From a virus, in the IMG/VR virus record IMGVR_UViG_3300047300_000501, positions 10,203 through 74,202 of that record: a DNA stretch of 64,000 nucleotides. One strand, 5' to 3'. Positions 1 to 64,000 of this stretch are shown here, in pieces. The notes below the pieces were generated by a model, which worked only from the letters and a program-made list of their open reading frames with translations, was not told the origin of the DNA and searched no databases. Numbering within the stretch: the first letter of the stretch is position 1; the number at the start of each line of letters is the position of its first letter. Both the position numbers and the translations under genes were made by a program.

Positions 1-600
1 ACACCGTATTCTTTCTCAACTACAACTTATGGAGTTAAGTGTATTTCTGGAAATACATTTATTAGACTTGCTCCAGGCAAAGGTATCGAACAAACAGATA
101 TTCTTACAGGTAAAAAATATCTTATGAATGATAATAATGAAATTATTGCAAAACAGGCAAAAGATATTCAGATTGGTGATGAAGTCATGACTGTTCAATA
201 TGCTGAAGTTGATCAGTCTTCCCCAGACTATGCAGTATTTGAGTGGAACTCTGACTCTCTTACATTTGTTTCAAATTCAACAACAACTATTACTGATATT
301 GAAGAATCCGCTAAGTTCCAAACAGTTTACATTAATGGCGACCAGTCAGCACAGTTTACTTTAGAACATCCAATTCTTACAAATAAAATCATTAATGGTG
401 TTCCTTCTTGGAAGTTTGCAATGGTAGCAGAACTTGAAGTAGGAGATATAATTGTTAAATATAACAATGAAACTGGACTATATAACAATGTAGAAATAAC
501 ATCATTAGACATAATGTCAAACTTAGACCCAGTTTATACCTTCAGTGCTGAGCCAGGTGATATAATTGTTGCAGGCGATATTATAACTCACAATAAGTAA
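1..600 (+). CDS. C-terminal part of Hint (intein-like/BIL) domain precursor, paralog of 10858..12216; truncated by left window edge
   Basis: Frame 1 is open from base 1: TPYSFSTTTYGVK-C(40..42)ISGNTFIRL...AKQAKDIQIGD...FTLEHP...VYTFSAEPGDIIVAGDIITHNK*. Motifs closely match 10858..12216. The 124 start in the ORF track is internal. Confidence 0.9.
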   Translation, partial: TPYSFSTTTYGVKCISGNTFIRLAPGKGIEQTDILTGKKYLMNDNNEIIAKQAKDIQIGDEVMTVQYAEVDQSSPDYAVFEWNSDSLTFVSNSTTTITDIEESAKFQTVYINGDQSAQFTLEHPILTNKIINGVPSWKFAMVAELEVGDIIVKYNNETGLYNNVEITSLDIMSNLDPVYTFSAEPGDIIVAGDIITHNK

Positions 601-612
601 GGGGTAATACTT

Positions 613-822
613 ATGTCAGAAAAGAAAAGGTCTGTAAAACCTTGGGACTTGCTTAACCCAAGCAAAGACCACGCAACTGATGAAGAAGCACAAAAAAGAT
701 ATGATATCTGTGATTGGTGTCCAGAATTTATTTCTTTAACTAAACAATGTAAAAAATGCGGATGTTTTATGAATTTAAAAGTTAAGTTGCAAGAAGCCTC
801 ATGTCCTTTAGGAAAATGGTAA
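613..822 (+). CDS. small Cys-rich metal-binding protein (DUF6171-like)
   Basis: RYDICDWC...QCKKCGCFM..K..L..ASCPLGKW pattern; purine-rich SD (aagggg) upstream. Confidence 0.7.
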   Translation: MSEKKRSVKPWDLLNPSKDHATDEEAQKRYDICDWCPEFISLTKQCKKCGCFMNLKVKLQEASCPLGKW

Positions 823-908
823 TGATAAAGATATTTAAAAGTATAATGTTTAGGTACAAAGAAAAAAGAAAGTATAAAAATATTAAAAGATCTAATTGGA
901 TTTACTAA
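822..908 (+). CDS. 28-aa basic microprotein (not in ORF track)
   Basis: MIKIFKSIMFRYKEKRKYKNIKRSNWIY*; TAATG stop/start overlap with both neighbouring genes. Confidence 0.6.
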   Translation: MIKIFKSIMFRYKEKRKYKNIKRSNWIY

Positions 909-1837
909 TGCTATTTGATATTTTTAAAACTGGCATTATTCCACATAATAGACCAGAAACAAAAGACAAGACAAGCGTACTTGTTACGCATGCAGAAATA
1001 GATAGGCCAGAGTACAGTTATGACTGGAATTCAGATGGCATTAGGTCTGTTGAATTTAGCACAAAGCCAAGTATTGTTGCTTTAGGATGCTCGATTACTT
1101 TGGGTCAGGGTCTTCCAGTAGAACTCAGGTGGACAGAACTTTTAGCAAAAAAACTAAACAAAACAGTAGGAAATATATCTTATAGTGGTGGATCTGCAGC
1201 ACAAGTTATTTCTAGTTTTTTTGGAATGATCGACAAATATAATTATAAGCCAGAATATGTTATTGCTAACCTTCCGCCATTTGAAAGATTTTATTTTATT
1301 GACGGTAAAGGTGAAAAAATGAAAGACTATTGGTTAGGTAATAAGCCTAGAAAAACAAAAGATCAGGCTCCTTGGGATTATGGTGCAACAATCCCATACG
1401 AGTGGGTTTATTATAATAATCTAAACCATATCAAGATGTTAGAAGTTTTTTGCAAAGCAAATGATATTAAGTTAATTTGGTCAACCTGGAGCAATGCGTT
1501 GTCTCAAGAACACGAGTCATTTTTGTTAGATAATTTTGAAGGATATGTTGTAGATACTGTTAAAAAGCAGTTTCCACCACACTTTGAGTTTTATGTTAAT
1601 CCAAAAGAAGTTGATGGGCTTTTACCATTTTATAAAATGAATAATTGGGATAATATAAAATGTCATATTAAAGAAAGCCTAGACACCCCTGACATTTTTG
1701 ATTATGCTTATGATTATCATAAAATAGGCAGGGCACCAGATAGAGATGTGACCAGAACACCACATCCAGGTGTGCATAAACATATACATTGGGCAGAGTT
1801 TTACTTTGATATAATTAAATCTATGGAGACAGAATAA
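908..1837 (+). CDS. SGNH/GDSL-like hydrolase or acyltransferase
   Basis: Block I-like ALGCSITLGQG, NISYSGGS, C-terminal PHPGVHKHIHWAE; start 908 is coupled to the upstream stop. Confidence 0.6.
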   Translation: MLFDIFKTGIIPHNRPETKDKTSVLVTHAEIDRPEYSYDWNSDGIRSVEFSTKPSIVALGCSITLGQGLPVELRWTELLAKKLNKTVGNISYSGGSAAQVISSFFGMIDKYNYKPEYVIANLPPFERFYFIDGKGEKMKDYWLGNKPRKTKDQAPWDYGATIPYEWVYYNNLNHIKMLEVFCKANDIKLIWSTWSNALSQEHESFLLDNFEGYVVDTVKKQFPPHFEFYVNPKEVDGLLPFYKMNNWDNIKCHIKESLDTPDIFDYAYDYHKIGRAPDRDVTRTPHPGVHKHIHWAEFYFDIIKSMETE

Positions 1838-2430
1838 TGGATAGGATTGAGTTGGCACCTGGAATTATGTCTTATAAAAAAGTCATAAATCAAGAAACCC
1901 CATTAGACAAACAGATAGAGTTTGCAATGAGTAAAATTGGTTTAAACTGGGAGCCAGCATATGTAAGGACAAATGGTGAAAATATGATAGATAAGAGTGC
2001 TAGGGATACAGGTAGTTTCTTTATCAACTCCTACGACCATCTTATTGACAATCACTCAACACCAATAGACTCCTTTTTTACATTATTATCTAATTTATTT
2101 TTAAATAAGTTTAAACCAATACATGAGGATTATAAGAATTATTATCAAATATCTACAAAAACACAAGAGGCTTATAGTATTCTAAAATATGGAATTGGTC
2201 AAAATTTTATTAATCATATAGACGATCTAGATAACACGAGAAAAATTTCTATGGTTTATTATATAAATGATGAATACACTGGGGGAGAAATTGTTTTTCC
2301 TAGGTTTGGTTTAAACTATAAGCCACAAGCAGATGAAATGATTATGTTTCCTTCTACATACGTCTACAATCACTCAGTTCTTCCTGTGGTTGAAGGAAAC
2401 AGGTATGCTGTAGTTAGTTGGTTAAGATGA
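1837..2430 (+). CDS. 2OG-Fe(II) oxygenase, prolyl 4-hydroxylase-like
   Basis: HID, RKISMVYYINDEYTGGEIVF, FPS.Y.YNHSVLPV..GNRYAVVSW (HxD...H...R). Confidence 0.9.
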   Translation: MDRIELAPGIMSYKKVINQETPLDKQIEFAMSKIGLNWEPAYVRTNGENMIDKSARDTGSFFINSYDHLIDNHSTPIDSFFTLLSNLFLNKFKPIHEDYKNYYQISTKTQEAYSILKYGIGQNFINHIDDLDNTRKISMVYYINDEYTGGEIVFPRFGLNYKPQADEMIMFPSTYVYNHSVLPVVEGNRYAVVSWLR

Positions 2431-4049
2431 TAGATACTTTATCTTGTCGCTCAATTCATCAAGAAAAGTTTTTAGATTATGAATTTGATACTGTATGTAT
2501 TAATAACTTTACTATAAAAAATGATGATGGACCAATAATAAATGTACCTGGAGAAACTTATTTGTTTCATACAGATGCTGCCTTTGGTCACTCATTAATG
2601 GATATTTATGCACAGTTTAAAATTTTACAGTTAAAATATAAAAAGATAAAGCCATTTTTTTATGAAACACATGATAGAAGATTTAATCAAAATAAAATAA
2701 CAATAGATCAAATGAGTTCTCTTGGATATGAAAATCCAACGGTTTTCAATATTTCAGTTGGAAATTATTCTTTTGAAAAAGTTATAATGTTTTTTGATAT
2801 GAATCTTACATTTCCACAAGAGTTTTACTCAAACAACGGTGCTACAAGATCACTGTTCTATTTTCCTTTTTGTGACTGTCCAGTGGGATCATTACCATCT
2901 AATCTACCGTGTGGCCAAAGTGAGCACTTTAAGTATAACTACTTAGCAATAGATATTCTAAAGCAAAGTTTTAAAGAATTTTTTAGTGATAGTAAAACAG
3001 AAAATATTTTTGTTTCAAGAGAAAGATATAATAAAAGACATAAGGAGCAAATTGAACTTTATTCCAATAAAGAGTCTTTATCAGACAAAGAGAAGGAATG
3101 GTATTGGTTTGCTAAATGGAGATATTCTGAAAAAGATGAGTACATACAACAAATGTTTAAAGACAGCGGGTATACCATTATCTACCCAGAAGATCATAGC
3201 CTAATAGAACAAATAAAGATATTTAGTTCTGCAAAAAATATTGCAGGGCTTTCTGGCACTTGGTTGTTTAATTCTTTTTGGGGAAACAAAGAAACTAATG
3301 TGTTTGAAATTTCAGCAGTTCCAAATCACAGATATCATTATAAACAGTTTGCAGACTATGCTGGGGTAAATCATTCTTATATTAATGTTGTTGGATTGTC
3401 AGAAGAAGAAACAAAAACCGTCATTCAGGAAAGTATTGATAAAATGCATAAAGATACCTCACCAATTATAGTTCCAGTAATTAATTTTGACCTTATTCAG
3501 CAAGCAATTGATGAAAAGAGAATTCATATATTTAAAAATGTTTTTCCAAAATTGCCATCATTGGATTCAATCATGTCTATGGTTTCTCAGTTTGTTGATG
3601 AAGACCTAGAAAAATTTCCAGATAGATCATATCTGTTAAGTGATTTTGTTGAAGGTGAGTCTTCTGATATGAGGCTTAAGTGTAGATTTTGGTCAAGGCT
3701 TGCACTTCAACTTTACGATCCAGAAGATAAATATTTATCAATTATTCCAGAACTGCTTCCAGTAACTGAATGGGGCCTTTCTCAATATTCCGCAGAAGTC
3801 TATGATGGAAACTTTGCACTAGTCTCACTTATGAAGAACCGTGGGGTAGTTGGAAGTAAACATAGCGACTATGTAGATCAATTTCAGTGGGTAGTTAAGG
3901 GAGAGATGATCTGGCGCACAGGTGAAACTCTAGAAAACGAGTATCATGTTGTAGAGGGTGACTTTATCTTTATACCAAAAAACTTGGTTCATGAGGTTGA
4001 AACCATCAAGGCACCAAGAGTAGCAATTAATTTAATTTTAAGAAACTAA
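2427..4049 (+). CDS. GT61 (DUF563)-like glycosyltransferase fused to C-terminal JmjC/cupin hydroxylase
   Basis: N-part: FGHSLMD, IFVSRER, PEDHSLIEQIKIFSSAKNIAGLSG..LFN. C-part: KHSDYVDQFQWVVKGEMIWR...GDFIFIPKNLVHEVET. ATGA overlap at 2427. Confidence 0.75.
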   Translation: MIDTLSCRSIHQEKFLDYEFDTVCINNFTIKNDDGPIINVPGETYLFHTDAAFGHSLMDIYAQFKILQLKYKKIKPFFYETHDRRFNQNKITIDQMSSLGYENPTVFNISVGNYSFEKVIMFFDMNLTFPQEFYSNNGATRSLFYFPFCDCPVGSLPSNLPCGQSEHFKYNYLAIDILKQSFKEFFSDSKTENIFVSRERYNKRHKEQIELYSNKESLSDKEKEWYWFAKWRYSEKDEYIQQMFKDSGYTIIYPEDHSLIEQIKIFSSAKNIAGLSGTWLFNSFWGNKETNVFEISAVPNHRYHYKQFADYAGVNHSYINVVGLSEEETKTVIQESIDKMHKDTSPIIVPVINFDLIQQAIDEKRIHIFKNVFPKLPSLDSIMSMVSQFVDEDLEKFPDRSYLLSDFVEGESSDMRLKCRFWSRLALQLYDPEDKYLSIIPELLPVTEWGLSQYSAEVYDGNFALVSLMKNRGVVGSKHSDYVDQFQWVVKGEMIWRTGETLENEYHVVEGDFIFIPKNLVHEVETIKAPRVAINLILRN

Positions 4050-4095
4050 AAGGCACCCACAATAATATTTCTACTACCATAGGTGCCTTTAGTTT
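4045..4095 (-). terminator. intrinsic terminator between convergent genes
   Basis: Minus-strand RNA AAAGGCACCUAUGGUAGUA-GAAA-UAUUAUUGUGGGUGCCUUUU; the outer stem also forms on the + strand followed by a T-rich tract. Confidence 0.8.
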
Positions 4096-4659
4096 TTACT
4101 TAGGAAATTTATTCATCAATCTTTTGGTTTTTGGTGTCAATCCATGCCAAGAGGACCAATCTTCTCCACCGTTGGACATATGAAAAGCAACCTGTGCATT
4201 AATTACAGGGTTAAAAAGGTCCTGGTTATCACTTAGTTCAAACTTCTCAATACGATCTGGCCCAAGATCTCTAATCATATTGATCTGAAATAGTCCATAA
4301 GACTTATCCCCAGTCTTACCATTACCATTAAAAGCATAAGGTCTTCCATTAGACTCTTTCTTTGCTACTGCCCAAGCCTCAACTAGGTTCTTTCCACGAA
4401 ACCCTACCTGAAATAGCAAGTCTTTGAGTTCTAGATCTGTTAAAGAATCCTTACTAACGTATTTTGATAGTTTATATATATTAGCAGTCTTAGAAACCAA
4501 AAAAGCCCCAGAAGGGGCTGCCACGGGCTGGACCTGTTCACTCGTTTTAGTTTCAGGCTTAACAGTTGTAGCGTTAGCATTATTTGAAAAAACGGCAAAA
4601 ATGCCAGTGACCGTAAGTATTCCGATGATTACTTGTTCCTTAAATTTCTCGTTCATCAT
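4096..4659 (-). CDS. lysozyme-like / lytic transglycosylase (SLT-type) with N-terminal signal/anchor
   Basis: AVAKKESNG (catalytic Glu), DKSYGLFQIN, LFNPVINAQVA, DWSSW; hydrophobic N-terminus; SD aaggagg before ATG 4659. Confidence 0.85.
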   Translation of the reverse strand: MMNEKFKEQVIIGILTVTGIFAVFSNNANATTVKPETKTSEQVQPVAAPSGAFLVSKTANIYKLSKYVSKDSLTDLELKDLLFQVGFRGKNLVEAWAVAKKESNGRPYAFNGNGKTGDKSYGLFQINMIRDLGPDRIEKFELSDNQDLFNPVINAQVAFHMSNGGEDWSSWHGLTPKTKRLMNKFPK

Positions 4660-4707
4660 AGTTTCCTCCTTAGAAAACAATAACACCTTGGTAGGTGTCT
4701 AGTATTA

Positions 4708-4716
4708 AGTATAACA
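4708..4716 (-). promoter_or_regulatory. extended -10 promoter of the transglycosylase gene
   Basis: TGTTATACT on the minus strand. Confidence 0.55.
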
Positions 4717-4756
4717 TAATTTTACCCACTTTTAACCCAAAAGTCAAATTTAGGCG

Positions 4757-4765
4757 TGGTATAAT
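4757..4765 (+). promoter_or_regulatory. extended -10 promoter
   Basis: TGGTATAAT, 9 nt before ATG 4775. Confidence 0.6.
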
Positions 4766-4774
4766 TAATTTATT

Positions 4775-5281
4775 ATGGCAACAACTAATGATGGCGTATT
4801 TAATCTACCATTCCCAGAGTCAACTGATCCTGTTAATGTACATGGTGACATAAAAGCACTTGCAGATAGACTTAAGATTGTTTTGCCACCACTTGGCATT
4901 TCTGCTTTTCAAATTTCTGTAATTAATAATAGCGGAGAAACTTTGCCAGCAGGAACTCCAGTTTATGCTGTTGGATATACAACAAAAACAACGGTAGATA
5001 AAGCATTACCAACTACTCCTGCCCCAATCTTAGGATTATTAAAGCAAAGCCTTACAAATGGATCAGAAGGCATTTGTGTTGTTGCAGGAGTAATGGAAAA
5101 TATTAATACCTCTGCTTTTGATAATGGAGATGTTCTATACGTTGGTTCTGAGGGCGGATTGTCAAATCTTGCAACACATGGTGCAGTTGGTATAGTTGCA
5201 CATGCAGCAGTAGATGGAATTATTATTGTAGAGGCAAAGGGAAACGGCACTTGGGGAGCACTCAAGGCTGGATTGTCCTAA
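4775..5281 (+). CDS. putative virion structural protein
   Basis: Gly-rich beta-type sequence (NNSGETLPAGTPVY, GDVLYVGSEGGL) at the start of the fibre module. Confidence 0.5.
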   Translation: MATTNDGVFNLPFPESTDPVNVHGDIKALADRLKIVLPPLGISAFQISVINNSGETLPAGTPVYAVGYTTKTTVDKALPTTPAPILGLLKQSLTNGSEGICVVAGVMENINTSAFDNGDVLYVGSEGGLSNLATHGAVGIVAHAAVDGIIIVEAKGNGTWGALKAGLS

Positions 5282-5285
5282 TGAA

Positions 5286-5294
5286 TGGTATAAT
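5286..5294 (+). promoter_or_regulatory. extended -10 promoter, leaderless
   Basis: TGGTATAAT + 6 nt + ATG 5301, no SD. Confidence 0.65.
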
Positions 5295-5300
5295 CTAATT

Positions 5301-5705
5301 ATGGCAATAACTCGTGGAGCATCTGGTCGGTATGATATTGGCAATAAGCCACCAACAGTTCTTTGGACTGTGGTTCGTGGTGACACTTCTGGTTTTAAAG
5401 TCTATGCAACAGATGATGCAAAAGATCCACTAAACATTCCTGACTGGACAATCTCAATGAAGATAAAGCGTCCAAACAACTCTGCAGATTTAGGAACTAT
5501 TACAGATGATGCTACGTTAGTTTTGACATTAACACCAGTAGCAGATGAAGATGATTTAATTGGTGAGTTTACTGTATGGCTTACTGCAGAAGAATCTGTA
5601 CAACTTGAAACAGGAGACATCTTTGACATCCAACTCTCAGATGCTACAAGAGTCTGGACAGTTTGCCAGGGTAGCATGAAGATTCTTGAAGATGTAACAG
5701 ACTAA
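5301..5705 (+). CDS. putative virion/baseplate-associated Ig-like protein
   Basis: VRGDT..F...FDIQLSD...VWTVCQG pattern; fibre-module context. Confidence 0.45.
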   Translation: MAITRGASGRYDIGNKPPTVLWTVVRGDTSGFKVYATDDAKDPLNIPDWTISMKIKRPNNSADLGTITDDATLVLTLTPVADEDDLIGEFTVWLTAEESVQLETGDIFDIQLSDATRVWTVCQGSMKILEDVTD

Positions 5706-5929
5706 TGGCAACAGCCACAATCATAGATACAAAAAATACTAAAGTCTCAAATATTAAAACTATTGACTATCCCATAGTCAAGGTAAAAGACTTTACTAGA
5801 AATGTTAAGATTTCAGAAGTCCTTCCTTTTCGTGTTAAGTTTACCTCTATTCAAATAGAAAAGATTGGTTTGGGCAATACTCCACCAATTCCATTACAGG
5901 TTATTGGCTATAGTAACTATATTCTTTAA
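5705..5929 (+). CDS. hypothetical protein
   Basis: TAATG-coupled ORF, 74 aa. Confidence 0.6.
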   Translation: MATATIIDTKNTKVSNIKTIDYPIVKVKDFTRNVKISEVLPFRVKFTSIQIEKIGLGNTPPIPLQVIGYSNYIL

Positions 5930-5948
5930 TTAAATTACTTAAAATATA

Positions 5949-5957
5949 TGTTATAAT
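5949..5957 (+). promoter_or_regulatory. extended -10 promoter, leaderless
   Basis: TGTTATAAT + 6 nt + ATG 5964. Confidence 0.65.
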
Positions 5958-5963
5958 TACAAC

Positions 5964-6410
5964 ATGTCTAAGATATCAATTCCAGGAGTAAAGAGTCTTT
6001 TCCAATCAGGAGATAGACCTTCTCAAGAAAATTACGAAGATCTAATCGATACCCTATCAGCACAAGCAACAGACCTTGGCTCTGCGGGTAACAATGAAAA
6101 TACAATCAATGGTATTGAGAATGCAACCGTTATTGATAACTTTGATGCTACAGTTTGGCGCATGGTTAAGTATATTGTTTCAATATCAAAGACCACAGCA
6201 GGGGACAATAAGTTCTACGCAACTGAAATGACAATTCTTGTTGATGGTACAAATGTATCAGTCAGCGAGTATGGAACAATCGACAATGATGGGAATATTG
6301 GCACCATTAATGTCTCTCGCACTGGAAATACCGTGGCTTTAACAGTCACTCCAGATCCTGCGATCAAGCCAGTCACTGTACGTTTCGCACGTATGGGACT
6401 TAAGGCATAA
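5964..6410 (+). CDS. putative tail fibre-associated structural protein
   Basis: Shares a domain (KY.V....TE....VDG..V.V.EYGTI) with the C-terminus of 6430..8454. Confidence 0.55.
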   Translation: MSKISIPGVKSLFQSGDRPSQENYEDLIDTLSAQATDLGSAGNNENTINGIENATVIDNFDATVWRMVKYIVSISKTTAGDNKFYATEMTILVDGTNVSVSEYGTIDNDGNIGTINVSRTGNTVALTVTPDPAIKPVTVRFARMGLKA

Positions 6411-6429
6411 TTAAAAAGGAGATATAAAA

Positions 6430-8454
6430 ATGGCAACAGTAAATAAAGATTTTAAAATTAAGAGTGGTCTTATCGTTGAAGGTACAACAGCAACAGTTAA
6501 TGGTTATGACATTCTTACAAAGAAGCCAGCAGACGATCAATATATTATTGATCTCATTGGCGGAGAAACACTCGTAAAGTCAGTTTCAACTGAATTTGAC
6601 GTAAGTGTTGCTGGAGAACTTTCAATTGATCGTACTGTAGTAGATGCTTACTACGATGCAGCAGGTTCTGCTACAACAGCAGAAAATAATGCAAAGTCAT
6701 ACGCAGATGGACTTGCTTCAAACTATGACCCAGCAGGTTCAGCAACTAATGCATACAATGATGCAGTAACAGCAGCAAACTCTTACACAGACGGAGAAGT
6801 TGCAGATGAGGTTATTGCACGTGATGCAGCAATTCTTCTTGCTAAGCAAGATGCTATTGCAGATGCAGCATCAGATGCAACAACTAAGGCAAATGCAGCA
6901 GAGCAAAATGCAAAAAATTATACAGATGGTGAAATCTTAACAGAAATCACAAATCGTAACAATGCAATTGCAACTGCAAAGTCAGAAGCAATTTCAACAG
7001 CAGAAGGTTACACTGATGGCGAAATCACAGCACTTGAAGGTCGTTCACAGACTTATGCAGACAATGCAGCAACAACTGCAGAAAATAATGCTAAGGCATA
7101 TGCAGATGGACTTTCATCTGGTCTTAACTGGAAGGCAGCAGTAAACGTACTTGCTACAGCAAACGTTGCTCTAACTGGTTCAACACCACTTTCAATTGAT
7201 AACCATACAGTATCTGACGGATACCGTGTACTCTTGAAGGGACAATCAACAGATGCTGAAAACGGTATCTACGAGATGTCTATCTCTGGTGGTTCTTATA
7301 CACTTTCTCGTCCAGCAGATGCAGATGCATCAGCAGAACTTATTGGTGCAGCAGTATTCGTAATGGAAGGCGACAACTATGCTTCAACAGCGTGGGTACA
7401 GGCTGACCACTACCTTACAACTTTTGCGGGACAGGATTGGACACAGTTCTCAGGACAAGGAACATATCTTGCTGGAAATGGTCTAACACTTAACGGCACA
7501 ACTTTTGAAATTGACACAGCAGTAACAGAGACAGTTACTGGTTCTCAGGCAAAGGCAGATGCAGCAGAAACAGCAGCAAATGCTTACACAGATGGCCGTG
7601 AGACAGCAATCACAACTGCTTATCAGGGATATGCTGATCAAGCAGAAGCAGATGCAGTTTCAACTGCTAACGCACACACAGATGCTAGAGAAATTGCAAT
7701 TACAACTGCTTATGAGAACTATGCTGATGGCGTAGCCCTTACTGCAGAACAAAATGCTAATGTCTACACAGATGGAAAGATCACTGATGAAATTGCAGAT
7801 CGCAATCTTGCAATCACAAATGCAGTCAATGCACTATCTACATCAGATATTGAAGAAGGTGTAAACGAATACTTTACAGATTCTCGTGCTAAGACTTCAG
7901 CAGCAGATCTTTTGACTGGTGCAAACCTTACAAATATTACAATCACAGGTACAGGTGCAGGTCTTACTATTACCGCAGAAAACGGTGTAGCAGATTCTAC
8001 AACTGATGATCTTACAGAAGGTACAGGAAACCTATACTTCCAAGAGTACCGTGCACTTGATGCAATCTCTAATGCTGCTCAAATTGCTCCACAAGCAATT
8101 GATATCACATGGGTTCGTCGTGAAGAAGCAGCCTACTCATCAGTAGCAACAGCATCAAAGACTACCTGTCACTCAGCAACAACATCTGAAGGAAGCATGA
8201 AGTACCTTGTTCGTGTAACTGCAAATGTTGGAGGAACTCAGCACTCACATGTAACTGAAGTTCTTGCAACAGTTGATGGTTCACATGGTGTGGCAGTTGT
8301 TGAGTATGGAACAATCTATACTTCAGAAAATCCATTAGCAACAGTAACTGTTGAATGGAATGCTGTATCATCTACATACGATCTAAATGTTACAACAGCA
8401 AACAATAACTCAGAAGTTTTGGTTGCAGCAACATTAATCGCAGTACAAGACTAA
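6430..8454 (+). CDS. tail fibre protein
   Basis: Ala-rich A..Y[AT]DG coiled-coil repeats; WKAAV..ATANVALTG...RVLLKGQ...ENGIY fibre module; T.D..EG..YF repeats. Confidence 0.75.
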   Translation: MATVNKDFKIKSGLIVEGTTATVNGYDILTKKPADDQYIIDLIGGETLVKSVSTEFDVSVAGELSIDRTVVDAYYDAAGSATTAENNAKSYADGLASNYDPAGSATNAYNDAVTAANSYTDGEVADEVIARDAAILLAKQDAIADAASDATTKANAAEQNAKNYTDGEILTEITNRNNAIATAKSEAISTAEGYTDGEITALEGRSQTYADNAATTAENNAKAYADGLSSGLNWKAAVNVLATANVALTGSTPLSIDNHTVSDGYRVLLKGQSTDAENGIYEMSISGGSYTLSRPADADASAELIGAAVFVMEGDNYASTAWVQADHYLTTFAGQDWTQFSGQGTYLAGNGLTLNGTTFEIDTAVTETVTGSQAKADAAETAANAYTDGRETAITTAYQGYADQAEADAVSTANAHTDAREIAITTAYENYADGVALTAEQNANVYTDGKITDEIADRNLAITNAVNALSTSDIEEGVNEYFTDSRAKTSAADLLTGANLTNITITGTGAGLTITAENGVADSTTDDLTEGTGNLYFQEYRALDAISNAAQIAPQAIDITWVRREEAAYSSVATASKTTCHSATTSEGSMKYLVRVTANVGGTQHSHVTEVLATVDGSHGVAVVEYGTIYTSENPLATVTVEWNAVSSTYDLNVTTANNNSEVLVAATLIAVQD

Positions 8455-8493
8455 GTTATAAAAAATAAAAATGGTTGGAAGAAGGAGTAGTAA

Positions 8494-8949
8494 ATGGCAA
8501 CAGTAGAAAAAGACTTCAAGGTCAAGAATGGCTTAGTCGTAACTAACGGCGGTACATTCGGAGATGCAGTAACAGTAGGAGCACCAACTCTTGCAGGGCA
8601 TGCAGCAACTAAGGAGTATGTAGATTCCTTAACGGGATCTATGGCTGTAGGCACAACTGCTCCTTCTTCACCAACTAATGGTACACAATGGTTAGATACT
8701 CTAACAAATAGAGTTAACTTCTACTACGAAGGATCATGGTACACACAGGCTACAATTGATGATACATTGAATCTGCCACAGCACATTCACGATACAGCAA
8801 TTGATGGTACAGGGTTTATTGTAACTACTTTCCGTGAAGGTGGAAGTTTTAATAGCCCACAAGGAACTGCAGTTGATGGCGGGGGACCAAGTACAACAAC
8901 TTTTGACCTCACTCTTGACGGTGGTTCTGCAGTAGATAATTTCAATTAA
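8494..8949 (+). CDS. tail fibre-associated protein
   Basis: N-terminus shared with 6430 (MATV.KDFK.K.GL.V); HAATKEYVD, APSSPTNGTQWLDT, DGG motifs. Confidence 0.6.
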   Translation: MATVEKDFKVKNGLVVTNGGTFGDAVTVGAPTLAGHAATKEYVDSLTGSMAVGTTAPSSPTNGTQWLDTLTNRVNFYYEGSWYTQATIDDTLNLPQHIHDTAIDGTGFIVTTFREGGSFNSPQGTAVDGGGPSTTTFDLTLDGGSAVDNFN

Positions 8950-8955
8950 AATTGA

Positions 8956-8964
8956 TGTTATAAT
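8956..8964 (+). promoter_or_regulatory. extended -10 promoter
   Basis: TGTTATAAT upstream of SD aaggag and ATG 9005. Confidence 0.55.
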
Positions 8965-9004
8965 GAGATAAGTAAATGGGCAGCCCCCATAAGGAGAATA
9001 TAAA

Positions 9005-10834
9005 ATGGCAACTAGAATGCAACAACGCAGAGGTACTGCACAGCAATGGACTGACGCAGACCCAATTTTGGCAGCAGGAGAAATTGGATTTGAAACAGAT
9101 ACCAACCAGTTTAAGATTGGTGATGGCGTAAATGCATGGTCAGATCTCTCCTATTTTAAGAACTTAGAAGATCTTGGCGGATCTTTAGATGACTATGTTC
9201 CAGTTAGCACAAAGGGTCAAGCAAACGGTGTAGCCGAACTTGATTCAACAGGAAACGTTCCAATGTCTCAACTTGGAAACATTATTGATGGTGCACCAGC
9301 AGCACTTGACACACTCAACGAAATCTCAACACTTCTTGGTGATGGGTCAAGCCTTGGAGCATCAGTAGTTTCATCTTTAAACGCACTTGATACAGCGCTT
9401 GCAAACCACGCAGACAATACAAGCACTGCTCATGGAATGGTGATTGCAGACCTCGCAACACATACTTATGTAGCCGATGCAATAACAACACATGCGTCAG
9501 ATACTACAGGTGTACACGGTATTGCAGATATGTCTGCACTAGCAACATCAGAGTATGTTGGTGATACAGTTGGAGCACACAACCTAGATACAACACAGGT
9601 GCACGGAATTGAAGATACAGCAGAACTTGCTACAAAAACATATGCAAATAATGCAGTGTCAACACACCAAGCAGATACAACAAATGTTCACGGTATTGCA
9701 GATACATCTGCTCTTGCACTATCTGTAGATGTAACATCTGAAATTGCAGCACACTCTGCAGATACAACAGATGTTCATGGAATTACAGATACAGCAAACC
9801 TTGTCTATACATCTGACTCACGCCTTTCAGATGAAAGAACCCCTTCTGCGGGTTCTGTAACAGCAGCAAAGATTGCAGCAGATGCAGTAGAAACAGCAAA
9901 GATTGCTGACGGTGCAGTAACAAATGCAAAACTTGCAGATGATGCAGTAGATACTTTAGAAATCAAAGATTTAGCAGTTACAAATGCTAAGTTAGCAGGA
10001 TCAATTGCACAGTCTAAGATTACTAATCTAGAGACAGACATTGCTTCAAAGCAAGACAAGGTAACTGGAGTTTCAGATACTGAGATTGGGTACCTTGATG
10101 GAGTTACATCAGCAATCCAGACACAGATCAATGGAAAGGCTTCTCTTTCTGGAGCAACCTTTACAGGTGATGTTACAGTTGAAACCAACCTTACAGTTGA
10201 TGGAAACCTTACAGTAACAGGAACAACTACAACAGTTTCTGCACAAGATCTTGTTGTGTCTGACCCACTGATCTATATCGGTGAAGGAAATACAGCAAAC
10301 CTTGTTGACCTAGGTCTTGTATCATCTTTCAACGATGGAACCTACCAGCATGCAGGTATTGCTCGTGATGCTTCTGCTGGAAAGTGGAAGATCTTTAAGG
10401 GTGTAACTGATGAACCAACAACTACAATTAACTTTACACAGGGATCACTTGATGACCTTGCAGTTGGTGCTCTTGAGGCAACAACAGTTACTCCATCTTC
10501 TGGAATAGTTTTCTCAGATGGCACACAAACAAAGGTTGGAGTTCCATCTATAACAACTTTTGCAACAGCAATTTCTTCTAGCGCAACACTTGCAACAGGA
10601 GAGCAGGATAAGTTTGTTCCACTAACTGGAGCAGTTACAATCACTCTTCCTGCAACAGGATACTCTACTGGGCAGTCAATTGACTTCTATCAGGCTTCAG
10701 GTACTGGTGCACAGTTTGCTTCAACCAACAGCGTTGTAGGCACACCAGGACTAAAGTTCAGAACTACAAACTCAGTAGTAACAGCAATGAAGACTCCAAC
10801 TGGATGGTTAGTCTTCGGAGATTTGTCAGCATAA
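9005..10834 (+). CDS. tail fibre protein with Mtd_N/hyaluronidase-type N-terminal domain
   Basis: MQQRRGTAQQWT...ILAAGEIGFETDT..FKIGDG; GAPAALDTLNEI; His repeats; AVT.AK[IL]A repeats; C-terminal WLVFGDL. Confidence 0.8.
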   Translation: MATRMQQRRGTAQQWTDADPILAAGEIGFETDTNQFKIGDGVNAWSDLSYFKNLEDLGGSLDDYVPVSTKGQANGVAELDSTGNVPMSQLGNIIDGAPAALDTLNEISTLLGDGSSLGASVVSSLNALDTALANHADNTSTAHGMVIADLATHTYVADAITTHASDTTGVHGIADMSALATSEYVGDTVGAHNLDTTQVHGIEDTAELATKTYANNAVSTHQADTTNVHGIADTSALALSVDVTSEIAAHSADTTDVHGITDTANLVYTSDSRLSDERTPSAGSVTAAKIAADAVETAKIADGAVTNAKLADDAVDTLEIKDLAVTNAKLAGSIAQSKITNLETDIASKQDKVTGVSDTEIGYLDGVTSAIQTQINGKASLSGATFTGDVTVETNLTVDGNLTVTGTTTTVSAQDLVVSDPLIYIGEGNTANLVDLGLVSSFNDGTYQHAGIARDASAGKWKIFKGVTDEPTTTINFTQGSLDDLAVGALEATTVTPSSGIVFSDGTQTKVGVPSITTFATAISSSATLATGEQDKFVPLTGAVTITLPATGYSTGQSIDFYQASGTGAQFASTNSVVGTPGLKFRTTNSVVTAMKTPTGWLVFGDLSA

Positions 10835-10857
10835 TTTAAAAACTAAAGGGGAATAAT

Positions 10858-12216
10858 ATGTCAAAACAAGCAGGTAGAATGAGCCAGGGAGCAAATGACT
10901 TCTTGGCACCGTACGCTCCAACAATTGGAACAGCAACCAACGTTCCAGCAGGAAGAGCATACAACAATGGACGGGTAGATGTAACATTTACTCCTGACCC
11001 AATCAATGCAGCAACATCATTTACTGTGACATCTTCTCCTGGAGGTTATACTGCAACTGGTGCTTCTTCTCCAATTTCAGTTACAGGTTTACAATCATCA
11101 GTGGCTTATACATTTACTGTTACAGCAACTAATGACGCAGGAACCTCAGCACCGTCTGCAGCATCAAATAGCGTTACAGCGACAACAGTCCCTGCAACAC
11201 CAACTGCACCAAGTGCTTCTTCTCCGTCAGCAGGTGTAGACTCAGTTTCATGGTCTGCACCAGCAGATGGTGGATCAGCGATTACAAATTACCACTGGGA
11301 ATCAAATGACTCAAAGTCAGGAGATACAGCATCTACATCAGTAAGCGTTGGACAGGAGCAGGGTACAGCACAGGCTTATCGTGTTTATGCAACAAATGCT
11401 AATGGTAACTCAGAATACTCTTCATACTCTGGAACAGTAACTACAACATTTTCATTTGTTCCATTTGGCGTGTTTGGTTTCTCACCATTTGGTTTCTCAC
11501 CATTTGGTTTTTCACCATTCTCATTCTCTCCATTTGGGTTCTCTCCGTTTGGGTTTTCTCCGTTCTCATTCTCACCATTTGGTTTCTCACCGTTCTCATT
11601 CTCACCATTTGGATTTTCTCCTTATGGATTCTCTACAACAACATACGGTGTAAAGTGTATTGATGCTAATACATTTATTAGAGTAAAGACTGGACTTGGT
11701 GTCGAGTCTACTGATCCAGAAACTGGCAAGGTAACTCTTAAAGATGCATCAGGACAAGTAGTTGCTAAGCAAGCAAAAGATATTCAGGTTGGAGATACAG
11801 TTCTTTCAGCAGACTATGCCGAAATTGACCCATCATCTCCAGATTACGAAGTCTTTAACTGGTCTTCTAACTCACTATCTTTTATTAATCACTCAGAAAC
11901 CACAATTACTGACATTGAAGAAACAAATAAGATTCAAACTATTTACTTCAATGGTGATCAATCAGCACAGTTTACATTAGAGCACCCAGTTCTAATTAAG
12001 AGAAATACTGCTGGAGCAATTAGTTATGGTTTTGCTATGGTTGCAGAAGTTCAGGTTGGAGATGCTATTCTAAAGTATAGCCCAACATCAAACTCATATA
12101 TTGAGACAGATATTACATCTATCGACATATCTTCTGGACAAAAGGTAGTCTATACTTTTAGCGCAGAACCAGCAGATCTTATTATTGCTGGTGACATCGT
12201 TACTCACAATAAGTAG
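10858..12216 (+). CDS. FN3-domain protein with (FSPF[G/S])x10 array and C-terminal Hint domain
   Basis: Two FN3-like units (VTGLQSSVAYTFTVTATN.AG.S; VSWSAPADGGSAITNY...YRVYATNANGNS), the repeat array, then K|C(11656)IDANTFI...TLEHP...DIVTHNK*. Confidence 0.9.
   Translation: MSKQAGRMSQGANDFLAPYAPTIGTATNVPAGRAYNNGRVDVTFTPDPINAATSFTVTSSPGGYTATGASSPISVTGLQSSVAYTFTVTATNDAGTSAPSAASNSVTATTVPATPTAPSASSPSAGVDSVSWSAPADGGSAITNYHWESNDSKSGDTASTSVSVGQEQGTAQAYRVYATNANGNSEYSSYSGTVTTTFSFVPFGVFGFSPFGFSPFGFSPFSFSPFGFSPFGFSPFSFSPFGFSPFSFSPFGFSPYGFSTTTYGVKCIDANTFIRVKTGLGVESTDPETGKVTLKDASGQVVAKQAKDIQVGDTVLSADYAEIDPSSPDYEVFNWSSNSLSFINHSETTITDIEETNKIQTIYFNGDQSAQFTLEHPVLIKRNTAGAISYGFAMVAEVQVGDAILKYSPTSNSYIETDITSIDISSGQKVVYTFSAEPADLIIAGDIVTHNK
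11479..11628 (+). repeat. 10 x 15-bp coding tandem repeat, FSP[F/Y][G/S]
   Basis: FSPFG FSPFG FSPFS FSPFG FSPFG FSPFS FSPFG FSPFS FSPFG FSPYG, with synonymous codon variation; degenerate FVPFG at 11455. Confidence 0.95.
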
Positions 12217-12221
12217 CGTGT

Positions 12222-12893
12222 ATGCGTGGGGACAGACATCCTAAGCCATCTGAATTTTGGCTAAGCACTTATGACATGTCTTTTTCAGACATTGTTAATA
12301 AAAGTAACTGCAATCGGTTATTTGTAGAGTATCAGCATGTATTAAAAAACGATGCTGTAAAAAACTCTATACTAAAGCCAGTAAATGACTACGCTTATAA
12401 TTTATATCCTGCGCCAGAGTTTCTTAAGTATGAGGATGGATATGTATATTTAAGGCAGAGAACGCATGCAGAGATATGGGTCAAACTAGATTATACTCTA
12501 GGTGTTTATTTTTTAGACAGACCACATATTAGGCAGTTTTATTGTTCAGATAAAATACTTAAAGCAGATAATACATTTTTATCTACATACAGATTTTATA
12601 ACCCATGGTTTTTTGACCTTAACAGAGAGTATGAAATAGTTGCTGTACATGATGAATTTACCCCCTTTGTAATAGAAGAGTTAGTTGTGCCAATTTTCAA
12701 CACTAATGTCACTATCCTTGAGCCAAATTTTACTCATTTTTTGTTTAAAAAGAGCGGGGACCATATGCTGGATCCAACTCATGGTAAAATTAGTATAGGA
12801 ACTCCTATGTATGACATGAAGATAAAAGTAAATGACAAGGAACTTAAGTCATTAAAAGATTTTTATTCAACATATAAGTTTCACAGATTCTAA
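12222..12893 (+). CDS. hypothetical protein, divergent relative of the two following genes
   Basis: RFYNPWFF and GKISIGTPMYDMKI echo INPMWSV and GIIEKGTPIAQVIP of 12908. Confidence 0.5.
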   Translation: MRGDRHPKPSEFWLSTYDMSFSDIVNKSNCNRLFVEYQHVLKNDAVKNSILKPVNDYAYNLYPAPEFLKYEDGYVYLRQRTHAEIWVKLDYTLGVYFLDRPHIRQFYCSDKILKADNTFLSTYRFYNPWFFDLNREYEIVAVHDEFTPFVIEELVVPIFNTNVTILEPNFTHFLFKKSGDHMLDPTHGKISIGTPMYDMKIKVNDKELKSLKDFYSTYKFHRF

Positions 12894-12907
12894 AGAAAAG
12901 GAAGAGT

Positions 12908-13627
12908 ATGCCAAACATAGAGTTTCACCCTTGGAGCGACGACGCTGAAGGTTTGATTGATAAGCCTACGCCAACACATAGAAATGTTCCAGAGTGGTAC
13001 AGAAAGCAACCAGCATACGTAAACAAAGAAGATTTTCTTAAAAAGGGTATTTCTGGTTCAACAATAAAGAAGTGTATGCCAGTCTTTGATGCTATGACAG
13101 CGGGGTATACTTTGTATTGTCCACTAGATATTTATGTAGATGCAACAGATCCAAATAAATTAGAGTATAACATCCCTATAGCCGTTGCTGGCTTTAAAAA
13201 AGAATTGTTTACCACACACTCACCAGAGCAAACTACTCACTATCCAATGCCGTCATATGTTCATAAGGATGTTCTTAGAATTAATCCAATGTGGTCAGTT
13301 AAAACATCTCCTGGCTATAGTTCATTGTTTATTAAGCCAATGCATCAAGAGCATCAGCCTTTTGAATTAGTACCAGGAATTATTGATACAGATACCTATG
13401 TTAGTGAAGGGTTCTTATCTTTTAAGATTGAGAGTAGTTTTAAAGGCATAATTGAAAAAGGAACACCTATTGCTCAAGTCATTCCATTCAAAAGAGAGAA
13501 TTGGCAAAGTCAACATATAGAATATAAAGATTCTAAAGAGGGTCAGAAAAAGCAAAGAATGCTCGTGAGAAGTAAGTTTTTTAATTATTATAAGAAAAAC
13601 TTTTGGCACAAAAAGGAATGGCATTGA
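12908..13627 (+). CDS. DUF6065-related / dUTPase-like-fold protein
   Basis: PEWYR, TIKKCMPVFDAMTAGY, W.VKTSPGYSSLF..P, PGIIDTD, KGTPIAQVIPFKRE.W. Confidence 0.55.
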   Translation: MPNIEFHPWSDDAEGLIDKPTPTHRNVPEWYRKQPAYVNKEDFLKKGISGSTIKKCMPVFDAMTAGYTLYCPLDIYVDATDPNKLEYNIPIAVAGFKKELFTTHSPEQTTHYPMPSYVHKDVLRINPMWSVKTSPGYSSLFIKPMHQEHQPFELVPGIIDTDTYVSEGFLSFKIESSFKGIIEKGTPIAQVIPFKRENWQSQHIEYKDSKEGQKKQRMLVRSKFFNYYKKNFWHKKEWH

Positions 13628-14355
13628 GTAAAAAGATAAAGTTTCATCCAACATCTTTAGAGATGTATGATAATTTTGACATACTTCATCCTGAACCAGC
13701 AATCAAACACATACCTGAATGGTATAAGGATTTAGCCCAACATTATGATACAAATAATGTAGAGTTTTTAAACCCAGTGAATGATCGTGGAACAGATGGT
13801 GCCAATGTTTCTACTAAAATGTGCTATCCATTTAGAGATGCTATGACTGCTGGGTACGTTTATCGATTAACCCAAGACATAGAGGTTACATTGAGTCCAG
13901 ATGGCAAACCAGAACTATCTTGGGAGTATGATTCCTTAATGATGCTTGACAAGAGGTATATCCTAGATATGGTTCCACCAGAGGGCTGCCACCCTGTTCA
14001 TTTTGGTCTAAGAATGCATTGGTATTATGAAACGCCACCAGGATACTCTGTTTTAATTACCCACCCAATGAATAGGTATGATCTGCCTTTTACAATTCCT
14101 TCAGGAATCATTGAGTCAGACCTGATGGGTATTCCAGTATTTCTATCATTTTTTCTAAAGAAGAATTTTATTGGTACAATCCCAAAGGGAACCCCACTAT
14201 TTCAAATAATACCTTTTAAAAGAGAAGACTGGGAGATGGAAGTAAGCCTAGACCCAGAAGAGATATTACAAAAAGAATACGACCTTGAAAATAGAAGAAC
14301 TAGATTATTTGCATACTATAAAAAGTTTGCATGGAGAAAGAAGAGTTACCTATAG
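13624..14355 (+). CDS. DUF6065-related protein, tandem paralog of 12908
   Basis: PEWYK, KMCYPFRDAMTAGY, ETPPGYSVLITHP, KGTPLFQIIPFKREDW; likely TTG start overlapping the upstream TGA. Confidence 0.55.
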   Translation: MSKKIKFHPTSLEMYDNFDILHPEPAIKHIPEWYKDLAQHYDTNNVEFLNPVNDRGTDGANVSTKMCYPFRDAMTAGYVYRLTQDIEVTLSPDGKPELSWEYDSLMMLDKRYILDMVPPEGCHPVHFGLRMHWYYETPPGYSVLITHPMNRYDLPFTIPSGIIESDLMGIPVFLSFFLKKNFIGTIPKGTPLFQIIPFKREDWEMEVSLDPEEILQKEYDLENRRTRLFAYYKKFAWRKKSYL

Positions 14356-14387
14356 TGTATAATAATAATATAGAAAAAGGAGCAAGC

Positions 14388-15011
14388 ATGAGAGAGCACA
14401 AATTCTTTGAAAGAATGCTAAATGCAGACACAGACCGTTTAGCGCATTACCTTGGTGAGCAATATCAAAAGATTGAAACACTAACTTTGCCAGGTATTCA
14501 GAAGTTAGGTCCAAATGAGGCATGGACAGAATCAGGAAGTTTATCTACAGTAAAGTGGAGAGAGTATAACGTCTTTCAATTTTTTCATCCAGATATTCAT
14601 AAACTATACAAGACAATTGGTGAAGTTGTTAGAGAGGCTTGTGAGTACTACCAGATTGATTTTGATTCACAAGAGTATATGGTTCAGGGATGGTTTAACA
14701 TTAACCATAAGAAGACTGGTAAGTTAGACTGGCACGATCATGGTGGGCCTTTTGCTCCACATTTTCATGGATTTTATTGCGTAAAGGCTGAGCCATCAAT
14801 TACTTACTATAGACTTTTTGGTGATCCAAACCGAGAGGTTGCAAATCACAATATTAATAATAGAATGATTGTTTCAGAAATGGGACACCCACATGCACAG
14901 GGTGACTGGGACTGGGATGGTCCAAGAGTGACTATTGCATATGACATTGTTCCTTTAAGATCTCTTGTCAATGTCGGCGCTTCAGAGCAGCATTGGATTC
15001 CATTATGCTAA
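14388..15011 (+). CDS. putative 2OG-Fe(II) oxygenase (HxH type, TIGR02466-like)
   Basis: GWFNIN, WHDH, FHGFYCV.AEPS.TYY, GHPH, PRVTIAYDI; SD aaggag before 14388. Confidence 0.65.
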   Translation: MREHKFFERMLNADTDRLAHYLGEQYQKIETLTLPGIQKLGPNEAWTESGSLSTVKWREYNVFQFFHPDIHKLYKTIGEVVREACEYYQIDFDSQEYMVQGWFNINHKKTGKLDWHDHGGPFAPHFHGFYCVKAEPSITYYRLFGDPNREVANHNINNRMIVSEMGHPHAQGDWDWDGPRVTIAYDIVPLRSLVNVGASEQHWIPLC

Positions 15012-15655
15012 CAGAAAAGAAACCACATAAGTTCTTTGAGCGATTTTTAGATAACGATGTAGAAGAGTTGTACGAGTATCTTGCAGATAAACAACAAGAT
15101 TTGCTTGAAGGAAAGGTTGGACAAATTCCACCAGAAGAACTAGCAAAGTACGATGAACATAATGGCGCAACAACACAATTAGGAATGCACTATAATGTTT
15201 TTGACTTTGACCATGTCGGAATCCGTAACCTTAAGGCTGCACTTGCAGATGCAGTAAAAGAAGCAAATGAGTACTACGGCGAAAACTTTGAAGAGAATGA
15301 TTATATGATTCATGGTTGGTATAACATGGATCCAAAAACACAAGGTAAAAAGGGTGTCAATCCTTTACAGAATGATGTGTTTTTTCATGACCATATGGGT
15401 GGAGAGGGTAGCCCTGTATTTCATGGGTACTACTGTGTAAATGCGGAACCATCAATCACTTACTATAAAATTGATGGTGTAACATTATTTGAAAATCATA
15501 ACAAGAATAACAGGGCTATTGTTTCAGAAACTGGTCATCCGCATGGAAGAGATGATTGGTTTGAAAATAAGCCAAGAATCACAATAGCCTACGACATAAT
15601 TCCTGCAAGAATGCTTGGAAATGTTGAGGGGCAAAATTGGCACAAACTGAAGTAA
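15005..15655 (+). CDS. putative 2OG-Fe(II) oxygenase, tandem paralog of 14388
   Basis: HKFFER.L, GWYNM, FHDH, FHGYYCVNAEPSITYY, GHPHG, PRITIAYDI. Confidence 0.65.
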   Translation: MLTEKKPHKFFERFLDNDVEELYEYLADKQQDLLEGKVGQIPPEELAKYDEHNGATTQLGMHYNVFDFDHVGIRNLKAALADAVKEANEYYGENFEENDYMIHGWYNMDPKTQGKKGVNPLQNDVFFHDHMGGEGSPVFHGYYCVNAEPSITYYKIDGVTLFENHNKNNRAIVSETGHPHGRDDWFENKPRITIAYDIIPARMLGNVEGQNWHKLK

Positions 15656-16512
15656 AACACGGTAAGATTCTTGTACATATCTACTCTTATAAAGAGAGAA
15701 ATCTTTTAGATTTTGTAGAAAGTATCATCAATAAAAGTTCTGGTATTAACGCTATTGACATATACGTAACTGATCAGAACAATCTTACAAGACTAAGACA
15801 ATTTGTTCCTTATAGCAATGTTAGGTATGACGTTGTTTGGTGGGATGAGTTTTTAAGTCCTAATATTTATATTCAAAAAACAATAAGCGAAAATGCCTAT
15901 AAGCAGTATGATTATGTATTACTATTAAAGCAACATGTTGAATTCAAGAATGGTTGGGATACAGATTTAGTTGGTCTGCTACCTGAAGATGGTGTTATTT
16001 CTGGCCAGGGCAAATTTAGACTATCTATAGATAAAAACTTTTATATCAAAAAGGATAAAAGAATATCTAGAGAACTTGTTAGTACTGGATTTATAGATAG
16101 AAACTTTATCTTTGCTAAATTTAAAGATATTAGAAATATTATATTTCCATATGAATTAAAGTACTATGGTGATGAAGAGTATCTCTCTATACAGTTTTTA
16201 AATAACGGTCTTGATATTTTTGCACTCCCAACAGATTACTACACTGTAATGTCTAAGCCAATTCATGAAAGAGGATACGTTCCATTTTCTCTAAACCATA
16301 ACTACAACGAAGTGGTCTCTTTACTTAAAGAGAACAGGACATCTAGGCTTCCATACAAAGATCCATCTAAATTCTTACAATTGATTGGTCTTGACCTAAC
16401 AAACTTACATAGGTTGCCGTTTGACTTCAATGATATTGAGTACGATAGATTTTCTAGTTTGGATAAAACTGGTGGCAAGAGATATATTGAAAGATTAAAC
16501 TCAGTATCATAA
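15637..16512 (+). CDS. GT-A glycosyltransferase, GT60 (hydroxyproline GlcNAc-transferase, Gnt1)-like
   Basis: ILVHIYSYKE (cf. IFVSIASYRD), KQHVEF..GWD (cf. DSH.RF...WD), YYGDEEYLS......G.DIFALP (cf. F.GEE.......G.D...P). Confidence 0.6.
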   Translation: MAQTEVKHGKILVHIYSYKERNLLDFVESIINKSSGINAIDIYVTDQNNLTRLRQFVPYSNVRYDVVWWDEFLSPNIYIQKTISENAYKQYDYVLLLKQHVEFKNGWDTDLVGLLPEDGVISGQGKFRLSIDKNFYIKKDKRISRELVSTGFIDRNFIFAKFKDIRNIIFPYELKYYGDEEYLSIQFLNNGLDIFALPTDYYTVMSKPIHERGYVPFSLNHNYNEVVSLLKENRTSRLPYKDPSKFLQLIGLDLTNLHRLPFDFNDIEYDRFSSLDKTGGKRYIERLNSVS

Positions 16513-16566
16513 TTTTAAAAGTATAAACCATTTATAGAGGGTAGAGTTTTGCTTTTTAGAAAACTC

Positions 16567-16575
16567 TGCTATAAT
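16567..16575 (+). promoter_or_regulatory. extended -10 promoter of RNR
   Basis: TGCTATAAT. Confidence 0.55.
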
Positions 16576-16608
16576 TAAGTCTATTCCGTTTTTGAAAGGA
16601 CGAAACAC

Positions 16609-18639
16609 ATGTCAGATTTTTTTAGTTTTAGATTAACAGATGACTTCGTAGAGAAGTTTGCAACAGCACCAAACCCATTTGGATTTAAGGATGCAGCAGA
16701 AAACTCTCTTGGAGAAATCACTTTTATTCGCACATATTCTCGTGTGAAGGAGGATGGAACTAAAGAGCGCTGGCATGAAGTATGTCGTCGTGTAATCGAA
16801 GGTATGTACTCAGTACAAAAGAATCACGCTAAGGAAAATCGTTTACCTTGGAATGATTATAAGGCTCAGAAGTCTGCACAAGAAGCATTCCAGAGAATGT
16901 TTGAGTTGAAGTGGACACCTCCAGGACGAGGTATGTGGACATTTGGAACAGCCATGACAATGGAGAAGAGAAACTCAGCAGCACTTCAAAATTGTGCAAT
17001 GGTATCAACAAAAGATCTTGACAAGAATGATCCAGGAGCCCTATTTGCTTGGGTTATGGACGCACTGATGCTTGGCATTGGTGTTGGATTTGACACAGTG
17101 GGACAGGAAAAGAATTTTACAATCTATGCTCCAACAGAGCCAGCAGTGATTTATAATATCCCAGACACTCGTGAGGGTTGGGTAGAATCAGTTCGTCTTT
17201 TGCTAAACTCTTACCTACGACAGAACCAGCCTATTCAAAAGTTTAACTACGACCTTATCCGTCCCCTAGGAGCACCGATTAAGGGCTTTGGAGGGGTCGC
17301 TAGCGGTCCAGCACCACTTATTCAACTACATGCACAGATCGATAAGGTAGTTGGCGGTAGAGTCGGAGAAACACTTGATAGCCGTGCTATTACAGATATT
17401 GTTAACCTTATTGGTACCTGCGTTGTATCAGGAAATGTTAGACGTTCTGCAACACTTGCTTTGGGTGCAGCAGGGGATGAAGATTTTATTAATCTAAAGA
17501 ATGCTGAAGTCTTTCCAGACCGTAACTCGTTTGATCCAGAAAACCCAGGGTGGGCTTGGATGTCAAATAACTCAATTTCTGCAACAGTCGGAATGGACTA
17601 TGAAAAGTACACTGATCTGATTGTTAATAACGGAGAGCCAGGATTTATTTGGCTTGATGTTGCTCGTAACTATGGTCGTCTAGCAGATCCTGCAGATGGA
17701 AAAGACTATCGGGTTATGGGCTTCAATCCTTGTGCGGAGCAGCCATTGGAGTCGTATGAACTTTGTACTCTTGTAGAAGTTCACTTAAATCGACATGAAT
17801 CCAAGGAGGACTTCCTCAAGACATTGAAGTTTGCTTACCTTTATGGTAAAACTGTTACGTTGCTTCCAACACACTGGCAGCAGACAAACGGTATCATGCA
17901 AAGAAACCGTCGCATTGGAACTTCTCTAACTGGTATCGCATCATTCGCTGATCAAAAGGGTCTTCCTATTGTCCGTGAGTGGATGGATGAAGGCTATAAT
18001 ACAATTCGTAAGTATGACCGCCAGTATTCAGAATGGCTTTGTGTACGTGAATCAATTCGTGTAACAACAGTTAAGCCATCAGGCTCCGTGTCAATTCTTT
18101 CAGGTGCAACACCTGGAGTTCACTGGGGACCTGGAGGAAACTTCTTCCTTCGTGCAATTCGTTTTGGTGATACAGATCCAATGCTTCATTTGTTTAAGGC
18201 TGCAGGGTATAAGATTGAAAAAGATGTTGTGTCAGCAAATACACAGGTAGTCTACTTCCCAGTAAAGTCAGGACATCCTCGTTCTGAAAAGGATGTAACA
18301 TTGTTTGAAAAGATTGCTCTTGCAGCAACTGCTCAAAAGTACTGGTCAGACAATGGTGTTTCTGTAACTCTATCCTTTGATAAGGAAACAGAATCAAAGC
18401 ATGTTGCTCCAGCACTTCACATGTATGAGGGGCAGTTGAAAGCAGTATCATTCCTACCTATGGGAAACACTGTTTATCCTCAGCAACCATACACTCAGAT
18501 TACTGAAGAGGAATATGAGTCTTATGTCGGAGTTCTAAAGCATATTGATTTCTCTGCTATTTATGATGGCAATGAAAATCTAGAAGCAATGGGTGAAGCC
18601 TACTGTACAACAGATTATTGTGAAATTAAGGTAAAGTAA
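16609..18639 (+). CDS. nrdJ: class II adenosylcobalamin-dependent ribonucleotide reductase (monomeric RTPR type)
   Basis: RTYSR, PPGRGMW, LQNCA, GNVRRSA, NPCAEQPL..YELC, TTVKPSG, C-terminal YCTTDYC. Confidence 0.95.
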   Translation: MSDFFSFRLTDDFVEKFATAPNPFGFKDAAENSLGEITFIRTYSRVKEDGTKERWHEVCRRVIEGMYSVQKNHAKENRLPWNDYKAQKSAQEAFQRMFELKWTPPGRGMWTFGTAMTMEKRNSAALQNCAMVSTKDLDKNDPGALFAWVMDALMLGIGVGFDTVGQEKNFTIYAPTEPAVIYNIPDTREGWVESVRLLLNSYLRQNQPIQKFNYDLIRPLGAPIKGFGGVASGPAPLIQLHAQIDKVVGGRVGETLDSRAITDIVNLIGTCVVSGNVRRSATLALGAAGDEDFINLKNAEVFPDRNSFDPENPGWAWMSNNSISATVGMDYEKYTDLIVNNGEPGFIWLDVARNYGRLADPADGKDYRVMGFNPCAEQPLESYELCTLVEVHLNRHESKEDFLKTLKFAYLYGKTVTLLPTHWQQTNGIMQRNRRIGTSLTGIASFADQKGLPIVREWMDEGYNTIRKYDRQYSEWLCVRESIRVTTVKPSGSVSILSGATPGVHWGPGGNFFLRAIRFGDTDPMLHLFKAAGYKIEKDVVSANTQVVYFPVKSGHPRSEKDVTLFEKIALAATAQKYWSDNGVSVTLSFDKETESKHVAPALHMYEGQLKAVSFLPMGNTVYPQQPYTQITEEEYESYVGVLKHIDFSAIYDGNENLEAMGEAYCTTDYCEIKVK

Positions 18640-19170
18640 ATGGAGGACTACGTGTCACAGATACATCACTTTAAGGCATTCATGAAGCCAGAAGATGCTG
18701 AAAAAATACATCAGCATGCTGTAAAGTTTAGTGATAGTTTTAATATGCATGGAAACAATGAAAAAGAATTTAAGGTCTACACCTATCATGAGATTGAAAA
18801 AGATGATAGACAAATTTTAGATCTTATGCAGTATTATGCCCTTAAGGTTTATAATCATGTAAAAGAAACATATGGTGGTCCATTCTTAGAATTCAATCCA
18901 CACAAAACACACTTTGCACGTTTTGAAGAGGGACACGGAATGCATAGTCACTACGATGCTTCTAGGCCAAATGATATTGCTACTGTTTTATATTTAAATA
19001 GTAACTACGATGGAGGAGAGATTTATTTTCCAGAGTATAACATAGAAATAAAGCCAGAGCCAGGAGATCTTCTATGTTTTCCAGATGAACCACACTTTGT
19101 TCATGGGGTAAAGCCAATTCTTAAGGGTACTAGATATACAACACCACGCTGGTTTCCACGCATAGTATGA
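18640..19170 (+). CDS. 2OG-Fe(II) oxygenase, prolyl 4-hydroxylase-like
   Basis: HSHYD, TVLYLNSNYDGGEIYFP, FVHGVKPI..GTRYT..RW. Confidence 0.9.
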   Translation: MEDYVSQIHHFKAFMKPEDAEKIHQHAVKFSDSFNMHGNNEKEFKVYTYHEIEKDDRQILDLMQYYALKVYNHVKETYGGPFLEFNPHKTHFARFEEGHGMHSHYDASRPNDIATVLYLNSNYDGGEIYFPEYNIEIKPEPGDLLCFPDEPHFVHGVKPILKGTRYTTPRWFPRIV

Positions 19171-19185
19171 TAAAATAGACTTACA

Positions 19186-22100
19186 ATGTCTAGTCCATCA
19201 AATCTATATGCAGAAAAGGTGTTTGCAGAACACCCAATGGCTTTATGGGCTCTAGATGACAAGGTAGATTATGTTTCTTTAATATCAGAAAATCAAAGAA
19301 ACCTTTCTTCTTGGACTGTATCAAACGCACTAGTATCTTCCTCACCGTCTACTGTTGATGAGCCATTTATATCAAGCAATGTAACAAAATTAACTGGACA
19401 AAGTTCAAATGGTATTTACACTGTTATTGAGTGTATTGGTCCAGACCTTTTTAACTTTCAAGACCTAAACCATGATCTTGGAACTTTTGCTGTTGGCTCT
19501 TATATTTATTCTTTAAACCCTTACATAGTTGGATTAGACATAGGGTACGAATACTATGATTCAACCACTGGCTCTAATATACAAAACTTAAAGCACTACG
19601 ATACATCAGTATATGATAAGTGGCTTTTTATTTCAGAAACTTTTCACATCCCATCAGACAATGTTGAGATGAGACCAGTATTAAAAATAACTTATATAAA
19701 TAGTGATACCGAAGATGCACCATATGAATTTCTTGTTAATGGTATTACCGTAGGACAGTGGTCAGAAGAATTTAATTCTGTATCTTTGGGTGTTGATCAA
19801 ATATCTTTGCCAACTAAGATTAATCTTCCTTCTTTAAGTGGTGTAGAAGCAAAAGCATATGGGTTGCAAGAAAGTTCTGGTTACTATATTTTAGATCAAT
19901 CATCTTTATGTGCAAAAAATTCTGGTGTCCCAATGGTTTATGGAGCATCAAATAATACAATTATTATTCCTAACTCAAACTTGTATCCAGGATTAATTAT
20001 TCCTGGTCAAGGATTCTTAAACAACTCTGGTAAGTTTAAAGAATATACAGCAGAGATGTGGATAAGAGTTAATTCAAGTTCTACCACATTAAAAAGAATT
20101 TTTGGACCTATAGCGTCTGATGATGGCATCTATGTAGATGGACCTTTTATTAAACTAAAGATTTCTGATAACATTGGGTCATTTTGTGTAGGACAGTGGA
20201 CAAGGCCAATGTTGCTTCATATAAGAATTACTAAAAATTCTGCAAGTTTGCTTATTAATGGAGAACAAGTAATATCGTTAGATTTTATAACAGAGAATTT
20301 GTCATTTCCAGATAAAGAGGTAAATGGAAAAGACAATGATTGGCTAGGGTTTTATGCACACGATGATGTGTCTCCTCTAGAATTAGATTGTGTTGCTATA
20401 TATCCTTATCAGGTTCCTATTCTTGTAGCAAAAAGAAGATTTGTTTATGGTCAAGGTGTAGAGATACCAGAAAATATTAATAGTGCGTATAGCGGTACAT
20501 CTGTCTTCATTGACTATCCATTTGCAGATTATGCAAATAACTATATGTACCCTGATATTGGTAAATGGTCACAAGGAATAGTTGACAATCTTGCTATAGA
20601 AAATAACGTACTTTCATTACCAAACTATGCTCTCCCAACTTTTGTTTCGAGTTCAAAAACTCTTGCTCAGTTTAATAATGATAACTATACAATACAAAAT
20701 GAAGACCAGAACTTTATCTGTTTGTCTCCAAACAGCACATGGAACTCAACTAATTCCTATTTAATTTTTGACAGCATCAATCCAATTGCTGAAGAAACCG
20801 CTGCAATATATGGTGTTTTTAAGTATACACAATTAGATAGTACAGAAAAAACCCTTATTAGGATAGAAGATCAGGTAAGCGGAAATTATCTTTCAATTAA
20901 TCTGCAAGACAGTACACTTAAATACGTGTTGCAAATAGGTACAGAGAAAACTACAGTTTATGAGACTAGTGGAGTATTATTGGGAGACCATTTTACTGCT
21001 GGAATTAATTTAGAAAAATTTTCTAATTACTACGGAGGAGATGTTGCATCTTTACTTGGCAACCGATCAACTTTACGTGTATATGTAGGTGGAGATAAAG
21101 ATCTCTCTAACACATTTAAAGGAAACATATATAAAGTTGTTTTTGACAATGCAAGAAATTTTGTAAGTGTTTCAGACCTCTTTAATGAATCTGGAGTTCC
21201 AAAAGAATATGAGAATATTTTTAATCAGTACGATACATCAGTTTTATATGATGCGGGAGATTCATATTTTGGAGAGAATCCAAGTTTTTGGCAATATATT
21301 TTAGATGGTGGAAGCCCATCATCTTTTGTAACGGTAAGAGTTTCAGAGCATAGGGGAAGTTATGAACTGGTTGGATCCACTAACTTTGACCTATTTAGTT
21401 TAGACATTAATGTTTCTAGTTCGTGGGAAGACAATATTCCACTTACATATTTTGCTAAATATGTAACAGATGCCAAAGGCAAAGAGGTTTACGATTTAGA
21501 CTTTTTGCAATTTAATATTAACTATCCAGCCCCAATTAAATATATTGAGTTTGGAGAGTATACAAGTTGGACATATGCAGAACTAATGTCAAGATACTCT
21601 ACTCCAATTCAAAGAACATATTCATCCCTTGACAATCATTTGTATACTGGCTATAACAACTACTCAGATCTTTTGACTAAGTCATCAAAGAAGTATAGTT
21701 TGGATACTAAAAAATCTTTAGTAAGATCTTATATTTCTTTTCAGTATACTGCAGATGGTGCAAATTCAAACATGAATTCATTTAAGTATTCTGTCAGACC
21801 AGATGTTAATACTGTAGTAAAGCCAGGAACTTATGTTGTTGATAGGGATGAACAAGGAAATGATATATATGACAATTTTTTAAATACAAGATATGAGGTT
21901 GTTGACAATAGCATTATTTATCCACCTTCTGGAATTAATTTTAATGACCTATCTATAGTTGTGCACCTCAAGGTAGATGTTGATAGTGTGTCTAAAAACC
22001 CACTACAGATAAGATCTTTGCAAATTGCTTCCCAAGCATTTAATGAGTCTGCTAATGAGATTGGTACTAGATTTGGTACACCTATTTATCCATATAAAAA

Positions 22101-22938
22101 AAATGGGGTTTACTATGACTACAAAACAGACAATCCGTTTAGTATTTATAAGGGAAGTTCTCCATATCTATATCTTACAAGAGATAGCGGAATTCAGGTA
22201 AGAGGAACTTTTGATCCACTTGTCAATAGAGGTTTGGCTATTCCAATTAACAAGTCTTTATCTAATGACTATAAAGTAATGGCGATGCAGGTAGCAGTCA
22301 GATATGATCAAAGTTTTTTCCCATATGCTCCCACATCAATTTTTGAGATTGAAAGCAGAAATGGTGTCATTAAGTTCTTTATGGTTGCAGATAGTCCAGA
22401 GGGTCAAAGAGCAAGGGTATATGCAATAAATGCTAATACAGGAGAACTTGAGGATGGAATTACCTTTTACTTAAATGGCAACATTGTAAATGATCCAGTA
22501 TTAACAATTAAAGAATGGGCTTTCATTGGAATTTCTTTCTCTAATCTTCTTAATTTTAATAGTTTTGCTGGAGCCTTTAGGGTTAATGGCCCACTACTTG
22601 TAAACCTAATATCAAACTATAAATCAACCAACTTGCAAGAAGTTCAGACTGTTACAAGAAGGCCCTGGTTTAAGGTGAAGTATTCTGGAGCACTAGAACT
22701 TGATTGGGATTTCTGGGATTTGGCATATAAATGGCAAGGTGTGCTAGTTTTGTCCTCTACATCCTATTATGGTGCTAACCCTTCAGACATATATAAGTCG
22801 TATGCTGGAACAAATAAAATCCTAGTTGATGACTATAACCAGGCAGAGTCTGCACCAAAAATACTTTCATTTAAAGACTATGAATATAATATTTATAGTG
22901 AAATTGAATGGCAGTCCTCAACGCAAAATGCAGTATAA
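19186..22938 (+). CDS. large virion structural protein (possible LamG/ConA-like domains)
   Basis: 1250 aa, beta-rich; HPMALWALDD, YTAEMWIR, LLINGEQV; adjacent to the head module. Confidence 0.6.
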   Translation: MSSPSNLYAEKVFAEHPMALWALDDKVDYVSLISENQRNLSSWTVSNALVSSSPSTVDEPFISSNVTKLTGQSSNGIYTVIECIGPDLFNFQDLNHDLGTFAVGSYIYSLNPYIVGLDIGYEYYDSTTGSNIQNLKHYDTSVYDKWLFISETFHIPSDNVEMRPVLKITYINSDTEDAPYEFLVNGITVGQWSEEFNSVSLGVDQISLPTKINLPSLSGVEAKAYGLQESSGYYILDQSSLCAKNSGVPMVYGASNNTIIIPNSNLYPGLIIPGQGFLNNSGKFKEYTAEMWIRVNSSSTTLKRIFGPIASDDGIYVDGPFIKLKISDNIGSFCVGQWTRPMLLHIRITKNSASLLINGEQVISLDFITENLSFPDKEVNGKDNDWLGFYAHDDVSPLELDCVAIYPYQVPILVAKRRFVYGQGVEIPENINSAYSGTSVFIDYPFADYANNYMYPDIGKWSQGIVDNLAIENNVLSLPNYALPTFVSSSKTLAQFNNDNYTIQNEDQNFICLSPNSTWNSTNSYLIFDSINPIAEETAAIYGVFKYTQLDSTEKTLIRIEDQVSGNYLSINLQDSTLKYVLQIGTEKTTVYETSGVLLGDHFTAGINLEKFSNYYGGDVASLLGNRSTLRVYVGGDKDLSNTFKGNIYKVVFDNARNFVSVSDLFNESGVPKEYENIFNQYDTSVLYDAGDSYFGENPSFWQYILDGGSPSSFVTVRVSEHRGSYELVGSTNFDLFSLDINVSSSWEDNIPLTYFAKYVTDAKGKEVYDLDFLQFNINYPAPIKYIEFGEYTSWTYAELMSRYSTPIQRTYSSLDNHLYTGYNNYSDLLTKSSKKYSLDTKKSLVRSYISFQYTADGANSNMNSFKYSVRPDVNTVVKPGTYVVDRDEQGNDIYDNFLNTRYEVVDNSIIYPPSGINFNDLSIVVHLKVDVDSVSKNPLQIRSLQIASQAFNESANEIGTRFGTPIYPYKKNGVYYDYKTDNPFSIYKGSSPYLYLTRDSGIQVRGTFDPLVNRGLAIPINKSLSNDYKVMAMQVAVRYDQSFFPYAPTSIFEIESRNGVIKFFMVADSPEGQRARVYAINANTGELEDGITFYLNGNIVNDPVLTIKEWAFIGISFSNLLNFNSFAGAFRVNGPLLVNLISNYKSTNLQEVQTVTRRPWFKVKYSGALELDWDFWDLAYKWQGVLVLSSTSYYGANPSDIYKSYAGTNKILVDDYNQAESAPKILSFKDYEYNIYSEIEWQSSTQNAV

Positions 22939-22956
22939 TATGGTATACTTATGGTT

Positions 22957-23361
22957 ATGAATCTTGAAAATCCTAATAAAAAGCGTAAACAGTTGCCCAA
23001 AATGAAGGGGCAAGTTGGTGAATCTAAGGTAAAAGTCATTGAAAAGCACTATGACTGGGGCTTGTATGTATACAAAAAAGCAAATGGTAAATGGTTCACT
23101 GATGGCAATGGGTCAATTTTAAACATTGAGTCAATGAAGGGTGATATTACTCAGATTGCAAAATTAAGAGATGCTGCAAAGTACTACGGTGATGAGGGTG
23201 ATGGAACATGTGTGTTTGTGCCAGGACTTACAAGAATTACAGAAGAAGAGTATTCAGAGCAAAAAGATAGACTAGCACAAGGACTTATCCCATCTATGAA
23301 TGACCTTGGTGCTTGGAAGGCTGCTCAAGATACACATGATAAGTATGGAAGTGACGATTAA
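22957..23361 (+). CDS. conserved phage hypothetical protein upstream of portal
   Basis: ORF preceded by TGGTATACT (22941..22949); coupled to the portal gene by TAATG. Confidence 0.65.
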   Translation: MNLENPNKKRKQLPKMKGQVGESKVKVIEKHYDWGLYVYKKANGKWFTDGNGSILNIESMKGDITQIAKLRDAAKYYGDEGDGTCVFVPGLTRITEEEYSEQKDRLAQGLIPSMNDLGAWKAAQDTHDKYGSDD

Positions 23362-24968
23362 TGTCTGAAGAGAACGAATATATAATTGGTGCATCTGTAG
23401 ATAATTTTCCAGAAGCATCTGATATTTTTAAAGAGCAAGATCCATTTAACAAGACATGGGATGACCTAAAAGCCTTATCTGGTTTAGATAACAATTTTAA
23501 AAGAAGAGCAGCACGTATTGCTAAAGGCGAGGTAACTCCGCAATATCTGGAAAGTTCTTTAGCAGTTAAGTCTGGAAAAGACGGGGCAAAATCAAAAGAG
23601 ATTAACCCTGGAAGCATCTATAGAAATGGCTATGGTCTCTTTGATGTTATTACACCACCATGGAATCTTTATGAACTTGCAAACTTCTACGATACATCTT
23701 TTGCAAACCATGCAGCGATTGATGCAAAGGTAGAAAATATTGTTGGCCTTGGTTATGACTTTGAAATCTCTCCAAGAACAATGGTAAAGTTAGAAACAGC
23801 ACAACCACAGACTGCATCAAATGCTCGTAAAAGAATTGAACGTGCAAAGATTGAATTAACTGATTGGCTTGAAAGTTTAAATACAGAAGATTCTTTTACA
23901 ACAATAATGGAAAAAATTTATACAGATGTTCAGGCAACTGGTAACGGGTATCTTGAAGTTGGAAGAACAGTTGCTGGACAGATTGGATATATTGGACACA
24001 TCCCAGCAGTAACTATGAGAGTCCGTCGCTTACGAGATGGGTTTGTTCAGGTCATTGGAAATAAGGTTGTTTACTTTAGAAACTTTGGTGCAAAAAATCC
24101 AAACCCAGTAACATCAGACACAAGACCAAACGAGATTATTCATTTTAAGGAATACTCACCACTAAATACTTTTTATGGTGTACCAGATATTATTTCAGCA
24201 ATTAATGCATTGCATGGAGACATGCTTGCGTCACAATACAACATTGATTACTTTAGCAATAAGGCCGTACCTCGTTATGTTGTAACTCTTAAGGGTGCAA
24301 AACTTTCTGGGGAAGCAGAAGACAAGATGTTCAGATTCTTACAAACAGGAATGAAGGGACAAAATCATAGAACCCTTTATATTCCACTTCCAGGAGACTC
24401 TGATACTAATAAGGTAGAGTTTGAAATGAAGCCAATTGAAAATGGAGTTCAAGAAGGATCATTTGAAAAGTATCGTAAGCAAAATCGTGATGACATTCTT
24501 GTTGCTCACCAGGTTCCTCTTTCTAAACTTGGCGGGGGTGACTCAAATGCAATCGCAGCAGCATTAGCACAAGATAGAACATTTAAAGAGCAAGTTGCAA
24601 GACCTGCACAGAGAGAACTAGAAAAGCCAATCAATAAGATTATTCGTGAACAAACAGACATTCTGCAGTTTAAGTTTAATGAGTTAACTTTGACTGACGA
24701 AATTGCTCAATCACAAATTCTTGAAAGATATGTTAAGAATCAGATTATGGTTCCTAATGAAGCAAGAACTATTTTGGGTATGCCACAAAGAAGTGGTGGT
24801 GATCAGCCTCTTGAACTTAAGCCACAACAGGCTGCAGACGCAACAACTCAAAGGGCACGTGACACAGAAAGATCTAATAACCAGTCTGATAGTACAGCAA
24901 CAGTTTCTGGTCGTAACCCCAAGGGCGAAGGTCGGAAATCTGACGAACTGTCTGAATTGTCCGAATAG
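23361..24968 (+). CDS. portal protein
   Basis: ATGNGYLEV, NEIIHFK, FYGVPD, NIDYFSNKAVP, ILVAHQVP, PNEARTILG. Confidence 0.9.
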   Translation: MSEENEYIIGASVDNFPEASDIFKEQDPFNKTWDDLKALSGLDNNFKRRAARIAKGEVTPQYLESSLAVKSGKDGAKSKEINPGSIYRNGYGLFDVITPPWNLYELANFYDTSFANHAAIDAKVENIVGLGYDFEISPRTMVKLETAQPQTASNARKRIERAKIELTDWLESLNTEDSFTTIMEKIYTDVQATGNGYLEVGRTVAGQIGYIGHIPAVTMRVRRLRDGFVQVIGNKVVYFRNFGAKNPNPVTSDTRPNEIIHFKEYSPLNTFYGVPDIISAINALHGDMLASQYNIDYFSNKAVPRYVVTLKGAKLSGEAEDKMFRFLQTGMKGQNHRTLYIPLPGDSDTNKVEFEMKPIENGVQEGSFEKYRKQNRDDILVAHQVPLSKLGGGDSNAIAAALAQDRTFKEQVARPAQRELEKPINKIIREQTDILQFKFNELTLTDEIAQSQILERYVKNQIMVPNEARTILGMPQRSGGDQPLELKPQQAADATTQRARDTERSNNQSDSTATVSGRNPKGEGRKSDELSELSE

Positions 24969-25000
24969 TAAGATATTGTAAAAAAGGGGTTTATAATATA

Positions 25001-26311
25001 ATGGTGAGCAATATAACCAAGGCCCATTGGAATTCAGATGGGGAAAATTTACGTCTTTCTATGCCTTTTAGTAAGGTTGACAAGGAAAGAAGAATCGTAT
25101 CTGGGTTTGCATCTCTAGATAACATTGACAAGCAAAATGATATCGTAACAGCAGAAGCATCTATGAAGGCTTTTGCAAAGTTCCGTGGTAATATTCGTGA
25201 AATGCATCAGCCATTAGCAGTAGGCAAGATGATTAACTTTAAAGAAGATAAGTACTTTGATCCAGAATCTAAGAAATTTTATTCTGGTGTTTTTGTTTCT
25301 GCATATGTTTCAAAGGGTGCACAAGATACTTGGGAAAAGGTTCTTGACGGAACACTAACTGGATTTTCAATTGGCGGAAGAATGAATAAGTGGGATGACG
25401 GTTATGATGAGAAGTCTGATACACAAATTAGAATTATTAAGGAATATGATTTAGTAGAGTTGAGTCTTGTAGATTCACCAGCAAATCAGTTTGCAAATAT
25501 CGTATCAGTAGAAAAGGTTGACGGCGTGGATGTAGTTAAAGCAGATGAGACAGTTCTAGAGAATGTTTTTTATGATAAAGAAGCAGGACTTGTAATGGTT
25601 TCAGAAAACGAGTCAGAGTTAAACCCAGTAACTGGTAATCCAATGGAAAATATAGGTTTCGTTGAAAAAACGGATAACGAAAAAACAAACATGATAAAGT
25701 TCTTAGTTGATAGTGCTAAAGGCATTAATACTTCTAAGATTAACAAGGAGGTCAATCCTATGACAGAAGCAACAAATGAAGTAGTAGAAGAAATCGTTGA
25801 GAAATCAGATGCTACAGTTGTAGAAACACAGGTCGCTCCAGAGGCTATTGTCGAAGAATCAACAGATGCAGAAAAGGCTATGAAGCCACATGCAGATGAA
25901 GAGACTCCTGCTGAAGATGCTGGTGAAAAGCCAGGAGATGAAGAGGAAGAAGACAAGGCAAAGAAGTCAGATGATATTGCAGCAGTAGTTGCAGATATCA
26001 AGGACAATCTTACAACAGCCTTTAGCGATCTATTATCAACAGTTAAGTCTTTGCAGGCAGAAGTAGAACTTCTTAAGTCTACAAAGGTCGATGTTGACGC
26101 AGTAAAGGATTCATTCGAAGCAGTTGCAAAAGATATTGCATCAGCACGAGTTGAATTTAATGAGTTTGGTAAGCGTGTAGATGCTGTAGAAGCAGACACC
26201 GCTTTCCGAAAGTCTGGCGATCTCGGAGAGATTGTTCAAGACCAACCAGAGATGGTTGAAAAATCCCTATGGGGCGGACGTTTCCTCAAAACAACCGATC
26301 TATTTAGTTAG
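25001..26311 (+). CDS. prohead protease / scaffold fusion
   Basis: RIVSGFAS..NIDKQND, REMHQ, GFSIGG, ELSLVDSPAN; acidic coiled-coil C-terminal half. Confidence 0.85.
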   Translation: MVSNITKAHWNSDGENLRLSMPFSKVDKERRIVSGFASLDNIDKQNDIVTAEASMKAFAKFRGNIREMHQPLAVGKMINFKEDKYFDPESKKFYSGVFVSAYVSKGAQDTWEKVLDGTLTGFSIGGRMNKWDDGYDEKSDTQIRIIKEYDLVELSLVDSPANQFANIVSVEKVDGVDVVKADETVLENVFYDKEAGLVMVSENESELNPVTGNPMENIGFVEKTDNEKTNMIKFLVDSAKGINTSKINKEVNPMTEATNEVVEEIVEKSDATVVETQVAPEAIVEESTDAEKAMKPHADEETPAEDAGEKPGDEEEEDKAKKSDDIAAVVADIKDNLTTAFSDLLSTVKSLQAEVELLKSTKVDVDAVKDSFEAVAKDIASARVEFNEFGKRVDAVEADTAFRKSGDLGEIVQDQPEMVEKSLWGGRFLKTTDLFS

Positions 26312-26332
26312 AAATCACTTGGAGGTGAAATA

Positions 26333-27481
26333 ATGTCAGAAGAAATTAAGAAAAATCAGCCAGGTACATCTGGTAACATCGGTGGAACAGCACCAGGACT
26401 CTATCAGGGTCAAGGCGCTTTTGCATCAGGATCAGACGCAGCAGCAAACGTACCAGGTAACTACACCGACGGTGGAGCACTAGGAAACATTCCTACAGCA
26501 CTCCTCGGTACTACAGATGGACCAAACGCAGTCAATCCTTCAGGTGATGCCGCTAGCGGAATCCTTCGCCCTGAACAAGCACGTCAGTTTATTGACTACG
26601 TGTGGGATGCAACTATCCTCGCTCAAGATGGACGTAGAGTCACAATGAGAGCGAACACCATGGAACTTGAAAAAGTTAACGTTGGTGAGCGTGTAATCCG
26701 TTCTGCTGCTCAAGCAATCGGTGATTACACCAACGCTGGAGCAACCTTCTCAAAGGTCGAACTTACAACAAAGAAGATTCGTCTTGACTGGGAAGTAACA
26801 GCAGAAGCACTTGAAGATAATATCGAAGGTGCAGCACTTGAAGATCACATTGTTCGTCTTATGACAAACGCATTCGGTAATGATATCGAAGATCTTGCAA
26901 TCAATGGTACAGGAGACTCTGCAGACGGAGCATTCCTTGGAATCATGAACGGTTTCGTAAACCGTGTAAAGACAGAAGGAGATGCTCATGAAGCAATTGT
27001 CACAGTAGCAGATAATGCCTGGACACCTGAAGTCATGCAGAACATCATCCTTGCAATGCCACGCAAGTATCGTGCTCTCAAGAACAACCTAAAGTTCTAT
27101 GTTGGTACAGATGCATTCCAAGGTATCGTTAAGCATAACGGTACTCTTGCAGATGCAATCGCTGAAGCATTTGCTGGTACTCCAGCAGGTACTCCTGCAA
27201 ACCGTCAGGCATACCTTGATGGTAATGGACAGACATTCGGTGGAGCACGTACAACTCGTGTTCTCGGAGTAGACGTTCAGGAAGTTCCATACTACCCTGC
27301 AGGATATGTCGATTTGACATTCCCACAGAACCGTGTATGGGGATTCCAGCGTGACATCACTGTAAACCGTGAATACAAGCCAAAGAAGGATACTGTAGAA
27401 TACACAGTCTTCGTTCGCTTTGGTATTCAGTGGGAAGAGCAGGATGCAATCGCATTCGCTGACGCTGCAGCAGACGCATAA
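26333..27481 (+). CDS. major capsid protein (HK97 fold)
   Basis: GILRPEQARQFID, ELTTKKIRLDWEVT.EALEDNIEG, FGNDIEDLAING; follows the protease gene. Confidence 0.9.
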   Translation: MSEEIKKNQPGTSGNIGGTAPGLYQGQGAFASGSDAAANVPGNYTDGGALGNIPTALLGTTDGPNAVNPSGDAASGILRPEQARQFIDYVWDATILAQDGRRVTMRANTMELEKVNVGERVIRSAAQAIGDYTNAGATFSKVELTTKKIRLDWEVTAEALEDNIEGAALEDHIVRLMTNAFGNDIEDLAINGTGDSADGAFLGIMNGFVNRVKTEGDAHEAIVTVADNAWTPEVMQNIILAMPRKYRALKNNLKFYVGTDAFQGIVKHNGTLADAIAEAFAGTPAGTPANRQAYLDGNGQTFGGARTTRVLGVDVQEVPYYPAGYVDLTFPQNRVWGFQRDITVNREYKPKKDTVEYTVFVRFGIQWEEQDAIAFADAAADA

Positions 27482-27497
27482 TCTGTAAACAGCAAAG

Positions 27498-27543
27498 TTT
27501 AGGGGGAGTAGGAGTTAACGCTCCTGCTCCCCTTAGCAATTTA
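27498..27543 (+). terminator. intrinsic terminator after capsid gene
   Basis: ggggagtaggag-ttaacg-ctcctgctcccc stem-loop. Confidence 0.7.
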
Positions 27544-27572
27544 ATGATATAATACTATTTAGGAGGAATAAA

Positions 27573-28013
27573 ATGGAAAATTTAGATAACGCAGTTGAAG
27601 AAACTAAAGTCGATGCTCCTGTTGAAATTGTTGAAACTCCAGTTGTTGAAGAAGTCATCCCAGAACCAGTTAAGGTTGAAGAGGCTCCAGAAGCAGTTGA
27701 AGAGCAAGCAGTTATAGGAACAGATGCCCTTGCTGCATCTACTGCAGAAGTACAGGCAGTAGGCTCAGTGGCAGGTGGAGCAATTGGAGTTGCTTCAGCA
27801 CCACGTGCTCCAAAGAAGGAAGCACCAGCAAAGAAGAAGACAGTTAAGGAAACTGTAGCACTTCACTCTACAAAGAATGTTACATGGCCAGGCGTAGGCA
27901 AGGTTTACAAAGGCTATAATATTGTAGATAAGGCTGCTGCTGATCAGTGGCTAACACGTTCACACATCCGTACCGCAACACCTGAAGAAGTCGCTAAGGA
28001 ATTCGGTAAGTAA
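27573..28013 (+). CDS. hypothetical head-associated protein
   Basis: SD aggagg, promoter TGATATAAT 27545..27553; acidic N-terminus. Confidence 0.6.
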   Translation: MENLDNAVEETKVDAPVEIVETPVVEEVIPEPVKVEEAPEAVEEQAVIGTDALAASTAEVQAVGSVAGGAIGVASAPRAPKKEAPAKKKTVKETVALHSTKNVTWPGVGKVYKGYNIVDKAAADQWLTRSHIRTATPEEVAKEFGK

Positions 28014-28015
28014 GA

Positions 28016-28927
28016 ATGGAAGTTCTGAGAGTTCCACCTTATCCTTTAACCACTACGTGGCAACTACCTATACCTAATTATGAGTATATTGTGTATGTTG
28101 AGGATTTGGTGGACCACTCAGTTGAAGAAACAAATATTTTTTCAGATGCTAATGGTAAATTAATTTATACACTACCACTAGCAAAAGTTCAGTATGATAG
28201 AAAACTGTTCATTAAGTTTTATGATACAGAACATGAGCATACCTTATATGAAGAAAACTTGGATATTGTAAGACCATATATTGATCCATCTAAACTTGGA
28301 ACTACTGCTTCGGAAATTGCAGAGTATAAAGAATTAGAGATGTTGGCTAGATCACTTATTGACACAGTAATCACTGATGGATTCTATAATACTAAGCACA
28401 TCGTACAAAAGGTAGGAGACGGCTCTGACTATTTTTCAATTTGGGAAGACATTAATAAAGTTTTAAAGGTTTATGAAAATAACGTACTTGTTTACGATGT
28501 AGATACGCCAGAAAGTAATTTATACGATTATATAGTAACACCAGACAATTCTGCAGTTCAAAGAGTAATTAGTGGTGTATACAATAGAATGGAACAGGGC
28601 GTTATTAATTTACCTACAGCATATGGAGATTTAGCGCACATTGGTTCATCACGCAGAACTGATTTTCCTAGAGGTGCAGACTATGTTTTTGTTTTAGATA
28701 TTGGATACCGTGCTCTTCCAGCAGATATAGAAAAAGCAGCAAAGATGCTTATTGAAGATTTAAAGTGCGGAAAGTTAGATTATTATACAAGGTCTGTAAC
28801 TTCTTATGGATCTGACCAGTATAAGATTCAGTTTGATAAGACAATGCTAGAAGGAACTGGCAATAAGATTGTTGATAGGATTCTAGAAAAATATGTAGTT
28901 ACAATCCCTAAGCCAGGAATAATCTAA
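28016..28927 (+). CDS. head-to-tail adaptor
   Basis: ELEMLARSLID, GY..LPADIEKAAKMLI, TGNKIVDRILEKY; position. Confidence 0.65.
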   Translation: MEVLRVPPYPLTTTWQLPIPNYEYIVYVEDLVDHSVEETNIFSDANGKLIYTLPLAKVQYDRKLFIKFYDTEHEHTLYEENLDIVRPYIDPSKLGTTASEIAEYKELEMLARSLIDTVITDGFYNTKHIVQKVGDGSDYFSIWEDINKVLKVYENNVLVYDVDTPESNLYDYIVTPDNSAVQRVISGVYNRMEQGVINLPTAYGDLAHIGSSRRTDFPRGADYVFVLDIGYRALPADIEKAAKMLIEDLKCGKLDYYTRSVTSYGSDQYKIQFDKTMLEGTGNKIVDRILEKYVVTIPKPGII

Positions 28928-29373
28928 TGGAGTGTCAGGGAAAAGACTTTATATTTCCCATGCAAGTGGATGTTTTTTATCCTATTGTAGAACAGGGAGC
29001 CTATGGAAATGTTAAGAAGCAGTGGATGCTCAATAAAACAATTGCATGCCATTTTACTACTGCTGGATTAAAGGCAAAGGAAGAGATTGTTCCAAATGTT
29101 AACATCACACAAGACACCATGCTTATTGGTAGAGTCAAGTCAGATATTAGAATTTCAAATTTGGATTCTGGCACATCGTTAACAAATGTAGTTCTTACCA
29201 ATATACAAGATAGAAACTGCAATCCTATTTATATGGAAACATCTGGAGTACGTGCAGGCAAGTCAACTATTTTTGAGGTTGCATCACAAGAACCTTTTGT
29301 TGGTCCATTTGGTAATGTTGAATATTATAAATTAGTTCTACGCAGATCTGAAAATCAGGCGGTAGACATATGA
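28927..29373 (+). CDS. head-to-tail stopper / head closure
   Basis: Size and synteny after the adaptor. Confidence 0.5.
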   Translation: MECQGKDFIFPMQVDVFYPIVEQGAYGNVKKQWMLNKTIACHFTTAGLKAKEEIVPNVNITQDTMLIGRVKSDIRISNLDSGTSLTNVVLTNIQDRNCNPIYMETSGVRAGKSTIFEVASQEPFVGPFGNVEYYKLVLRRSENQAVDI

Positions 29374-30041
29374 TATCAGTTAAGATTAATGACAAGCACC
29401 TTATGAGAGATCTAAATAATATTATTAATTACTCATTTGGATTTTTAGAAGGCATCAATAAGGGCAAGAAAGTATTTCTAGATAACCTAGGTAAAGATAT
29501 CACAGAGATGGTCAAAGAGTTTGTAGACTCTAGCGCAAGAGTAAATCCATCTAGGCTACATCATATTTATGAGTGGTATCAAACAGGTAGCCCAGAAGCA
29601 AGACTGTTTGATATTAATTATACTGTTAGTAATCTTGGCCTTTCTTTTAAGTCTACTCTTTCTCAGTCACGTACAATTAAGAATGGATCAACTACCCCAT
29701 TCTATGACAAAGCAAGAATCATGGAAGAGGGCATGCCAGTTACCATTGCTCCAGTAAAAGCAAAAGTCTTAAACTTTGAGATTGATGGAGAAGAAGTATT
29801 CACTAAAGGTCCAGTAGTTGTGGACAATCCTGGAGGAGATACACAGGGTGGCTTTGAGTCTGTAGTTGATCAGTTCTTTAATCAATACTTCTCACAAGCA
29901 TTTTTACGTAAATCTGGTGCACTATCAGAATTAGAAAATGTACAAATTTACAAGAATAACTTTGCTGCTGGTTCAAGGCAGGGAAGAGGAAAGGGCATTG
30001 AAACTGGCTATCGCTGGATAGTAAATGCAAAGGTATCATAA
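29370..30041 (+). CDS. neck / tail completion protein
   Basis: Synteny; KARIMEEG motif. Confidence 0.45.
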   Translation: MISVKINDKHLMRDLNNIINYSFGFLEGINKGKKVFLDNLGKDITEMVKEFVDSSARVNPSRLHHIYEWYQTGSPEARLFDINYTVSNLGLSFKSTLSQSRTIKNGSTTPFYDKARIMEEGMPVTIAPVKAKVLNFEIDGEEVFTKGPVVVDNPGGDTQGGFESVVDQFFNQYFSQAFLRKSGALSELENVQIYKNNFAAGSRQGRGKGIETGYRWIVNAKVS

Positions 30042-30556
30042 TGGCAATCTATCATCCACCTACATTTATTAATGCATATTTATCTGCCAAAGTTCCATCA
30101 TATTTACCAGATAGATTTTCTGGATCTATGAAATTTTTTCCAACTTCTCCAACAGACATAACTGCATTAACTGAGACATTTCCTGCTGGACAGGACGAAG
30201 TTTTTTGTGTTTATGACAGAATGCTTAAAATGAGAAGAACTCCATTTCCACATATTAAATCTGAACAACTAATGTACTATTTTTATAAGATGGCAGGAGA
30301 CCCAGAGGCCCTCATTGAGACAACTCAGATTGTTCAAGATCTGTTGGATAGTGAAGATGAGTCAGCCCAAGATCTAAATGAATGGATAAAAAATAATCCA
30401 ATTATTGGTCCAGATGGGAAACCAATGCCTCTGCCATTTTTTCATAGACTCAAGATCTATCAACTGCAAGAAACCCGTGATATTGTTGACTTTGGCACAG
30501 CCCGTACCTTTGCTGGTAATAAGATAATTATTGATTACGACTGGCATAAGTCATAA
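30041..30556 (+). CDS. putative tail terminator
   Basis: Synteny immediately before the major tail protein. Confidence 0.45.
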   Translation: MAIYHPPTFINAYLSAKVPSYLPDRFSGSMKFFPTSPTDITALTETFPAGQDEVFCVYDRMLKMRRTPFPHIKSEQLMYYFYKMAGDPEALIETTQIVQDLLDSEDESAQDLNEWIKNNPIIGPDGKPMPLPFFHRLKIYQLQETRDIVDFGTARTFAGNKIIIDYDWHKS

Positions 30557-30626
30557 TAAACGCTGTTATAATTGGTAGTGAGGAAACAAACGCCTTTATT
30601 TCAAACAGAAAAAAGAGGTGAAAAAT

Positions 30627-31262
30627 ATGGCATATTCAAGAGGTAATAGTTCTCAGATTATCGTGGGAGCAGCAGCGCTGTTCACATACGAACTCGGTGA
30701 ACTAGACAGTGCAAGTCTACCAGCATACGTAGATGGTACTTCTTATAAGGATACTCTGACAGGAACTCAATTGGCTCCTACAGATTTCCGCAATGTTGGA
30801 TATACATCTAACGGTCTAGAAATCACGTTCCAGCCAGACTTCGCAGAAGTCGCAGTGGATCAGGTTCTCGATGCTGCAAAACTCTTCAAGCAGGGCATGC
30901 AGGTTAACCTTAAGACTTCTTTCGCAGAAGCAACTTTGGAAAACCTTCTTTTTGCACTTGCAGGAAAAGATGCAGATCTAGCAACAGTTAGTGGCAACCC
31001 AACACTCAACATGTCAGCAGGCGATATTGGTGAATGTCCAGTAGAGCGTGGACTTGTTGCAGTCGGACCAGGTACAGGTGACTGTGCTGAAGGTTCAAAC
31101 TTGGAAAGAATTTATGCAGCATACCGTGCACTTTCAATTGAGAGCGTTACAGTATCTGCCAAGAGAGATGCAGCGACAATGTTCGATGTAACTTTCCGCC
31201 TTCTTCCAAACAATGATGGTTCATACGGTAAGATCGTTGATCGCACTGTTACACCAGCATAA
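30627..31262 (+). CDS. major tail tube protein
   Basis: NVGYTSNGLEITFQPD..EV.VDQ, TSFAEATLENL, FDVTFRLLP; SD gaggtg; promoter TGTTATAAT 30564..30572. Confidence 0.85.
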   Translation: MAYSRGNSSQIIVGAAALFTYELGELDSASLPAYVDGTSYKDTLTGTQLAPTDFRNVGYTSNGLEITFQPDFAEVAVDQVLDAAKLFKQGMQVNLKTSFAEATLENLLFALAGKDADLATVSGNPTLNMSAGDIGECPVERGLVAVGPGTGDCAEGSNLERIYAAYRALSIESVTVSAKRDAATMFDVTFRLLPNNDGSYGKIVDRTVTPA

Positions 31263-31281
31263 TACAATTTAATATAAGATT

Positions 31282-31320
31282 AGCCCAGACCCTTGAAAGT
31301 CTGGGCTTTTCTGTTTTCTT
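31282..31320 (+). terminator. intrinsic terminator after major tail gene
   Basis: agcccagac-ccttgaaa-gtctgggct followed by tttctgttttc. Confidence 0.85.
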
Positions 31321-31337
31321 TTTGGTATACTGTTTAG

Positions 31338-32015
31338 ATGGCAAAACGAGTATACAAAACTGGTTATATAGAAGATATTCATGGAAATCTTATATCAGTT
31401 TCCCCACTTAAAATTAAATATATGAGAGACTTTATGGATAAATTTGTTCTTGTTTCCCAAGCCCAAGATCAAGAAGATGCCTTAGACCTGGTCATAGAAT
31501 GTGTATTTATTTCAATGAAACAATTTGCCCCAGGAGTTTATCCAGATAAAGAAGCAGTTGCTAACAGTTTTGATCTAAAAACACTTTATAAAATATTAGA
31601 ATTTGCTGCAGAGATTAAAACCTCTGGATCAGAGAGTAATGAGAAAGAATCAAAAGATGGCACCACTTGGGAAGATATAGATTTGCCAACATTAGAAGCA
31701 GAGGCATTTTTGACAGGCATATGGAAAAATTTTGAGGAACTTGAAGAGTCAATATCAATGCCAGAACTAACACTCTTATTATCTACTAAAAGAGATCTTG
31801 AATATCAGCAAAAGAAGTTTGATGCTGCTATGCAAGGTGTAAATCTTGATGAGGAAACTGATAAGTCAGATCCTTGGGAAGATATGAAAGCAAGAGTGTT
31901 TAGTGGTGGTAAAGCAAAAGATTCAAATGACATTATGTCGTTTCAAGGTCCTAAAGCACAAAAAGCAGGGTTTGGTATTGGCATGGGATTAGACTACGAA
32001 GATTTAACAAAATAA
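31338..32015 (+). CDS. tail assembly chaperone, long (G-T-like) form
   Basis: Between tail tube and tape measure; N-half paralogous to 32063; C-half WKNFEELEESISMPEL; leaderless promoter TGGTATACT 31323..31331. Confidence 0.7.
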   Translation: MAKRVYKTGYIEDIHGNLISVSPLKIKYMRDFMDKFVLVSQAQDQEDALDLVIECVFISMKQFAPGVYPDKEAVANSFDLKTLYKILEFAAEIKTSGSESNEKESKDGTTWEDIDLPTLEAEAFLTGIWKNFEELEESISMPELTLLLSTKRDLEYQQKKFDAAMQGVNLDEETDKSDPWEDMKARVFSGGKAKDSNDIMSFQGPKAQKAGFGIGMGLDYEDLTK

Positions 32016-32062
32016 GCGTAGGTTTCATGCTATAATTGGTAATGTCTACAAATGGAGGAAAA

Positions 32063-32401
32063 ATGACTACAACAGTATATGAAGCAAATAAAGTAGCACT
32101 TATGGACGGTACAGAGATTGAACTTAAGCCACTAAGCGTTTCACTGCTTCGTAAATTTATGAAGACCTTTGATAAGATTGCAAAGGTAGCAGACGATAAT
32201 GATAAATCAATGACAGTTCTAATGGAATGTGTAACAATTGCACTAGAGCAGTATAAGCCAGAGTTGGCAAAGGATGCAGCAGCGTTGGAAGCAAATATTG
32301 ACCTTCCTACGGTTTACAAGATTGTGGATGTTGCGTCAGGTATTAAGTTGGGTGAAGATTCATTTTTGAATAGCGCCCTTGCAGCAGCAAACGCTGAATA
32401 A
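32063..32401 (+). CDS. tail assembly chaperone, short (G-like) form
   Basis: ELKPLSVSLLRKFM...DLPTVYKIVDVASGIK; SD ggagg; promoter TGCTATAAT 32028..32036. Confidence 0.7.
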   Translation: MTTTVYEANKVALMDGTEIELKPLSVSLLRKFMKTFDKIAKVADDNDKSMTVLMECVTIALEQYKPELAKDAAALEANIDLPTVYKIVDVASGIKLGEDSFLNSALAAANAE

Positions 32402-32420
32402 GATAAAGAGGTGAGAATGA

Positions 32421-35400
32421 ATGTCAGATGTTAATGCTAATATCAGCGTTAATATTGACACGTCTGCAGCCCTAGGTGAATTAAAAAATCTACAGCGACA
32501 GATCTCACTATTTCATAATCAAATAGCAAAATCGTCTGCATCAGCAGCGATAGCACAAAGAAACCTGCAGCAGGAATTTGTTAACTCAATTAATGCTACA
32601 GGTCAATTTGCTGCTCGTATGCAGACAATTAAAACATCTGCCGAATCATTTACCACATCGCTTGAGAAAAATAAGTTCTCAATGCGAGAGTACTTTAGAT
32701 ACGGGGTAGCCTCCTCTAAAAGTTTTGGTAAGGTATTTAAGACTGAGTTCGAAACAATCAATAAGGTTGCTGAAGAACGTGTAAGAAAACTACAGACACA
32801 ATATATCAAGATGGGCAGAGATGCCTCTGGAGCAATGAAGGCAATTGCCGTTACACCACTTGCTCTTGATATGGAAAATCTAGGAACAAAGACAATGATG
32901 GCTGCTCAAAAGCAGCAATTGTTTAATCAACTTCTTGCACAAGGAACAACAAACCTAGTTAACTTTGGTAAGAATACACAGTGGGCTGGTCGTCAGTTGA
33001 TGGTTGGTTTTACTATTCCATTAAGCATTTTTGGTTCTACTGCATCTAAGGTTTTCATGGATCTTGAAAAGCAGGTAATTAGATTTAAAAGAGTTTATGG
33101 AGACTTGTTCACATTACCATCTGAAACAGAAGCAAACCTAACAGTAATTAGAGGTCTTGCCTCAGAGTTTACTAAGTATGGTGTTGCGATTGCTGACACA
33201 ATGTCGATTGCTGCAGATGCAGCAGCAGCAGGTTTTTCTGGTAGAAAACTTGAAGAGCAAGTAAAGGCTGCAACTAAACTATCTATTCTTGGTGAAGTAG
33301 ATAAACAACAAGCATTATCAGCAACTATTGCAATGCAAACAGCATTCAAGATGAACAGCGACCAACTTGCAGAGTCTATTAACTTCCTTAACGCAGTTGA
33401 AAACCAATCTGTAGTAAGCCTTCAAAATTTAACAGATGCAATTCCTAGAGTAGCGCCAGTTATCCAAGGTCTTGGTGGAGATATCAAGGACATGTCCGTG
33501 TTCCTTGCAGCGATGCAAGAAGGTGGTGTTAATGCAGCAGAAGCAGCCAACGGTTTGAAGTCTGCTTTAGCATCTATCATTAATCCAAGCAAGGCAGCAA
33601 AAGAAATGCTTGCCAGTGTAAACATTGACCTCAACGCAATTACCACTCGAAACGAGGGTAACGTAATGAGAACAGTTCTAGATCTAGCAGATGCCATGAA
33701 GGAACTAACACCACTTGCAAGACAAAGAATTCTGGAACAACTATTTGGTAAGTTCCAGTTTGCAAGAGTATCAGCACTTTTTGATAACATTGCAAAGTCA
33801 GGATCTCAAGCAGCCAATGCCCTTGAACTTGCAAAAATGTCTTCACAAGATCTTGCAGCAATTGCAAACAAGGAATTAGGTGCAATTGAAGAAAATACAG
33901 TCACAAAGTTTAAGGCATCTATTGAAGCACTAAGAGAATCAATTGCTCCAGTTGGAGAATCATTCCTTAAGGTTGTAACCCCAATTATTGAACTTTTTAC
34001 AAAGGTTGCAGACAAATTTAATAATCTTTCTGATGGTACCAAGAAGGTTGTCACAACACTTGTTACCCTATTTGCTGGAGTTGGCCCTGTTGTCTTGATG
34101 TTAGTTGGTCTTATTGCTAACTTTGGTGGACAGATGCTCAAACTATTTGGTCTTATCCGTAATGGTTATTTAAGACTAAGTGGCCAATCAAAGTTTTTGG
34201 GAGAGCAAACCCAATATCTTACAAGTGAGCAGATGCAGGCAGAAGCAGTCGCACACTCGCTTGACCAGGTTCATGCTAGACTAACACAACGATTTACAGT
34301 TGAGGCAGATGCAGTTAATAATCTTCGCAATGCCTACTTGAGCGCTGCTGCAGCAAGCGAAAGATTTGCTTTTAATAACCCAGGAATGATGATTCCACAA
34401 TCTCGTCAACCAAAGAGATATGCAGAAGGTGGGGTTATTAGCGGTCCTGGAACAGGCACATCAGATTCTATAATTGCAAGGGTATCTAATGGAGAAGCAA
34501 TTATTCCAGCAGCATCTGTTGCAAGAAACCCAGACCTAGTCAATGCACTTGTATCAAATAATATTCCTGGTTTTGCTTCAGGTAAAAATCCAACAACTGG
34601 AACTGTACTTGGTGGCACATTTAGATCAAGACAATATTCTCCAGTTGCAATGATGGCTCCAGGAAATACTCCTGGTGGATTTGGAATGGACAGAGAATGG
34701 CTTCTAATGAACGAAGAGGCCAAGGCATCTTTTGCTGCATCTGTAAAGACAGCAATGATGATGGAACAAGGCATTCGTGCAACACAAGCAAATTATAGAA
34801 AGTTTGGCGAAAATCTTGCACCAACCCTCGATACCATTTTTGATATCTTTAAGCAAGGTGTCACAGATGATGTAACTAATATTTCACAAGTAGGACAAAC
34901 ACAGTATCCACTTATTATTCAAAGCCTGGAACAAATGGCTGCAAATGGACAACTTGCTGCATCAGATTTGAAGTCAATGTCTGTTGCTGTTAGAAAACTT
35001 TTAGCACCACTAGAAAGTGACTTGACACAGCAGAATATACAAAGAGTTGAACTTGCAGTAAATGATGCTGGAGAAAATTTTGTTAAGAGAGCGTCTACAG
35101 AAAGATTTGGATTAAGTTATAAGGATCAAATCAAGAAATCGTTTTCTTCAGAACTTGCAATGCGTGGAATAGCACAGCCAGCAGATTATCCTGGTTCTTA
35201 TCAGTTTGCTCATATTCCATATTCTGCACCAACAGAAAAATATGTAGAGCCATTCTTACGCAAGAAGGCAGGTGCTGGATCTGCAATTGAACAACAAGTT
35301 CTACAACAACTAAAGAATGGTGCAATATTTAAAGAAGGTCAAATCTTAATTGAGCAGCAGGCAATGCAGGTTGGACGTGTTGCAGTCGGAGCAGTTGCTA

Positions 35401-38400
35401 AGGGAGCAGGAACAGCATCGCCATCACACTTCACTGATCAAACTGGTCAAGATATTGACAATGGACTTATTATTGGAATGGAGAAGCGTTCAGGTGCAGT
35501 TGCTGCAGCAGCAGCAAAGGTTGCAAATGGAGCAGTGACACAGTTTGAGCAGACTGCTTCTGGACTTCTTATTCCAGCAGGTTCTGGAAACAATAGTGGT
35601 ATGTCTGGACTTCCAGAAGGGTTTACTCCAACATCTGGAATATCAGATACAATGATTGGTCCAATGCCAAAGCAATCATTGCGTGGTAAGTTAGGAAAGG
35701 CTTATAAGAACTTTAAGCAACAGCCAATAAAACAAAAGGCATCAACGATCTCTGGTGGTGCAATGCGTGGTGGAATGGTTGCATCTGGAGCAATGATGGC
35801 TGCATCAATGTTGCCTGGTCCTATGGGACAAATTGCACAACAAGCAGCACCAGTTGTTATGGGGCTACAATCTCTTGCCATGGCTTTGCCACTATTGACT
35901 AATCCAGTTGGACTTGCAGTTGCTGGAGTTGCAGCGGTAGCAGCAGGATTCTTCTTCTTAAAGAAAAAGCAAGATGAGTATGTAAAGAGTTTACAAGATG
36001 CAGGAAAGAAAGAGGCTGAGGCACGTCTAGGAAATATTGAATCTATTCAGGCTTACTCTCGATATGTTGGAGATAAAGCACTTCCATCAGAAAGACAGTT
36101 TAACCGAGTTGGCGATAAGAGATTTATTGATGCTGATCTCGCAAAGGCAGCAAACTTTAGAAAATTCTATTCTGAGGAAGGCAAGACTATTGGTAACCAA
36201 TTATCTGGTCGTATGGGTAAAGCAAATGCGTTAGATGTATCTGCTAGAGATGTTGCACAAAGAGCAGCATCATTTGGTTTGGGGCCAGCAGATATTGCAG
36301 CCAATATTAAGGCAGCAGCAGAACTTAGTGGTGTAAGTGAGATTAAGTTAAAGGGTAAGGTTCAAGAACTTCTTAATAAAGACGGCAAAGATATCACTAA
36401 GGAACCACTAACACTTGATGCAAGAATTAACTATCTAAGCAAAGCATCTGAATCAAGCCTATCAGTTATTCAAAGAAAAATTGATCAGATCAAGCCACCA
36501 CAACTACAAACAGATGCAAACGGTAATGTTGATTATTATGGCTATAATGCAGAGGTACAAAAGAGCAAAGAGACTCAAATCAAAAATACTAAGTTTGCAA
36601 CAGTTGGACTAACCCTTGCACTTGAAGACCAAAAGAACTCACTTGCAATCCTTAATGGAATGTACGTGGATGGAAAGATTACAGTTGATCAATATAATGC
36701 TGCATATGAAGCACAGATGGTTAACTTTAGAAATATCAAAAAAGCAACAGATGACTTAGTAAAATCTTTAGATAAGGTTGACCCAAGTGGTAAGGCATCT
36801 CAGGCAGCAATTGAAGATATGGCTGATCAAACATTTAAGGGTCTAGAAAAAACAAATAAGAAGGTTGCAAAACTACTTAAGACAACCGTAACAAAGAGCC
36901 TGCCAAAAAACATGAGAACAGAAGTTCTTATTGCGTATGCAAATGGAAGTTTATCAGCAACAGATATTTTACAACTAGATTCAATTCTTAGTGAAATGAA
37001 GGGTAAGACCTACGAGCAAAAGGTTAAGTTTGTTGGAGACCTAACTGGCCTTTCTGATGCACTGCAAGCCCAACTTGATTATTCACTGGCAACAGAAAAT
37101 CTTAGAATTGCACAAGAAAAGTATCGTAAGGCAAAAGAACGTGGAAGCACAGCACTTGAAAAGTATAAGAAGAATCTTGACAATGCCAAGGGATCTGTAG
37201 AAAAACTTAAGAAGGCAATTGAGTCAGGTGGAAAAGTAACGAAGGACTCTCCAGAAGTTCCAGGAGGCAAGAGTGTAAGTGAAGGTGGCGGAGCAGCAGA
37301 CAAGCCATACGCATTTGTTGATGATCTATTAAAGAAGTTAAAGTTAGTACGCAATAACTCTATTGATGCTACCAAGGGTGTAAAGGGCTTTATAGCAGCA
37401 CTCAAGGGCGATATGAAGGGCTTCAAGGGTACAGATGAACTTCTACGTGCAGGAGGCGCTACTCAGGGCTTCATTGACATTGTAGGCGGTCTTGATGCAG
37501 TCACCTTTAAGAAGATTGAGAAGAGATTATTTACATTTACTAAGGATGGAAAGTTAAAGTTTGGTGATCTTGGGTCAGCAATTCAAAAGTTTACTAAGGA
37601 AGTTGAACTTGGAAGTTTTGTAGATCAACAGCAACAAGTTGTTAAGAATGCAGATCAGCAAATGACAGCCTATACTAAACTTAAAAATGCTGGAGTTTCT
37701 GCAACCAAGATTACTGAAATCTTGGGTAATGAGGCTTTGACAACTGCTGTAGCAGCAGAAAAGGTTGGCAGCACAGACTGGAAGAACTTTATTGCAGGTG
37801 CAAAGAGCGCAACAAAGGGTGTAACTGAACTTGGTAAAGTTTTAAAGATTAATGCATTCTTGGCAGACCAAGAGCAAGAGACATCTACAGATAAGATGAA
37901 TGAATACTTTGCTGCACAAGAAGCAATCATCAGACAACAAGCACGAACAGACTTCAAGAATTTAAGAGGGTATACACCAGAACAGTATGAAGAGGTTATT
38001 GCTAAGCAACAGGAGTCTGTAGACCTAGCGCAAAAGGCTGTAGAAGAAGAGCAAGCCAAGATAGATAAGATCCAAGAAGAGGTTGCTCTTTATAATAGAG
38101 GCCTAGAACTTATTGGTCGAGAAGAAGAGGTAATCAATAAATCTTACGAAACAAGAACTAAGGCAATTGATGATCAAATTTCTGCACTTGAAGATGTCAA
38201 GAAGGTTAACCAACAACTCATCGATCAGCAAAAACAGCAGACTGATTTAGCAGGAGCCCTTTCATCTGGAGACATTGGAGCAGCAGCAAGAATTGCACAG
38301 GAGATGAGAGCGGGAGCAGCACAAAATTCTCAACAAGCACTCATTGATAATCTTGGTAAAAACAAGACTGCGCTTGAATTACAAAAGCAAAAAGACATTG

Positions 38401-39353
38401 AGGCTATTCAGGTACAAATTAACGGTCAGTACTACACTAGAACTCAACTTCAAGATCTTATTGTTAAAAAAGAAGATGAAATTTATCTAATTGAGAATAC
38501 AACATTAAAGTCACTTCAAGATAAGGCTAAGACACAAGAAACAATCCTTGGTGATATGCAAAGAATTATTGATAAATACAATAAGGATATGACTACTGCA
38601 ATTAACAATGTTACTAATGCTACTGGGCAAACAAAGGCCGAATGGGAGGCCGTGAATGCAGTAATTGACACGACTGCAGATTGGCTAGGAGATGAACATT
38701 TACTAGGATTAACCGATGATGTTGCTAATGGCACACTGAAGATTGAAGATGCTTGGAAGAAGGTTCTTGCAGCAATTAAGGCTGCTTCTGATGCTGCTGC
38801 TGCATTTGGAGCAGGCGCAAACGTTAAGGCTAATACCACTCCAACAGGATCACCAACAGCAGCACCAACCCAACTAAATGCTGCACAACAGGAGATTGCT
38901 AAGACACAAATAAGTGCTGTGCAGTCATTAGTAAAGAGTGGTCAAGTAGACAAGGCAGAGTCTGCCACAGTCGCTATGATGAAAGAGATTGCTGCAGTAA
39001 AGCCAATTGCTGCACAAGATGTTGTAGCAATGAGAAAGGCAGCACTTGGATACCTAAGTACTGGTGGACTAGTTCCAAAGTATTTTGCAGCAGGAGGCTT
39101 TGCCCGTGGTTCTGATACTGTACCAGCAATGCTTACACCAGGAGAGTTTGTTATGAGTAAGTATGCTGTTAATCAGCATGGCCTTGGTACTATGAAGGCA
39201 ATCAATAATGGTCAAGAAGTTGGCGGGGCAGTGTATACTTATAACTTAAGTGTTAATGTTAAGTCTGATGCAAACCCTAACGATATTGCAAGAACGGTTA
39301 TGGCACAGATTAAGCAAATTGATTCACAAAGACTTAGAGGGGTAAGACAATAA
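32421..39353 (+). CDS. tape measure protein
   Basis: 2310 aa, Ala/Lys/Gln-rich helical; TP901-like core (A.EAANGLKS.L); C-terminal GSDTVPAMLTPGEFV. Confidence 0.95.
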   Translation: MSDVNANISVNIDTSAALGELKNLQRQISLFHNQIAKSSASAAIAQRNLQQEFVNSINATGQFAARMQTIKTSAESFTTSLEKNKFSMREYFRYGVASSKSFGKVFKTEFETINKVAEERVRKLQTQYIKMGRDASGAMKAIAVTPLALDMENLGTKTMMAAQKQQLFNQLLAQGTTNLVNFGKNTQWAGRQLMVGFTIPLSIFGSTASKVFMDLEKQVIRFKRVYGDLFTLPSETEANLTVIRGLASEFTKYGVAIADTMSIAADAAAAGFSGRKLEEQVKAATKLSILGEVDKQQALSATIAMQTAFKMNSDQLAESINFLNAVENQSVVSLQNLTDAIPRVAPVIQGLGGDIKDMSVFLAAMQEGGVNAAEAANGLKSALASIINPSKAAKEMLASVNIDLNAITTRNEGNVMRTVLDLADAMKELTPLARQRILEQLFGKFQFARVSALFDNIAKSGSQAANALELAKMSSQDLAAIANKELGAIEENTVTKFKASIEALRESIAPVGESFLKVVTPIIELFTKVADKFNNLSDGTKKVVTTLVTLFAGVGPVVLMLVGLIANFGGQMLKLFGLIRNGYLRLSGQSKFLGEQTQYLTSEQMQAEAVAHSLDQVHARLTQRFTVEADAVNNLRNAYLSAAAASERFAFNNPGMMIPQSRQPKRYAEGGVISGPGTGTSDSIIARVSNGEAIIPAASVARNPDLVNALVSNNIPGFASGKNPTTGTVLGGTFRSRQYSPVAMMAPGNTPGGFGMDREWLLMNEEAKASFAASVKTAMMMEQGIRATQANYRKFGENLAPTLDTIFDIFKQGVTDDVTNISQVGQTQYPLIIQSLEQMAANGQLAASDLKSMSVAVRKLLAPLESDLTQQNIQRVELAVNDAGENFVKRASTERFGLSYKDQIKKSFSSELAMRGIAQPADYPGSYQFAHIPYSAPTEKYVEPFLRKKAGAGSAIEQQVLQQLKNGAIFKEGQILIEQQAMQVGRVAVGAVAKGAGTASPSHFTDQTGQDIDNGLIIGMEKRSGAVAAAAAKVANGAVTQFEQTASGLLIPAGSGNNSGMSGLPEGFTPTSGISDTMIGPMPKQSLRGKLGKAYKNFKQQPIKQKASTISGGAMRGGMVASGAMMAASMLPGPMGQIAQQAAPVVMGLQSLAMALPLLTNPVGLAVAGVAAVAAGFFFLKKKQDEYVKSLQDAGKKEAEARLGNIESIQAYSRYVGDKALPSERQFNRVGDKRFIDADLAKAANFRKFYSEEGKTIGNQLSGRMGKANALDVSARDVAQRAASFGLGPADIAANIKAAAELSGVSEIKLKGKVQELLNKDGKDITKEPLTLDARINYLSKASESSLSVIQRKIDQIKPPQLQTDANGNVDYYGYNAEVQKSKETQIKNTKFATVGLTLALEDQKNSLAILNGMYVDGKITVDQYNAAYEAQMVNFRNIKKATDDLVKSLDKVDPSGKASQAAIEDMADQTFKGLEKTNKKVAKLLKTTVTKSLPKNMRTEVLIAYANGSLSATDILQLDSILSEMKGKTYEQKVKFVGDLTGLSDALQAQLDYSLATENLRIAQEKYRKAKERGSTALEKYKKNLDNAKGSVEKLKKAIESGGKVTKDSPEVPGGKSVSEGGGAADKPYAFVDDLLKKLKLVRNNSIDATKGVKGFIAALKGDMKGFKGTDELLRAGGATQGFIDIVGGLDAVTFKKIEKRLFTFTKDGKLKFGDLGSAIQKFTKEVELGSFVDQQQQVVKNADQQMTAYTKLKNAGVSATKITEILGNEALTTAVAAEKVGSTDWKNFIAGAKSATKGVTELGKVLKINAFLADQEQETSTDKMNEYFAAQEAIIRQQARTDFKNLRGYTPEQYEEVIAKQQESVDLAQKAVEEEQAKIDKIQEEVALYNRGLELIGREEEVINKSYETRTKAIDDQISALEDVKKVNQQLIDQQKQQTDLAGALSSGDIGAAARIAQEMRAGAAQNSQQALIDNLGKNKTALELQKQKDIEAIQVQINGQYYTRTQLQDLIVKKEDEIYLIENTTLKSLQDKAKTQETILGDMQRIIDKYNKDMTTAINNVTNATGQTKAEWEAVNAVIDTTADWLGDEHLLGLTDDVANGTLKIEDAWKKVLAAIKAASDAAAAFGAGANVKANTTPTGSPTAAPTQLNAAQQEIAKTQISAVQSLVKSGQVDKAESATVAMMKEIAAVKPIAAQDVVAMRKAALGYLSTGGLVPKYFAAGGFARGSDTVPAMLTPGEFVMSKYAVNQHGLGTMKAINNGQEVGGAVYTYNLSVNVKSDANPNDIARTVMAQIKQIDSQRLRGVRQ

Positions 39354-39994
39354 TGACATCTGCAAACTATATGCTTGGTAGAAAGAAGTATGCAAGACCA
39401 CAAGGTATGCTTTGGGCAGACAACTCTGGAACACTTGTTAATGGAATTTATGTACCAAATGGATATGAAGTAAATTCAGATACAGGATCTGAAACAGATA
39501 CAAGTACATTTAATCAGTTTATTATTCTTTCAGACGACAATAGAGCACCACTTTCATTTGCCCCTACAAGAATTGAAAAAAGAGAGCGAATGGTTAATGG
39601 TCGCATGCGCTCAACACATATAGCAGATAAGTTAACTCTATCGACAAGTTGGACTCTATTACCATCTAGATCACACTATGTCAATCCAGACTTTAATTCT
39701 TCTACTGGTAAATCATCCTACGCAGGTAATAACTCATTTGAGTATACATCTGATGCAGGTGCAGGTGGAGTAGAGATTTTAGACTGGTATGAAAATCATA
39801 AAGGATCTTTTTGGGTTTATCTGTCATACGATAAGTACTCTAACTTTGGTAAAGATGATAATGCCTACGGACATTTAGACCAGTATAGCCAAATTATCGA
39901 GATGTTCTTTGCAGATTTTTCTTATTCAGTTGAAAAGCGTGGTGGGACTAATCATGATCTTTGGAATATTTCTGTTACCCTGGAAGAAGCATAA
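39353..39994 (+). CDS. distal tail / minor tail protein
   Basis: Follows the TMP; RERMVNGRMRS, WNISVTLEEA. Confidence 0.65.
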   Translation: MTSANYMLGRKKYARPQGMLWADNSGTLVNGIYVPNGYEVNSDTGSETDTSTFNQFIILSDDNRAPLSFAPTRIEKRERMVNGRMRSTHIADKLTLSTSWTLLPSRSHYVNPDFNSSTGKSSYAGNNSFEYTSDAGAGGVEILDWYENHKGSFWVYLSYDKYSNFGKDDNAYGHLDQYSQIIEMFFADFSYSVEKRGGTNHDLWNISVTLEEA

Positions 39995-42900
39995 TGTTTG
40001 TAAATGAGGAACTAAAAAAGTTTTTGCAAACATCTTCCGTTGTAAGAAGTCAGTCTGCAGTTATTGCAGAATGGAACATGAACATTGCAGAAAATATTAA
40101 GCGTATTGGAAATTATAGGTATAGACCATTAGACGAAGTGGGAACAAAATATAAAAACCCCACAGGCTCATTTGACTTAAATGATGCTGGAAATTATTTT
40201 ACTAATGCAACTGATGCAGATATTAAGGTTGATGGTGGCTTTGATGATGCTGGCATTCCAATGATTTTTACTTCTACTAAAGAGAAGGTAAAAATGATTT
40301 ACTCTTTAGAAGATTGTTTTAAAAGATTTAGACCACGCTCTGGAATTAACAAGGCAAACTACTTAAAGTCAAAATTTATCCATAACACCAATATTGAAAT
40401 GGCAAAAAGGCCAAGATATTATATGGCAGATAAAAATGATCAGTTTAAGTATTGGACATCATATAGAACAGAAGATAATAAAGAGCGTGGCATTGCTAAT
40501 CAATTTAAAAATGGCAAATACTTTATAGATGACGTATCTCCATTTGTTGTTTATAAAAATAAGGTACCTTCAAACAGAATTGTAATAAAGATGCAGACCA
40601 ACGTTGGTACAGTTGATCTTGGTCCGTTTAAAGGTGCTTCTGGATCTATTTCAGACCCACTATATGGAACAGCCAACCAAACAACACCTGTTCAGTGGAA
40701 GGTTCAAGGGCTCTCAAGCAACAACTGGGTAGACCTGGTTTCATTTAATGAATCCTCTACAAGAAAAGACGGTACAGCAGTAATCAAGGCCGATGGATAT
40801 GTAGAGTTATCATACGGTCTAGTAGTACCAGATAGATATAGGGATGTTTTTGTTAAGGCTGAAGAATATACAAATATAAACTTTTTGCCAGAACAGTCTG
40901 TTAATGGCTATGCTTATTTAATTAAAGAAAACGATCTAGATATTGGGACATACCATGTTTGGTTTGAGGGAGCATATGAAGTCTTTACACCAACATATGG
41001 ATGGTACCTTGAAGAAGAGACCGTAGATAGGCTTACAAACTTTGTAACAGACCTTACATCTCCAGTAAAATATAGTAATACTGCAAATGGAACTGTGTCT
41101 TACCGTGAGTTTGACTATATTGAGGGACTAAGAATTGTTGTTGAAACAATGAACAAGGTAGATTCAACTTTTGATTTAATTGAGTTATCTCCAAGATTAT
41201 GTGTAGATCTATCTGGAAAGGTTCAAGATTTTAATGTTACAAAAACAGCAGGGGATTTAGGTTCTAATGGACTACCAGTGGGTCAACTCCTAGCATCTAC
41301 TGGATCACTTACATTGTTTGATTATGATCAGGCATTTAATGATAACAATGCCAATAGCATAATTGTTAATTATATAAACAATAACATACAGATAAAATTT
41401 TACGACATCGTAGTTGACGTAGACGGATACGATTATTTTATCCCAATAAAAACTATGTACTCTGAAGGTTTTCCACAGACCAATGCTGCATCACGTACCG
41501 TGCAACTATCTCTCAGAGATATGTTTTTCTATTTAGAATCAATAACTGCTCCTCAAATGCTAGTGACTAGTGTATCACTAAGTTATGCTGTCTCACTCTT
41601 ACTTGACTCCATAGGTTTTTCAAATTATGTTTTCAAAAGAATTCCTTCAGAAACAGAATTAGTAATTCCATTCTTTTATATTTCGCCAGATAAAACAATC
41701 GCTGAAGTCTTGAACGATCTTGCTGTGTCAAGTCAAACAGCCATGTTCTTTGATGAGTATAATAACTTTGTAATGATGAGTAAAAAATATATCATGCCAT
41801 CAGCAACAGAAAGGCCAATAGATCTTACAATATATGGCTCAGATGATCAGCAAGACACTGGCGTTAGAGAAAATCAATCAAGAAGCACAAACATTGCCAA
41901 TATTCTTGAGATATCTTCTGAAGACAAGTCTGTATTCAATGATGGGAAAATAACTTATAGCACTAGATATATTCAAAAAACTTTTGGCTCCCTAAGACAA
42001 GCAAGTATGATTGATGCTGACAAAACATGGATATATAAGCCAGTACTACTTTGGGAAGTTGTTGGTTCAGAAAACACAAAGTCTGTTAACGGTGATGTTG
42101 GATCGCAATCAAGTTATGTGCTAGGTGCAATCCCACTTAACTCTACACTATCAGCAGAACTTCCAAGAGTTGTAAATAATAGCATTACTAATAACATTAT
42201 GGATTTAGGTGAGGGAGTCTATTGGCTTACACGAAACTCTGGGTACTTCTATGCTAACTCTGAGATTATAAAATATGATGCAGTTCAGTATAATGTCGGT
42301 GGAGTTGGCAACGTATGGATAACTAATTCTCAAGAGTATGAGAATTACTTTTCTAAGATTAGTTTTAATGGCAAGATATACCCAACTGGACTTGTTAGAA
42401 TTTATTCAGAGCCTAATTATGAAGTGGTTGATGGAGTATTTAAGTTTAAAAATGGACCAGTTGCAAAACACGGTAGGGGTCAGTTTGGAACATCTGTAAT
42501 GTCTCATAATGCTGGTATTAATCCGTACTGGTCAGATAACGCAAACGTTCGTGGTTGCACAATGAAATCTCAATACCTATTTAGTTTAAATGGACAGTCA
42601 GATCAAACAACCACCTATAGTGTTGCTGCAGCAGGGGTTAACAACACACTAGCGCAAAAGTCAACACGTAATGGAATTATTAAAAACTTTTTATCTAGTT
42701 CTTTTATGACAGAAACAGCAGTTAATAAATTACAATCTACTCAAACAGGAACAATACAGTCATCGGCATTGATTCTAGAAGGACCAGCGTTTAGCACTAT
42801 TGAGACACCACTTGACTTTTTATCTTATGTGTATAAGCCTCTTACGAATAAGTTTAAGCATTTTGGAACAAGAATGCGTATTGTGGGTAAAATTGAAAAC

Positions 42901-44292
42901 AATGAAAACCGTGGGCAAACTCCAATTGGTAGTGGCACATACTATGTTGTTACTGGATCTCAGCCAAGTCAAAACATCAATGTTGGTGGAGGATCAGGTG
43001 GTCTTGCAGTAATGCTAAACCCAGAAACTAATAATGGATACTACTTTGAGATTATTGCACTAACTGAAAATAATATCAATGACTATACCAATGCTTCTGA
43101 AAGACTACATAATATAATCTTCTATAAGATTGGAAAAGATCCAGCATCTTCTAATGCCATTCCGATTAAACTTTGGGGAGGTCTTTCAAATATTATTGTT
43201 GATAACGGAAAGTTTACTGGACAGTATCGAATGGTAGGAGAAGAAAATCCAACAGTCTACGATCTTGCAGTAGAATACCAAGACATAGGAAAGATTAGAA
43301 GATTCTTTCTTTATATTAACAACAAGTTAATTACAACAGTTGATGATACAAATCCATTGCCGATATATAATAATATGGCAGTATTCTCTCGTGGTGCTTC
43401 TAGATGTATGTTTGAAAACATTTATGCTTTAGCAAGTAACTACTCTCAAAATACAACATTTGCCTTAGACACACCAGTCAACTCTGCAATTGATGACGCA
43501 GAGATTAGTGCTAATGAATCATTTAGTAAGTATGCCATGAGTGGAATAGTTCAGTCTACATTTTTGTCTGGCATAAGTCCATCCGAACCACCAAAGTATT
43601 TAATGTACTTTGAAGAGTTTGGAACTATTATGAGAGAGGCAGCATATTTTAATGTAAGATATGACAAGGCATATCCAGCACTTTATGCAAAATTATCTCC
43701 AACCTTTAATAGAATTAAGGGCTACACAGTTTCTGGTTTTAGAGCGGGATCATATGGCGCAGAGTTCCTAATTTTTAATGCTACAGATACAGCACTAAGT
43801 CTAGATGAAACAACTGGGAACTATTTAAGAATTCAGGGTATTACATTTACACAACAATCTCAAAATGAACTAACTGTTGACTCTTACTTTACAAAGAATA
43901 GTAATTTCTCTAATACAGATTTTGCCAACACTCAACTTGTCAAATCTCCGCTAAAGGCATCGCAAGACTACGAGGATATTAAGGTTAGCAGAATGACATA
44001 TGGTAAGAAAGACTTTGCTTTGGATACTCCTTATGTTCAAACTTCAGATGACGCTGAATCATTAATGTCATGGATTATTTCAAAAATAGCAAAGCCAAGA
44101 AAGTCAGTTGGTGTAAGGCTATTTAATCTTCCAATTCTACAACTTGGAGATATTGTAAATATTCATTACAAGAGTGCAGATGGTGTGGACGAGGTGTCTC
44201 CATCATCAACTAGATTTTTAGTATATAATATAGAGTATGCAAAAAGCCCAGATGGATCAGATATGACAGTTTATCTAAGTGAGGTGGCATAA
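39994..44292 (+). CDS. large minor tail (hub/baseplate) protein
   Basis: MFFDEYNNFV, PILQLGDIV.I hub-like motifs; position. Confidence 0.7.
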   Translation: MFVNEELKKFLQTSSVVRSQSAVIAEWNMNIAENIKRIGNYRYRPLDEVGTKYKNPTGSFDLNDAGNYFTNATDADIKVDGGFDDAGIPMIFTSTKEKVKMIYSLEDCFKRFRPRSGINKANYLKSKFIHNTNIEMAKRPRYYMADKNDQFKYWTSYRTEDNKERGIANQFKNGKYFIDDVSPFVVYKNKVPSNRIVIKMQTNVGTVDLGPFKGASGSISDPLYGTANQTTPVQWKVQGLSSNNWVDLVSFNESSTRKDGTAVIKADGYVELSYGLVVPDRYRDVFVKAEEYTNINFLPEQSVNGYAYLIKENDLDIGTYHVWFEGAYEVFTPTYGWYLEEETVDRLTNFVTDLTSPVKYSNTANGTVSYREFDYIEGLRIVVETMNKVDSTFDLIELSPRLCVDLSGKVQDFNVTKTAGDLGSNGLPVGQLLASTGSLTLFDYDQAFNDNNANSIIVNYINNNIQIKFYDIVVDVDGYDYFIPIKTMYSEGFPQTNAASRTVQLSLRDMFFYLESITAPQMLVTSVSLSYAVSLLLDSIGFSNYVFKRIPSETELVIPFFYISPDKTIAEVLNDLAVSSQTAMFFDEYNNFVMMSKKYIMPSATERPIDLTIYGSDDQQDTGVRENQSRSTNIANILEISSEDKSVFNDGKITYSTRYIQKTFGSLRQASMIDADKTWIYKPVLLWEVVGSENTKSVNGDVGSQSSYVLGAIPLNSTLSAELPRVVNNSITNNIMDLGEGVYWLTRNSGYFYANSEIIKYDAVQYNVGGVGNVWITNSQEYENYFSKISFNGKIYPTGLVRIYSEPNYEVVDGVFKFKNGPVAKHGRGQFGTSVMSHNAGINPYWSDNANVRGCTMKSQYLFSLNGQSDQTTTYSVAAAGVNNTLAQKSTRNGIIKNFLSSSFMTETAVNKLQSTQTGTIQSSALILEGPAFSTIETPLDFLSYVYKPLTNKFKHFGTRMRIVGKIENNENRGQTPIGSGTYYVVTGSQPSQNINVGGGSGGLAVMLNPETNNGYYFEIIALTENNINDYTNASERLHNIIFYKIGKDPASSNAIPIKLWGGLSNIIVDNGKFTGQYRMVGEENPTVYDLAVEYQDIGKIRRFFLYINNKLITTVDDTNPLPIYNNMAVFSRGASRCMFENIYALASNYSQNTTFALDTPVNSAIDDAEISANESFSKYAMSGIVQSTFLSGISPSEPPKYLMYFEEFGTIMREAAYFNVRYDKAYPALYAKLSPTFNRIKGYTVSGFRAGSYGAEFLIFNATDTALSLDETTGNYLRIQGITFTQQSQNELTVDSYFTKNSNFSNTDFANTQLVKSPLKASQDYEDIKVSRMTYGKKDFALDTPYVQTSDDAESLMSWIISKIAKPRKSVGVRLFNLPILQLGDIVNIHYKSADGVDEVSPSSTRFLVYNIEYAKSPDGSDMTVYLSEVA

Positions 44293-44780
44293 TGGTTGAT
44301 GCAAACCCAAACTTGCCAGCAATAGTTCCATCTACATCCTCAACTGGTGTTAAGATACCAACAACAGATATTATTTTGTATAATGATGAGTCTACTCCAA
44401 TTGAGGTAATGTCGGATTTAATCTTTGAAAATATTGGTGGGCAAGAGATTATTAACATTGCAAGAAATGATATTGTCAATGGCCAAAATGTTATTTATCA
44501 GCCAATCAAAAATTTAACAAGTTTATACTTTCAGTATAACCCACAAAACATTCTTGCCTTGCAAAATGTATCAGATGAGTACTTCAAAAAGTTTCCAATA
44601 AAACTAGAGAATACAATTCCAAATGTTGGAACTGGTCCAAATGGTGAGACAGTTTATATTGAGGCATCTACTGGTAACCTTATAATAAATGTTATTAATT
44701 TAAATCCAGATGAGCAAGTAGAGGTTGAGATCTTGAGTAATGGGGCAATTTTTGATGATACAATATATGGGGTGGAATAA
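44292..44780 (+). CDS. minor tail protein
   Basis: Coupled ORF in the tail module. Confidence 0.5.
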   Translation: MVDANPNLPAIVPSTSSTGVKIPTTDIILYNDESTPIEVMSDLIFENIGGQEIINIARNDIVNGQNVIYQPIKNLTSLYFQYNPQNILALQNVSDEYFKKFPIKLENTIPNVGTGPNGETVYIEASTGNLIINVINLNPDEQVEVEILSNGAIFDDTIYGVE

Positions 44781-44782
44781 AA

Positions 44783-45904
44783 ATGATAACTAATACTGGC
44801 AAGAATATTCTTGCAAAATACTTAATTGGTCAAGCGCCAGCATATGCTTCATATGTTGCTGTTGGCTGTGGAGCAACACCTGTAGCAACAGATGCACTAC
44901 TTGGTGACTATTCTTCTAAGACGCAACTCGATTTTGAGATGTTTAGAGTACCTATAACTTCCAGGGGATATGTGAATGAAGATGGAGTATCAAAGATAGT
45001 CTTAACTGCAGAGTTGCCAACTGAAGAAAGATATGAGATTAGCGAGGTTGGTATCTATTCTGCTGGATCTAACCCTATGGCTGGTTCGTATGACAGCAAA
45101 TCTATTTATGCTTTTACACAGGATGAAAACTGGGAACATCATACAGCAAGCGCAGCAACAGATATCCCAATTATCTATGAGCCACTAGATGGTTCAGATA
45201 ACGATAATGTTATTGATCAACCTTATTCTGTTTTTCAAACCAACGCAGACAATAGAATCTTTACTAACTCCCAAAGAGTTAATAGATATGAAAGATGTAG
45301 ATTCTTTAATAACGTTGTTATGATGTCTGGAAACTCATCAAACTTGACACTGGACTCTAATAATAGACTTGTTGTTAATGCTGGGTCAGAGCACATCCAT
45401 CTTACAGGAGCATCTCTTGACTTTAATAAAAATGCTCCTACAGATGCACTAAAGTTTGCATTTTCTCTTGCTAGCAAAGACGGACAATCAAATGCTGTGC
45501 CAGACTCAGTACGAATTCTTTTGCAATTTGCATCAACAGATGTTCATGGAACAGGAGAGTACGCTAGGTTTGAGGTTATATTAAACAGCGCAGATTATGA
45601 TTTTAATACAAAAAGATATTTTGTCGCTACCAAACAGTTGCAAGAACTGGTTAAAAGTTCTGGATTTACTTGGGCAAGCGTCGATGTTGTACAAATTTAT
45701 GCCTGTGTAATTGATAATGGAGCACCATCTTCTGATTTTTATGTTTGCCTAGATGCAATTAGATTTGAAAATACTAGCACAACAAATCCTCTCTACGGTC
45801 TTACTGGATACTCAATTATTAAAAATACAAATGCTGCTACAATTGTTAAGACAGCAAATACAACAAACTACATTGAGTTTAGGTTTGCAATGGATGTGCA
45901 GTAA
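44783..45904 (+). CDS. minor tail / baseplate protein
   Basis: MITNTGK..LAKY, ISEVGIYS N-terminal baseplate/fibre-type motif. Confidence 0.6.
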   Translation: MITNTGKNILAKYLIGQAPAYASYVAVGCGATPVATDALLGDYSSKTQLDFEMFRVPITSRGYVNEDGVSKIVLTAELPTEERYEISEVGIYSAGSNPMAGSYDSKSIYAFTQDENWEHHTASAATDIPIIYEPLDGSDNDNVIDQPYSVFQTNADNRIFTNSQRVNRYERCRFFNNVVMMSGNSSNLTLDSNNRLVVNAGSEHIHLTGASLDFNKNAPTDALKFAFSLASKDGQSNAVPDSVRILLQFASTDVHGTGEYARFEVILNSADYDFNTKRYFVATKQLQELVKSSGFTWASVDVVQIYACVIDNGAPSSDFYVCLDAIRFENTSTTNPLYGLTGYSIIKNTNAATIVKTANTTNYIEFRFAMDVQ

Positions 45905-46335
45905 TGGCTGATCCAGGGATTAAAAAAGTAATTATTGCAAAGAAAAATCTACCTTCAATATTTGGCACCCATCAAAAGTACGTAGTAAGATATAGAATAG
46001 TTTCGGAAGATAGAAATAGAACATCTCATTGGTCTGCACAGTATAAACTAAATGCTCCCGCTATAACAAATATTAATCATTCTATCTCCGTGGATGCAAC
46101 TGCTAATACTATTAAACTTGTCTGGGATGAAGTAAGCAATATATCAGGTTATGACATTTATGTCAAGTGGGATTCTGGATCTTGGTCACATATAACCACA
46201 ACCACAAACAATAACTATACTTGTTTAATTAAAGATTCCTCTACTTCTGTACAATTTGCAGTCCAAGTGCCTACATTTCCTAAGTCTAGATTTGTGCAGT
46301 CAACATTATTTGAAACGGTTTCTACCAGTCTTTGA
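45904..46335 (+). CDS. minor tail protein with FN3-like domain
   Basis: IKLVWDEVSNISGYDIYV. Confidence 0.5.
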   Translation: MADPGIKKVIIAKKNLPSIFGTHQKYVVRYRIVSEDRNRTSHWSAQYKLNAPAITNINHSISVDATANTIKLVWDEVSNISGYDIYVKWDSGSWSHITTTTNNNYTCLIKDSSTSVQFAVQVPTFPKSRFVQSTLFETVSTSL

Positions 46336-46350
46336 TGGTATAATAGAATA

Positions 46351-46794
46351 ATGGCTAAAGTACCGCTACCAGAAAGAGGACAACCACTAGATGTTTCATA
46401 CATCTATCAATTGGCTAATGCCCTGAATGAGTTGTCTACGCAGGTTTCTCCTGCCACCTATAAGTATGTTACAGTAGACACTGCAGGTGTCGGAAAACAA
46501 AGCGTGAAGGCTTCTGAGGCCCGTATAATCGGAGGGTACGTAGATGTTGTGTCTAGCGCCACAAAGAGTGCTGGACAGGAAGTAGCATTCTCATACGACT
46601 TCCCAACAGACTTTAAGTATGCTCCAATAGCAACAGCAACACCAGTAAATGTTGGTGGAACAGATGCTGGTAAGAATGTTTCTGTAGTCTTAAAAACAAT
46701 TACAACTTCAAAAATTGAAGGTATTGTAAGATTTAATACAACTGGTGATCTATCTGTTGCTGTTAATATAATAGTAATAGGTATCCCAAATTGA
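46351..46794 (+). CDS. minor tail protein (H-type-lectin/gp53-like C-terminus)
   Basis: FPTDFKYAPIATAT...VNIIVIG; leaderless promoter TGGTATAAT 46336..46344. Confidence 0.5.
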   Translation: MAKVPLPERGQPLDVSYIYQLANALNELSTQVSPATYKYVTVDTAGVGKQSVKASEARIIGGYVDVVSSATKSAGQEVAFSYDFPTDFKYAPIATATPVNVGGTDAGKNVSVVLKTITTSKIEGIVRFNTTGDLSVAVNIIVIGIPN

Positions 46795-46985
46795 TGCTAA
46801 CATGCGCTAAGTGTAAAAAGAAAATGCTTGTCGATAGACAGTATAGTTCAGTTGGACATATTGAAACATATTGTTTATATTGTGGAACTAGAAAATTTTT
46901 TCACCCACCAGAAGATTCAGAAGAGGGAAGATGGCTACTAAAAAAGGAACAACAGAGAGCGAAGGCTACAATCTCAAACCTGTAA
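46794..46985 (+). CDS. zinc-ribbon protein
   Basis: CAKC...CLYCG. Confidence 0.6.
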   Translation: MLTCAKCKKKMLVDRQYSSVGHIETYCLYCGTRKFFHPPEDSEEGRWLLKKEQQRAKATISNL

Positions 46986-47473
46986 TTCCTGGAAACAAAA
47001 AGGTTTGGTTTTTGAATGGTAGTTTAGTTAGAATACATCACTTCAATAAGTCTAATGGCATAATGTCTGTTTATAATATTACAGAAGACAGAATTGAAAG
47101 TTGTTTAATTAGTGATTTTAAAAGCAAAAGAGAACGTGCATATACTGTTGGCGAGACTGCTGAATTAGTTAATCGTCATAAAAAATATATGCCATCATTA
47201 ATGAAGCGTGGAGTTATTCCTTTTCCAACTGGATCACAAAAAGGTGGGGCACGAGGGTTTCAGGTACGCTCATATTATTCAGAATCACAGGTAAGAGAGA
47301 TTCGTGATATACTTGCTACACACCACATGGGTAGACCAAGAAAAGACAACTTAATAACAAATGATATTACGCCTACAAAGCAAGAGTTGACACGCAGAAT
47401 GGGCGATGGTATACTTACATATACGAAGACAGAAGATGGACGTTTTGTTCCAATATGGAACGAATCTATTTAA
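46931..47473 (+). CDS. MerR-like HTH DNA-binding protein
   Basis: YTVGETAELVNRH...RGVIP.P...RSYYSESQV. Confidence 0.65.
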   Translation: MATKKGTTESEGYNLKPVIPGNKKVWFLNGSLVRIHHFNKSNGIMSVYNITEDRIESCLISDFKSKRERAYTVGETAELVNRHKKYMPSLMKRGVIPFPTGSQKGGARGFQVRSYYSESQVREIRDILATHHMGRPRKDNLITNDITPTKQELTRRMGDGILTYTKTEDGRFVPIWNESI

Positions 47474-47487
47474 CAAAGGGGTATGAA

Positions 47488-47697
47488 TTGGAAAACGACA
47501 ACACAAAGGTATCAGTTACACTAGGATACACACTTAATCTTGGAAACTTTCAGTCGCTAAGACTTGATCTTGGAGTAGTTGACTCAAAGCGAGATGGAGA
47601 AAATACTGAACAGGCTTTTGAGCGTGTTTATAAATTTGTTGAGGATAAACTCACAGAGAAGATTCAAGAGGCTCAGTCAGAGGCTGCTGAAGGCTAA
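47488..47697 (+). CDS. hypothetical protein
   Basis: VTLGYTLNLGNFQSLRLD; TTG start after aagggg. Confidence 0.6.
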   Translation: MENDNTKVSVTLGYTLNLGNFQSLRLDLGVVDSKRDGENTEQAFERVYKFVEDKLTEKIQEAQSEAAEG

Positions 47698-48005
47698 TGG
47701 CAGAACGCAAAGACCGTATGGCTTTGCTTTCCCGCTACAGCAAGTTTCATACTGCAAGGTATGAGGTAAAGCCATCATTAAACTTAAACGTTGAGCAATG
47801 GTCAGCAGATGCTCTTATTGAGTCATACGGCATGGGGCAATGCTATGATCTATTAGAGCATTACTTCAAGGTAGCACAATCTCCTTCGTGGAATTATTTT
47901 GCATACAATACAGAAAAAATATTACAGGCAAAACTAGACAAAGAGCAAGACGATAAAGATAGAGCAGAGAGAAGAAAAATGGCAAAGGAGTGGTTAAGTG
48001 AATAA
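47697..48005 (+). CDS. hypothetical protein (possible helicase loader/initiator)
   Basis: Coupled directly upstream of the helicase. Confidence 0.5.
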   Translation: MAERKDRMALLSRYSKFHTARYEVKPSLNLNVEQWSADALIESYGMGQCYDLLEHYFKVAQSPSWNYFAYNTEKILQAKLDKEQDDKDRAERRKMAKEWLSE

Positions 48006-49218
48006 TACAGAGGCTAAACTAATAACTGCCGTTTTAGAAGATAAGCAGGTCCATGTTCTTCTACAAGCAAACATTGATAATCTGCTTAGAACACATAATG
48101 ATGTATGGAACTTTGTCAGAAATTACTTTGAGCACAACTCTGCTGTACCACCAGTTTCTCTTGTTGTTGAAAAGTTTAGAGACTTTGAACCTATTGCAGG
48201 AGTCGGTGCAACAAAGCATCACCTAGAAGAACTGCAAACAGAATATTTAACAGATAGTCTTAAAGATATTCTTAGGTCTGCTGCTTCAGATGTTCAAAGC
48301 GGTAATGGTGGAGAAGCACTAGAAAATCTAATTACCAAAACATCAGAACTGAAAAAGAATACTTCTGCTATTCGTGATATTGATGTAACAGATCTTGAGT
48401 CTGCAATTGCATATTTTGAAAACCTTAAGGTGCAGCAGGCTGCAGGTCATGTAGGAATTAAAACTAACCTACCAGGATTTGATAACTATCTTCCTTCTGG
48501 AATCATGCCTGGACAACTTGGAGTATTTCTTGCATACCCAGGAATTGGTAAGTCTTGGATGGCTCTATACTTTGCGGTACAAGCATGGAAGCAAGGGAAG
48601 ACACCACTAATCATTTCTCTTGAAATGAGTGAGACAGAAGTTCGTAACCGTGTATTTACAATCATGGGTGAGGGCTTATGGTCGCATAGAAAATTAAGTA
48701 ATGGCGATGTTGAGATTGACACGCTAAAGATGTGGCATGCTAAGCATCTTCAAGGTAAGCCTGAGTTCCATATTATTTCTAATGATCAAGGTGGAGAAAT
48801 TAACCCATCCGTTCTTCGTGGAAAGATCGACCAATATAAACCAGACTTTGTTATCGTAGACTACCTGCAGTTGATGGCTCCTAATCAGAAGTCAGATAAT
48901 GAAACGGTACGAATGAAGAACCTTTCACGAGAACTTAAACTAATGGCTATTGGCGAAGAGGTGCCTATCATTGCTATTTCATCTGCAACACCAGATGATG
49001 TTAACGACCTTAGCACTGTACCAACTCTTGGGCAAACTGCATGGTCACGACAGATTGCATATGATGCTGACTGGGTTATAGCCCTTGGCCGTGGTCAAAA
49101 TAGTGATGTGATTGAGTGTGCATTCCGTAAGAATCGTAATGGTTTTATGGGTGACTTCTTGGTTCAGGTAGACTTTGACAAGGGCTACTATCGATACAAA
49201 GACTTTGAAGATAAGTAG
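47998..49218 (+). CDS. dnaB: replicative DNA helicase, DnaB-like
   Basis: AYPGIGKS Walker A, ISLEMS, VIVDYLQLM, SRELKLMA, IAYDAD, KNRNG. Confidence 0.93.
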   Translation: MNNTEAKLITAVLEDKQVHVLLQANIDNLLRTHNDVWNFVRNYFEHNSAVPPVSLVVEKFRDFEPIAGVGATKHHLEELQTEYLTDSLKDILRSAASDVQSGNGGEALENLITKTSELKKNTSAIRDIDVTDLESAIAYFENLKVQQAAGHVGIKTNLPGFDNYLPSGIMPGQLGVFLAYPGIGKSWMALYFAVQAWKQGKTPLIISLEMSETEVRNRVFTIMGEGLWSHRKLSNGDVEIDTLKMWHAKHLQGKPEFHIISNDQGGEINPSVLRGKIDQYKPDFVIVDYLQLMAPNQKSDNETVRMKNLSRELKLMAIGEEVPIIAISSATPDDVNDLSTVPTLGQTAWSRQIAYDADWVIALGRGQNSDVIECAFRKNRNGFMGDFLVQVDFDKGYYRYKDFEDK

Positions 49219-49230
49219 TTATAATATGGT

Positions 49231-49557
49231 ATGGAAAATTTTCACCATAAGACAATTAAGAGGTTTAGCCTTGATGGGATCATCCATGATGAATCCGCCC
49301 TTGGCAGGCTTAAGTTGGAGTATACAAGACTCCTTCTTTCTGAGATGCGCTTATGTGGATATGTTCCAAGAATTGACATAGATCCAGACTTTACTATAGA
49401 CTATAATGAAAACAAACAATATTTTGAATTTGAGATATCAGTACACGGAGTATACGCAGGGAAAAGGAAAAGCGAATGGATAATAGGGATAGACGTAAAC
49501 AAGCCAATATATATACAAAAGAGCAAATCAAAAGAGTTCTCTCAGGAACAGGTATAA
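49231..49557 (+). CDS. conserved phage hypothetical protein
   Basis: GYVPRIDIDPDFT; overlaps the primase start; TATAAT just upstream. Confidence 0.6.
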   Translation: MENFHHKTIKRFSLDGIIHDESALGRLKLEYTRLLLSEMRLCGYVPRIDIDPDFTIDYNENKQYFEFEISVHGVYAGKRKSEWIIGIDVNKPIYIQKSKSKEFSQEQV

Positions 49558-50420
49558 ATGTTGAGTCTGAAGTTGACTCTGACTATATAATCTTTTGCCC
49601 ATTCCATAATAATAATCGCACACCCGCAGGAGAAGTTGACAAGAATAATGGCACATTTTTCTGTTTTGCTTGTCACCATGTAGCAGACTTAGTAGAGTTT
49701 GTAATGCACACATCAAATCGGACCTACTTTGAGTCTATTAGATTTATTAAAAGTAAAGAAACAGAACAAGATTTAGAGCGGGATATTAATCAAAAGTTAG
49801 TTGCCAAACCAGACTTTGTTCCGTTTGATGAACTTATCTTAAAGCGTTTGCATAAAAATGTATACGATTCCAATAAAGCAAAAGCCTATTATGCTTATAG
49901 AAAAATCAATCCAGATTCTATTCTTAAGTTTGGACTAGGATATTCTGAAAAGCAAGACATGGTAACTGTTCCAGTTCACAGTCCAGATGGAATGCCAGTT
50001 GGCTTTGTTGGTCGTTCAATTGAGGGCAAAGAGTTTAAGAATACTCCAGGACTTCCAAAAGCCAAAACTCTTTTTAATCTTAATAGGGTCAAGACTGCTG
50101 ATAGAGTATACGTGGTAGAGTCATCATTTGATGCTATTAGATTAGATCAGGTAGGATTTCCAGCGGTAGCAACGCTTGGATCAAATGTATCCAACATACA
50201 AATAGAATTGCTTCAGAAGTACTTTAACAATATAATTGTTATTGCAGATAACGATGAGGCAGGAGGAAACATGAAAGATAAGATAATTGAAAAACTTGGA
50301 TCTCGTGTTTCTGTTATACAACTAAATAAAGAATATAAGGACATTGGAGATATGCTAGATGAGGACATTAAGCAATTAGAGTTCTCATTTGACAAATCAA
50401 TCATGTCTATGCTAAACTAA
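49476..50420 (+). CDS. dnaG: DNA primase (CHC2 zinc finger + TOPRIM)
   Basis: CPFH...CFAC, VGFVGR, VVESSFDAI, ADNDEAG, KDIGD. Confidence 0.9.
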   Translation: MDNRDRRKQANIYTKEQIKRVLSGTGINVESEVDSDYIIFCPFHNNNRTPAGEVDKNNGTFFCFACHHVADLVEFVMHTSNRTYFESIRFIKSKETEQDLERDINQKLVAKPDFVPFDELILKRLHKNVYDSNKAKAYYAYRKINPDSILKFGLGYSEKQDMVTVPVHSPDGMPVGFVGRSIEGKEFKNTPGLPKAKTLFNLNRVKTADRVYVVESSFDAIRLDQVGFPAVATLGSNVSNIQIELLQKYFNNIIVIADNDEAGGNMKDKIIEKLGSRVSVIQLNKEYKDIGDMLDEDIKQLEFSFDKSIMSMLN

Positions 50421-50445
50421 TACAACAACAACAAAGGAGAAATAT

Positions 50446-51099
50446 ATGAGCGTAATTAAGGGACTCAAAGATATCAACGCCCTGCTCGACAAGCCAAAGT
50501 ATGAAAGCACAGGACAAAAGGTCCGTTGGGTAAAGTTATCTGATGGACAGTCAGCAAAGGTTCGTTTTGTAGAAGAACTTGATGCAGATTCAGCACACTA
50601 TAATGAAAGTCGTGGACTTTCTGTTGTAGTCTCAGAACACACTAATCCAAAGGATTATAAGCGCAAGGCTGCATGTACAATGGAGTCTGAAGGACGTTGC
50701 TTCGGTTGCGAAATGGCAAAGAAGGAGCCTAAGAGTGGTTGGAGAGCACGTTTGCGCTTCTACTGTAACGTTCTTATGAACGACGGACTCGAAGATCCAT
50801 ACATTGCTGTATGGTCACAGGGAATCTCAAAGCAGTCAGCATTCAACAACATTCGTGAATATGCACTTGATACAGGTAGCATTTCAAATCTTGAGTGGAA
50901 GTTAAAGCGTAATGGACAGGGAACTGAAACCAACTACACACTTCTTCCAAGCAAGCCAGATGCAGAGCCATTCAATTGGGATGGTTTTGAATACTTCAAC
51001 CTAGAAAAGGTTGTTCGTGAAGTTCCATATCCAGAGCAAGAAGCATTCTACTTTGGGTTTGATACTCCATCCGTTACCAGCACAAATATTGACTGGTAA
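50446..51099 (+). CDS. single-stranded DNA-binding protein (gp32-like)
   Basis: KVRF, H...C......C..C Zn site, KRNGQGTETNY, acidic aromatic tail. Confidence 0.7.
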   Translation: MSVIKGLKDINALLDKPKYESTGQKVRWVKLSDGQSAKVRFVEELDADSAHYNESRGLSVVVSEHTNPKDYKRKAACTMESEGRCFGCEMAKKEPKSGWRARLRFYCNVLMNDGLEDPYIAVWSQGISKQSAFNNIREYALDTGSISNLEWKLKRNGQGTETNYTLLPSKPDAEPFNWDGFEYFNLEKVVREVPYPEQEAFYFGFDTPSVTSTNIDW

Positions 51100-51102
51100 T
51101 AG

Positions 51103-54100
51103 ATGAATTACGTAGGCTTACACGTACATACCCACTATTCCCTCTTTGACGGAATCGCTACTCCAGAAGAATACATTGACCGTGCAGTTGAGTTAGGGAT
51201 GCCAGCAATTGCCATCACTGACCACGGTACTTTATCTGGGCATAGGGAACTGCACCGTATTGCAAAAGCGAAGGGTATTAAGCCTATCCTTGGTGTAGAA
51301 GGCTATATGTGTCAAGATAGATTTGATACTAGAGATAAGTCTGAAAGAGACGGAGATCTAGATCTAGTCTACAACCATATAGTTCTTCTCGCCAAGAACC
51401 AAATTGGTCTAGAGAACCTTAACAAAATTAATGAGATTGCATGGACAGAAGGTTATTTCAAGAAGCCAAGGTTTGACTTTGATATTCTTGAAAAATACTC
51501 AGAGGGTATCATTGTTACTTCTGCATGCCCAAGTAGCGTACTTGTAAAGGCTCTTGAGAATAATGAATTTGCGGTAGCAAAGAAGCACATTGAATGGTTT
51601 AAGCGGGTATTTAATGATGACTACTATATTGAGGTCATGCCACATAATCAGGCAGAAATCAATAAGCAGTTAATTCAGTTGGCAGATGAGTTTGGTGTTC
51701 AGGTTGTAGTTACTCCTGACTGCCACCACAGTTCTGTCGATCAGAAGGAGATTCAAGAATTCAAACTTCTGTTAAATACACATGTCAAAATAGACAAAGA
51801 GCATACATTTGAAAAGTCAAAGAAGTTTGACAATATGATGGAACGCTTGGATTACCTATACGGACATGATCGTCAAATTACATTCAATGAGTTTGACATT
51901 CATCTTCTTTCGTACGAAGAGATGAAGTCTGCAATGGAAGCACAGGGTATTGATAGACCAGATATTTATTCCAATACTCTTTCCATTGCTGAAAAAGTTG
52001 GGGACTATGGAATTCAAGAAGGCTTAGACCTTCTTCCAGCACAGTACAAGGATCCAGATGGAGAACTAAGAGAAGCAGCGTTTGCAGGTTTGATTGATAG
52101 AGATGTAAATACTAAAGAGTATCACGATAGGCTAGAAGAAGAACTAAAGGTTATTAAGGATAAGAAGTTTGCACCTTACTTCCTGGTAGTTCGTAACATG
52201 ATTGCATGGGCTAAACGAGAAGGCATCATGGTTGGTCCTGGTCGTGGTTCTGCTGCAGGCTCTTTGCTTTGCTATGCATTAGAGATTACTGATATTGATC
52301 CAATTAAGCATGGACTTTTGTTCTTCCGCTTTATCAATCCAGAGCGTAATGACTTCCCAGATATTGATACAGATATTCAAGACTCTCGTCGTGAAGAGGT
52401 AAAAGATTATCTTGTTAGACAGTATCGACATGTTGCATCTATTGCTACATTCCTTTCCTTTAAAGATAAGGGTGTTGTACGAGATGTTGCACGAGTATTA
52501 AACATTCCTCTTACAGATGTTAACAAGGTTCTTAAACTTGTAGACACTTGGGATGAATTCTGTACATCAAAAACAACACGGGAGTTCCGTGAGAAATATC
52601 CAGAGGTAGAAATTTATGGAGAGCAATTACGTGGTCGTATTAGAGGTACTGGCATTCACGCTGCTGGTGTTGTCACTAGTAAAGATCCTATTTTTAGGTA
52701 CGCACCAATGGAAACACGTTCTTCTACTGGCAGCGATGAGCGTATTCCTGTTGTTGCGGTGGACATGGAAGAGGCTGAAAAGATTGGTCTTATCAAGATC
52801 GACGCACTTGGACTTAAAACTTTAAGTGTTGTTAAAGATGCTTTAGAAATTATTCAGGAGCGAGATGGTAAATTTATCGACCCTCTTAAGATTCCAATGG
52901 ATGATCCAAACGTCTATCAAATGCTTTCTGACGGATATACAAAGGGTGTCTTCCAGTGTGAAGCAGCACCATACACCAACCTTCTTGTAAAGATGGGTGT
53001 AAAAAATCTTGCTGAACTTGCTGCTTCAAATGCTCTAGTTCGTCCAGGTGCTATGAACACAATTGGAAAAGATTATATTGAACGTAAGCATGGTCGTCAA
53101 AATATTGGCTATACTCACCAGGTACTAAAAGATTTTACGGAGGAGACCTATGGTTGTATTCTTTACCAGGAACAAGTTATGCAGGCATGCGTATCCCTTG
53201 GCGGTATGTCCATGTCGGAGGCAGATAAAGTTAGAAAGATCATTGGAAAGAAAAAAGATGCTAAAGAGTTTGATGTGTTTCAGGATAAATTCATTGAGGG
53301 TGCATCTCGCTTTGTTTCTCCTAATATTGCTCGTGACCTGTGGCATGACTTTGAAGCGCATGCAGGATACTCATTTAATAAATCACACGCCGTTGCCTAC
53401 TCCACTCTTTCATACTGGACAGCATGGTTAAAATATCACTACCCACTAGAGTTTATGTACTCATTACTAAAGAATGAAAAGGATAAAGATGCGAGAACTG
53501 AATATCTTATTGAAGCAAAAAGAATGGGGATTAGCATTAAACTTCCTCACATTAATGATTCAGATATCGATTTTAAAATTGAGGGTAAAGGGATTAGGTT
53601 TGGTCTGTCTGGGATTAAGTATATTTCCGACAAGATTGCAGAAAGGTACATTTCAGCAAGACCCTTTGATTCGTATGCTCAACTTGAGGAGTTTACTTTT
53701 ACAAAAGGAAACGGAGTTAACTCTCGTGCTCTACAAGCACTACGAATTATCGGCGCAGCAACGTTTAAAGATAATCCAAGAAATGAACAAGAGATCAAAG
53801 AGAACCTTTACGAATATTTAAACCTTCCAGAGTTTAATATATCTGTTCCTTCTCACTACCATGCTTTCATTAGTCCAATAGAAGACTATGAAGAGAAGGG
53901 GTCTTTTATTCTTATGGGTATGGTTAAGTCAATCAAGAGAGCAAAAGGCTGGTCTAGAGTTGAGATACTCGATAAGACTGGTAGTGCAGGAATATTTGAT
54001 GACGAGAATACTACTATTGAGGCTGGAACATCTTATATTATTTTAGCAAATGATAATAGAATTTTGTCTGCTATACCCGTAGATCAAATTAAGGGTTCAG

Positions 54101-54375
54101 CAAATGCAATGATTAAGTTTTTAAACTACAAGCAATTACCATTTAAGGATGAAGAAATGTTTGTGGTATCATTTAAACCTAGGGTAACAAAACAAGGGAA
54201 AAAGATGGCATCATTAACAGTAGCAGATACTTCAAGAAATCTGCATTCTATTACTGTATTCCCAACCTCATTTGCAAAAGCATATATGAAAATTGAAGAG
54301 GGCAATGCCTATAAGTTTAGTTTAGGAAAGACTAAAGATGGAACAGTTATATTGGAGGATGTAAATAATGCTTGA
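51103..54375 (+). CDS. dnaE: DNA polymerase III alpha subunit
   Basis: LHVHTHYSLFDG, ITDHG (PHP); GRGSAAGS, FPDIDTD, GIHAAGVV, KIDALGL, YSFNKSHA. Confidence 0.97.
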   Translation: MNYVGLHVHTHYSLFDGIATPEEYIDRAVELGMPAIAITDHGTLSGHRELHRIAKAKGIKPILGVEGYMCQDRFDTRDKSERDGDLDLVYNHIVLLAKNQIGLENLNKINEIAWTEGYFKKPRFDFDILEKYSEGIIVTSACPSSVLVKALENNEFAVAKKHIEWFKRVFNDDYYIEVMPHNQAEINKQLIQLADEFGVQVVVTPDCHHSSVDQKEIQEFKLLLNTHVKIDKEHTFEKSKKFDNMMERLDYLYGHDRQITFNEFDIHLLSYEEMKSAMEAQGIDRPDIYSNTLSIAEKVGDYGIQEGLDLLPAQYKDPDGELREAAFAGLIDRDVNTKEYHDRLEEELKVIKDKKFAPYFLVVRNMIAWAKREGIMVGPGRGSAAGSLLCYALEITDIDPIKHGLLFFRFINPERNDFPDIDTDIQDSRREEVKDYLVRQYRHVASIATFLSFKDKGVVRDVARVLNIPLTDVNKVLKLVDTWDEFCTSKTTREFREKYPEVEIYGEQLRGRIRGTGIHAAGVVTSKDPIFRYAPMETRSSTGSDERIPVVAVDMEEAEKIGLIKIDALGLKTLSVVKDALEIIQERDGKFIDPLKIPMDDPNVYQMLSDGYTKGVFQCEAAPYTNLLVKMGVKNLAELAASNALVRPGAMNTIGKDYIERKHGRQNIGYTHQVLKDFTEETYGCILYQEQVMQACVSLGGMSMSEADKVRKIIGKKKDAKEFDVFQDKFIEGASRFVSPNIARDLWHDFEAHAGYSFNKSHAVAYSTLSYWTAWLKYHYPLEFMYSLLKNEKDKDARTEYLIEAKRMGISIKLPHINDSDIDFKIEGKGIRFGLSGIKYISDKIAERYISARPFDSYAQLEEFTFTKGNGVNSRALQALRIIGAATFKDNPRNEQEIKENLYEYLNLPEFNISVPSHYHAFISPIEDYEEKGSFILMGMVKSIKRAKGWSRVEILDKTGSAGIFDDENTTIEAGTSYIILANDNRILSAIPVDQIKGSANAMIKFLNYKQLPFKDEEMFVVSFKPRVTKQGKKMASLTVADTSRNLHSITVFPTSFAKAYMKIEEGNAYKFSLGKTKDGTVILEDVNNA

Positions 54376-54691
54376 TGATTTAGCAATGGAACTACACAAG
54401 ACAGCAGTAACAAAAGGATTTTGGCCAGAGGTTGAGGATGTTGACGATATCTTTATTGCCAAACAGTGCATGATGATTGTTTCTGAGGTAACAGAGGTTA
54501 TGGAAGCAATTAGAAAAGATAAGGGAGAAGAAGAGATTACAAAAGAGGTAGCCGATATCCTCATCAGAACATTAGACCTATATGCTGGTTTAGTTGAGTC
54601 TGGCTACACAAAACTATCTCTTGACTATTCATTAGATGAAAAAACACAGTTTAATAAAACTAGACCAGAAAAGCATGGGGTAAGATTCTAA
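54368..54691 (+). CDS. MazG-like NTP pyrophosphohydrolase
   Basis: IVSEVTEVMEAIRK...EVADILIR..D. Confidence 0.8.
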   Translation: MLDDLAMELHKTAVTKGFWPEVEDVDDIFIAKQCMMIVSEVTEVMEAIRKDKGEEEITKEVADILIRTLDLYAGLVESGYTKLSLDYSLDEKTQFNKTRPEKHGVRF

Positions 54692-55704
54692 TGTCAGTAA
54701 CAGTAGAAGATGTATTAGCCAACTTAAATCCTAAGTTACGCAAGAACATAATGTCTGGTGATGAAATGCCAAAGACAGAGTATGCAAAGACCCCTAGTTT
54801 TGGTTTAAACCGTGCCTTAAATGGTGGCCTGCCATATGGTCGACAGGTGCTTATTTGGGGCTCAAAGTCCTCTGCAAAGTCTTCTTTATGCCTTCAGATG
54901 ATCGGTTTAGCACAACAAGAAGGAAAGATATGCGCTTGGATCGATGCTGAGATGTCATATGATCAAGAATGGGCTCAAAGACTTGGTGTAGACACCTCAA
55001 AATTGATTGTTTCACGAGCAAGAACTATTAACGAAATGGTAGATGTTGGTGTACAATTAATGGAGGCGGGAGTAGATATGATTGTTGTTGACTCGATAAC
55101 TTCTTTACTACCAGCAATTTATTTTGAAAAGGATTCAGATGAACTCAAGCAACTTGAGAACACCAAGCAAATTGGGGCAGAGTCACGTGACTTTAGCAAC
55201 GCTTGGAAAATGCTTAACTATGCAAACAATAAAGTTAAGCCAACTTTGCTTGTTCTTATTTCTCAGTCTCGCAACAATATTAATGCTATGTATACTAGCC
55301 AGCAGCCTACTGGTGGTCAGGCTACTAAGTTTTATTCCTCAACTGTTATTAAGTTATTTTCATCAGAATCTGACAACCAAGCGCTGAAAGGAAAAATACA
55401 TGTTGGTGACAAACTTATTGAAGAAAAGATTGGTAGAGAGGTTAGATGGGAACTCCAGTTTTCTAAAACTTCTGCTGGTTTTCAGTCTGGCAAGTATGAT
55501 TTCTATTTTAGAGGGGATAGTGTGGGCATTGACTCTATCGGTGATCTTTCTGACACTGCTGAATCTCTGGGGATAATTAATCGCACAGGTGCATGGTATC
55601 AACTAGATGATGGCACAAAGGTGCAGGGTAGAGATGCGTTCATCAACAGACTAAGAGAGGACCTTGATCTTCAAGAAATGATTAAGAATAAAATAGATGC
55701 CTAA
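54691..55704 (+). CDS. recA: RecA/UvsX-like recombinase
   Basis: GGLPYGR..IWGSKSSAKS, WIDAE, IVVDSI, GGQATKFYSS, GAWY. Confidence 0.9.
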   Translation: MSVTVEDVLANLNPKLRKNIMSGDEMPKTEYAKTPSFGLNRALNGGLPYGRQVLIWGSKSSAKSSLCLQMIGLAQQEGKICAWIDAEMSYDQEWAQRLGVDTSKLIVSRARTINEMVDVGVQLMEAGVDMIVVDSITSLLPAIYFEKDSDELKQLENTKQIGAESRDFSNAWKMLNYANNKVKPTLLVLISQSRNNINAMYTSQQPTGGQATKFYSSTVIKLFSSESDNQALKGKIHVGDKLIEEKIGREVRWELQFSKTSAGFQSGKYDFYFRGDSVGIDSIGDLSDTAESLGIINRTGAWYQLDDGTKVQGRDAFINRLREDLDLQEMIKNKIDA

Positions 55705-55879
55705 CTACACTATCTATAGTGGCACATTTCTATGTCAAACATGTAAGGATGAGGTAAAAACCTTAAGGCTTTATCCTATAACACAAGAAGCAACCTGGAT
55801 GTGTAAAAGTAAGCACATCAGCAAGGTCTCATTTGCTAAAAGAAAGAAGAGCGACTTTGAGCGAGAAGAACGAGAGTAA
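55697..55879 (+). CDS. small zinc-binding protein
   Basis: CQTC...CKSKH. Confidence 0.55.
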   Translation: MPNYTIYSGTFLCQTCKDEVKTLRLYPITQEATWMCKSKHISKVSFAKRKKSDFEREERE

Positions 55880-56141
55880 AAGAATTGGTGCTAAACAGCA
55901 TAAGAATTCAGGACGGAATACACACAAGGGCGATGCAACCTGGAACAATTTTACTGTAGACTTTAAGGAGTGCGGTAAGTCATTTGCTCTTAATAGAGAT
56001 GTCTGGGCAAAGGCTGTTACAGATGCCATTAGGAATGGCAATGATCCAATGATCCTGCTTGTTTTGGGTGAGGGCAATCAAAAGATTAGGTTGGCCATAA
56101 CAGAGTTTGAAATTTTAGAGCAATTTTACGATGGTGTATAA
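55857..56141 (+). CDS. PD-(D/E)XK Holliday-junction resolvase-like nuclease
   Basis: NSGR..KGDA.....VDFKE..KSF. Confidence 0.6.
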   Translation: MSEKNESKRIGAKQHKNSGRNTHKGDATWNNFTVDFKECGKSFALNRDVWAKAVTDAIRNGNDPMILLVLGEGNQKIRLAITEFEILEQFYDGV

Positions 56142-56159
56142 TAGGAATAAGGAGATATA

Positions 56160-56774
56160 ATGAGAGAAGACGAAATTAATACGATTGTTGAAAATGTTTT
56201 TACAAGAGAAGAAATTGATGCAATCTATAAAGCAGTAGAGAATAATGTTGGCTCATCTTTTATTGAGCCACACTCACAGGCAAACACATTCATTCATTTG
56301 CCAGATGAGATTTTAGACAAGGTCACAAAGATGGTTAGAGAACTATCAAATAATAGTAACCTTGTAATTTCTGAATATTGCCATGCACGTTATGCCAATG
56401 TGACGAGCAACTGTGGTAAGTTTCATTTTAAGCCATCTTTATTTCCACACGTAGATGAAACATTTAAGGAGCCACGATTTACATTTGACTATCAGTTAAA
56501 TGGCAATATTGAATGGCCAATTATTGTTGCACCAGATAAAAGTTTTTCACTAAAAAATAATCAAGCAGTTACATTTTCTGGAACCCATCAAGTTCACTGG
56601 AGAGAGCCACAGTTATTCTCAGATGATCAGTTTGTTGAGATGATATTTTTTCACTGCACTGATCCAACAATGCCTCCAAAGACCCAAGAGTTTACTGACT
56701 CTATGGTAGCAAAAGCACTTAGATATAAGAAGACTTTTTTTGCTAATGGTGGATTCTCAAACAATGGAAATTGA
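56160..56774 (+). CDS. putative 2OG-Fe(II) oxygenase
   Basis: LFPHVD, DYQL..NIEWPI, FSGTHQVHWRE, MIFFH. Confidence 0.65.
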   Translation: MREDEINTIVENVFTREEIDAIYKAVENNVGSSFIEPHSQANTFIHLPDEILDKVTKMVRELSNNSNLVISEYCHARYANVTSNCGKFHFKPSLFPHVDETFKEPRFTFDYQLNGNIEWPIIVAPDKSFSLKNNQAVTFSGTHQVHWREPQLFSDDQFVEMIFFHCTDPTMPPKTQEFTDSMVAKALRYKKTFFANGGFSNNGN

Positions 56775-57501
56775 TATTGCCCCAATGCACAAGTTTTTAA
56801 CTTCTATGGAGAAGTATAAAACAAAGTTGCCATTCTATATAGATAATTTATATTCAGAAGAAGATATGAATGAATTGAGGGCCTTGTGGGATAAAGGACG
56901 TAGTTACGAGCCAATACTTTATGGTCCTAATGAAAAGCATGATACTGAGCCACCAAATGTGTTAACTAGGTATCGACCAAAGCATATTAAGCATATGTCA
57001 AGAATGCTTTTAGAATTTGAGATGCCTAAGTCAATTGAGCAAAAACTTGATCAAATTGCAAAACCAGTATATGAAGGAGACATTGCTCTTTGCCACTATA
57101 ACTATATTGAGTACAACTTAAAGTTTGGGGATGGGAATGATCCAATACTTCCGCCACACTTAGATGGCGATGAGAATCTTGTTACCATTAATACAAACGT
57201 CGGTGGCAATATTGATTGGGATATTTATATTGACGGTATTAGATATGAGTTGCCAGTTGGAAAAACTGTTGTATTTTCTGCAATCAATCAGGTTCATTGG
57301 AGACCAAAAAGAAAATTTAAAGATGGTGAGTATCTTGAAATATTAAGTGCTGACTATTGTCCCATTGATAACTATAGGTTTACTGGCAAGTTAAACCCTA
57401 TTGATCCACTTAAGTTTCCAGAACAACGTAAACAGCATGTGCTACAAGTACAGCAGCATCCAAAATCTATTGCAGCATGGGATATGTATAATGCTCAATA
57501 A
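56764..57501 (+). CDS. putative 2OG-Fe(II) oxygenase (paralog)
   Basis: LPPHLD, NIDWDI, FSAINQVHWRP. Confidence 0.65.
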   Translation: MEIDIAPMHKFLTSMEKYKTKLPFYIDNLYSEEDMNELRALWDKGRSYEPILYGPNEKHDTEPPNVLTRYRPKHIKHMSRMLLEFEMPKSIEQKLDQIAKPVYEGDIALCHYNYIEYNLKFGDGNDPILPPHLDGDENLVTINTNVGGNIDWDIYIDGIRYELPVGKTVVFSAINQVHWRPKRKFKDGEYLEILSADYCPIDNYRFTGKLNPIDPLKFPEQRKQHVLQVQQHPKSIAAWDMYNAQ

Positions 57502-58015
57502 GGTTTATGAAAATTTTTACACACCAGAAGAAAAACAGCAATTAGATAACTACATTATGAATGTTGTTTATAAATCAAAAAACTATGCTATGGAAAAGGC
57601 TTTAGGTAGATACTATGGTGTAATACAGGATAAGTTTATGTCGTACGATGCTATTGGAATGTTTCCAGCAAATCTATTAGACAAAACTAGAATATTTGCT
57701 GAACAACATTTTGGGGTTAGTAATTTAGAAATTTTTGATATTATAATTATTAAATACTGTACAGATAATAACCTTGTCCCCAAACTTGATATGCATAAAG
57801 ATGGTGGCATTTTAACTAAGTATACTGTAGACTATCAGCATAGTTCAAATATTTCTTGGCCAGTAATAGTTGAAGATCAAGAGTATACTATTAGTGACAA
57901 TGGAGTTTTAACCTTTATTGGAACAAAGCAGATGCATGGAAGAAACAACAGGGTTTTTAATAAACAAGATTATGTACAAAATATATTTTTCCAATTTACA
58001 GAAAAGAGAAAATAA
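57491..58015 (+). CDS. putative 2OG-Fe(II) oxygenase (paralog)
   Basis: LDMHKD, DYQ...NISWPV, FIGTKQMHGR, NIFFQF. Confidence 0.65.
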   Translation: MLNKVYENFYTPEEKQQLDNYIMNVVYKSKNYAMEKALGRYYGVIQDKFMSYDAIGMFPANLLDKTRIFAEQHFGVSNLEIFDIIIIKYCTDNNLVPKLDMHKDGGILTKYTVDYQHSSNISWPVIVEDQEYTISDNGVLTFIGTKQMHGRNNRVFNKQDYVQNIFFQFTEKRK

Positions 58016-58317
58016 TGAATAATGAAACAACAATAGATATGGTAAATGGTCTTGCAGAAATTGCAGACTATATGGAAGACGAAGAACTAACTCAGGCCTT
58101 AACCTTTATTGCTAAAGTAATTGTTAAGCCAGATATCCCACTTAACGTGGCAACAATTGAGATCGTAAGACTACAGGCAATTGCTGCAAAGATGGCTTTT
58201 AAGGCCACATGGATGGCTAACGTGGACAAGTCTGATCGTGGAAAAAAGAACCTTTACTACACTGCTGCAGAGTCAATTAACAATCTTGTCTCAGCACTCA
58301 AATATATCACACGATGA
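58015..58317 (+). CDS. conserved phage hypothetical protein
   Basis: Helical 100-aa coupled ORF. Confidence 0.6.
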   Translation: MNNETTIDMVNGLAEIADYMEDEELTQALTFIAKVIVKPDIPLNVATIEIVRLQAIAAKMAFKATWMANVDKSDRGKKNLYYTAAESINNLVSALKYITR

Positions 58318-58354
58318 TATCTGATATACTTATAAGAACAGAAACGAGTTTAGA

Positions 58355-59155
58355 ATGACAAAAAGTTTATTACAGCAGGTTATGCTTAAGGGAAGTCCTA
58401 AGAAAGAGGCTCACCCAATTGATCCAAGTGGATTGATTACAGCAATTGAAAAAGGCTATACAGCACCAAGAGTAACAAAGTTTACAACCAAGAAGACTTT
58501 TGCTCCATCAACACTTGCATATTCACATGGAGAGTGTGCACGATATTGGTATATCGCATTTGATGGTGCAGACTTTGAAGACAATTCAGATGCATATGGT
58601 GTTGCAAATATGACATCAGGTACTTTGTCTCACGGAAGAATTCAAAAGGCAATGAGAGATGCTGGAATTCTAATTGAAGATGAGTTTAAAATTACTTATC
58701 CAGATCCACCAATCTTTGGATATGGAGATGTAATGCTAGACTGGCAAGGAGAACCACTCCTTGGTGAAATTAAGACCATGATGAGTGAAGCCTTTGAATA
58801 TAGAAAGGCAGCAGGAAAACCAAAGACTGGCCACCTGATTCAGTTGCTTATTTATATGAAGATTCTAAAGAAGAAGAATGCAGTATTTATTTATGAAAAT
58901 AAAAACAATCACGAACTGCTAATTCTTCCAGTAGAAGTAAATGATTATTATGTTCGGTGGGTAGACCAAGCATTTGATTGGATGAGAGAAGTTCGTAAGG
59001 CATGGGTTGATAGAACACTGCCAAAGAAAAATTATAGATCCAATTCCAAGATATGCAAAACTTGCCCTGTACAAAAGGCATGCGCTAATGCTGGCGATGG
59101 AACTATAAAAATTAGTCCTCTGGAGCCACTAGATGAAAAACTGTCAATGGTGTGA
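58355..59155 (+). CDS. Cas4-like PD-(D/E)XK exonuclease
   Basis: ECARYWY, GYGD...GEIKT, QLLIYM, C..CP....C; promoter TGATATACT 58322..58330. Confidence 0.85.
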   Translation: MTKSLLQQVMLKGSPKKEAHPIDPSGLITAIEKGYTAPRVTKFTTKKTFAPSTLAYSHGECARYWYIAFDGADFEDNSDAYGVANMTSGTLSHGRIQKAMRDAGILIEDEFKITYPDPPIFGYGDVMLDWQGEPLLGEIKTMMSEAFEYRKAAGKPKTGHLIQLLIYMKILKKKNAVFIYENKNNHELLILPVEVNDYYVRWVDQAFDWMREVRKAWVDRTLPKKNYRSNSKICKTCPVQKACANAGDGTIKISPLEPLDEKLSMV

Positions 59156-59417
59156 TAGTGATTTTATTTCAGAAGTAAGTTATCAAATTTACTGCTCATC
59201 TGAATGTAGAGAATCTGCAACAAAAGAAAAAATTGCTGCAAGATATCTTGTCACTAGAAGACAAAAAAGATTAGGTAAAGTCAGGAAATGTAAATCTTGC
59301 AATAAAGATTTATCTATCTATAATGATGAAGAACTTTGTCATGACTGTAACATTAATCCAAAAGAAGTAACCAAAGCATTAAAAGATATCAAAGGACTTA
59401 TGAATGGTAAAAAATAA
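59133..59417 (+). CDS. Cys-rich zinc-binding protein
   Basis: CQWC, YCSSEC, CKSC, CHDC. Confidence 0.6.
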   Translation: MKNCQWCDSDFISEVSYQIYCSSECRESATKEKIAARYLVTRRQKRLGKVRKCKSCNKDLSIYNDEELCHDCNINPKEVTKALKDIKGLMNGKK

Positions 59418-60000
59418 ATGGGGCTTAGAACTTCCCCCATCAACCATTTGTTCTATAGATGCTAGCACTAACAGTCTTGCATTTGCTTTGTTTGATACTA
59501 AACAAAAAACTTTGGGTGTAGTTGGAAAGATCAATTTTGTTGGCAGCGATACCTACGAAAAGGTTATGGATGCTGGCAAAAAGGTAAAGGCGTTCTTTGA
59601 TTACTATGGTGGGTTTGAGGCAATAGTAATTGAGCATACAGTATTCATGAATAGCCCCAAGACTGCTGCAGATCTTGCATTAGTTCAAGGGGCTATTCTT
59701 GGGGCTGCAGGACAGTCTGGAACCAAAGTTATAGGTAAGGTGGCACCAATAACTTGGCAAAATTATATTGGCAATAAAAAAATTTCCAAAGATGAAAAGT
59801 TATTTATTAGATCTCAGAATCCAGGAAGATCTGAGTCATGGCTTAAGTCTTACGAAAGAGAATTAAGAAAACAGAGAACTATTAAGTTTATTAATACTAT
59901 TTATGATAGGACCATTGTAGATAACGATGTTGCAGATGCCTGTGGAATTGGTCATTGGGCACTACAAAACTGGGGTAAAGCGATTGGAGTTGACAAATAA
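59404..60000 (+). CDS. RuvC-like Holliday junction resolvase
   Basis: SIDAST, IVIEH, LALVQGAI, DVADACGIG. Confidence 0.8.
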   Translation: MVKNKWGLELPPSTICSIDASTNSLAFALFDTKQKTLGVVGKINFVGSDTYEKVMDAGKKVKAFFDYYGGFEAIVIEHTVFMNSPKTAADLALVQGAILGAAGQSGTKVIGKVAPITWQNYIGNKKISKDEKLFIRSQNPGRSESWLKSYERELRKQRTIKFINTIYDRTIVDNDVADACGIGHWALQNWGKAIGVDK

Positions 60001-60004
60001 TATT

Positions 60005-60160
60005 ATGGCTGCTAAACTATATACATCAGAGACTTTTATGCGTAAGAGATACCTTATGGACAAAAAGACTCCAGAAGAGATTGCAAAGGAGTGTGGATGC
60101 ACTGTGGAGACAGTATATGTATACCTTGCTAAGTTTGGATTAAGGAAGTCAAAGCGATGA
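60005..60160 (+). CDS. small HTH protein
   Basis: KTPEEIAKECGCTVETVYVYL.KFGL. Confidence 0.7.
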   Translation: MAAKLYTSETFMRKRYLMDKKTPEEIAKECGCTVETVYVYLAKFGLRKSKR

Positions 60161-60399
60161 GTGAAAACTTAAATATTACGGTTGACCAAGTTAACCATCC
60201 AGCACACTATATTTCAGATCCATCTGGTGTAGAGTGTATTCAGATTACTCGTCATCGCAATTTTAATATTGGCAATGCGTTTAAGTACCTTTGGAGAGCG
60301 GGACTTAAAGATGAGTCAAAGACTATTCAAGATCTTGAGAAAGCAATTTTTTATATTAAAGATGAGATTAACAGGCTAGAGGGCAAGTATGTCAACTGA
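60157..60399 (+). CDS. DUF3310 protein
   Basis: DQVNHPAHY...VECI...FNIGNAFKYLWRAGLK...DLEKA.FY. Confidence 0.85.
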   Translation: MSENLNITVDQVNHPAHYISDPSGVECIQITRHRNFNIGNAFKYLWRAGLKDESKTIQDLEKAIFYIKDEINRLEGKYVN

Positions 60400-60922
60400 A
60401 GAAGAACTTGTCAAGCATCTAGATCAAGTTAACCTAGTTGTTGAAGAATACTTAAAGGGTAATGATCCAACAGTAATATCAAAACAATTGTCTATTCCTA
60501 GACAAAAGGTCGTTACTCTCATTAACGAGTGGAAAGTAATGGCATCTGCAAATGATGCTATTCGTGCTAGGGCAAAAGAAGCACTGGCTTCTATGGATGC
60601 TCACTATGGCAAATTAATTTCTAAAACATACGAAGTAATTGATGAAGCATCAATGACTAATAACCTGACTGCAAAGACTGCAGCAATTAAACTTGTTATG
60701 GACATTGAATCAAAGCGCATTGATATGCTACAGAAGGCTGGACTTCTTGAAAATAAGGAGTTGGCTGAAGAGATGATGGAAATTGAAAAGCGTCAAGAAG
60801 TTCTTATGGCAATCTTAAAGGATATTGCATCAGAGTATCCACAGGTACGTGATGAGATCATGAGAAGGTTATCTGCTATTGCTAAAAAGGATGAAGTTAT
60901 TACGGTAGTCCACGATGTTTGA
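60389..60922 (+). CDS. putative terminase small subunit
   Basis: N-terminal HTH, helical body; overlaps the large subunit start. Confidence 0.55.
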   Translation: MSTEEELVKHLDQVNLVVEEYLKGNDPTVISKQLSIPRQKVVTLINEWKVMASANDAIRARAKEALASMDAHYGKLISKTYEVIDEASMTNNLTAKTAAIKLVMDIESKRIDMLQKAGLLENKELAEEMMEIEKRQEVLMAILKDIASEYPQVRDEIMRRLSAIAKKDEVITVVHDV

Positions 60923-62684
60923 TGAGTTTTTAGAGGCACTGCAAGACAGTCCATTTGAAGAAATACCAGTAGATGCTAAAACATTTGTTGAGGGTGAGCA
61001 ATACCTCAATCAGCCTGGCCTATCTGAAATTCAGTACGACATTGTAGAAGCAATGAGTCAGATTTATAGAAAAGAAGAACTGCAACAAGTTTTTGGTGAA
61101 GTCGAAGGAGCAAGATATTTTGAAAAATACACAAAGAATGAAATCATTCTACAACTTGGCAAAGGTAGCGGTAAAGATTTCACCTCTACTGTGGCTTGCG
61201 CTTATATTGTATATAAGTTACTTTGTCTCAAGGATCCAGCAAGATACTTCGGAAAGCCCTCTGGAGATGCTATAGACCTTATTAACGTTGCTATTAACGC
61301 TCAACAGGCTAAGAACGTTTTCTTTAAAGGTTTTAAGACAAAGATTGAGAAGTCTCCGTGGTTTGCTGGCAAGTATAATCCAAAAGCAGATTCGATTGAG
61401 TTTGATAAAAGCATTACGGTTTACTCTGGTCACTCAGAGCGTGAATCACATGAGGGACTTAACCTTTTATTGGCAGTGCTTGATGAGATCTCTGGTTTTG
61501 CAACTGAAATCGGAACTGGTAATGATCAGGGTAAGACTGCTGACAATATCTACAAGGCATTCCGTGCATCTGTAGACTCTCGTTTCCCTGATCTTGGCAA
61601 GGTAGTTTTGCTTTCATTCCCTCGTTTTCAAGGTGACTTTATCTCACAAAGATATGATGATGTAGTAGTAGAAAAAGATGTTATAGACAAGCAGCATACT
61701 TTTATTATTAATCCATTGCTACCAGAAGATGACAAAGATAATCAGTTGCATATTGAATGGACTGAAGAGCATATCAAGTCATATAAGTATCCAGGAGTGT
61801 TTGCACTTAAGAGGCCAACATGGGATGTTAACCCAACAAGAAAAATTGATGATTTTAAGATTGCATTCTTAACAGACTTAGGAGATGCAATGCAGCGATT
61901 TGCTTGTGTTCCAACATATGCATCAGATGCATTTTTTAAGCAGGCAGATAAAGTTAGATCATGCATGACATTAAGAAACCCAATTGACAACTTTAGACGA
62001 TTTGATGAATCATTCAAACCAGATCCTGATAAAATTTATTATGTACACGCTGACCTTGCACAAAAACATGACAAGTGTGCAGTTGCAATTGCTCACGTAG
62101 ATAAATGGGTAAACATTCAGGTAATTAATAATTATGAACAGGTAGCACCTATTGTAGTAGTAGACGCAGTAGCATGGTGGGAGCCAAAGGTTGAAGGCCC
62201 AGTAAATCTATCTGAGGTTAAGCAGTGGATTCAAAACCTTCGCAGACTTGGATTTAATATTGGAATTGTTTCATTTGACCGTTGGCAGTCATTTGATATT
62301 CAAAATGAATTAAAACAGGTAGGAATGAGAACTGATACTGTTTCTGTTGCTAAAAAGCATTATGAAGATATGGCTATGCTTGTATATGAGGAAAGACTTG
62401 CCATGCCATCAATTGACCTGCTGTTTGAGGAATTAACAGAACTTAAGATTATGAAAAATGATAGAGTTGACCACCCTCGCAAAAAGTCTAAGGACTTAGC
62501 AGATGCTGTGTGTGGGGCAATATTTGGGGCTATTTCGCATACCCCAAAGGATCTTAATCAAGAAATTGAGATCCACACCTTTAGGGATCGACCAAAAGTT
62601 GACACCCAAAAGGATAACGTGATACAATATAAACCTATGCCAAATGAAGTAAAAGACTATTTGGATAGATTCAATCTACTATAA
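60915..62684 (+). CDS. terminase large subunit
   Basis: LGKGSGKD Walker A, AVLDE Walker B, HADLAQKHD, SFDRWQS, KDLADA. Confidence 0.9.
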   Translation: MFDEFLEALQDSPFEEIPVDAKTFVEGEQYLNQPGLSEIQYDIVEAMSQIYRKEELQQVFGEVEGARYFEKYTKNEIILQLGKGSGKDFTSTVACAYIVYKLLCLKDPARYFGKPSGDAIDLINVAINAQQAKNVFFKGFKTKIEKSPWFAGKYNPKADSIEFDKSITVYSGHSERESHEGLNLLLAVLDEISGFATEIGTGNDQGKTADNIYKAFRASVDSRFPDLGKVVLLSFPRFQGDFISQRYDDVVVEKDVIDKQHTFIINPLLPEDDKDNQLHIEWTEEHIKSYKYPGVFALKRPTWDVNPTRKIDDFKIAFLTDLGDAMQRFACVPTYASDAFFKQADKVRSCMTLRNPIDNFRRFDESFKPDPDKIYYVHADLAQKHDKCAVAIAHVDKWVNIQVINNYEQVAPIVVVDAVAWWEPKVEGPVNLSEVKQWIQNLRRLGFNIGIVSFDRWQSFDIQNELKQVGMRTDTVSVAKKHYEDMAMLVYEERLAMPSIDLLFEELTELKIMKNDRVDHPRKKSKDLADAVCGAIFGAISHTPKDLNQEIEIHTFRDRPKVDTQKDNVIQYKPMPNEVKDYLDRFNLL

Positions 62685-62702
62685 ACAAGAAAAGGAAATA
62701 AG

Positions 62703-63791
62703 ATGAATTCACTTAAGAAGATCTCGATTGCTACTGCTGCAGCCCTAGCAATCATGGGAGTTTCTGTAGCACCTTCTTCGGCAGCACCGCTTGCCGTTAC
62801 AGTTGCAACAGTAACTAACGCAACAACTGCTGCAGCACCTGCAACAGTTGCAGTACCAGCAGCAAACCAGATTACATCTGGAACATCAGTTGCAATCGCA
62901 GCAACAGCAGACACAGGAACAGTAGTTTCATTTGAGGCATCATCAACAGTTAAGTTGGTAACAGCACTTCACACAACAGATGCACCTAAGACAGTTGCAT
63001 CAGGCGTATCAACACACTCAGTAACCTCAGCAGGTTCAGCAGTTACTGTATATGCATACACAACGACAACAGCAGTTGGTTCCGTAACAATCAAGAACGG
63101 ATCATACTCAACAATCGTTTACATCAAGGGTACCGCTGGAGCAGCATCAAACGTTGCAGTTTCAGTGCCTGCTGCTACAGCAGTGGGAACAATCCCAACA
63201 ATCACAGTTTCAGCAACAGACGTTTTTGGTAACGCAATCCTTACAGGTGAGACCATTACTGCTACAGTAATTGGATCAACATTCTCTGATGGAACAGTTA
63301 CAAAGACACTTGTTACATCAACAACAGCAGAAGCAACTGCAGATACAACTTTGGTCGCAGGATCAAAGACAGCATCTCTTGCAACAGCAGTTGCTGGTTC
63401 AGTAACAGTAGTTGTTACAGGAGCCACAGCAGCAACAGCAGTAACTGGTCTTACAGCACCAGTAAAGGCTGCATCAGCAACATTTGTTGTTTCAGATCTC
63501 AATGGAACAATTGCTAAGTTGACAGCAGATCTTGCTGCAGAGAAGGCTGGACGTGCACTTGATGCACAGACAGCAGCCACAGTTCTTGCAGCAGCAAAGG
63601 CAGAAGCAGCAAAGGCACTTGCAGATGCAAAGGCTCTTTCAGATAAGGCACTTGCTGATGAAAAGTCCGCACATGAAGCAACTAAGGTTGCAGCAGCAGC
63701 AAAGGCTAAGACAGATGCAGCAACAATTGCAGCATTGACAAAGCGTCTTGCAGCAGCAAACAAGTTACTTCCTGCATCAAAGCGTAAGTAA
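62703..63791 (+). CDS. secreted Ala/Thr/Val-rich surface (S-layer-like) protein
   Basis: Signal peptide MNSLKKISIATAAALAIMGVSVAPSSA|A; Ig-like TVSATDVFGN; C-terminal Ala/Lys coiled coil. Confidence 0.7.
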   Translation: MNSLKKISIATAAALAIMGVSVAPSSAAPLAVTVATVTNATTAAAPATVAVPAANQITSGTSVAIAATADTGTVVSFEASSTVKLVTALHTTDAPKTVASGVSTHSVTSAGSAVTVYAYTTTTAVGSVTIKNGSYSTIVYIKGTAGAASNVAVSVPAATAVGTIPTITVSATDVFGNAILTGETITATVIGSTFSDGTVTKTLVTSTTAEATADTTLVAGSKTASLATAVAGSVTVVVTGATAATAVTGLTAPVKAASATFVVSDLNGTIAKLTADLAAEKAGRALDAQTAATVLAAAKAEAAKALADAKALSDKALADEKSAHEATKVAAAAKAKTDAATIAALTKRLAAANKLLPASKRK

Positions 63792-63805
63792 ATAGTCCAA
63801 CAATT

Positions 63806-63836
63806 AGGGGAGTCAGGAAACTGGCTCCCTTTTTTG
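63806..63836 (+). terminator. intrinsic terminator
   Basis: gggagtcag-gaaa-ctggctccc followed by tttttt. Confidence 0.85.
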
Positions 63837-63846
63837 TATAATAAAA

Positions 63847-63855
63847 TGCTATAAT
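63847..63855 (+). promoter_or_regulatory. extended -10 promoter
   Basis: TGCTATAAT just after the terminator. Confidence 0.6.
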
Positions 63856-63893
63856 AATCCTATCAGACATCTAGTCTGCAAGGGGGAAAGGAA

Positions 63894-64000
63894 ATAAAGC
63901 GATTAATACTAAGATCAGCATTTATAACAGCACTTTTAGCCTTATGGTTACTACTAGTTCCACAAGATACGGCTCACGCTGACGAAATCTCTACTGTCCA
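63894..64000 (+). CDS. 5' end of a secreted protein, truncated by window edge
   Basis: (I)KRLILRSAFITALLALWLLLVPQDTAHA|DEISTV, a classic Sec signal peptide; purine-rich SD upstream. Confidence 0.55.
   Translation, partial: MKRLILRSAFITALLALWLLLVPQDTAHADEISTV

Follow-up and report, generated by a model that had tools for sequence, protein, structure and literature searches.

Two kinds of self-processing domain come close to the one described here. Bacterial intein-like (BIL) domains of type A, such as that of C. thermocellum (2LWY), and the BUBL domain BIL2 of Tetrahymena (6Y75/6TMM) have a Hint fold with Cys1, a T-x-x-H block, a terminal His-Asn and no Cys, Ser or Thr at position +1; they are embedded in variable, non-essential surface-type proteins, and are expected to cleave off or transfer the part N-terminal to them. 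Hedgehog/Hog autoprocessing domains (1AT0, 6TYY) are C-terminal Hint domains that cut themselves off an N-terminal "adduct" domain via a thioester, such that the N-part can be transferred to a nucleophile. In phages, self-removal of a C-terminal domain is known from Peptidase_S74, the intramolecular chaperone domain of tailspikes and fibres, which cleaves itself with a Ser-Lys dyad after doing its job. As for modifying enzymes, the cytoplasmic prolyl 4-hydroxylase (P4H) PhyA and the transferase Gnt1 (PF11397/GT60) carry out hydroxyproline glycosylation of Skp1 in Dictyostelium and Toxoplasma, and the P4H of chlorovirus PBCV-1 acts on viral Pro-rich repeats. The virion glycosylation operons of mycobacteriophages reportedly target C-terminal extensions of capsid and tail-tube proteins and are not known to contain hydroxylases, repeat arrays or Hint domains. 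As far as they are summarised in PMC12582341 (citing Freeman et al. 2023), these operons place phage glycosyltransferases beside structural genes and decorate the phage's own virion proteins, a likeness that at the present locus is predicted from the genes.

The window analysed here is a stretch of 64,000 nucleotides (positions 10,203 to 74,202 of IMG/VR record IMGVR_UViG_3300047300_000501). The phage is uncultured and comes from fresh water (a lake). Its host is probably an actinobacterium, a weak assignment, as the ribonucleotide reductase (RNR) shares 62% identity with the enzyme from a predicted actinophage MAG and a WhiB match falls below cut-off. The locus joins Hint-capped arrays to hydroxylase, sugar-transferase and esterase genes, a combination that we did not find in the literature. 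Its features are as follows.

1-600, plus strand: 3' end (199 codons) of a 494-aa gene, stop codon at 598-600; linker TPYSFSTTTYGVK at 1-39, catalytic Cys1 codon at 40-42, Hint/BIL-like domain at 40-594
613-822, plus strand: Cys-rich (CxxC...CxxC) DUF6171-like protein, 69 aa (PHROG 13558, E=5e-17)
822-908, plus strand: micro-ORF with a very basic product of 28 aa (start at ATG 822, TAATG overlap) or, if ATG 801 is the start, of 35 aa
908-1837, plus strand: SGNH-hydrolase-fold enzyme, 309 aa from the ATG at 908 (TAATG overlap) or 313 aa from the TTG at 896
1837-2430, plus strand: 2OG/Fe(II) oxygenase of prolyl-4-hydroxylase type (PF13640), 197 aa (2OG-FeII_Oxy_3, E=4.8e-15)
2418/2427-4049, plus strand: GT61 glycosyltransferase (N-terminal ~345 aa) joined to a cupin-fold oxygenase (C-terminal ~195 aa)
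4049-4090, no strand: 19-pair hairpin separating the operon from the convergent SLT gene (intergenic distance 46 nt)
4096-4686, minus strand: SLT_3 lysozyme-like protein with an N-terminal hydrophobic segment
10858-12216, plus strand: paralogue with a Pfam fn3 domain, about ten F-S-P-F-G units, linker SPYGFSTTTYGVK and a Hint domain ending in THNK and a stop
12222-16512, plus strand: island of enzyme and unknown genes behind the paralogue

Frame 1 from the first base reads TPYSFSTTTYGVK followed by CISGNTFIR...THNK and a stop, as the sequence-only reading had it. The complete gene occupies 9318-10802 of L003 (G000:C1) and starts 884 nt before the window, the frame remaining open for 295 codons up to its ATG. 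That reading had expected an FN3 domain and a [F/Y][S/T]P[F/Y][G/S] array beyond the left edge. Neither FN3 nor an F/Y-S-P-F-G array is present in the 10 kb of the record upstream of the window; repeat arrays are indeed there, but the protein runs, from N- to C-terminus, through a PASTA domain (E=7.8e-9), about 12 VTP units, a six-Cys module, about seven VTP units, a four-Cys module, about 13-14 VTP units, the linker and the Hint domain. The residues TPYS, which had been taken for the last array unit, actually open the conserved linker, which comes after the (VTP)14 tract.

The gene at 10858-12216, directly 3' of an Mtd_N-type fibre gene, bears this Hint cap too, in a second fibre slot. Its C-terminal part reads SPYGFSTTTYGVK followed by CIDANTFIR...THNK and a stop, and BLASTP of the two full proteins gives 120 identities in 200 positions (60%) with 0 gaps (E=3e-84), the similarity beginning exactly at the linker PY.FSTTTYGVKC. 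This alignment bears out the suggestion that the two genes are paralogues and have the linker and the Hint domain in common; indeed, the 13 residues before the catalytic Cys are identical at 11 positions, versus 59-60% identity for the Hint domain. Cys1, T-L-E-H and the terminal H-N-K-stop are intact in both copies. In four separate lineages the Hint domains of the two slots within one genome are each other's closest relatives, which suggests that the two caps have a common function.

We are confident that the C-terminal domain has a Hint fold and is closest to BIL domains. A profile of 45 homologues matched 2LWY (E=1.9e-11), with inteins next, while no Pfam Hint family reached its cut-off for this domain (the best being Intein_splicing, E=0.0025). 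The AF2 model of the domain (pLDDT 92.2, falling to only 42 in linker residues 1-10) had Tetrahymena BIL2, 2LWY, mini-inteins and Hedgehog HhC as top Foldseek matches, each with a probability of 1.0. The features listed above for BIL domains all recur here, but the phage domain is strictly C-terminal with a single residue after the Asn, is encoded by a phage within the tail-fibre block, is always preceded by low-complexity arrays, and has about 35 extra residues inserted after block A. Unlike Hedgehog/Hog domains, it has no sterol-recognition region, keeps the intein-type terminal His-Asn and belongs to a bacterial virus; Peptidase_S74 is similar in logic but unrelated in fold and chemistry (a Hint thioester versus a Ser-Lys dyad), with no similarity of sequence or fold seen. 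Since the domain has Cys1, T-x-x-H and the terminal H-N (within T-H-N), with a single Lys (595-597) before the stop codon, it is predicted to be capable of cleavage or transfer and incapable of splicing.

Five genes joined through TAATG, TAATG, TAATG and ATGA overlaps follow the 494-aa gene; the gap before the first of them is 12 nt long and contains a GGGG Shine-Dalgarno sequence. The sequence-only reading had recognised the Cys-rich protein, the microprotein, the SGNH, P4H-like and GT61 proteins, their coupling and a terminator, and as to the genes it stands; the domain fused to GT61 is a cupin, whose assignment to JmjC was not confirmed. The first of the genes matches DUF6171 below Pfam's cut-off (E=4.9e-5) and has a paralogue upstream on the minus strand (L003 3295-3495). 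In L043 DUF6171 is fused to a PF11397 glycosyltransferase, and the protein therefore probably serves the modification machinery as an accessory or recognition subunit. The micro-ORF is conserved at 54-71% in L004, L005 and L011/L013. The SGNH-fold protein has no Pfam match; its AF2 model (pLDDT 89.6) matches TesA and acetyl-xylan esterases in Foldseek (E about 1e-5), its block I, G-C-S, is invariant (the Ser being residue 66 of the 313-aa form), and its more than 130 uncultured homologues are all unannotated. Probably it acts as an esterase or O-acyl-transferase on a glycan or protein. By sequence, the closest solved structure to the oxygenase is the prolyl 4-hydroxylase of Bacillus anthracis. 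In the last protein the GT61 part (E=5.5e-12) is joined to a cupin with an invariant H-x-D...H; the two are separate genes in L060, and the cupin part occurs alone, ~80% conserved, in many relatives. The hairpin is probably a bidirectional terminator. Beyond it lies the SLT_3 gene, which closes the variable slot on the right in every related locus. The island behind the paralogue, listed here for comparison, encodes one protein of 223 aa, a pair of DUF6065 proteins, two His-rich paralogues of 220 and 226 aa, and a 291-aa protein (15637-16512) that matches PF11397 weakly, below cut-off, and is the only PF11397-like gene of the window.

Comparison with some 60 related uncultured phage contigs agrees with the earlier view that this neighbourhood is not due to chance, and that each of the paralogous genes is followed by tightly packed, predicted protein-modifying enzymes. 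The two slots are fixed at the same positions of a syntenic tail-fibre block, and both Hint genes lie directly 3' of fibre or adaptor genes ending in W-L-x-x-G-D-L. What does not hold is a fixed enzyme set for each module, as the set is a variable island in which only the DUF6171 protein, mostly first in order, is near-universal. Only close relatives retain the SGNH protein; P4H, cupin and glycosyltransferases (GT61, or the GT60-like "GlcNAc" transferases of PF11397) come and go; the slot may also hold O-FucT-like proteins, NDP-sugar epimerase/dehydratases or, once (L063), a radical-SAM/SPASM enzyme. Glycosyltransferases were recognisable in 7 of 12 lineages with a Pro/Thr-tract protein in slot A versus 0 of 4 with Phe-Gly arrays only, a manual tally over related contigs that are not independent samples. 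The link between array and enzymes is thus a loose one, since even phages whose Pro/Thr tracts are similar differ in their islands: the L004/L005 island has no P4H and L016/L019 have no enzymes at all.

We consider it probable, with moderate confidence, that the 494-aa protein is a tail-fibre appendage whose Hint cap is removed and whose Pro/Thr-rich stalk is modified by the island; that the enzymes tailor the repeat is in itself plausible. Alternatively, the neighbouring enzymes might act elsewhere, for instance on a collagen-like fibre protein, on further proteins of the virion or on the envelope of the host, or might be auxiliary metabolic or secondary-metabolite genes in a hypervariable region. 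The phage encodes a collagen-like G-X-Y protein (L003 6151-6888) 2.4 kb upstream of the Hint gene, and collagen is an equally classical P4H substrate; a further P4H gene lies beside the RNR, far from any array. Phage dioxygenase arrays have been read as secondary-metabolite genes (Iyer et al. 2010, PMC2938197), and the variability of the island and the lack of enzymes beside the array-Hint genes of L016 and L019 fit this alternative. Nevertheless, the island is always immediately 3' of the array gene, with mutually coupled genes, across roughly two dozen lineages, and NRPS, PKS and small-molecule scaffold genes are not present. Moreover, the pairing of P4H with PF11397-type transferases (E down to 2.6e-39 in the same slot of relatives) beside Pro-rich tracts is that of the Skp1 enzymes, although in the window the neighbour of P4H is GT61 fused to a cupin, and modification is predicted from the genes. 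We regard this alternative as unlikely.

Rather than merely cleave, the Hint domain could ligate, the Lys-Cys1 thioester being attacked by an amine, either a Lys of another virion protein or an amine of the cell wall or of lipid II; PASTA might bring the latter close, and the glycosylated stalk would be covalently attached through its C-terminus. BIL2 of Tetrahymena, among the closest structures, is reported to conjugate its N-extein to other proteins by a Lys-epsilon isopeptide (PMC8616854). The array-Hint proteins have PASTA or FN3 binding domains at the N-terminus and no visible virion-attachment domain there, so that C-terminal attachment would make topological sense; the linker is more strongly conserved than the Hint domain, and the co-evolution of the two Hints would be expected with a shared partner. 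Gene conversion may also explain that co-evolution, however; no acceptor candidate was identified, and no docking surface was seen because of the low confidence of the linker in the model. Furthermore, L021, L037, L043, L045, L048-50 and L054 have in this position orthologues that stop directly behind the array and lack a Hint domain, and in L033, L043 and P0063 TP/FSPFG arrays and Cys modules are fused C-terminally to a fibre adaptor domain, and thus ligation is not essential to the appendage. The Hint-less orthologues suggest that the cap is removable, and we judge ligation to be improbable.

Still less probable, in our opinion, is a Hint domain retained as a non-catalytic distal knob, for example for binding. 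Distant family members often have Gln for the block-B His, and one clade has Ser for Cys1 and Asp for the terminal Asn, so not every member need be catalytically active and catalysis may be partly relaxed; but the intact motifs of both copies here, the conservation of H197 and N198 (at least 90% among the 45 diverse homologues) and the Hint-less forms all argue against it. Finally, the "precursor" of the sequence-only reading, in the sense of a RiPP-like chain from which each repeat unit would be set free as a core peptide and tailored to give a small bioactive peptide, recalls multi-core precursors superficially, in its tandem short units beside oxygenases and the radical-SAM/SPASM enzyme of one relative, but it is hardly credible, as there are no protease sites between units, no leader peptide, recognition element, peptidase or exporter gene, units such as VTP are simple linkers whose codons vary synonymously, the same chain also contains Cys modules and folded PASTA or FN3 domains, and array proteins that are adaptor-fused or Hint-less in relatives are better read as structural fibre parts.

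In the appendage that we favour, an N-terminal PASTA domain of the peptidoglycan-binding type would be followed by a stalk resembling mucins or extensins, in which two small Cys-rich modules break up three (Val-Thr-Pro)n tracts, then by the conserved 13-residue tail (PYSFSTTTYGVK) and the BIL-kind Hint domain. An N-to-S acyl shift at Lys-Cys1 would give a thioester, to be resolved by water (less likely by an amine) with loss of the cap, and the mature protein would then end in repeat and tail, like its Hint-less relatives. The five translationally coupled genes would be one version of a variable protein-modification island, with the Pro/Thr-rich stalk as its most likely substrate for hydroxylation, glycosylation and perhaps acylation, so that the phage may carry a whisker resembling a hydroxyproline-rich glycoprotein.

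From base 1 onward the first frame of the window is open, giving TPYSFSTTTYGVKCISGNTFIR...IITHNK up to a stop at 598-600, and a second gene (10858-12216, 452 aa) ends in SPYGFSTTTYGVKCIDANTFIR...IVTHNK; we call the positions of these two genes slot A and slot B. When the complete proteins are compared by BLASTP they align at 60% identity along 200 residues, with no gaps (E=3e-84). This similarity starts exactly at the PY.FSTTTYGVK linker, and upstream of the linker the same comparison gives no alignable similarity. The sequence-only reading, in which this genome held two paralogous Hint genes with a conserved linker, is thus confirmed from the linker onward. Since the window (bases 10203-74202 of a linear IMG/VR virus record of 74.2 kb) begins at record base 10203, the missing upstream portion of the slot A gene can be read: its ATG lies 884 nt before the window and its product has 494 aa. 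The N-terminal part carries a PASTA domain (PF03793, E=7.8e-9), and the protein has three Val-Thr-Pro tracts (about 12, 7 and 13 units) separated by two small Cys-rich modules (six and four Cys), the linker and C-terminal domain coming after the tracts. The tracts have a 9-nt period with nucleotide matches of only 75-79%, and so are kept at the protein level rather than being the product of fresh slippage. Neither an in-frame stop just before base 1 nor a lack of arrays, the outcomes that would count against the sequence-only reading, was found; the frame is open upstream and arrays are present. Its prediction of FN3 domains and a [F/Y][S/T]P[F/Y][G/S] array was nevertheless wrong, PASTA, Val-Thr-Pro tracts and Cys modules standing in their place, and TPYS, which it took for a variant repeat unit, is part of the linker. 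Its observation therefore stands, while its interpretation, two precursor-plus-tailoring modules, holds in part.

No Pfam Hint model matched the C-terminal domain above cut-off (Intein_splicing, E=0.0025). An exhaustive phmmer search gave 133 representative proteins; nearly every match reaches the C-terminus or stops a few residues short of it, and all members of the database clusters are called "hypothetical protein" or are unnamed. One representative (P0055, 2200 aa, "21 stretches") was rejected as a Hint homologue, being a repeat protein and a compositional false positive. In an alignment of 45 sequences (A1), Cys1 lies inside a C-[IV]-x-G-x-T block, block B reads F-[ST]-x-E-[HQ]-P, and a nearly invariant His-Asn (H197 and N198, each at least 90% conserved among the 45 homologues) is followed by 1-6 residues and the stop. 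The profile of these 45 sequences matches the Clostridium thermocellum bacterial intein-like (BIL) domain 2LWY (E=1.9e-11) and then many mini-inteins. The AlphaFold (AF2) model of the domain (pLDDT 92.2, pTM 0.87) is poor only in ten linker residues, and Foldseek pairs it with Tetrahymena BIL2 (6Y75/6TMM), 2LWY, mini-inteins and Hedgehog HhC at probability 1.0, with a TM of 0.62-0.79 on target; model, Foldseek and profile agree on a Hint beta-fold with pseudo-two-fold symmetry. Both copies retain all three catalytic hallmarks, namely Cys1 (window 40-42 in slot A), T-L-E-H (FTLEHP) and H-N (...THN). The domain has 186 aa without an endonuclease insert, and the terminal Asn is followed by one Lys and the stop, leaving no +1 nucleophile, so that splicing in the intein sense is impossible. 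To judge from these motifs and the predicted fold, the C-terminal domain of the slot A protein is a Hint domain of the BIL kind.

This domain, which we call the cap, is found on very different proteins. The near homologues (43 clusters at 90% identity) are of either a PASTA or an FN3 type, and their middle parts are shuffled independently of type; in PASTA-type proteins the array is (PAPTP)n, (TPxP)n, (VxPP)n or (FSPFG)n, and the sets of Cys modules differ. Among distant members the cap is also seen on KVNGxWK-repeat proteins, on large Ig/FN3-rich proteins and, in the representative P0063, on a protein whose N-terminus matches the fibre gene and adaptor of this phage (...WLVTGDL). We mapped the proteins of this phage (L003) onto 60 related IMG/VR loci (given by L numbers), and gene order was strongly conserved: collagen-like - 120 - 196 - fibre 239 - adaptor 207 - slot A, then variable genes - SLT lysozyme-like (minus strand) - 168 - 134 - 74 - 148, then fibre 674 - 151 - Mtd_N fibre - slot B FN3 array protein - variable genes, and at the end RNR - P4H - 1250-aa protein. 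In L033 and L043 the adaptor (...WVLFGDIY and ...WLVTGDLV) runs at its C-terminus straight into the slot A array, which has the same TP tracts and Cys modules and a terminal FSPFG array. The slot B protein exists in three states: with Cys1...H-N-K; in a clade whose position 1 is Ser and whose C-terminus is [FYH]-D followed by a short tail; and without Hint, ending a few residues past the array (L021, L037, L043, L045, L048, L049, L050 and L054). Its arrays use interchangeable low-complexity units (FSPFG, FGA, FFSPPG, even YNF). As the array can be fused to a fibre adaptor and can function without the cap, the array protein is best read, on this comparison, as a fibre appendage with Hint as a putative removable cap, rather than as a small-peptide precursor.

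Several observations on slot B and its surroundings may be added. The Ser-type clade (L028, L034, L039, L053, L055, L060 and others), in which [F/Y/H]-Asp replaces His-Asn-Lys, frequently carries (Phe-Gly-Ala)n arrays that lack proline and reach about 30 units, and L054 has a (Tyr-Asn-Phe)n array without Hint. In L025 (2329-3640) the FN3-array-Hint gene is present as two overlapping ORFs with the frame change inside the FSPFG array, which could reflect either misassembly of the repeat or a genuine frameshift. A His-rich 220/226-aa family (window 14331-15655, and 38 homologues in L013-L054), with invariant His135, His137, His146 and His188, lies alongside nearly all Ser-Pro-containing FSPFG arrays of slot B and none of the proline-free (FGA)n arrays; neither Pfam nor PDB yielded a homologue, even when the family was searched as a profile of 21 sequences. 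The fibre protein at 9005-10834 (609 aa) has an Mtd_N domain (E=1.7e-14), which in the DGR system of the Bordetella phage forms the N-terminus of the major tropism determinant. Further on there are two very long plus-strand ORFs, at 32421-39353 (2310 aa) and 39961-44292 (1443 aa).

What the cap does may be considered by comparison with known Hint systems. Type A BILs have an N-terminal Cys or Ser nucleophile, a block B T-x-x-H and a C-terminal His-Asn, lack a +1 nucleophile and a homing endonuclease, and reside in variable, non-essential host proteins. All of this is found here, the variable host protein being evident from N-terminal parts shuffled among PASTA, FN3 and fibre domains, and from sequence and fold the cap is predicted to act like a type A BIL or Hog domain. 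A thioester would form at the Lys-Cys1 junction and would be resolved either by hydrolysis, i.e. self-removal of the cap, or by transfer to another nucleophile. We regard cleavage by the cap, together with a structural role of the array protein, as the probable outcome. What speaks for ligation by the cap is that Tetrahymena BIL2 reportedly joins its N-extein to the side chains of Lys residues (PMC8616854), although we think it unlikely that the cap is a one-shot, ATP-independent ligase working through the Hint thioester. If it were, the stalk would be hydroxylated and glycosylated in the cytoplasm before transfer and would then be joined, via its conserved ...TTTYGVK C-terminus, to a Lys of a virion protein or, alternatively, to a host cell-wall amine bound by the PASTA domain; the outcome would be a covalently anchored, sugar-coated whisker, much as BIL2 conjugates ubiquitin-like domains. 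The array could also be seen as RiPP-like. RiPP precursors, however, consist of a short leader and core, with cleavage sites around the cores and a dedicated peptidase or exporter, and here we have a 494-aa multidomain protein without inter-unit sites, arrays that in relatives are fused to fibre domains, and a cassette in which no peptidase or transporter gene was found, which makes this reading very improbable. A canonical intein, with a C-extein starting with Cys, Ser or Thr in a conserved host protein, is ruled out by a C-extein of a single Lys, with no +1 nucleophile and no host protein for splicing to restore, and a Hedgehog/Hog domain, with a sterol- or adduct-recognition region after Hint and no terminal His-Asn, by a protein that ends one residue past His-Asn without such a region.

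The slot A gene is followed by a cassette of five genes:

613-822: CxxC...CxxC protein, DUF6171-like (PHROG 13558)
822-908: micro-ORF, very basic, conserved in close relatives
908-1837: protein of predicted SGNH-hydrolase fold (AF2 model, Foldseek, profile)
1837-2430: P4H-type 2OG oxygenase (PF13640, E=4.8e-15; nearest solved structure, Bacillus anthracis P4H)
2427-4049: GT61 fused to a cupin with invariant HxD...H

Starts and stops overlap throughout (TAATG, TAATG, TAATG, ATGA), and a 19-pair hairpin separates the end of the operon from the convergent SLT gene. The oxygenase at 1837-2430 scores 56.7 bits against a PF13640 cut-off of 27 and matches B. anthracis P4H (3ITQ/5HV0) with E=3e-4; having both features of the class, it is by sequence assigned to the prolyl 4-hydroxylase-type 2OG oxygenases. 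The protein at 908-1837 has no Pfam match and more than 130 homologues, all unannotated. Its model (pLDDT 89.6) retrieves TesA, CE2 and acetyl-xylan esterases in Foldseek (E about 1e-5), its profile matches an L1-like esterase (E=0.0013), and the family has an invariant G64-C65-S66 corresponding to the block I Ser; it is on these grounds a predicted SGNH/GDSL protein, an assignment made on fold and block I Ser, of which the block V His/Asp form no part. The GT61 half of 2427-4049 scores 46.6-48.4 bits against the PF04577 cut-off of 27, the match covering only the C-terminal 55 residues of the model. For the cupin half, Cupin_2 falls below the Pfam cut-off (E=2.8e-5), a PDB profile search gives only "cupin" (E=0.2), and neither returned a JmjC match. 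The two halves are separate genes in L060, and the cupin occurs without the GT61 half in many relatives, with unusually high conservation (about 80%). A second DUF6171-like gene (66 aa) lies at L003 3295-3495 (minus strand), in the early leftward region, and most related loci have a counterpart in the corresponding position, with 43-53% identity to the gene of the cassette.

Among the related loci, the stretch between the array and SLT genes forms a variable island. Nearly all of these loci have a DUF6171 protein and many have P4H-like oxygenases, while a cupin occurs in at least eight lineages and GT61 in three. Eight loci (L033, L037, L039, L042, L043, L053, L055 and L063) have PF11397 "GlcNAc" transferases (E=5e-16 to 3e-39), usually directly after a P4H; the Skp1 hydroxyproline GlcNAc-transferase belongs to this family. 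A P4H and a PF11397/GT60 transferase encoded together would form a Skp1-type hydroxyproline-glycosylation pair, and in the window PF11397 gives only a weak match, below cut-off, in the gene at 15637-16512 (E=0.0011 and 0.0096). O-FucT-like proteins and NDP-sugar epimerase/dehydratases are found in the islands of L006/L010 and L045. In L043 (1932-3140) the DUF6171 Cys module is fused to a PF11397 (GT60-like) transferase, which ties the small Cys protein of the window to glycosylation machinery and is the first functional context for DUF6171. A radical-SAM/SPASM enzyme is encoded in L063 (495-1499), directly after the DUF6171 gene and before the PF11397 transferase and an NDP-sugar epimerase.

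By manual tally, recognisable glycosyltransferases are present in seven of the 12 lineages with a Pro/Thr-tract slot A, versus none of the four with Phe-Gly arrays alone, and L016 and L019 (FSPFG array plus Hint) have no enzymes. Hydroxylated or O-glycosylated Pro/Thr regions occur in extensins, in mucins and in the Pro/Thr linkers of actinobacterial secreted enzymes. The pattern fits an island that would hydroxylate and O-glycosylate the Pro/Thr stalk, and falls short of proof because the contigs are related, their content varies, and a collagen-like protein is an alternative P4H substrate; that the enzymes act on the array we put at an even chance. The collagen-like protein (L003 6151-6888, 245 aa, about 3.3-4.1 kb before the window start) has a G-X-Y tract (PF01391, E=1.5e-8), stands at the head of the fibre block and is conserved in relatives, and either of the two P4H-type oxygenases of this phage could have it as substrate. 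The second of these (18640-19170; PF13640, E=2.4e-12) is away from any repeat gene and, in most relatives, directly follows a class II ribonucleotide reductase.

A maximum-likelihood tree built from 31 Hint domains pairs the slot A Hint with the slot B Hint of the same contig in L018 (73% identical, versus at most 48% to other genomes), L019 (76% versus 44%) and L026 (75% versus 36%); the L026 Hints are both of Ser type, with identical junctions. Every A and B copy from this phage's clade falls in one 100/100 clade, inside which A and B orthologue groups are distinct (A-B 59%, A-orthologues 80-81%, B-orthologues 65-72%). The paralogy is thus real, old and repeatedly homogenised or re-created, and the caps that a phage carries in its two slots evidently share one function. 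In L018, L019, L026 and the window, Hints, junctions and often the adjoining repeat units are far closer within a genome than orthologues are across lineages, a sign that the two loci, some 10 kb from each other, undergo gene conversion or evolve in concert. The linker, with 11 of 13 residues identical between the paralogues, is more conserved than the Hint domain, which suggests a separate role for the tail that is to become the C-terminus.

The nearest match to the ribonucleotide reductase (RNR) of this phage (62%) comes from "Actinomycetia phage DSL-LC01", assembled from a lake metagenome and with a predicted actinobacterial host, and mycobacteriophage RNRs come next. A PASTA domain fits a Gram-positive wall, and a WhiB match in the record is below cut-off. 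We may reasonably infer that this is a freshwater actinophage; identity as a T4-like cyanophage was dropped on the RNR and synteny results.

Neither megablast nor tblastn matched the Hint domain or the cassette in 50,697 deposited phage genomes, so none of the cultured phages among them carries either. A single-protein scan of GTDB genome contigs, which sees close relatives only and is not evidence of absence from cells, gave no relative. In the literature on Hint/BIL, P4H tail-fibre and Gnt1/Skp1 phage topics we found no description of Hint-capped phage fibre arrays. The glycosylation of mycobacteriophage virions is not known to involve hydroxylases, repeat arrays or Hint. That glycosylation itself is known (Freeman 2023, cited as ref. 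80 in PMC12582341). Phage dioxygenase arrays were noticed earlier and interpreted as secondary-metabolite genes, collagen-like and tail-collar proteins being proposed as substrates for bacterial clusters only (PMC2938197).

By sequence the system is widespread, and unannotated, in uncultured lake phages, and is both a new Hint family and a new use of a known kind of domain; a coupling of the cap to a self-tailoring enzyme island is plausible. Within the cultured-phage collection and literature searched, it is the first case of a Hint/BIL cap that is routine on phage fibre proteins. If cleavage is true, the cap would be a second way, unrelated to the one known from tailspikes, of making a C-terminal domain that removes itself; if ligation is true, it would be a naturally occurring device for joining proteins, of interest to biotechnology. 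The modular shuffling supplies a comparative series, of PASTA, FN3 or adaptor at one end, TP, FSPFG, FGA or FFSPP arrays, and Cys-type, Ser-type or no Hint. Lake and ocean phage genomes hold many "orphan" 2OG oxygenases and glycosyltransferases, which are usually filed as auxiliary metabolic genes or interpreted as genes of secondary metabolism (PMC2938197). For these, this locus and its approximately 60 relatives offer an alternative: the enzymes may tailor the phage's own fibre appendages, made of extensin- or mucin-like Pro/Thr repeats or of aromatic repeats.

Follow-up and report, generated by a model that had tools for sequence, protein, structure and literature searches.

Type-A bacterial intein-like (BIL) domains, reviewed in PMC4031507 and exemplified by the BIL domain of Clostridium thermocellum (PDB 2LWY), are among the described systems closest to the phage protein analyzed here. 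Both belong to the Hint superfamily, use Cys or Ser as the nucleophile, carry TxxH in block B and have His-Asn at the domain end; neither is inserted in a conserved host protein, and cleavage rather than splicing is expected. Unlike BIL domains, the phage Hint stands at the end of its protein, with 0–17 residues after it (one Lys here), follows a low-complexity aromatic or proline repeat, has its gene within phage fibre modules, and belongs to a family with a large Ser1/terminal-Asp subclass. In Hedgehog/Hog proteins, too, a C-terminal Hint frees an N-terminal extracellular passenger via a thioester; the phage Hint, from a phage and not a eukaryote, is without the sterol-recognition region, and an adduct is not in evidence. 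The Peptidase S74 chaperone domains of phage tailspikes and fibres offer a functional analogy, as self-removing C-terminal pro-domains on an appendage, but their fold and chemistry are unrelated (a Ser-Lys dyad as opposed to the Hint thioester), and no S74 match was seen in the Pfam search of the locus.

The modifying enzymes have precedents of their own. The prolyl 4-hydroxylase of chlorovirus PBCV-1 is described in PMC3634087 as acting on virus-encoded Pro-Ala-Pro-Lys repeats, that is, a virus-encoded 2OG/Fe protein hydroxylase has virus-encoded proline repeats as its substrate (a candidate substrate in our case). PBCV-1 infects eukaryotes and has only one such enzyme, whereas here several oxygenase families are each paired with their own repeat motif, in arrays of up to 7–9 paralogs and with a Hint cap. 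Mycobacteriophage virion glycosylation is attributed in PMC10568470 to Freeman et al. 2023. The likeness to the present locus is that transferases encoded by actinobacteriophages modify the virion proteins of these same phages. Reportedly they are all glycosyltransferases and their targets are the C-termini of capsid and tail-tube proteins, in a system without oxygenases, repeat arrays or Hint. The Skp1 prolyl hydroxylase with Gnt1 (GT60), and the plant hydroxyproline-rich glycoproteins, follow the hydroxylate-then-glycosylate logic that we propose for genes g5/g6 and g7 of this locus, and for a P4H-type gene and GT61 beside VTP tracts; the difference is that g7 is below the PF11397 cut-off and that hydroxyproline and sugar are here predicted only. 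No published description of a repeat-Hint-oxygenase system was found in the literature.

The window, a stretch of 64,000 nucleotides, comes from an uncultured lake phage, probably a long-tailed phage with a freshwater actinobacterium as its host; WhiB genes are above cut-off in all four of the fuller related genomes. The repeat-Hint gene (10858–12216, plus strand) encodes a precursor of 452 aa. Upstream of it the gene order is invariable (fibre, p151, fibre, repeat-Hint gene). Six packed genes follow at 12222–16512, separated by gaps of 5–14 nt or overlapping by 19–25 nt, and this g2–g7 cassette abuts a class II ribonucleotide reductase (RNR). ORF and domain analysis confirmed the layout given in a preliminary description of this DNA (FN3 domains, pentapeptides, TTTYGVK linker, terminal Hint, six genes), with the following features.

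9005–10834, plus strand: fibre protein with an Mtd_N-type N-terminus, directly upstream of the repeat-Hint gene
10858–10935, plus strand: conserved N-terminus of the precursor (residues 1–26), a probable docking end, near-identical in at least 51 homologs
10972–11448, plus strand: two FN3 domains (stalk), from Pfam fn3 and PDB titin FN3 matches
11449–11628, plus strand: Phe-rich low-complexity array, FSFVPF and 11 pentapeptide units; candidate hydroxylation substrate, from the covariation of repeat type and adjacent oxygenase family
11629–11655, plus strand: linker FSTTTYGVK, up to the predicted cleavage site K266/C267; identical in a paralog at the left edge of the window
11656–12216, plus strand: C-terminal Hint/bacterial-intein-like domain with Cys1, TLEH block B and HN, K and stop (profile, Pfam, residue conservation)
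12222–12893, plus strand: g2, distant DUF6065-like paralog (hhalign to the g3/4 family)
12908–13627, plus strand: g3, phrog_7084/DUF6065-like, dUTPase-type fold (PHROG match, structure model)
13603–14355, plus strand: g4, paralog of g3, 31% identical (phrog_7084 match)
14331–15011, plus strand: g5, Pfam-less 2OG/Fe oxygenase-fold protein (structure model, Foldseek, VIA, invariant columns)
14993–15655, plus strand: g6, paralog of g5, 43% identical (family alignment)
15637–16512, plus strand: g7, weak GT60-like (PF11397) glycosyltransferase candidate (sub-cut-off Pfam match)

The N-terminus of the precursor has a weak match to the minor tail protein phrog_6977. Pfam fn3 matches two stretches above cut-off (E 1.4e-8), and titin FN3 chains from the PDB match residues 74–191; the passenger domains of the family as a whole are FN3, PASTA (E 7.8e-9), Gly_rich_2 and Listeria-Bacteroides repeats. 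The array spans residues 198–257. Its 11 in-register 15-nt units (11464–11628; TRF period 15, 9–11 copies) are one FGVFG and the ten FSP[F/Y][G/S] pentapeptides already counted in the preliminary description. Recent slippage does not account for the array, because identical pentapeptides lie 1.67 nt apart on average in their codon use and third codon positions make up 62% of the differences between units.

The codon for the Hint Cys is exactly at 11656, where it had been placed, and the protein ends in THNK and a stop. A profile built from the C-terminal domains of 27 homologs matched PDB 2lwy ('bacterial intein-like domain') over its full length (E 2e-7), and mini-inteins as well. Eight of the 27 members match Pfam Intein_splicing (best 3e-6), and the Pfam matches of the others include Hint_2, PT-HINT or Hom_end_hint. 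Among the 122 representatives of full length, the first position holds Cys in 70 and Ser in 52, the block A Thr is found in 116, and all 122 have the block B Ser/Thr, 80 of them with its His. A His stands second-last in 95, and the final position holds Asn in 75 and Asp in 44. Judged by these residues the Hint domain is catalytically complete, with all that the N-S acyl shift calls for conserved across the family. The profile found 1002 cluster representatives at E<1e-10, and in nearly all of the best 150 of these matches the Hint was at the protein end. The stretch preceding it was aromatic-rich in 52 and Pro-rich in 24 of the 123 proteins with enough upstream sequence. In 38 of 134 homologs (~28%) there is no Hint and the protein ends directly after the repeat; such a bare-repeat end would be the product expected from cleavage, and plain removal of the Hint is thus favoured over ligation.

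For g5, the structure model (pLDDT 87) gave 3bvc (Z 16.5) and 2rg4 as the best fold matches in Foldseek and VIA, followed at Z of about 13–14 by PHD1/2, the RiPP hydroxylase ThoJ and the P4H of P. putida. The modeled fold of g5/g6 is that of a 2OG/Fe oxygenase, closest to protein prolyl hydroxylases. Residues H135, H137, H188, R199 and T201 (g5 numbering) are invariant in the g5/6 family; from the alignment, H135, H137, H188 and R199-x-T201 would fit the metal site and the 2OG site. Speaking against hydroxylation of the repeat, the motif is H-x-H, compared to the usual H-x-D/E, and no profile relation between g5/6 and the P4H-type family was seen. The proposal of two HxH-type Fe-dioxygenase paralogs is supported by the fold of g5 and by the identity of g6 to it.

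The repeat type and the oxygenase family were compared over 134 related viral loci. Of 38 loci with FxPFG repeats 37 have g5/6, and of 77 with FFPP, YFPP or FFSPPG repeats 74 have two or more P4H-type genes (median of 6 P4H-type genes per complete cassette); at FGA repeats the oxygenase is absent (14 of 14 loci). In phylogenetically independent contrasts, 8 of 9 went in the same direction and none in the opposite one (p about 0.008), and the pairing holds with a Cys-type, a Ser-type or an absent Hint between the partners. Counter-cases are a YNY-type locus that has g5/6 but no proline, and two YSF(T/V)P loci that have proline but no oxygenase. Because family and motif co-vary in this manner, whichever Hint type is present, the comparative evidence lends real support to the repeat array as the substrate of g5/g6. 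Joint transfer of adjacent repeat and enzymes as a block can, however, mimic a functional link. The pairing gives orphan phage enzymes a testable target.

Collectively, the sequences suggest the following scheme, which in its entirety we hold to have a somewhat better than even chance of being correct. The precursor would be a virion appendage protein, as its place after the fibre genes and the passenger domains of the family suggest, with a docking end, a stalk of two FN3 domains and a greasy Phe-Ser-Pro-Phe-Gly tail, made as a pro-protein. Its Hint would shift the K266-C267 peptide bond to a thioester, as the conserved catalytic residues indicate; the thioester would be resolved, most likely by water, the Hint would depart, and the mature protein would end in the repeat tail. 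On this tail g5 and g6 would act, and fold and covariation make hydroxylation of the proline in each F-S-P-F-G unit their most likely reaction; g7 may afterwards attach a sugar, a step for which the evidence is weak. Genes g2, g3 and g4 would be accessory proteins, which accompany most repeat classes without being bound to this position.

An unlikely reading that still carries some weight is that the precursor cleaves itself and the neighbouring enzymes are unrelated to it, the region being a hypervariable island flanked by the fibre genes and the ribonucleotide reductase and the covariation a result of block transfer. The targets would then be nucleotides or DNA, host or other virion glycans, or 2-oxoglutarate levels. 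The match of g3 and g4 to phrog_7084 is strong (E 7e-49 and 2e-37), that to DUF6065 below the Pfam cut-off. The g3 model (pLDDT 79) has a VIA Z of 10.4 to dUTPases, the g3/4 consensus, read by eye, holds recognizable counterparts of dUTPase motifs 1–4, and the g3/4 homolog of haloarchaeal virus HSTV-2 adjoins thymidylate synthase and DNA polymerase. From this fold and this neighbour, g3/4 may have a nucleotide role, for which the abutting class II RNR also speaks. For the 2OG oxygenases of cyanophages, DNA repair or 2OG balance has been proposed (PMC3037559). Moreover, in the fuller related genomes a g2-g3/4-g3/4-(g5/6)-g7 block lies near the terminase with two P4H-type genes, far from the repeat-Hint genes (a carbamoyltransferase is beside it in two genomes scanned with Pfam or by eye), and most homologous precursors are followed by g5/6 alone.

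From the position of this block, the link of g2, g3, g4 and g7 to the precursor is weak, and the six genes do not form one conserved precursor cassette as first thought. Of the three DUF6065/dUTPase-like paralogs g3 and g4 are clear, but g2, without a match in Pfam and PHROG searches, is only distantly related (hhalign probability 74%, E 3e-5), and the GT60-like identity of g7 is weak, since g7 itself scores 19 bits against the PF11397 cut-off of 21, although four of its eight relatives do match (best E 2e-6).

Against unrelated enzymes stand the tracking of motif by oxygenase family across all three Hint states, and the FGA repeats, which lack a hydroxylatable side chain and never adjoin an oxygenase. 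The companion enzymes are also of kinds that go with proteins or glycans (Asp/Asn beta-hydroxylase, sulfotransferase, GT61, carbamoyltransferase), and DUF6065 and g3/4 genes sit embedded within the P4H arrays.

The next alternative draws on the left-edge paralog.

1–600, plus strand: C-terminal part of the paralog, PASTA-(VTP)n-Cys-rich-Hint, whose gene starts before the window (identity to the precursor)

At full length (494 aa) the paralog has PASTA, three VTP tracts, Cys-rich segments and the Hint, with 60% identity to the precursor over the repeat end and Hint. The Hint thioester might be handed on to a different molecule (the upstream fibre through its C-terminal domain, some other protein of the virion, a glycan or the wall of the host, for example). 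The Hint would then serve as a one-shot ligase and the tail would be fixed covalently, as in Hedgehog-cholesterol. Because the paralog has no N-terminal docking domain, its PASTA binding head starting at residue 14, its C-terminus is a plausible attachment end. A C-terminal segment of ~70 residues is common to the proteins upstream of both Hint genes (32% identity, E 0.003) and in one locus (L033) is fused to a repeat region in a single chain, and the catalytic residues of the Hint are strictly kept. We nevertheless regard ligation as improbable: the Hint-less homologs imply that the thioester is dispensable, no acceptor was identified, and no sterol-recognition-like or adaptor region follows the Hint. 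A RiPP-like reading, also raised in the preliminary description, takes the array units as core peptides that would be modified and excised to give small bioactive peptides. It is highly implausible, for although short repeated units lie near tailoring-type enzymes and ThoJ is among the fold neighbours of g5, the array shares one chain with structural domains (FN3 or PASTA) within a fibre module, its units are without cleavage-site spacers or leader/core logic, and Pfam and PHROG showed neither a protease nor a transporter or recognition element among the neighbour genes. For the decoy role suggested alongside it, no evidence was found either.

Returning to the scheme of Hint removal and tail modification, the paralog, which has a PASTA head and carries VTP tracts, would follow it by means of an oxygenase of P4H type and a GT61. 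That this second precursor has its own enzymes, as had been described, was verified by two genes downstream of it.

1837–2430, plus strand: P4H-type 2OG-Fe(II) oxygenase of the left cassette (PF13640 E 5e-15)
2418–4049, plus strand: GT61 glycosyltransferase-cupin fusion of the left cassette (PF04577 E 5.5e-12; Cupin_2 E 2.8e-5)

VTP tracts are paired with a P4H-type gene and GT61 in four separate contexts.

The open reading frame at 10858–12216 encodes a 452-residue precursor whose layout agrees with that put forward in the preliminary description: a conserved N-terminus, two FN3 domains, a repeat array, a linker and, from a cysteine encoded at 11656, a terminal Hint domain. Six packed genes, g2 to g7, follow it on the same strand.

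10858–12216, plus strand, precursor (repeat-Hint gene)
12222–12893, plus strand, g2
12908–13627, plus strand, g3
13603–14355, plus strand, g4
14331–15011, plus strand, g5
14993–15655, plus strand, g6
15637–16512, plus strand, g7

The FN3 region scored 35.3 bits against the Pfam fn3 gathering cut-off of 25 and matched titin FN3 chains in the PDB. The Phe-rich array (11464–11628) comprises 11 units of 15 nt, ten of which read FSP[F/Y][G/S]; it leads through the linker FSTTTYGVK to the 186-residue C-terminal domain, which ends in His-Asn-Lys. Identical pentapeptides in the array differ on average by 1.7 nt, and third codon positions account for 62% of the differences between units. This synonymous type of divergence implies that conservation acts on the peptide and not on the DNA. 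Some related viral loci depart from this layout. The homologue in locus L034 (76–1899, 607 aa) carries two aromatic arrays with a Pro/Thr-rich and Cys-rich insert between them, resembling that of the PASTA-containing second Hint precursor at the left edge of the window, and the low-complexity parts therefore appear to shuffle as modules. In L015 (2329–3640) the homologue is split into two overlapping reading frames (252 and 262 aa) with the frame change inside the repeat tract; misassembly of the repeat, a disrupted gene or a frameshift site could each account for this. A C-terminal stretch of roughly 70 residues, closing with W..GDL(T/S)A, is common to the proteins encoded just upstream of both Hint genes (window 10630–10834; L002 400–615; 32% identity, E = 0.003). 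In L033 it is joined, within a single chain, to a Pro/Thr-rich, Cys-rich, aromatic-repeat region.

A profile built from 27 homologous C-terminal domains matched PDB 2lwy, a solved bacterial intein-like domain, over its full length (E = 2e-7), as well as the gp41-1, TFIIB and RadA mini-inteins. Eight of the 27 members match Pfam Intein_splicing (best E = 3e-6), the domain in the window itself reaching only E = 0.008; others match Hint_2, PT-HINT or Hom_end_hint. Together with the catalytic residues of the precursor, namely C267, the T-L-E-H of block B and the His-Asn before the final Lys, these matches uphold the earlier assignment of a terminal Hint domain. Across 122 full-length family representatives the nucleophile at position 1 is Cys in 70 and Ser in 52, the block A Thr is kept in 116, the Thr/Ser of the block B Thr/Ser-x-x-His motif is present in all and its His in 80, and His occupies the penultimate position in 95, with Asn (75) or Asp (44) at the last. 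A true splicing intein is ruled out, as the domain is terminal and not inserted, and His-Asn is followed by Lys and the stop codon in place of a Cys, Ser or Thr C-extein residue. A Hedgehog-type Hog domain is likewise rejected, since a single residue follows the Hint domain and no sterol-recognition or adduct-recruiting region is present. The lack of a nucleophile after Asn and of a sterol-recognition-like region thus identifies the domain, as judged from its sequence, as a predicted cleaving Hint of the BIL type; BIL domains (PMC4031507) are among the nearest described cases.

Searched against 1.8 billion cluster representatives, the Hint profile recovered 3633 (E < 1e-3), among them 1002 with E < 1e-10 and 133 with E < 1e-30, and nearly every one of the 150 best has the domain at its extreme C-terminus. 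The ten representatives that were sampled are all metagenomic, and those with a name are called "hypothetical protein". Among the 123 with enough upstream sequence, the stretch directly before the Hint domain is aromatic-rich and of low complexity in 52 and proline-rich in 24, with motifs that include FSPFG, FTPFG, FGAFGA, YFPPFFPP, FFAPPG, YSFTP, YYNPPPED, GFYHGF, VAPTP and IIATP. The passengers upstream of tail and Hint vary (FN3, PASTA, Gly_rich_2, Listeria-Bacteroides repeats, or nothing recognisable), so that a low-complexity tail and a terminal Hint, set on differing passengers, together constitute a movable module.

The products of g5 and g6 are 43% identical to each other. Neither has a match in Pfam, where the profile of the P4H-type family 2OG-FeII_Oxy_3 gave no hit, nor in PHROG functions or NCBIfam; the last returned nothing for ten proteins from both cassettes of the window. 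PDB profile searches with the g5/6 and g3/4 homologue families and with g7 gave no significant sequence match, and g5 and g3 are placed by fold comparison only. The model of g5 (pLDDT 87) is a double-stranded beta-helix (Foldseek E = 5e-6), whose closest folds (VIA, best first) are those of 3bvc (Z 16.5, 171 residues at rmsd 2.6) and 2rg4 (Z 15.9), both from bacterial proteins that are uncharacterised. At Z 13–14 follow PHD1/2 (Z 13.8), the P. putida P4H, the Trichoplax PHD and the RiPP hydroxylase ThoJ. This 2OG/Fe(II)-oxygenase fold supports the call of g5 and g6 as Fe-dioxygenases. Columns H135, H137, H188 and R199-x-T201 are invariant in the g5/6 family and D136 is nearly so, giving H-x-H instead of the usual H-x-D/E triad. 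The positions match strands of the model and would fit a putative metal site (H135/H137/H188) and a putative 2OG site (R199-x-T201). Metagenomes supply at least 1226 members of the family; neither a Pfam domain nor a functional name is attached to any of the 120 best listed, and hhalign found no relation to the phages' own P4H-type family (probability 0.5%).

Three scans of viral contigs yielded 147 related loci, of which 134 were usable, with 106 distinct N-termini; genes were called as longest reading frames and labelled by BLAST to clusters. The order is conserved as fibre, p151, fibre, repeat protein, variable cassette and RNR or its replacement. Within this frame, the repeat class is matched by the oxygenase family. 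The preliminary description had bound such precursors to neighbouring oxygenases. Of the 38 loci with FxPFG repeats, 37 have g5/6 genes (1–4 copies), and two or more P4H-type (PF13640) genes occur in 74 of the 77 with FFPP, YFPP, FFSPPG or HFPP repeats, with a median of six per complete cassette. FGA repeats go without: none of the 14 loci has an oxygenase, the only companion being a g3/4-type gene, which in some is joined by two small genes. The P4H arrays typically embed both a g3/4-like gene and a true DUF6065 gene; in some, a sulfotransferase and an Asp/Asn beta-hydroxylase are present as well. A smaller first set of loci gave the same repeat–oxygenase picture. The simple rule that proline entails an oxygenase is refuted by one YNY locus, which has g5/6 without proline, and by two YSF(T/V)P loci, which have proline and no oxygenase.

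Considering that many of the loci are close relatives, the argument rests on counts of independent pairs and not on these raw tallies. Followed on a tree built from the N-terminal sequence outside the repeat, the repeat class undergoes 15 changes. FxPFG repeats and g5/6 gave nine independent contrasts, eight in the same direction and none opposite (p ~0.008), and Pro-Pro repeats and P4H arrays gave four of five (p = 0.125). Pure hitch-hiking of one DNA block would be another way to produce such pairs. The pairing holds whichever Hint intervenes (FxPFG with g5/6: Cys-type 14, Ser-type 16, no Hint 7; Pro-Pro with P4H arrays: 38, 8 and 27, respectively), which argues against this explanation, with the adjacency of repeat and enzyme genes as a caveat.

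Thirty-eight of the 134 homologues, from both the FxPFG and the Pro-Pro classes, have no Hint domain and end right after the repeat. The simplest reading of these sequences is that the Hint domain is a removable cap and the bare repeat tail the working product. Given the observed architecture, conserved catalytic residues, folds and repeat–oxygenase covariation, the following order of events may be proposed. A pro-protein would be made first, and g5 and g6 would hydroxylate its repeat tail, most likely at Pro; addition of a sugar may follow. The Hint domain would then convert the K266–C267 bond to a thioester and leave. The mature protein would be anchored to the virion through its conserved N-terminus, so that the modified, sticky tail points outwards, and we speculate that, up to assembly, the cap maintains the solubility and accessibility of a greasy tail that is prone to aggregate. 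The rival to the removable cap is a Hint domain that ligates the tail. It belongs to a wider reading that we consider improbable, by which the phages that infect aquatic actinobacteria would possess a set of modular tools to write their appendages: motif-matched enzymes (prolyl and other hydroxylases, DUF6065 proteins, and sugar-, sulfo- and carbamoyl-transferases) would rewrite the tail, and the Hint thioester would ligate it to the fibre tip or the host wall. If true, a virus would be ligating proteins in the manner of Hedgehog, but the homologues that end in a bare repeat speak against a ligating role. A RiPP-like precursor, also suggested previously, is dismissed, as the array is fused to structural domains, no leader/core layout is seen, and neither a dedicated protease nor an element for recognition was found among the neighbours.

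Genes for 2OG/Fe oxygenases are numerous in aquatic phages and, as regards their substrates, have been orphans since the first cyanophage genomes; for cyanophages, published proposals invoke DNA repair or a control over 2-oxoglutarate (PMC3037559). Besides the BIL domains, the nearest described cases are the PBCV-1 prolyl 4-hydroxylase, which acts on Pro-Ala-Pro-Lys repeats (PMC3634087), and the glycosylation of mycobacteriophage virions (Freeman 2023, cited in PMC10568470). Our literature search found no paper on terminal Hint domains of phage fibre proteins or on repeat-matched oxygenase cassettes; the phage Hint domains it returned are inteins in terminase or reductase genes, not the architecture of the precursor. 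This locus and its ~130 relatives pair each oxygenase family with an adjacent encoded peptide motif and so offer a concrete and cheap test, in which synthetic peptides and recombinant enzymes should yield a specificity matrix. If the pairing holds, some "auxiliary metabolic genes" would be virion-tailoring genes, hydroxylation would join glycosylation as a known modification of phage virions, and the large unnamed terminal-Hint family (the 1002 representatives with E < 1e-10) would be assigned a function, that of capping sticky fibre tails in a removable way. These Hint domains, being small, naturally terminal and available in Cys and Ser versions, may also interest protein engineers.

The other cassette genes are less closely tied to the precursor. 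The preliminary description had grouped g2 to g7 into one cassette serving the precursor, a grouping that the relatives weaken. In three fuller related genomes, two of them complete, a block of g2, g3/4, a further g3/4 or g5/6, g7 and two P4H-type genes lies near the terminase, far from the repeat-Hint gene, which there retains only g5/6 or g3/4 with g5/6.

L063, 10063–16681, relocated block near the terminase
L065, 9–8478, relocated block near the terminase
L066, 6231–11854, relocated block near the terminase

In two of the three the block contains L313-like genes; a gene for 477–480 aa comes next, a carbamoyltransferase in L063 (Pfam E = 7.5e-54). We therefore regard g2, g3, g4 and g7 as a probable mobile block that happens to sit here; in the three relatives it looks like a mobile cassette for tailoring glycans or proteins.

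The claim of three DUF6065/dUTPase-fold-like paralogs held in part. Both g3 and g4 belong to phrog_7084, and their DUF6065 (PF19541) scores of 20.4 and 13.7 bits, below the gathering score of 26.6, do not place them in that family; g2 is only a distant relative of the two (hhalign probability 74%). The related u17 proteins of the Pro-Pro loci pass DUF6065 at E = 1e-30, a family not mentioned in any paper we found. The model of g3 (pLDDT 79) has a dUTPase-type fold (Z 10.4; Foldseek alone was marginal). Pfam dUTPase reached only E = 0.11 with g3/g4; by eye, the consensus shows counterparts of motifs 1–4 of the five dUTPase motifs, and a helix stands where the C-terminal, Gly-rich motif 5 would be. 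A nucleotide or nucleotide-sugar is a possible ligand. ESM Atlas returned only unnamed viral clusters for g3. Homologues of g3/4 (~30% identity) occur in the haloarchaeal myoviruses HF1, HF2 and the HRTV and HSTV series; in the Halorubrum virus HSTV-2 (L054, 6863–7732) a full-length one directly follows thymidylate synthase and DNA polymerase. As for g7, described as GT60-like, it scored 19 bits with PF11397 (GT60 GlcNAc transferase) against a cut-off of 21, over 31 residues only, so that membership is not supported; PF11397 is recognised in four of eight relatives (E = 2e-6 at best), which makes a distant relation to GT60 likely.

The left cassette shows a second pairing. A P4H-type gene and a GT61 gene come after (x)VTP-tract proteins in four separate contexts, which is not so for the upstream paralogs with aromatic tails. 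Two window genes, 1837–2430 and 18640–19170 (+), are members of Pfam 2OG-FeII_Oxy_3 (P4H type); the second directly follows the class II RNR, an RNR–oxygenase arrangement that most related loci retain irrespective of their repeat class. The reading frame at 2418–4049 (+) encodes 543 aa with a GT61 domain (E = 5.5e-12) and a C-terminal cupin (Cupin_2, E = 2.8e-5); GT61 genes in other loci are shorter (194–366 aa). The 313-residue protein at 896–1837 (+) has no family match, and its G-C-S-I-T-L-G-Q-G resembles, by eye, block I of SGNH/GDSL hydrolases; up to four paralogs adjoin a carbamoyltransferase gene in the related loci L064 and L065.

The window derives from a 74.2 kb IMG/VR viral record, estimated as 68% complete, and its G+C content varies from 31 to 45%. 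Its gene products include portal, head protease, capsid-type and minor tail proteins, and also a DnaB-type helicase, a class II ribonucleotide reductase and a large DNA polymerase. The tape measure protein (32421–39353, +) has 2310 aa, implying an unusually long tail, and with the portal, head and minor tail genes indicates a long-tailed phage. Among cultured phages (50,697 phage records) no match was found by blastn with the region or by tblastn with the precursor, and no such genes are reported for the two isolated Nanopelagicales phages (~39 kb). WhiB genes above the Pfam cut-off occur in all four fuller related genomes, a control search giving a signal in Corynebacterium only; none is present among ten small reading frames of the window, in a record of limited completeness. 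These WhiB genes and the PASTA domain with which the left-edge paralog begins (E = 7.8e-9) point to an actinobacterial host. We noticed no canonical dUTPase within the window; a MazG-type nucleotide pyrophosphohydrolase (54368–54691, +; E = 3.3e-5) is encoded directly 3' of the DNA polymerase gene.

Follow-up and report, generated by a model that had tools for sequence, protein, structure and literature searches.

Two proteins encoded in the tail-fibre region of an uncultured phage each terminate in a Hint domain that keeps the residues of the self-processing reaction and has only one lysine behind it; most probably, therefore, the domain releases itself by self-cleavage. We consider it reasonably probable, at roughly 60%, that both are tail-fibre-associated appendages with a self-removing terminal cap that resembles an A-type bacterial intein-like (BIL) domain. 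All positions given below refer to the window, i.e. the whole 64,000-nt stretch of IMGVR_UViG_3300047300_000501 that was analysed (record positions 10,203-74,202), and the two proteins are designated Hint-A and Hint-B.

Gene layout and Hint fold

Hint-B is the translation of a 452-aa ORF on the plus strand (10858..12216) and consists of an N-terminal ANDF segment, two FN3-like domains (fn3 match in Pfam, E 1.4e-8), an FSPFG repeat, a linker and the terminal Hint domain. In the full-length model, residues 22-195 form a beta region with a pLDDT of about 90, residues 201-265 reach a pLDDT of 30-37, and the Hint domain (267-452) lies above 90. The repeat is encoded by a 15-nt tandem DNA repeat of about 10.8 copies (11473..11634, plus strand), and its product (F[G/S]FSP)n is predicted to be disordered and varies in copy number between homologues. 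The conserved linker GFSTTTYGVK (11626..11655, plus strand) ends in Lys266, the -1 residue, and its FSTTTYGVK motif is identical in the paralogues Hint-A and Hint-B. As delimited by models and structural alignments, the Hint domain proper extends from Cys267 to Asn451 (185 aa; 11656..12210, plus strand). Its Cys1 codon, TGT at 11656-11658 (plus strand), encodes Cys267, the predicted nucleophile of an N-S acyl shift and the sole cysteine of the 452-aa protein; the block B TxxH, Thr373-Leu-Glu-His376 inside QFTLEHP (11974-11985, plus strand), aligns with TTFDHP of the Clostridium thermocellum (Cth) BIL 2lwy; and His450-Asn451-Lys452, with a single +1 residue, occupies 12205-12213 of the same strand, directly before a TAG stop at 12214-12216.

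The window contains the 3' part of Hint-A (1..600, plus strand), with Cys1 at 40-42, the Hint domain at 40-594, the final Lys at 595-597 and a TAA stop at 598-600. In full, the ORF comprises 494 aa and begins 884 bases 5' of the window, where PASTA, VTP-repeat and Cys-rich modules are encoded. The Hint domain of Hint-A is 59% identical to that of Hint-B and ends ...ITHNK. A preliminary description of this DNA had noted an N-terminal Cys, FTLEHP and a THN-Lys-stop end in both domains, and the codon positions match in each copy; that neither domain carries an endonuclease insert, as was also stated there, agrees with their size of 186 aa each (to the last Lys) and their all-beta structure. The DnaE-like, DnaB-like and RecA-like proteins, listed there among the usual intein hosts, match their PHROG families and show no visible insert, and NrdJ, at 676 aa, has the same length as the NrdJ of related contigs. 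Searching the whole 74-kb contig with the family profile yielded no Hint domain beyond the two copies at E <= 1.

Structure prediction, named in the preliminary description as a way to refute its claim, returned a Hint fold with Z of 16-17 to inteins, Hedgehog and BIL domains. The AlphaFold (AF2) model of the domain, with a pLDDT of 92, superposes over its whole length (residue 1 to 185/186) on mini-inteins, Hedgehog Hint and BIL domains, which are themselves covered from their first to their last residue (Z 15.8-17.0, rmsd 2.0-2.4 Å, 129-139 residues); ranked by structure, the RecA mini-intein (Z 17.0) is followed by Hedgehog (16.9), Tetrahymena BIL2 (16.5) and Cth BIL (15.8). All 43 Foldseek matches below E 1e-3 were Hint domains. 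A family profile searched against the PDB gave Cth BIL 2lwy as the best match (E 5e-10), with an alignment that runs from block B to the terminal HN and that stands in here for the A-type sequence signature of Amitai et al. 2003; a single-sequence query of the PDB sequences retrieved nothing meaningful and the Hint part had no match in PHROGs. In Pfam, Hint-A matched Intein_splicing at E 0.0025 with 18.1 bits, thus below the gathering cut-off of 35.8, and Hint-B matched no Hint family; PF07591 was matched by neither window copy. Intein_splicing was matched by 28 of 88 relatives at E < 1e-3. As modelled, the Hint (Hedgehog/intein) superfamily fold of both proteins is genuine.

Conservation across the phage family

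The family is large and almost purely viral, with 158 cluster representatives recovered. Its close homologues keep YG[VIT][KR]-Cys, FT[LV]EHP and THNK-stop without exception (44/44). Family-wide, Cys1 and the block B Ser/Thr are each present in 83 of 84 representatives; the block B His, found in both window copies, occurs in only 35/84, and about half of the family has Gln or Glu in its place, which means that not all members possess the classical catalytic set. A terminal His-Asn is present in 121 of 142 relatives (85%), and these carry K/R at +1 or +2 in 114 cases (94%) and Cys/Ser/Thr at +1 in only 6 (5%). The tail past His-Asn measures 1-8 residues, and only 2/142 relatives carry a C-extein that exceeds 100 aa, its +1 residue being non-nucleophilic. 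Some relatives are devoid of the Asn yet retain a terminal K/R (...CHR, ...CHK, ...SHR). Judged from the aligned sequences, purifying selection acts in this large phage family on the catalytic set Cys1, TxxH and His-Asn. Mean identity amounts to 71% in the Hint part and 79% in the FN3 part; as the Hint domain is thus about as conserved as its neighbour, it does not behave like a decaying selfish element.

The domain is nearly always located at the protein end and always behind an aromatic/proline-rich repeat, while the -1 residue and the linker are unconserved over the wide family. N-terminal partners are shuffled between relatives (n = 88), with fn3 in 32 and PASTA in 19, besides others; Laminin_G also occurs among the partners in the family. 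At distinct loci the stop is TAA (13) or TAG (11), often doubled, and no conserved in-frame sequence follows. The stops are therefore real, and the earlier claim that neither Hint domain has a C-extein holds. Read-through or a frameshift into the next gene was rejected, given the often tandem TAA/TAG stops, the lack of anything conserved in frame and the differing downstream genes. Because there is no conserved host protein, endonuclease or C-extein, a domesticated autoprocessing domain, as put forward in the preliminary description, is the best reading: the fold, the conserved catalytic set and the distinction from a homing intein could be substantiated, the chemistry being putative.

Fibre-gene context

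Directly upstream of Hint-B lies a fibre-like gene with an Mtd_N domain (9005..10834, plus strand), the product of which ends ...WLVFGDLSA and is the probable partner of the Hint-B protein. The C-terminal domain of this product shows a weak relationship to the one encoded by the adaptor gene that precedes Hint-A. A fibre-like gene precedes each Hint gene in at least 20 related contigs, and in P0140 the adaptor domain and the Hint protein are fused (E 3e-21); a direct comparison of P0140 with the Mtd_N fibre was not significant, the link running only via the adaptor protein. Phage NCTB encodes three Hint-ended proteins among its tail-fibre genes. The genes downstream of Hint-A and Hint-B differ from each other. 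In related phages, the same scaffold, encoded at the same position, has a short Cys-rich peptide as its end instead of a Hint domain. Since this peptide is unable to self-cleave, the Hint cap could be a retained functional tip, a reading taken up below. WhiB, considered as a host marker, gave a sub-threshold match only.

Against 50,697 phage records, megablast and tblastn returned no match to the window Hint domain, and distant family members matched only the metagenome-assembled Phage NCTB in the same records. Patterns of the close family found no relative in a set of one genome per prokaryote species, a search that covers close relatives only, and P0090 had no match in viral contigs. We found no paper that describes a Hint domain at the end of a phage fibre protein, and the phiCbK and CBB papers report ordinary inteins only.

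Relation to known Hint systems

A-type BIL domains conserve the C-terminal His-Asn and have a non-nucleophilic +1 residue (PMC7765530, PMC7664689), and BIL domains, having no +1 nucleophile, yield products mainly from cleavage (PMC7664689, PMC7765530). With Cth BIL 2lwy, the phage domains share the Hint fold, Cys1, block B, the terminal His-Asn, a +1 residue other than Cys/Ser/Thr and the lack of an endonuclease and, in part, also the location, in variable, non-conserved proteins of surface type and not in conserved enzymes. However, A-type BIL domains are flanked on both sides in bacterial proteins, whereas the phage Hint is terminal with one Lys (1-8 residues in relatives), is phage-encoded within a fibre module and always stands behind the aromatic/Pro repeat. 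It also differs in its conserved basic +1/+2 residue, in an Asp at the block F His position and in the frequent replacement of the block B His.

Hedgehog Hint domains use the N-S shift alone (PMC7664689, PMC7765530). Hedgehog/Hog (1at0, 6tyy) and the phage proteins alike are of the secreted or surface type and carry Hint C-terminally, the N-terminal part being the product, or the presumed product in the phage, and the structural match (Z 16.9, 139 residues) equals the best. In contrast to the phage domains, Hog has a sterol-recognition region behind Hint and no conserved terminal His-Asn. As the phage protein stops one residue past His-Asn, it has no recognisable module for a cholesterol-type transfer.

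Class 1 mini-inteins (Mtu RecA, Ssp DnaB; Z 16-17) have in common with the phage domains the fold, the block order A, B, F, G and the positions of Cys1 and His-Asn, but the latter have no C-extein, +1 nucleophile, conserved host protein, homing endonuclease or insert-free allele and are maintained as an integral section of their gene. They depart from the canonical class 1 intein in that +1 is Lys followed by a stop, and in that Hint-less scaffolds bear another cap and not a rejoined protein. PT-HINT (PF07591) likewise represents a Hint domain acting as a releasing protease, in the long filamentous proteins of polymorphic toxins; there it directly precedes, and sets free, the toxin domain at the C-terminus (PMC3482391), whereas nothing follows the phage Hint. 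PF07591 was matched by 2 of 88 relatives, with larger shares in some Atlas clusters. A functional analogy, and no more than that, is offered by those phage tail spikes and fibres whose C-terminal intramolecular chaperone domain (Peptidase_S74 type) removes itself after serving. Such chaperone domains are unrelated in fold and chemistry, relying on Ser/Lys autoproteolysis in a trimeric chaperone.

Proposed processing and alternative readings

What we observed is a Hint fold with conserved residues, located at the end of proteins from a phage fibre context and recurring in a large family; each chemical step of the following scheme is our inference. In the appendage, N-terminal FN3 or PASTA domains of adhesin type would be followed by a disordered repeat rich in aromatic residues and proline, and this by a self-processing Hint domain at the end. 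Aided by Thr373 and His376, Cys267 would attack the carbonyl of Lys266, giving a thioester by N-S acyl shift, which would be resolved without a Cys/Ser/Thr at +1, hydrolysis being the simplest route and attack by an amine a possible one. The 20-kDa Hint cap would be lost and a 27-kDa FN3-repeat protein ending ...TTTYGVK would be left. A Hedgehog-type N-S shift alone leaves the His-Asn of 85% of relatives and the basic +1/+2 residue unexplained, which points to chemistry or geometry at the C-terminal junction too, similar to A-type BIL domains; in line with this, the conserved His-Asn-Lys end suggests, at the level of sequence, that this junction participates. It would be held in the active site, where either the Asn cyclises or a lysine or the carboxylate is brought into position. 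Cyclisation of the protein, which the preliminary description had included among the outcomes, has nothing in its favour, the N-terminus lying 266 residues away, past two FN3 domains and a predicted-disordered tract.

A different fate of the thioester would turn the Hint domain into an enzyme-free ligase that passes it to an amine and thereby forms covalent links at the phage fibre tips, a reading that we regard as somewhat unlikely. Either the conserved +1/+2 lysine or an amine of a neighbouring fibre chain, of the upstream fibre protein or of the host cell wall would act as acceptor, and the Cys-rich ends of sister phages would then achieve the same kind of cross-linking by way of disulfides or metal.

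In one form of such a transfer, which appears unlikely to us, the terminal Lys captures the thioester with its epsilon-amine or, once Asn451 has cyclised, with its alpha-amine, so that Hint is excised and the mature end reads ...GVK-Lys, comparable to the ligation without nucleophilic side chains that has been proposed for BIL domains. This would account for the retention of His-Asn together with a basic +1/+2 residue (114/121) despite tails of merely 1-8 residues, and Cth BIL is the closest solved relative by sequence. However, a C-extein that is free or just one residue long makes a poor nucleophile partner, one added lysine brings no obvious gain, and the relatives ending in ...CHR, ...CHK or ...SHR keep the basic residue where the Asn is missing.

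Alternatively, the stored thioester might be captured by an amine or hydroxyl of another molecule, be it a neighbouring chain, the fibre protein encoded upstream or the wall of the host cell, and the fibre would thereby become covalently linked. The position of the cap at the end of a fibre-partner protein, the binding modules PASTA, FN3 and Laminin_G as N-terminal partners, the Cys-rich alternative cap, through which related phages could also cross-link, and the Hedgehog precedent of transfer to a nucleophile other than water all fit this picture. It is nevertheless a pure inference that we judge rather improbable: no acceptor candidate is at hand, the recognition region that Hedgehog requires for sterol is missing behind Hint, and the -1 residue and linker vary across the wide family.

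To a similar degree we doubt that the cap is retained uncleaved, with the Hint fold serving as a stable distal knob in binding or folding and the catalytic-looking residues being structural. The exchange with non-cleaving Cys-rich ends, the good conservation of the entire domain and the Gln/Glu at block B in half of the family speak for such a role. On the other hand, Cys1 is near-invariant at 30% identity and the only Cys of the protein, block B [ST] and His-Asn sit at the exact catalytic positions of inteins, and purely structural upkeep of all catalytic residues would be unusual at such family divergence. A remnant selfish intein with a lost C-extein, or stop read-through or frameshifting into the next gene, is hardly conceivable as far as sequences can tell, as the domain, although intein-like and in possession of His-Asn, has no endonuclease and variable N-terminal partners in place of a conserved host protein, and hundreds of phage proteins share its conserved end.

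Implications

Known settings of Hint domains are selfish inteins, the cholesterol-transfer module of Hedgehog and bacterial BIL/pretoxin proteins, to which a phage fibre cap would add a fourth, given hundreds of clusters of phage fibre-region proteins with an extein-less terminal Hint behind an aromatic/proline repeat. If the self-cleaving cap that we favour is correct, the annotated proteins are precursors, the repeat forms the free or modified tail of the actual virion component, and the modelling of these abundant aquatic phage appendages must change. If the thioester is transferred and not hydrolysed, the domain would constitute a natural one-shot protein-ligation device at the point of host contact and would provide protein engineering with a new and compact tool. 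The natural variation at block B (His/Gln/Glu) and the conserved +1/+2 lysine are also informative on Hint active sites without canonical residues. Outside the catalytic set, the motifs AKQAKDI and PDYEVFxW, a near-invariant Asn99 and Asp174 are conserved, and these sequence features hint at a further role of the domain.

Two Hint proteins encoded on the contig

The IMG/VR virus contig (74,202 bases; estimated completeness 68%), whose bases 10203-74202 form the window, encodes two proteins that terminate in a Hint domain, Hint-A and Hint-B. The window, with a G+C content of 37.6%, harbors genes for a portal, a head protease, a structural protein, a DnaE-like polymerase, DnaB and a RecA-like protein, together with a weak match only to a terminase. 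A sub-threshold WhiB-like match (17.5 bits versus a cut-off of 23.6; window 59024-59089, corresponding to 69226-69291 of the full contig) lies inside ORF 58355-59155 and is too weak to support an actinobacterial host assignment.

Hint-B (ORF 10858-12216, 452 aa, TAG stop) opens with a segment that carries the motif ANDF, followed by a pair of FN3-like domains (Pfam fn3, E 1.4e-8). Next come about ten F[G/S]FSP pentapeptides, whose coding DNA is a 15-nt tandem repeat (11473-11634), and the linker GFSTTTYGVK, which precedes Cys267, the sole cysteine of the protein. Its Hint domain of 186 residues extends from the TGT (Cys) codon exactly to the TAG stop (11656-12216) and reads Cys267 ... QFTLEH376P ... 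VTH450-N451-K452-stop. Hint-A (494 aa) combines a PASTA domain, VTP repeats alternating with Cys-rich modules, the sequence YSFSTTTYGVK and a Hint domain, which starts with a Cys at 40-42 and ends in ...ITHNK and TAA at window position 600; the PASTA and VTP/Cys-rich modules are located at window 1-39 and upstream (580-2064 of L002). The two Hint domains share 59% protein and 64% DNA identity, and the N-terminal parts are unrelated. The coordinates of both copies confirmed the N-terminal Cys, the FTLEHP-type block B and the terminal THN followed by a single Lys and a stop that the preliminary description had reported.

Structure prediction of the Hint domain

Sequence alone is weak evidence for the Hint identity of the window copies: Hint-A matched Pfam Intein_splicing below threshold (E 0.0025), with the match finishing at the model's last position, on Asn, and the Pfam search returned no Hint match for Hint-B. 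The decisive evidence for a Hint fold comes from structure prediction. An AlphaFold2 model of the domain, built from 17 family members, was all-beta (pLDDT 92, pTM 0.87), and a Foldseek search against the PDB yielded 43 matches with E < 1e-3, every one a Hint domain, headed by the Tetrahymena BIL2 domain (BIL, bacterial intein-like), the C. thermocellum (Cth) BIL, Hedgehog and mini-inteins. Alignment with VIA-align gave Z scores of 17.0 for the Mtu RecA mini-intein, 16.9 for Hedgehog (139 residues), 16.5 for BIL2 and 15.8 for Cth BIL at rmsd values of 2.0-2.4 A. As model residues 1 to 185/186 span the targets from first to last residue, Cys1 and Asn185 (domain numbering) occupy the first and last positions of an intein. 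The Hint identification of the preliminary description is thus borne out by the predicted fold.

The A3 profile, derived from 21 diverse family members, also retrieved Cth BIL by sequence (E 5e-10), with an alignment that passes through block B (family 'kfsleqp' versus TTFDHP) and reaches the terminal HN, and ranked archaeal mini-inteins next. No endonuclease is present in the Hint domain, as previously described; the length excess over mini-inteins is due to a clade-specific insertion of ~20 residues after the first strand and a lower-confidence loop (residues 51-70). In the full-length Hint-B model, the two FN3-like domains and the Hint domain are confidently predicted, the repeat and linker (residues 201-265) have a pLDDT of 30-37, and no docking of the linker into the Hint domain is predicted. 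The region encoding the FSPFG repeat and linker (window 11458-11655) is predicted to be disordered, and the repeat comprises ~5 to 14 units among close homologues.

Conservation across the family

Among 44 close homologues (57-98% identity), YG[VIT][KR]-Cys, FT[LV]EHP and THNK-stop are kept in all 44. Run exhaustively against 1.84 billion cluster representatives, phmmer gave 158 matches at E <= 1e-3, 63 of them at E <= 1e-10; the matched region nearly always reaches the final residues of the protein. An alignment of 84 full-length representatives, anchored on the first Cys, showed Cys1 in 83, Thr6 in 73, Gly46 in 78, Asn99 in 82, the block B Ser/Thr in 83, Asp174 in 62, His184 in 72 and Asn185 in 74. 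The block B histidine is commonly considered the most conserved Hint residue. At this position (window 11983-11985) we found His in 35, Gln in 35 and Glu in 13 representatives; Gln or Glu thus occurs in 48/84 despite the retained Cys1 and block B Ser/Thr. The whole Hint domain is under purifying selection, with a mean pairwise identity of 71% versus 79% for the FN3 part.

His-Asn is kept in 121 of 142 representatives with a visible C-terminal end. It is followed by a single Lys and a stop in 49/121, by a tail of 2-8 residues with K/R at +1 or +2 in 55/121 (HNGKTFF, HNLKFY, HNSKI and others) and by longer tails with K/R at these positions in 10/121, only two of which are real exteins of > 100 aa. 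The basic residue is missing in 7/121, Cys/Ser/Thr is found at +1 in 6/121, and a His-Arg or His-Lys end persists in some members without the Asn.

Every full-length member inspected carries an aromatic/proline-rich low-complexity tract before the Cys (FGFSPF, FFAPPG, FFPPFFPP, FTPYAFTP, WFPPWFPY, poly-Pro, PTAPVAA or YNFYNYYN), and the N-terminal partners are binding-type modules (fn3 32/88, PASTA 19/88; occasionally Laminin_G_3, BACON or Flg_new). Nearly all ESM Atlas neighbour clusters by features and structure (52-372 members each) are labelled 100% Viruses (Uroviricota) and carry either no name or one assigned automatically after PT-HINT or Intein_splicing. The top BFVD matches derive from uncultured Caudovirales phages ('Fibronectin type III', 'Hint domain containing protein', 'PASTA_pknB domain containing protein'), followed by three Phage NCTB proteins. 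A scan of one genome per prokaryote species, with close-relative patterns only, found no relatives.

HNK is directly followed by TAA in 13 and by TAG in 11 of 24 distinct loci, often with a second in-frame stop immediately behind. Since there is, in addition, no downstream in-frame conservation in these loci and the genes 3' of Hint-A and Hint-B differ, the sequence data, as far as they reach, exclude read-through, frameshifting and loss of an extein.

Association with fibre genes

The two paralogues are spaced ~10 kb apart in at least eight related contigs, as on this contig, each Hint gene directly 3' of a fibre-like gene. Hint-A is preceded by an 'adaptor' gene just upstream of the window (8688-9311 of the full contig, compared below with P0140), whose product ends in ...WLLIGDLTA, and Hint-B by an Mtd_N fibre gene ending in ...WLVFGDLSA; the C-terminal domains of both are weakly related (E 0.004). 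The relative P0140 (916 aa) contains this adaptor domain at residues 129-226 (BLASTP E 3e-21) and continues past the end point of the adaptor protein with PT-rich modules, an FFPP tract and a Hint domain in the same chain. By alignment, P0140 is a fused form of the adaptor/Hint gene pair and a Rosetta-stone link between fibre and Hint genes, an argument for joint action of the two proteins, with the Hint protein perhaps continuing the fibre protein.

Within a collection of 50,697 phages, relatives occur only in Phage NCTB, which was assembled from surface water (258 kb). Three of its tail-fibre-cluster proteins (LT598654.1, 96182-108637) terminate in related Hint domains with tails of 3-7 residues after His-Asn (AVMVAKK, KVD, APVDQKH), one with a collagen-like Gly-X-Y region and a GGGG linker ahead of the domain; depositor labels include 'putative phage tail protein, contains intein domain' and 'large intein domain protein'.

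Alternative caps and the enzyme array

With the relative P0068 as query, 40 viral loci were retrieved, each built on a common scaffold of ANDF segment, two FN3 domains and aromatic/Pro repeat. The ends following the repeat, here termed caps, were sorted into four groups: Hint domains ending in HNK (17 loci) plus one ending in HNKKGF; Hint domains with Asp replacing Asn and a 37-residue tail (2 loci); Cys-rich peptides of 18-25 residues, e.g. GGGCSANYCWNCPCYPCAC (12 loci, four sequence types); and short Cys-poor ends with at most one Cys. Judged by these comparisons, the Hint domain is one among several alternative caps. The Hint/Cys-rich interchange may mean that the cap is a retained tip, or else both caps may cross-link or register chains.

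The gene order is identical across these loci (p674, p151, Mtd_N fibre, scaffold protein, enzyme array), the array consisting of four to nine 2OG-Fe(II)-oxygenase-like and DUF6065-like paralogues and accompanying Hint and Cys-rich caps alike. As the order is the same whatever the cap, the array is tied to the repeat protein and not to the Hint domain as such. In the window, such an array and a GlcNAc-transferase-like gene are found at 12222-16512 and 18640-19170.

Proposed autoprocessing and comparison with known systems

The terminal position and phage fibre context of the Hint domain are shown, and the catalytic positions of the fold are occupied by Cys1, TxxH and His-Asn. We consider it probable (about 0.6) that the Hint cap removes itself. 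Cys267 would form a thioester at Lys266, to be resolved by water or an amine given that no +1 nucleophile is available. This is consistent with BIL domains, reported to 'produce predominantly cleaved products', and with Hedgehog, which uses the N-S shift alone (PMC7664689, PMC7765530). The proposal in the preliminary description of domesticated autoprocessing domains is favored by fold, catalytic-position residues and purifying selection; the chemical steps that would activate the preceding C-terminus are inferred. N-terminal cleavage alone does not account for His-Asn being kept together with a basic +1/+2 residue, which leaves two less probable variants in play: trans-ligation, and transfer to the lysine at the C-terminal end.

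The window domain would work most like an A-type BIL, which is also closest in sequence. Unlike this type, the family is terminal in the protein, phage-encoded, tied to an aromatic/Pro tract, equipped with a conserved +1/+2 lysine, and carries Asp where block F would have His and often Gln/Glu at block B. Canonical intein, Hog (Hedgehog autoprocessing) domain and pretoxin Hint were rejected, as for each a defining feature was tested and found absent. Our literature search found no paper describing a Hint family of phage fibre-region proteins or its chemistry; some members are auto-labelled as Hint or PT-HINT proteins in databases, and an 'intein domain' is mentioned in a single GenBank record.
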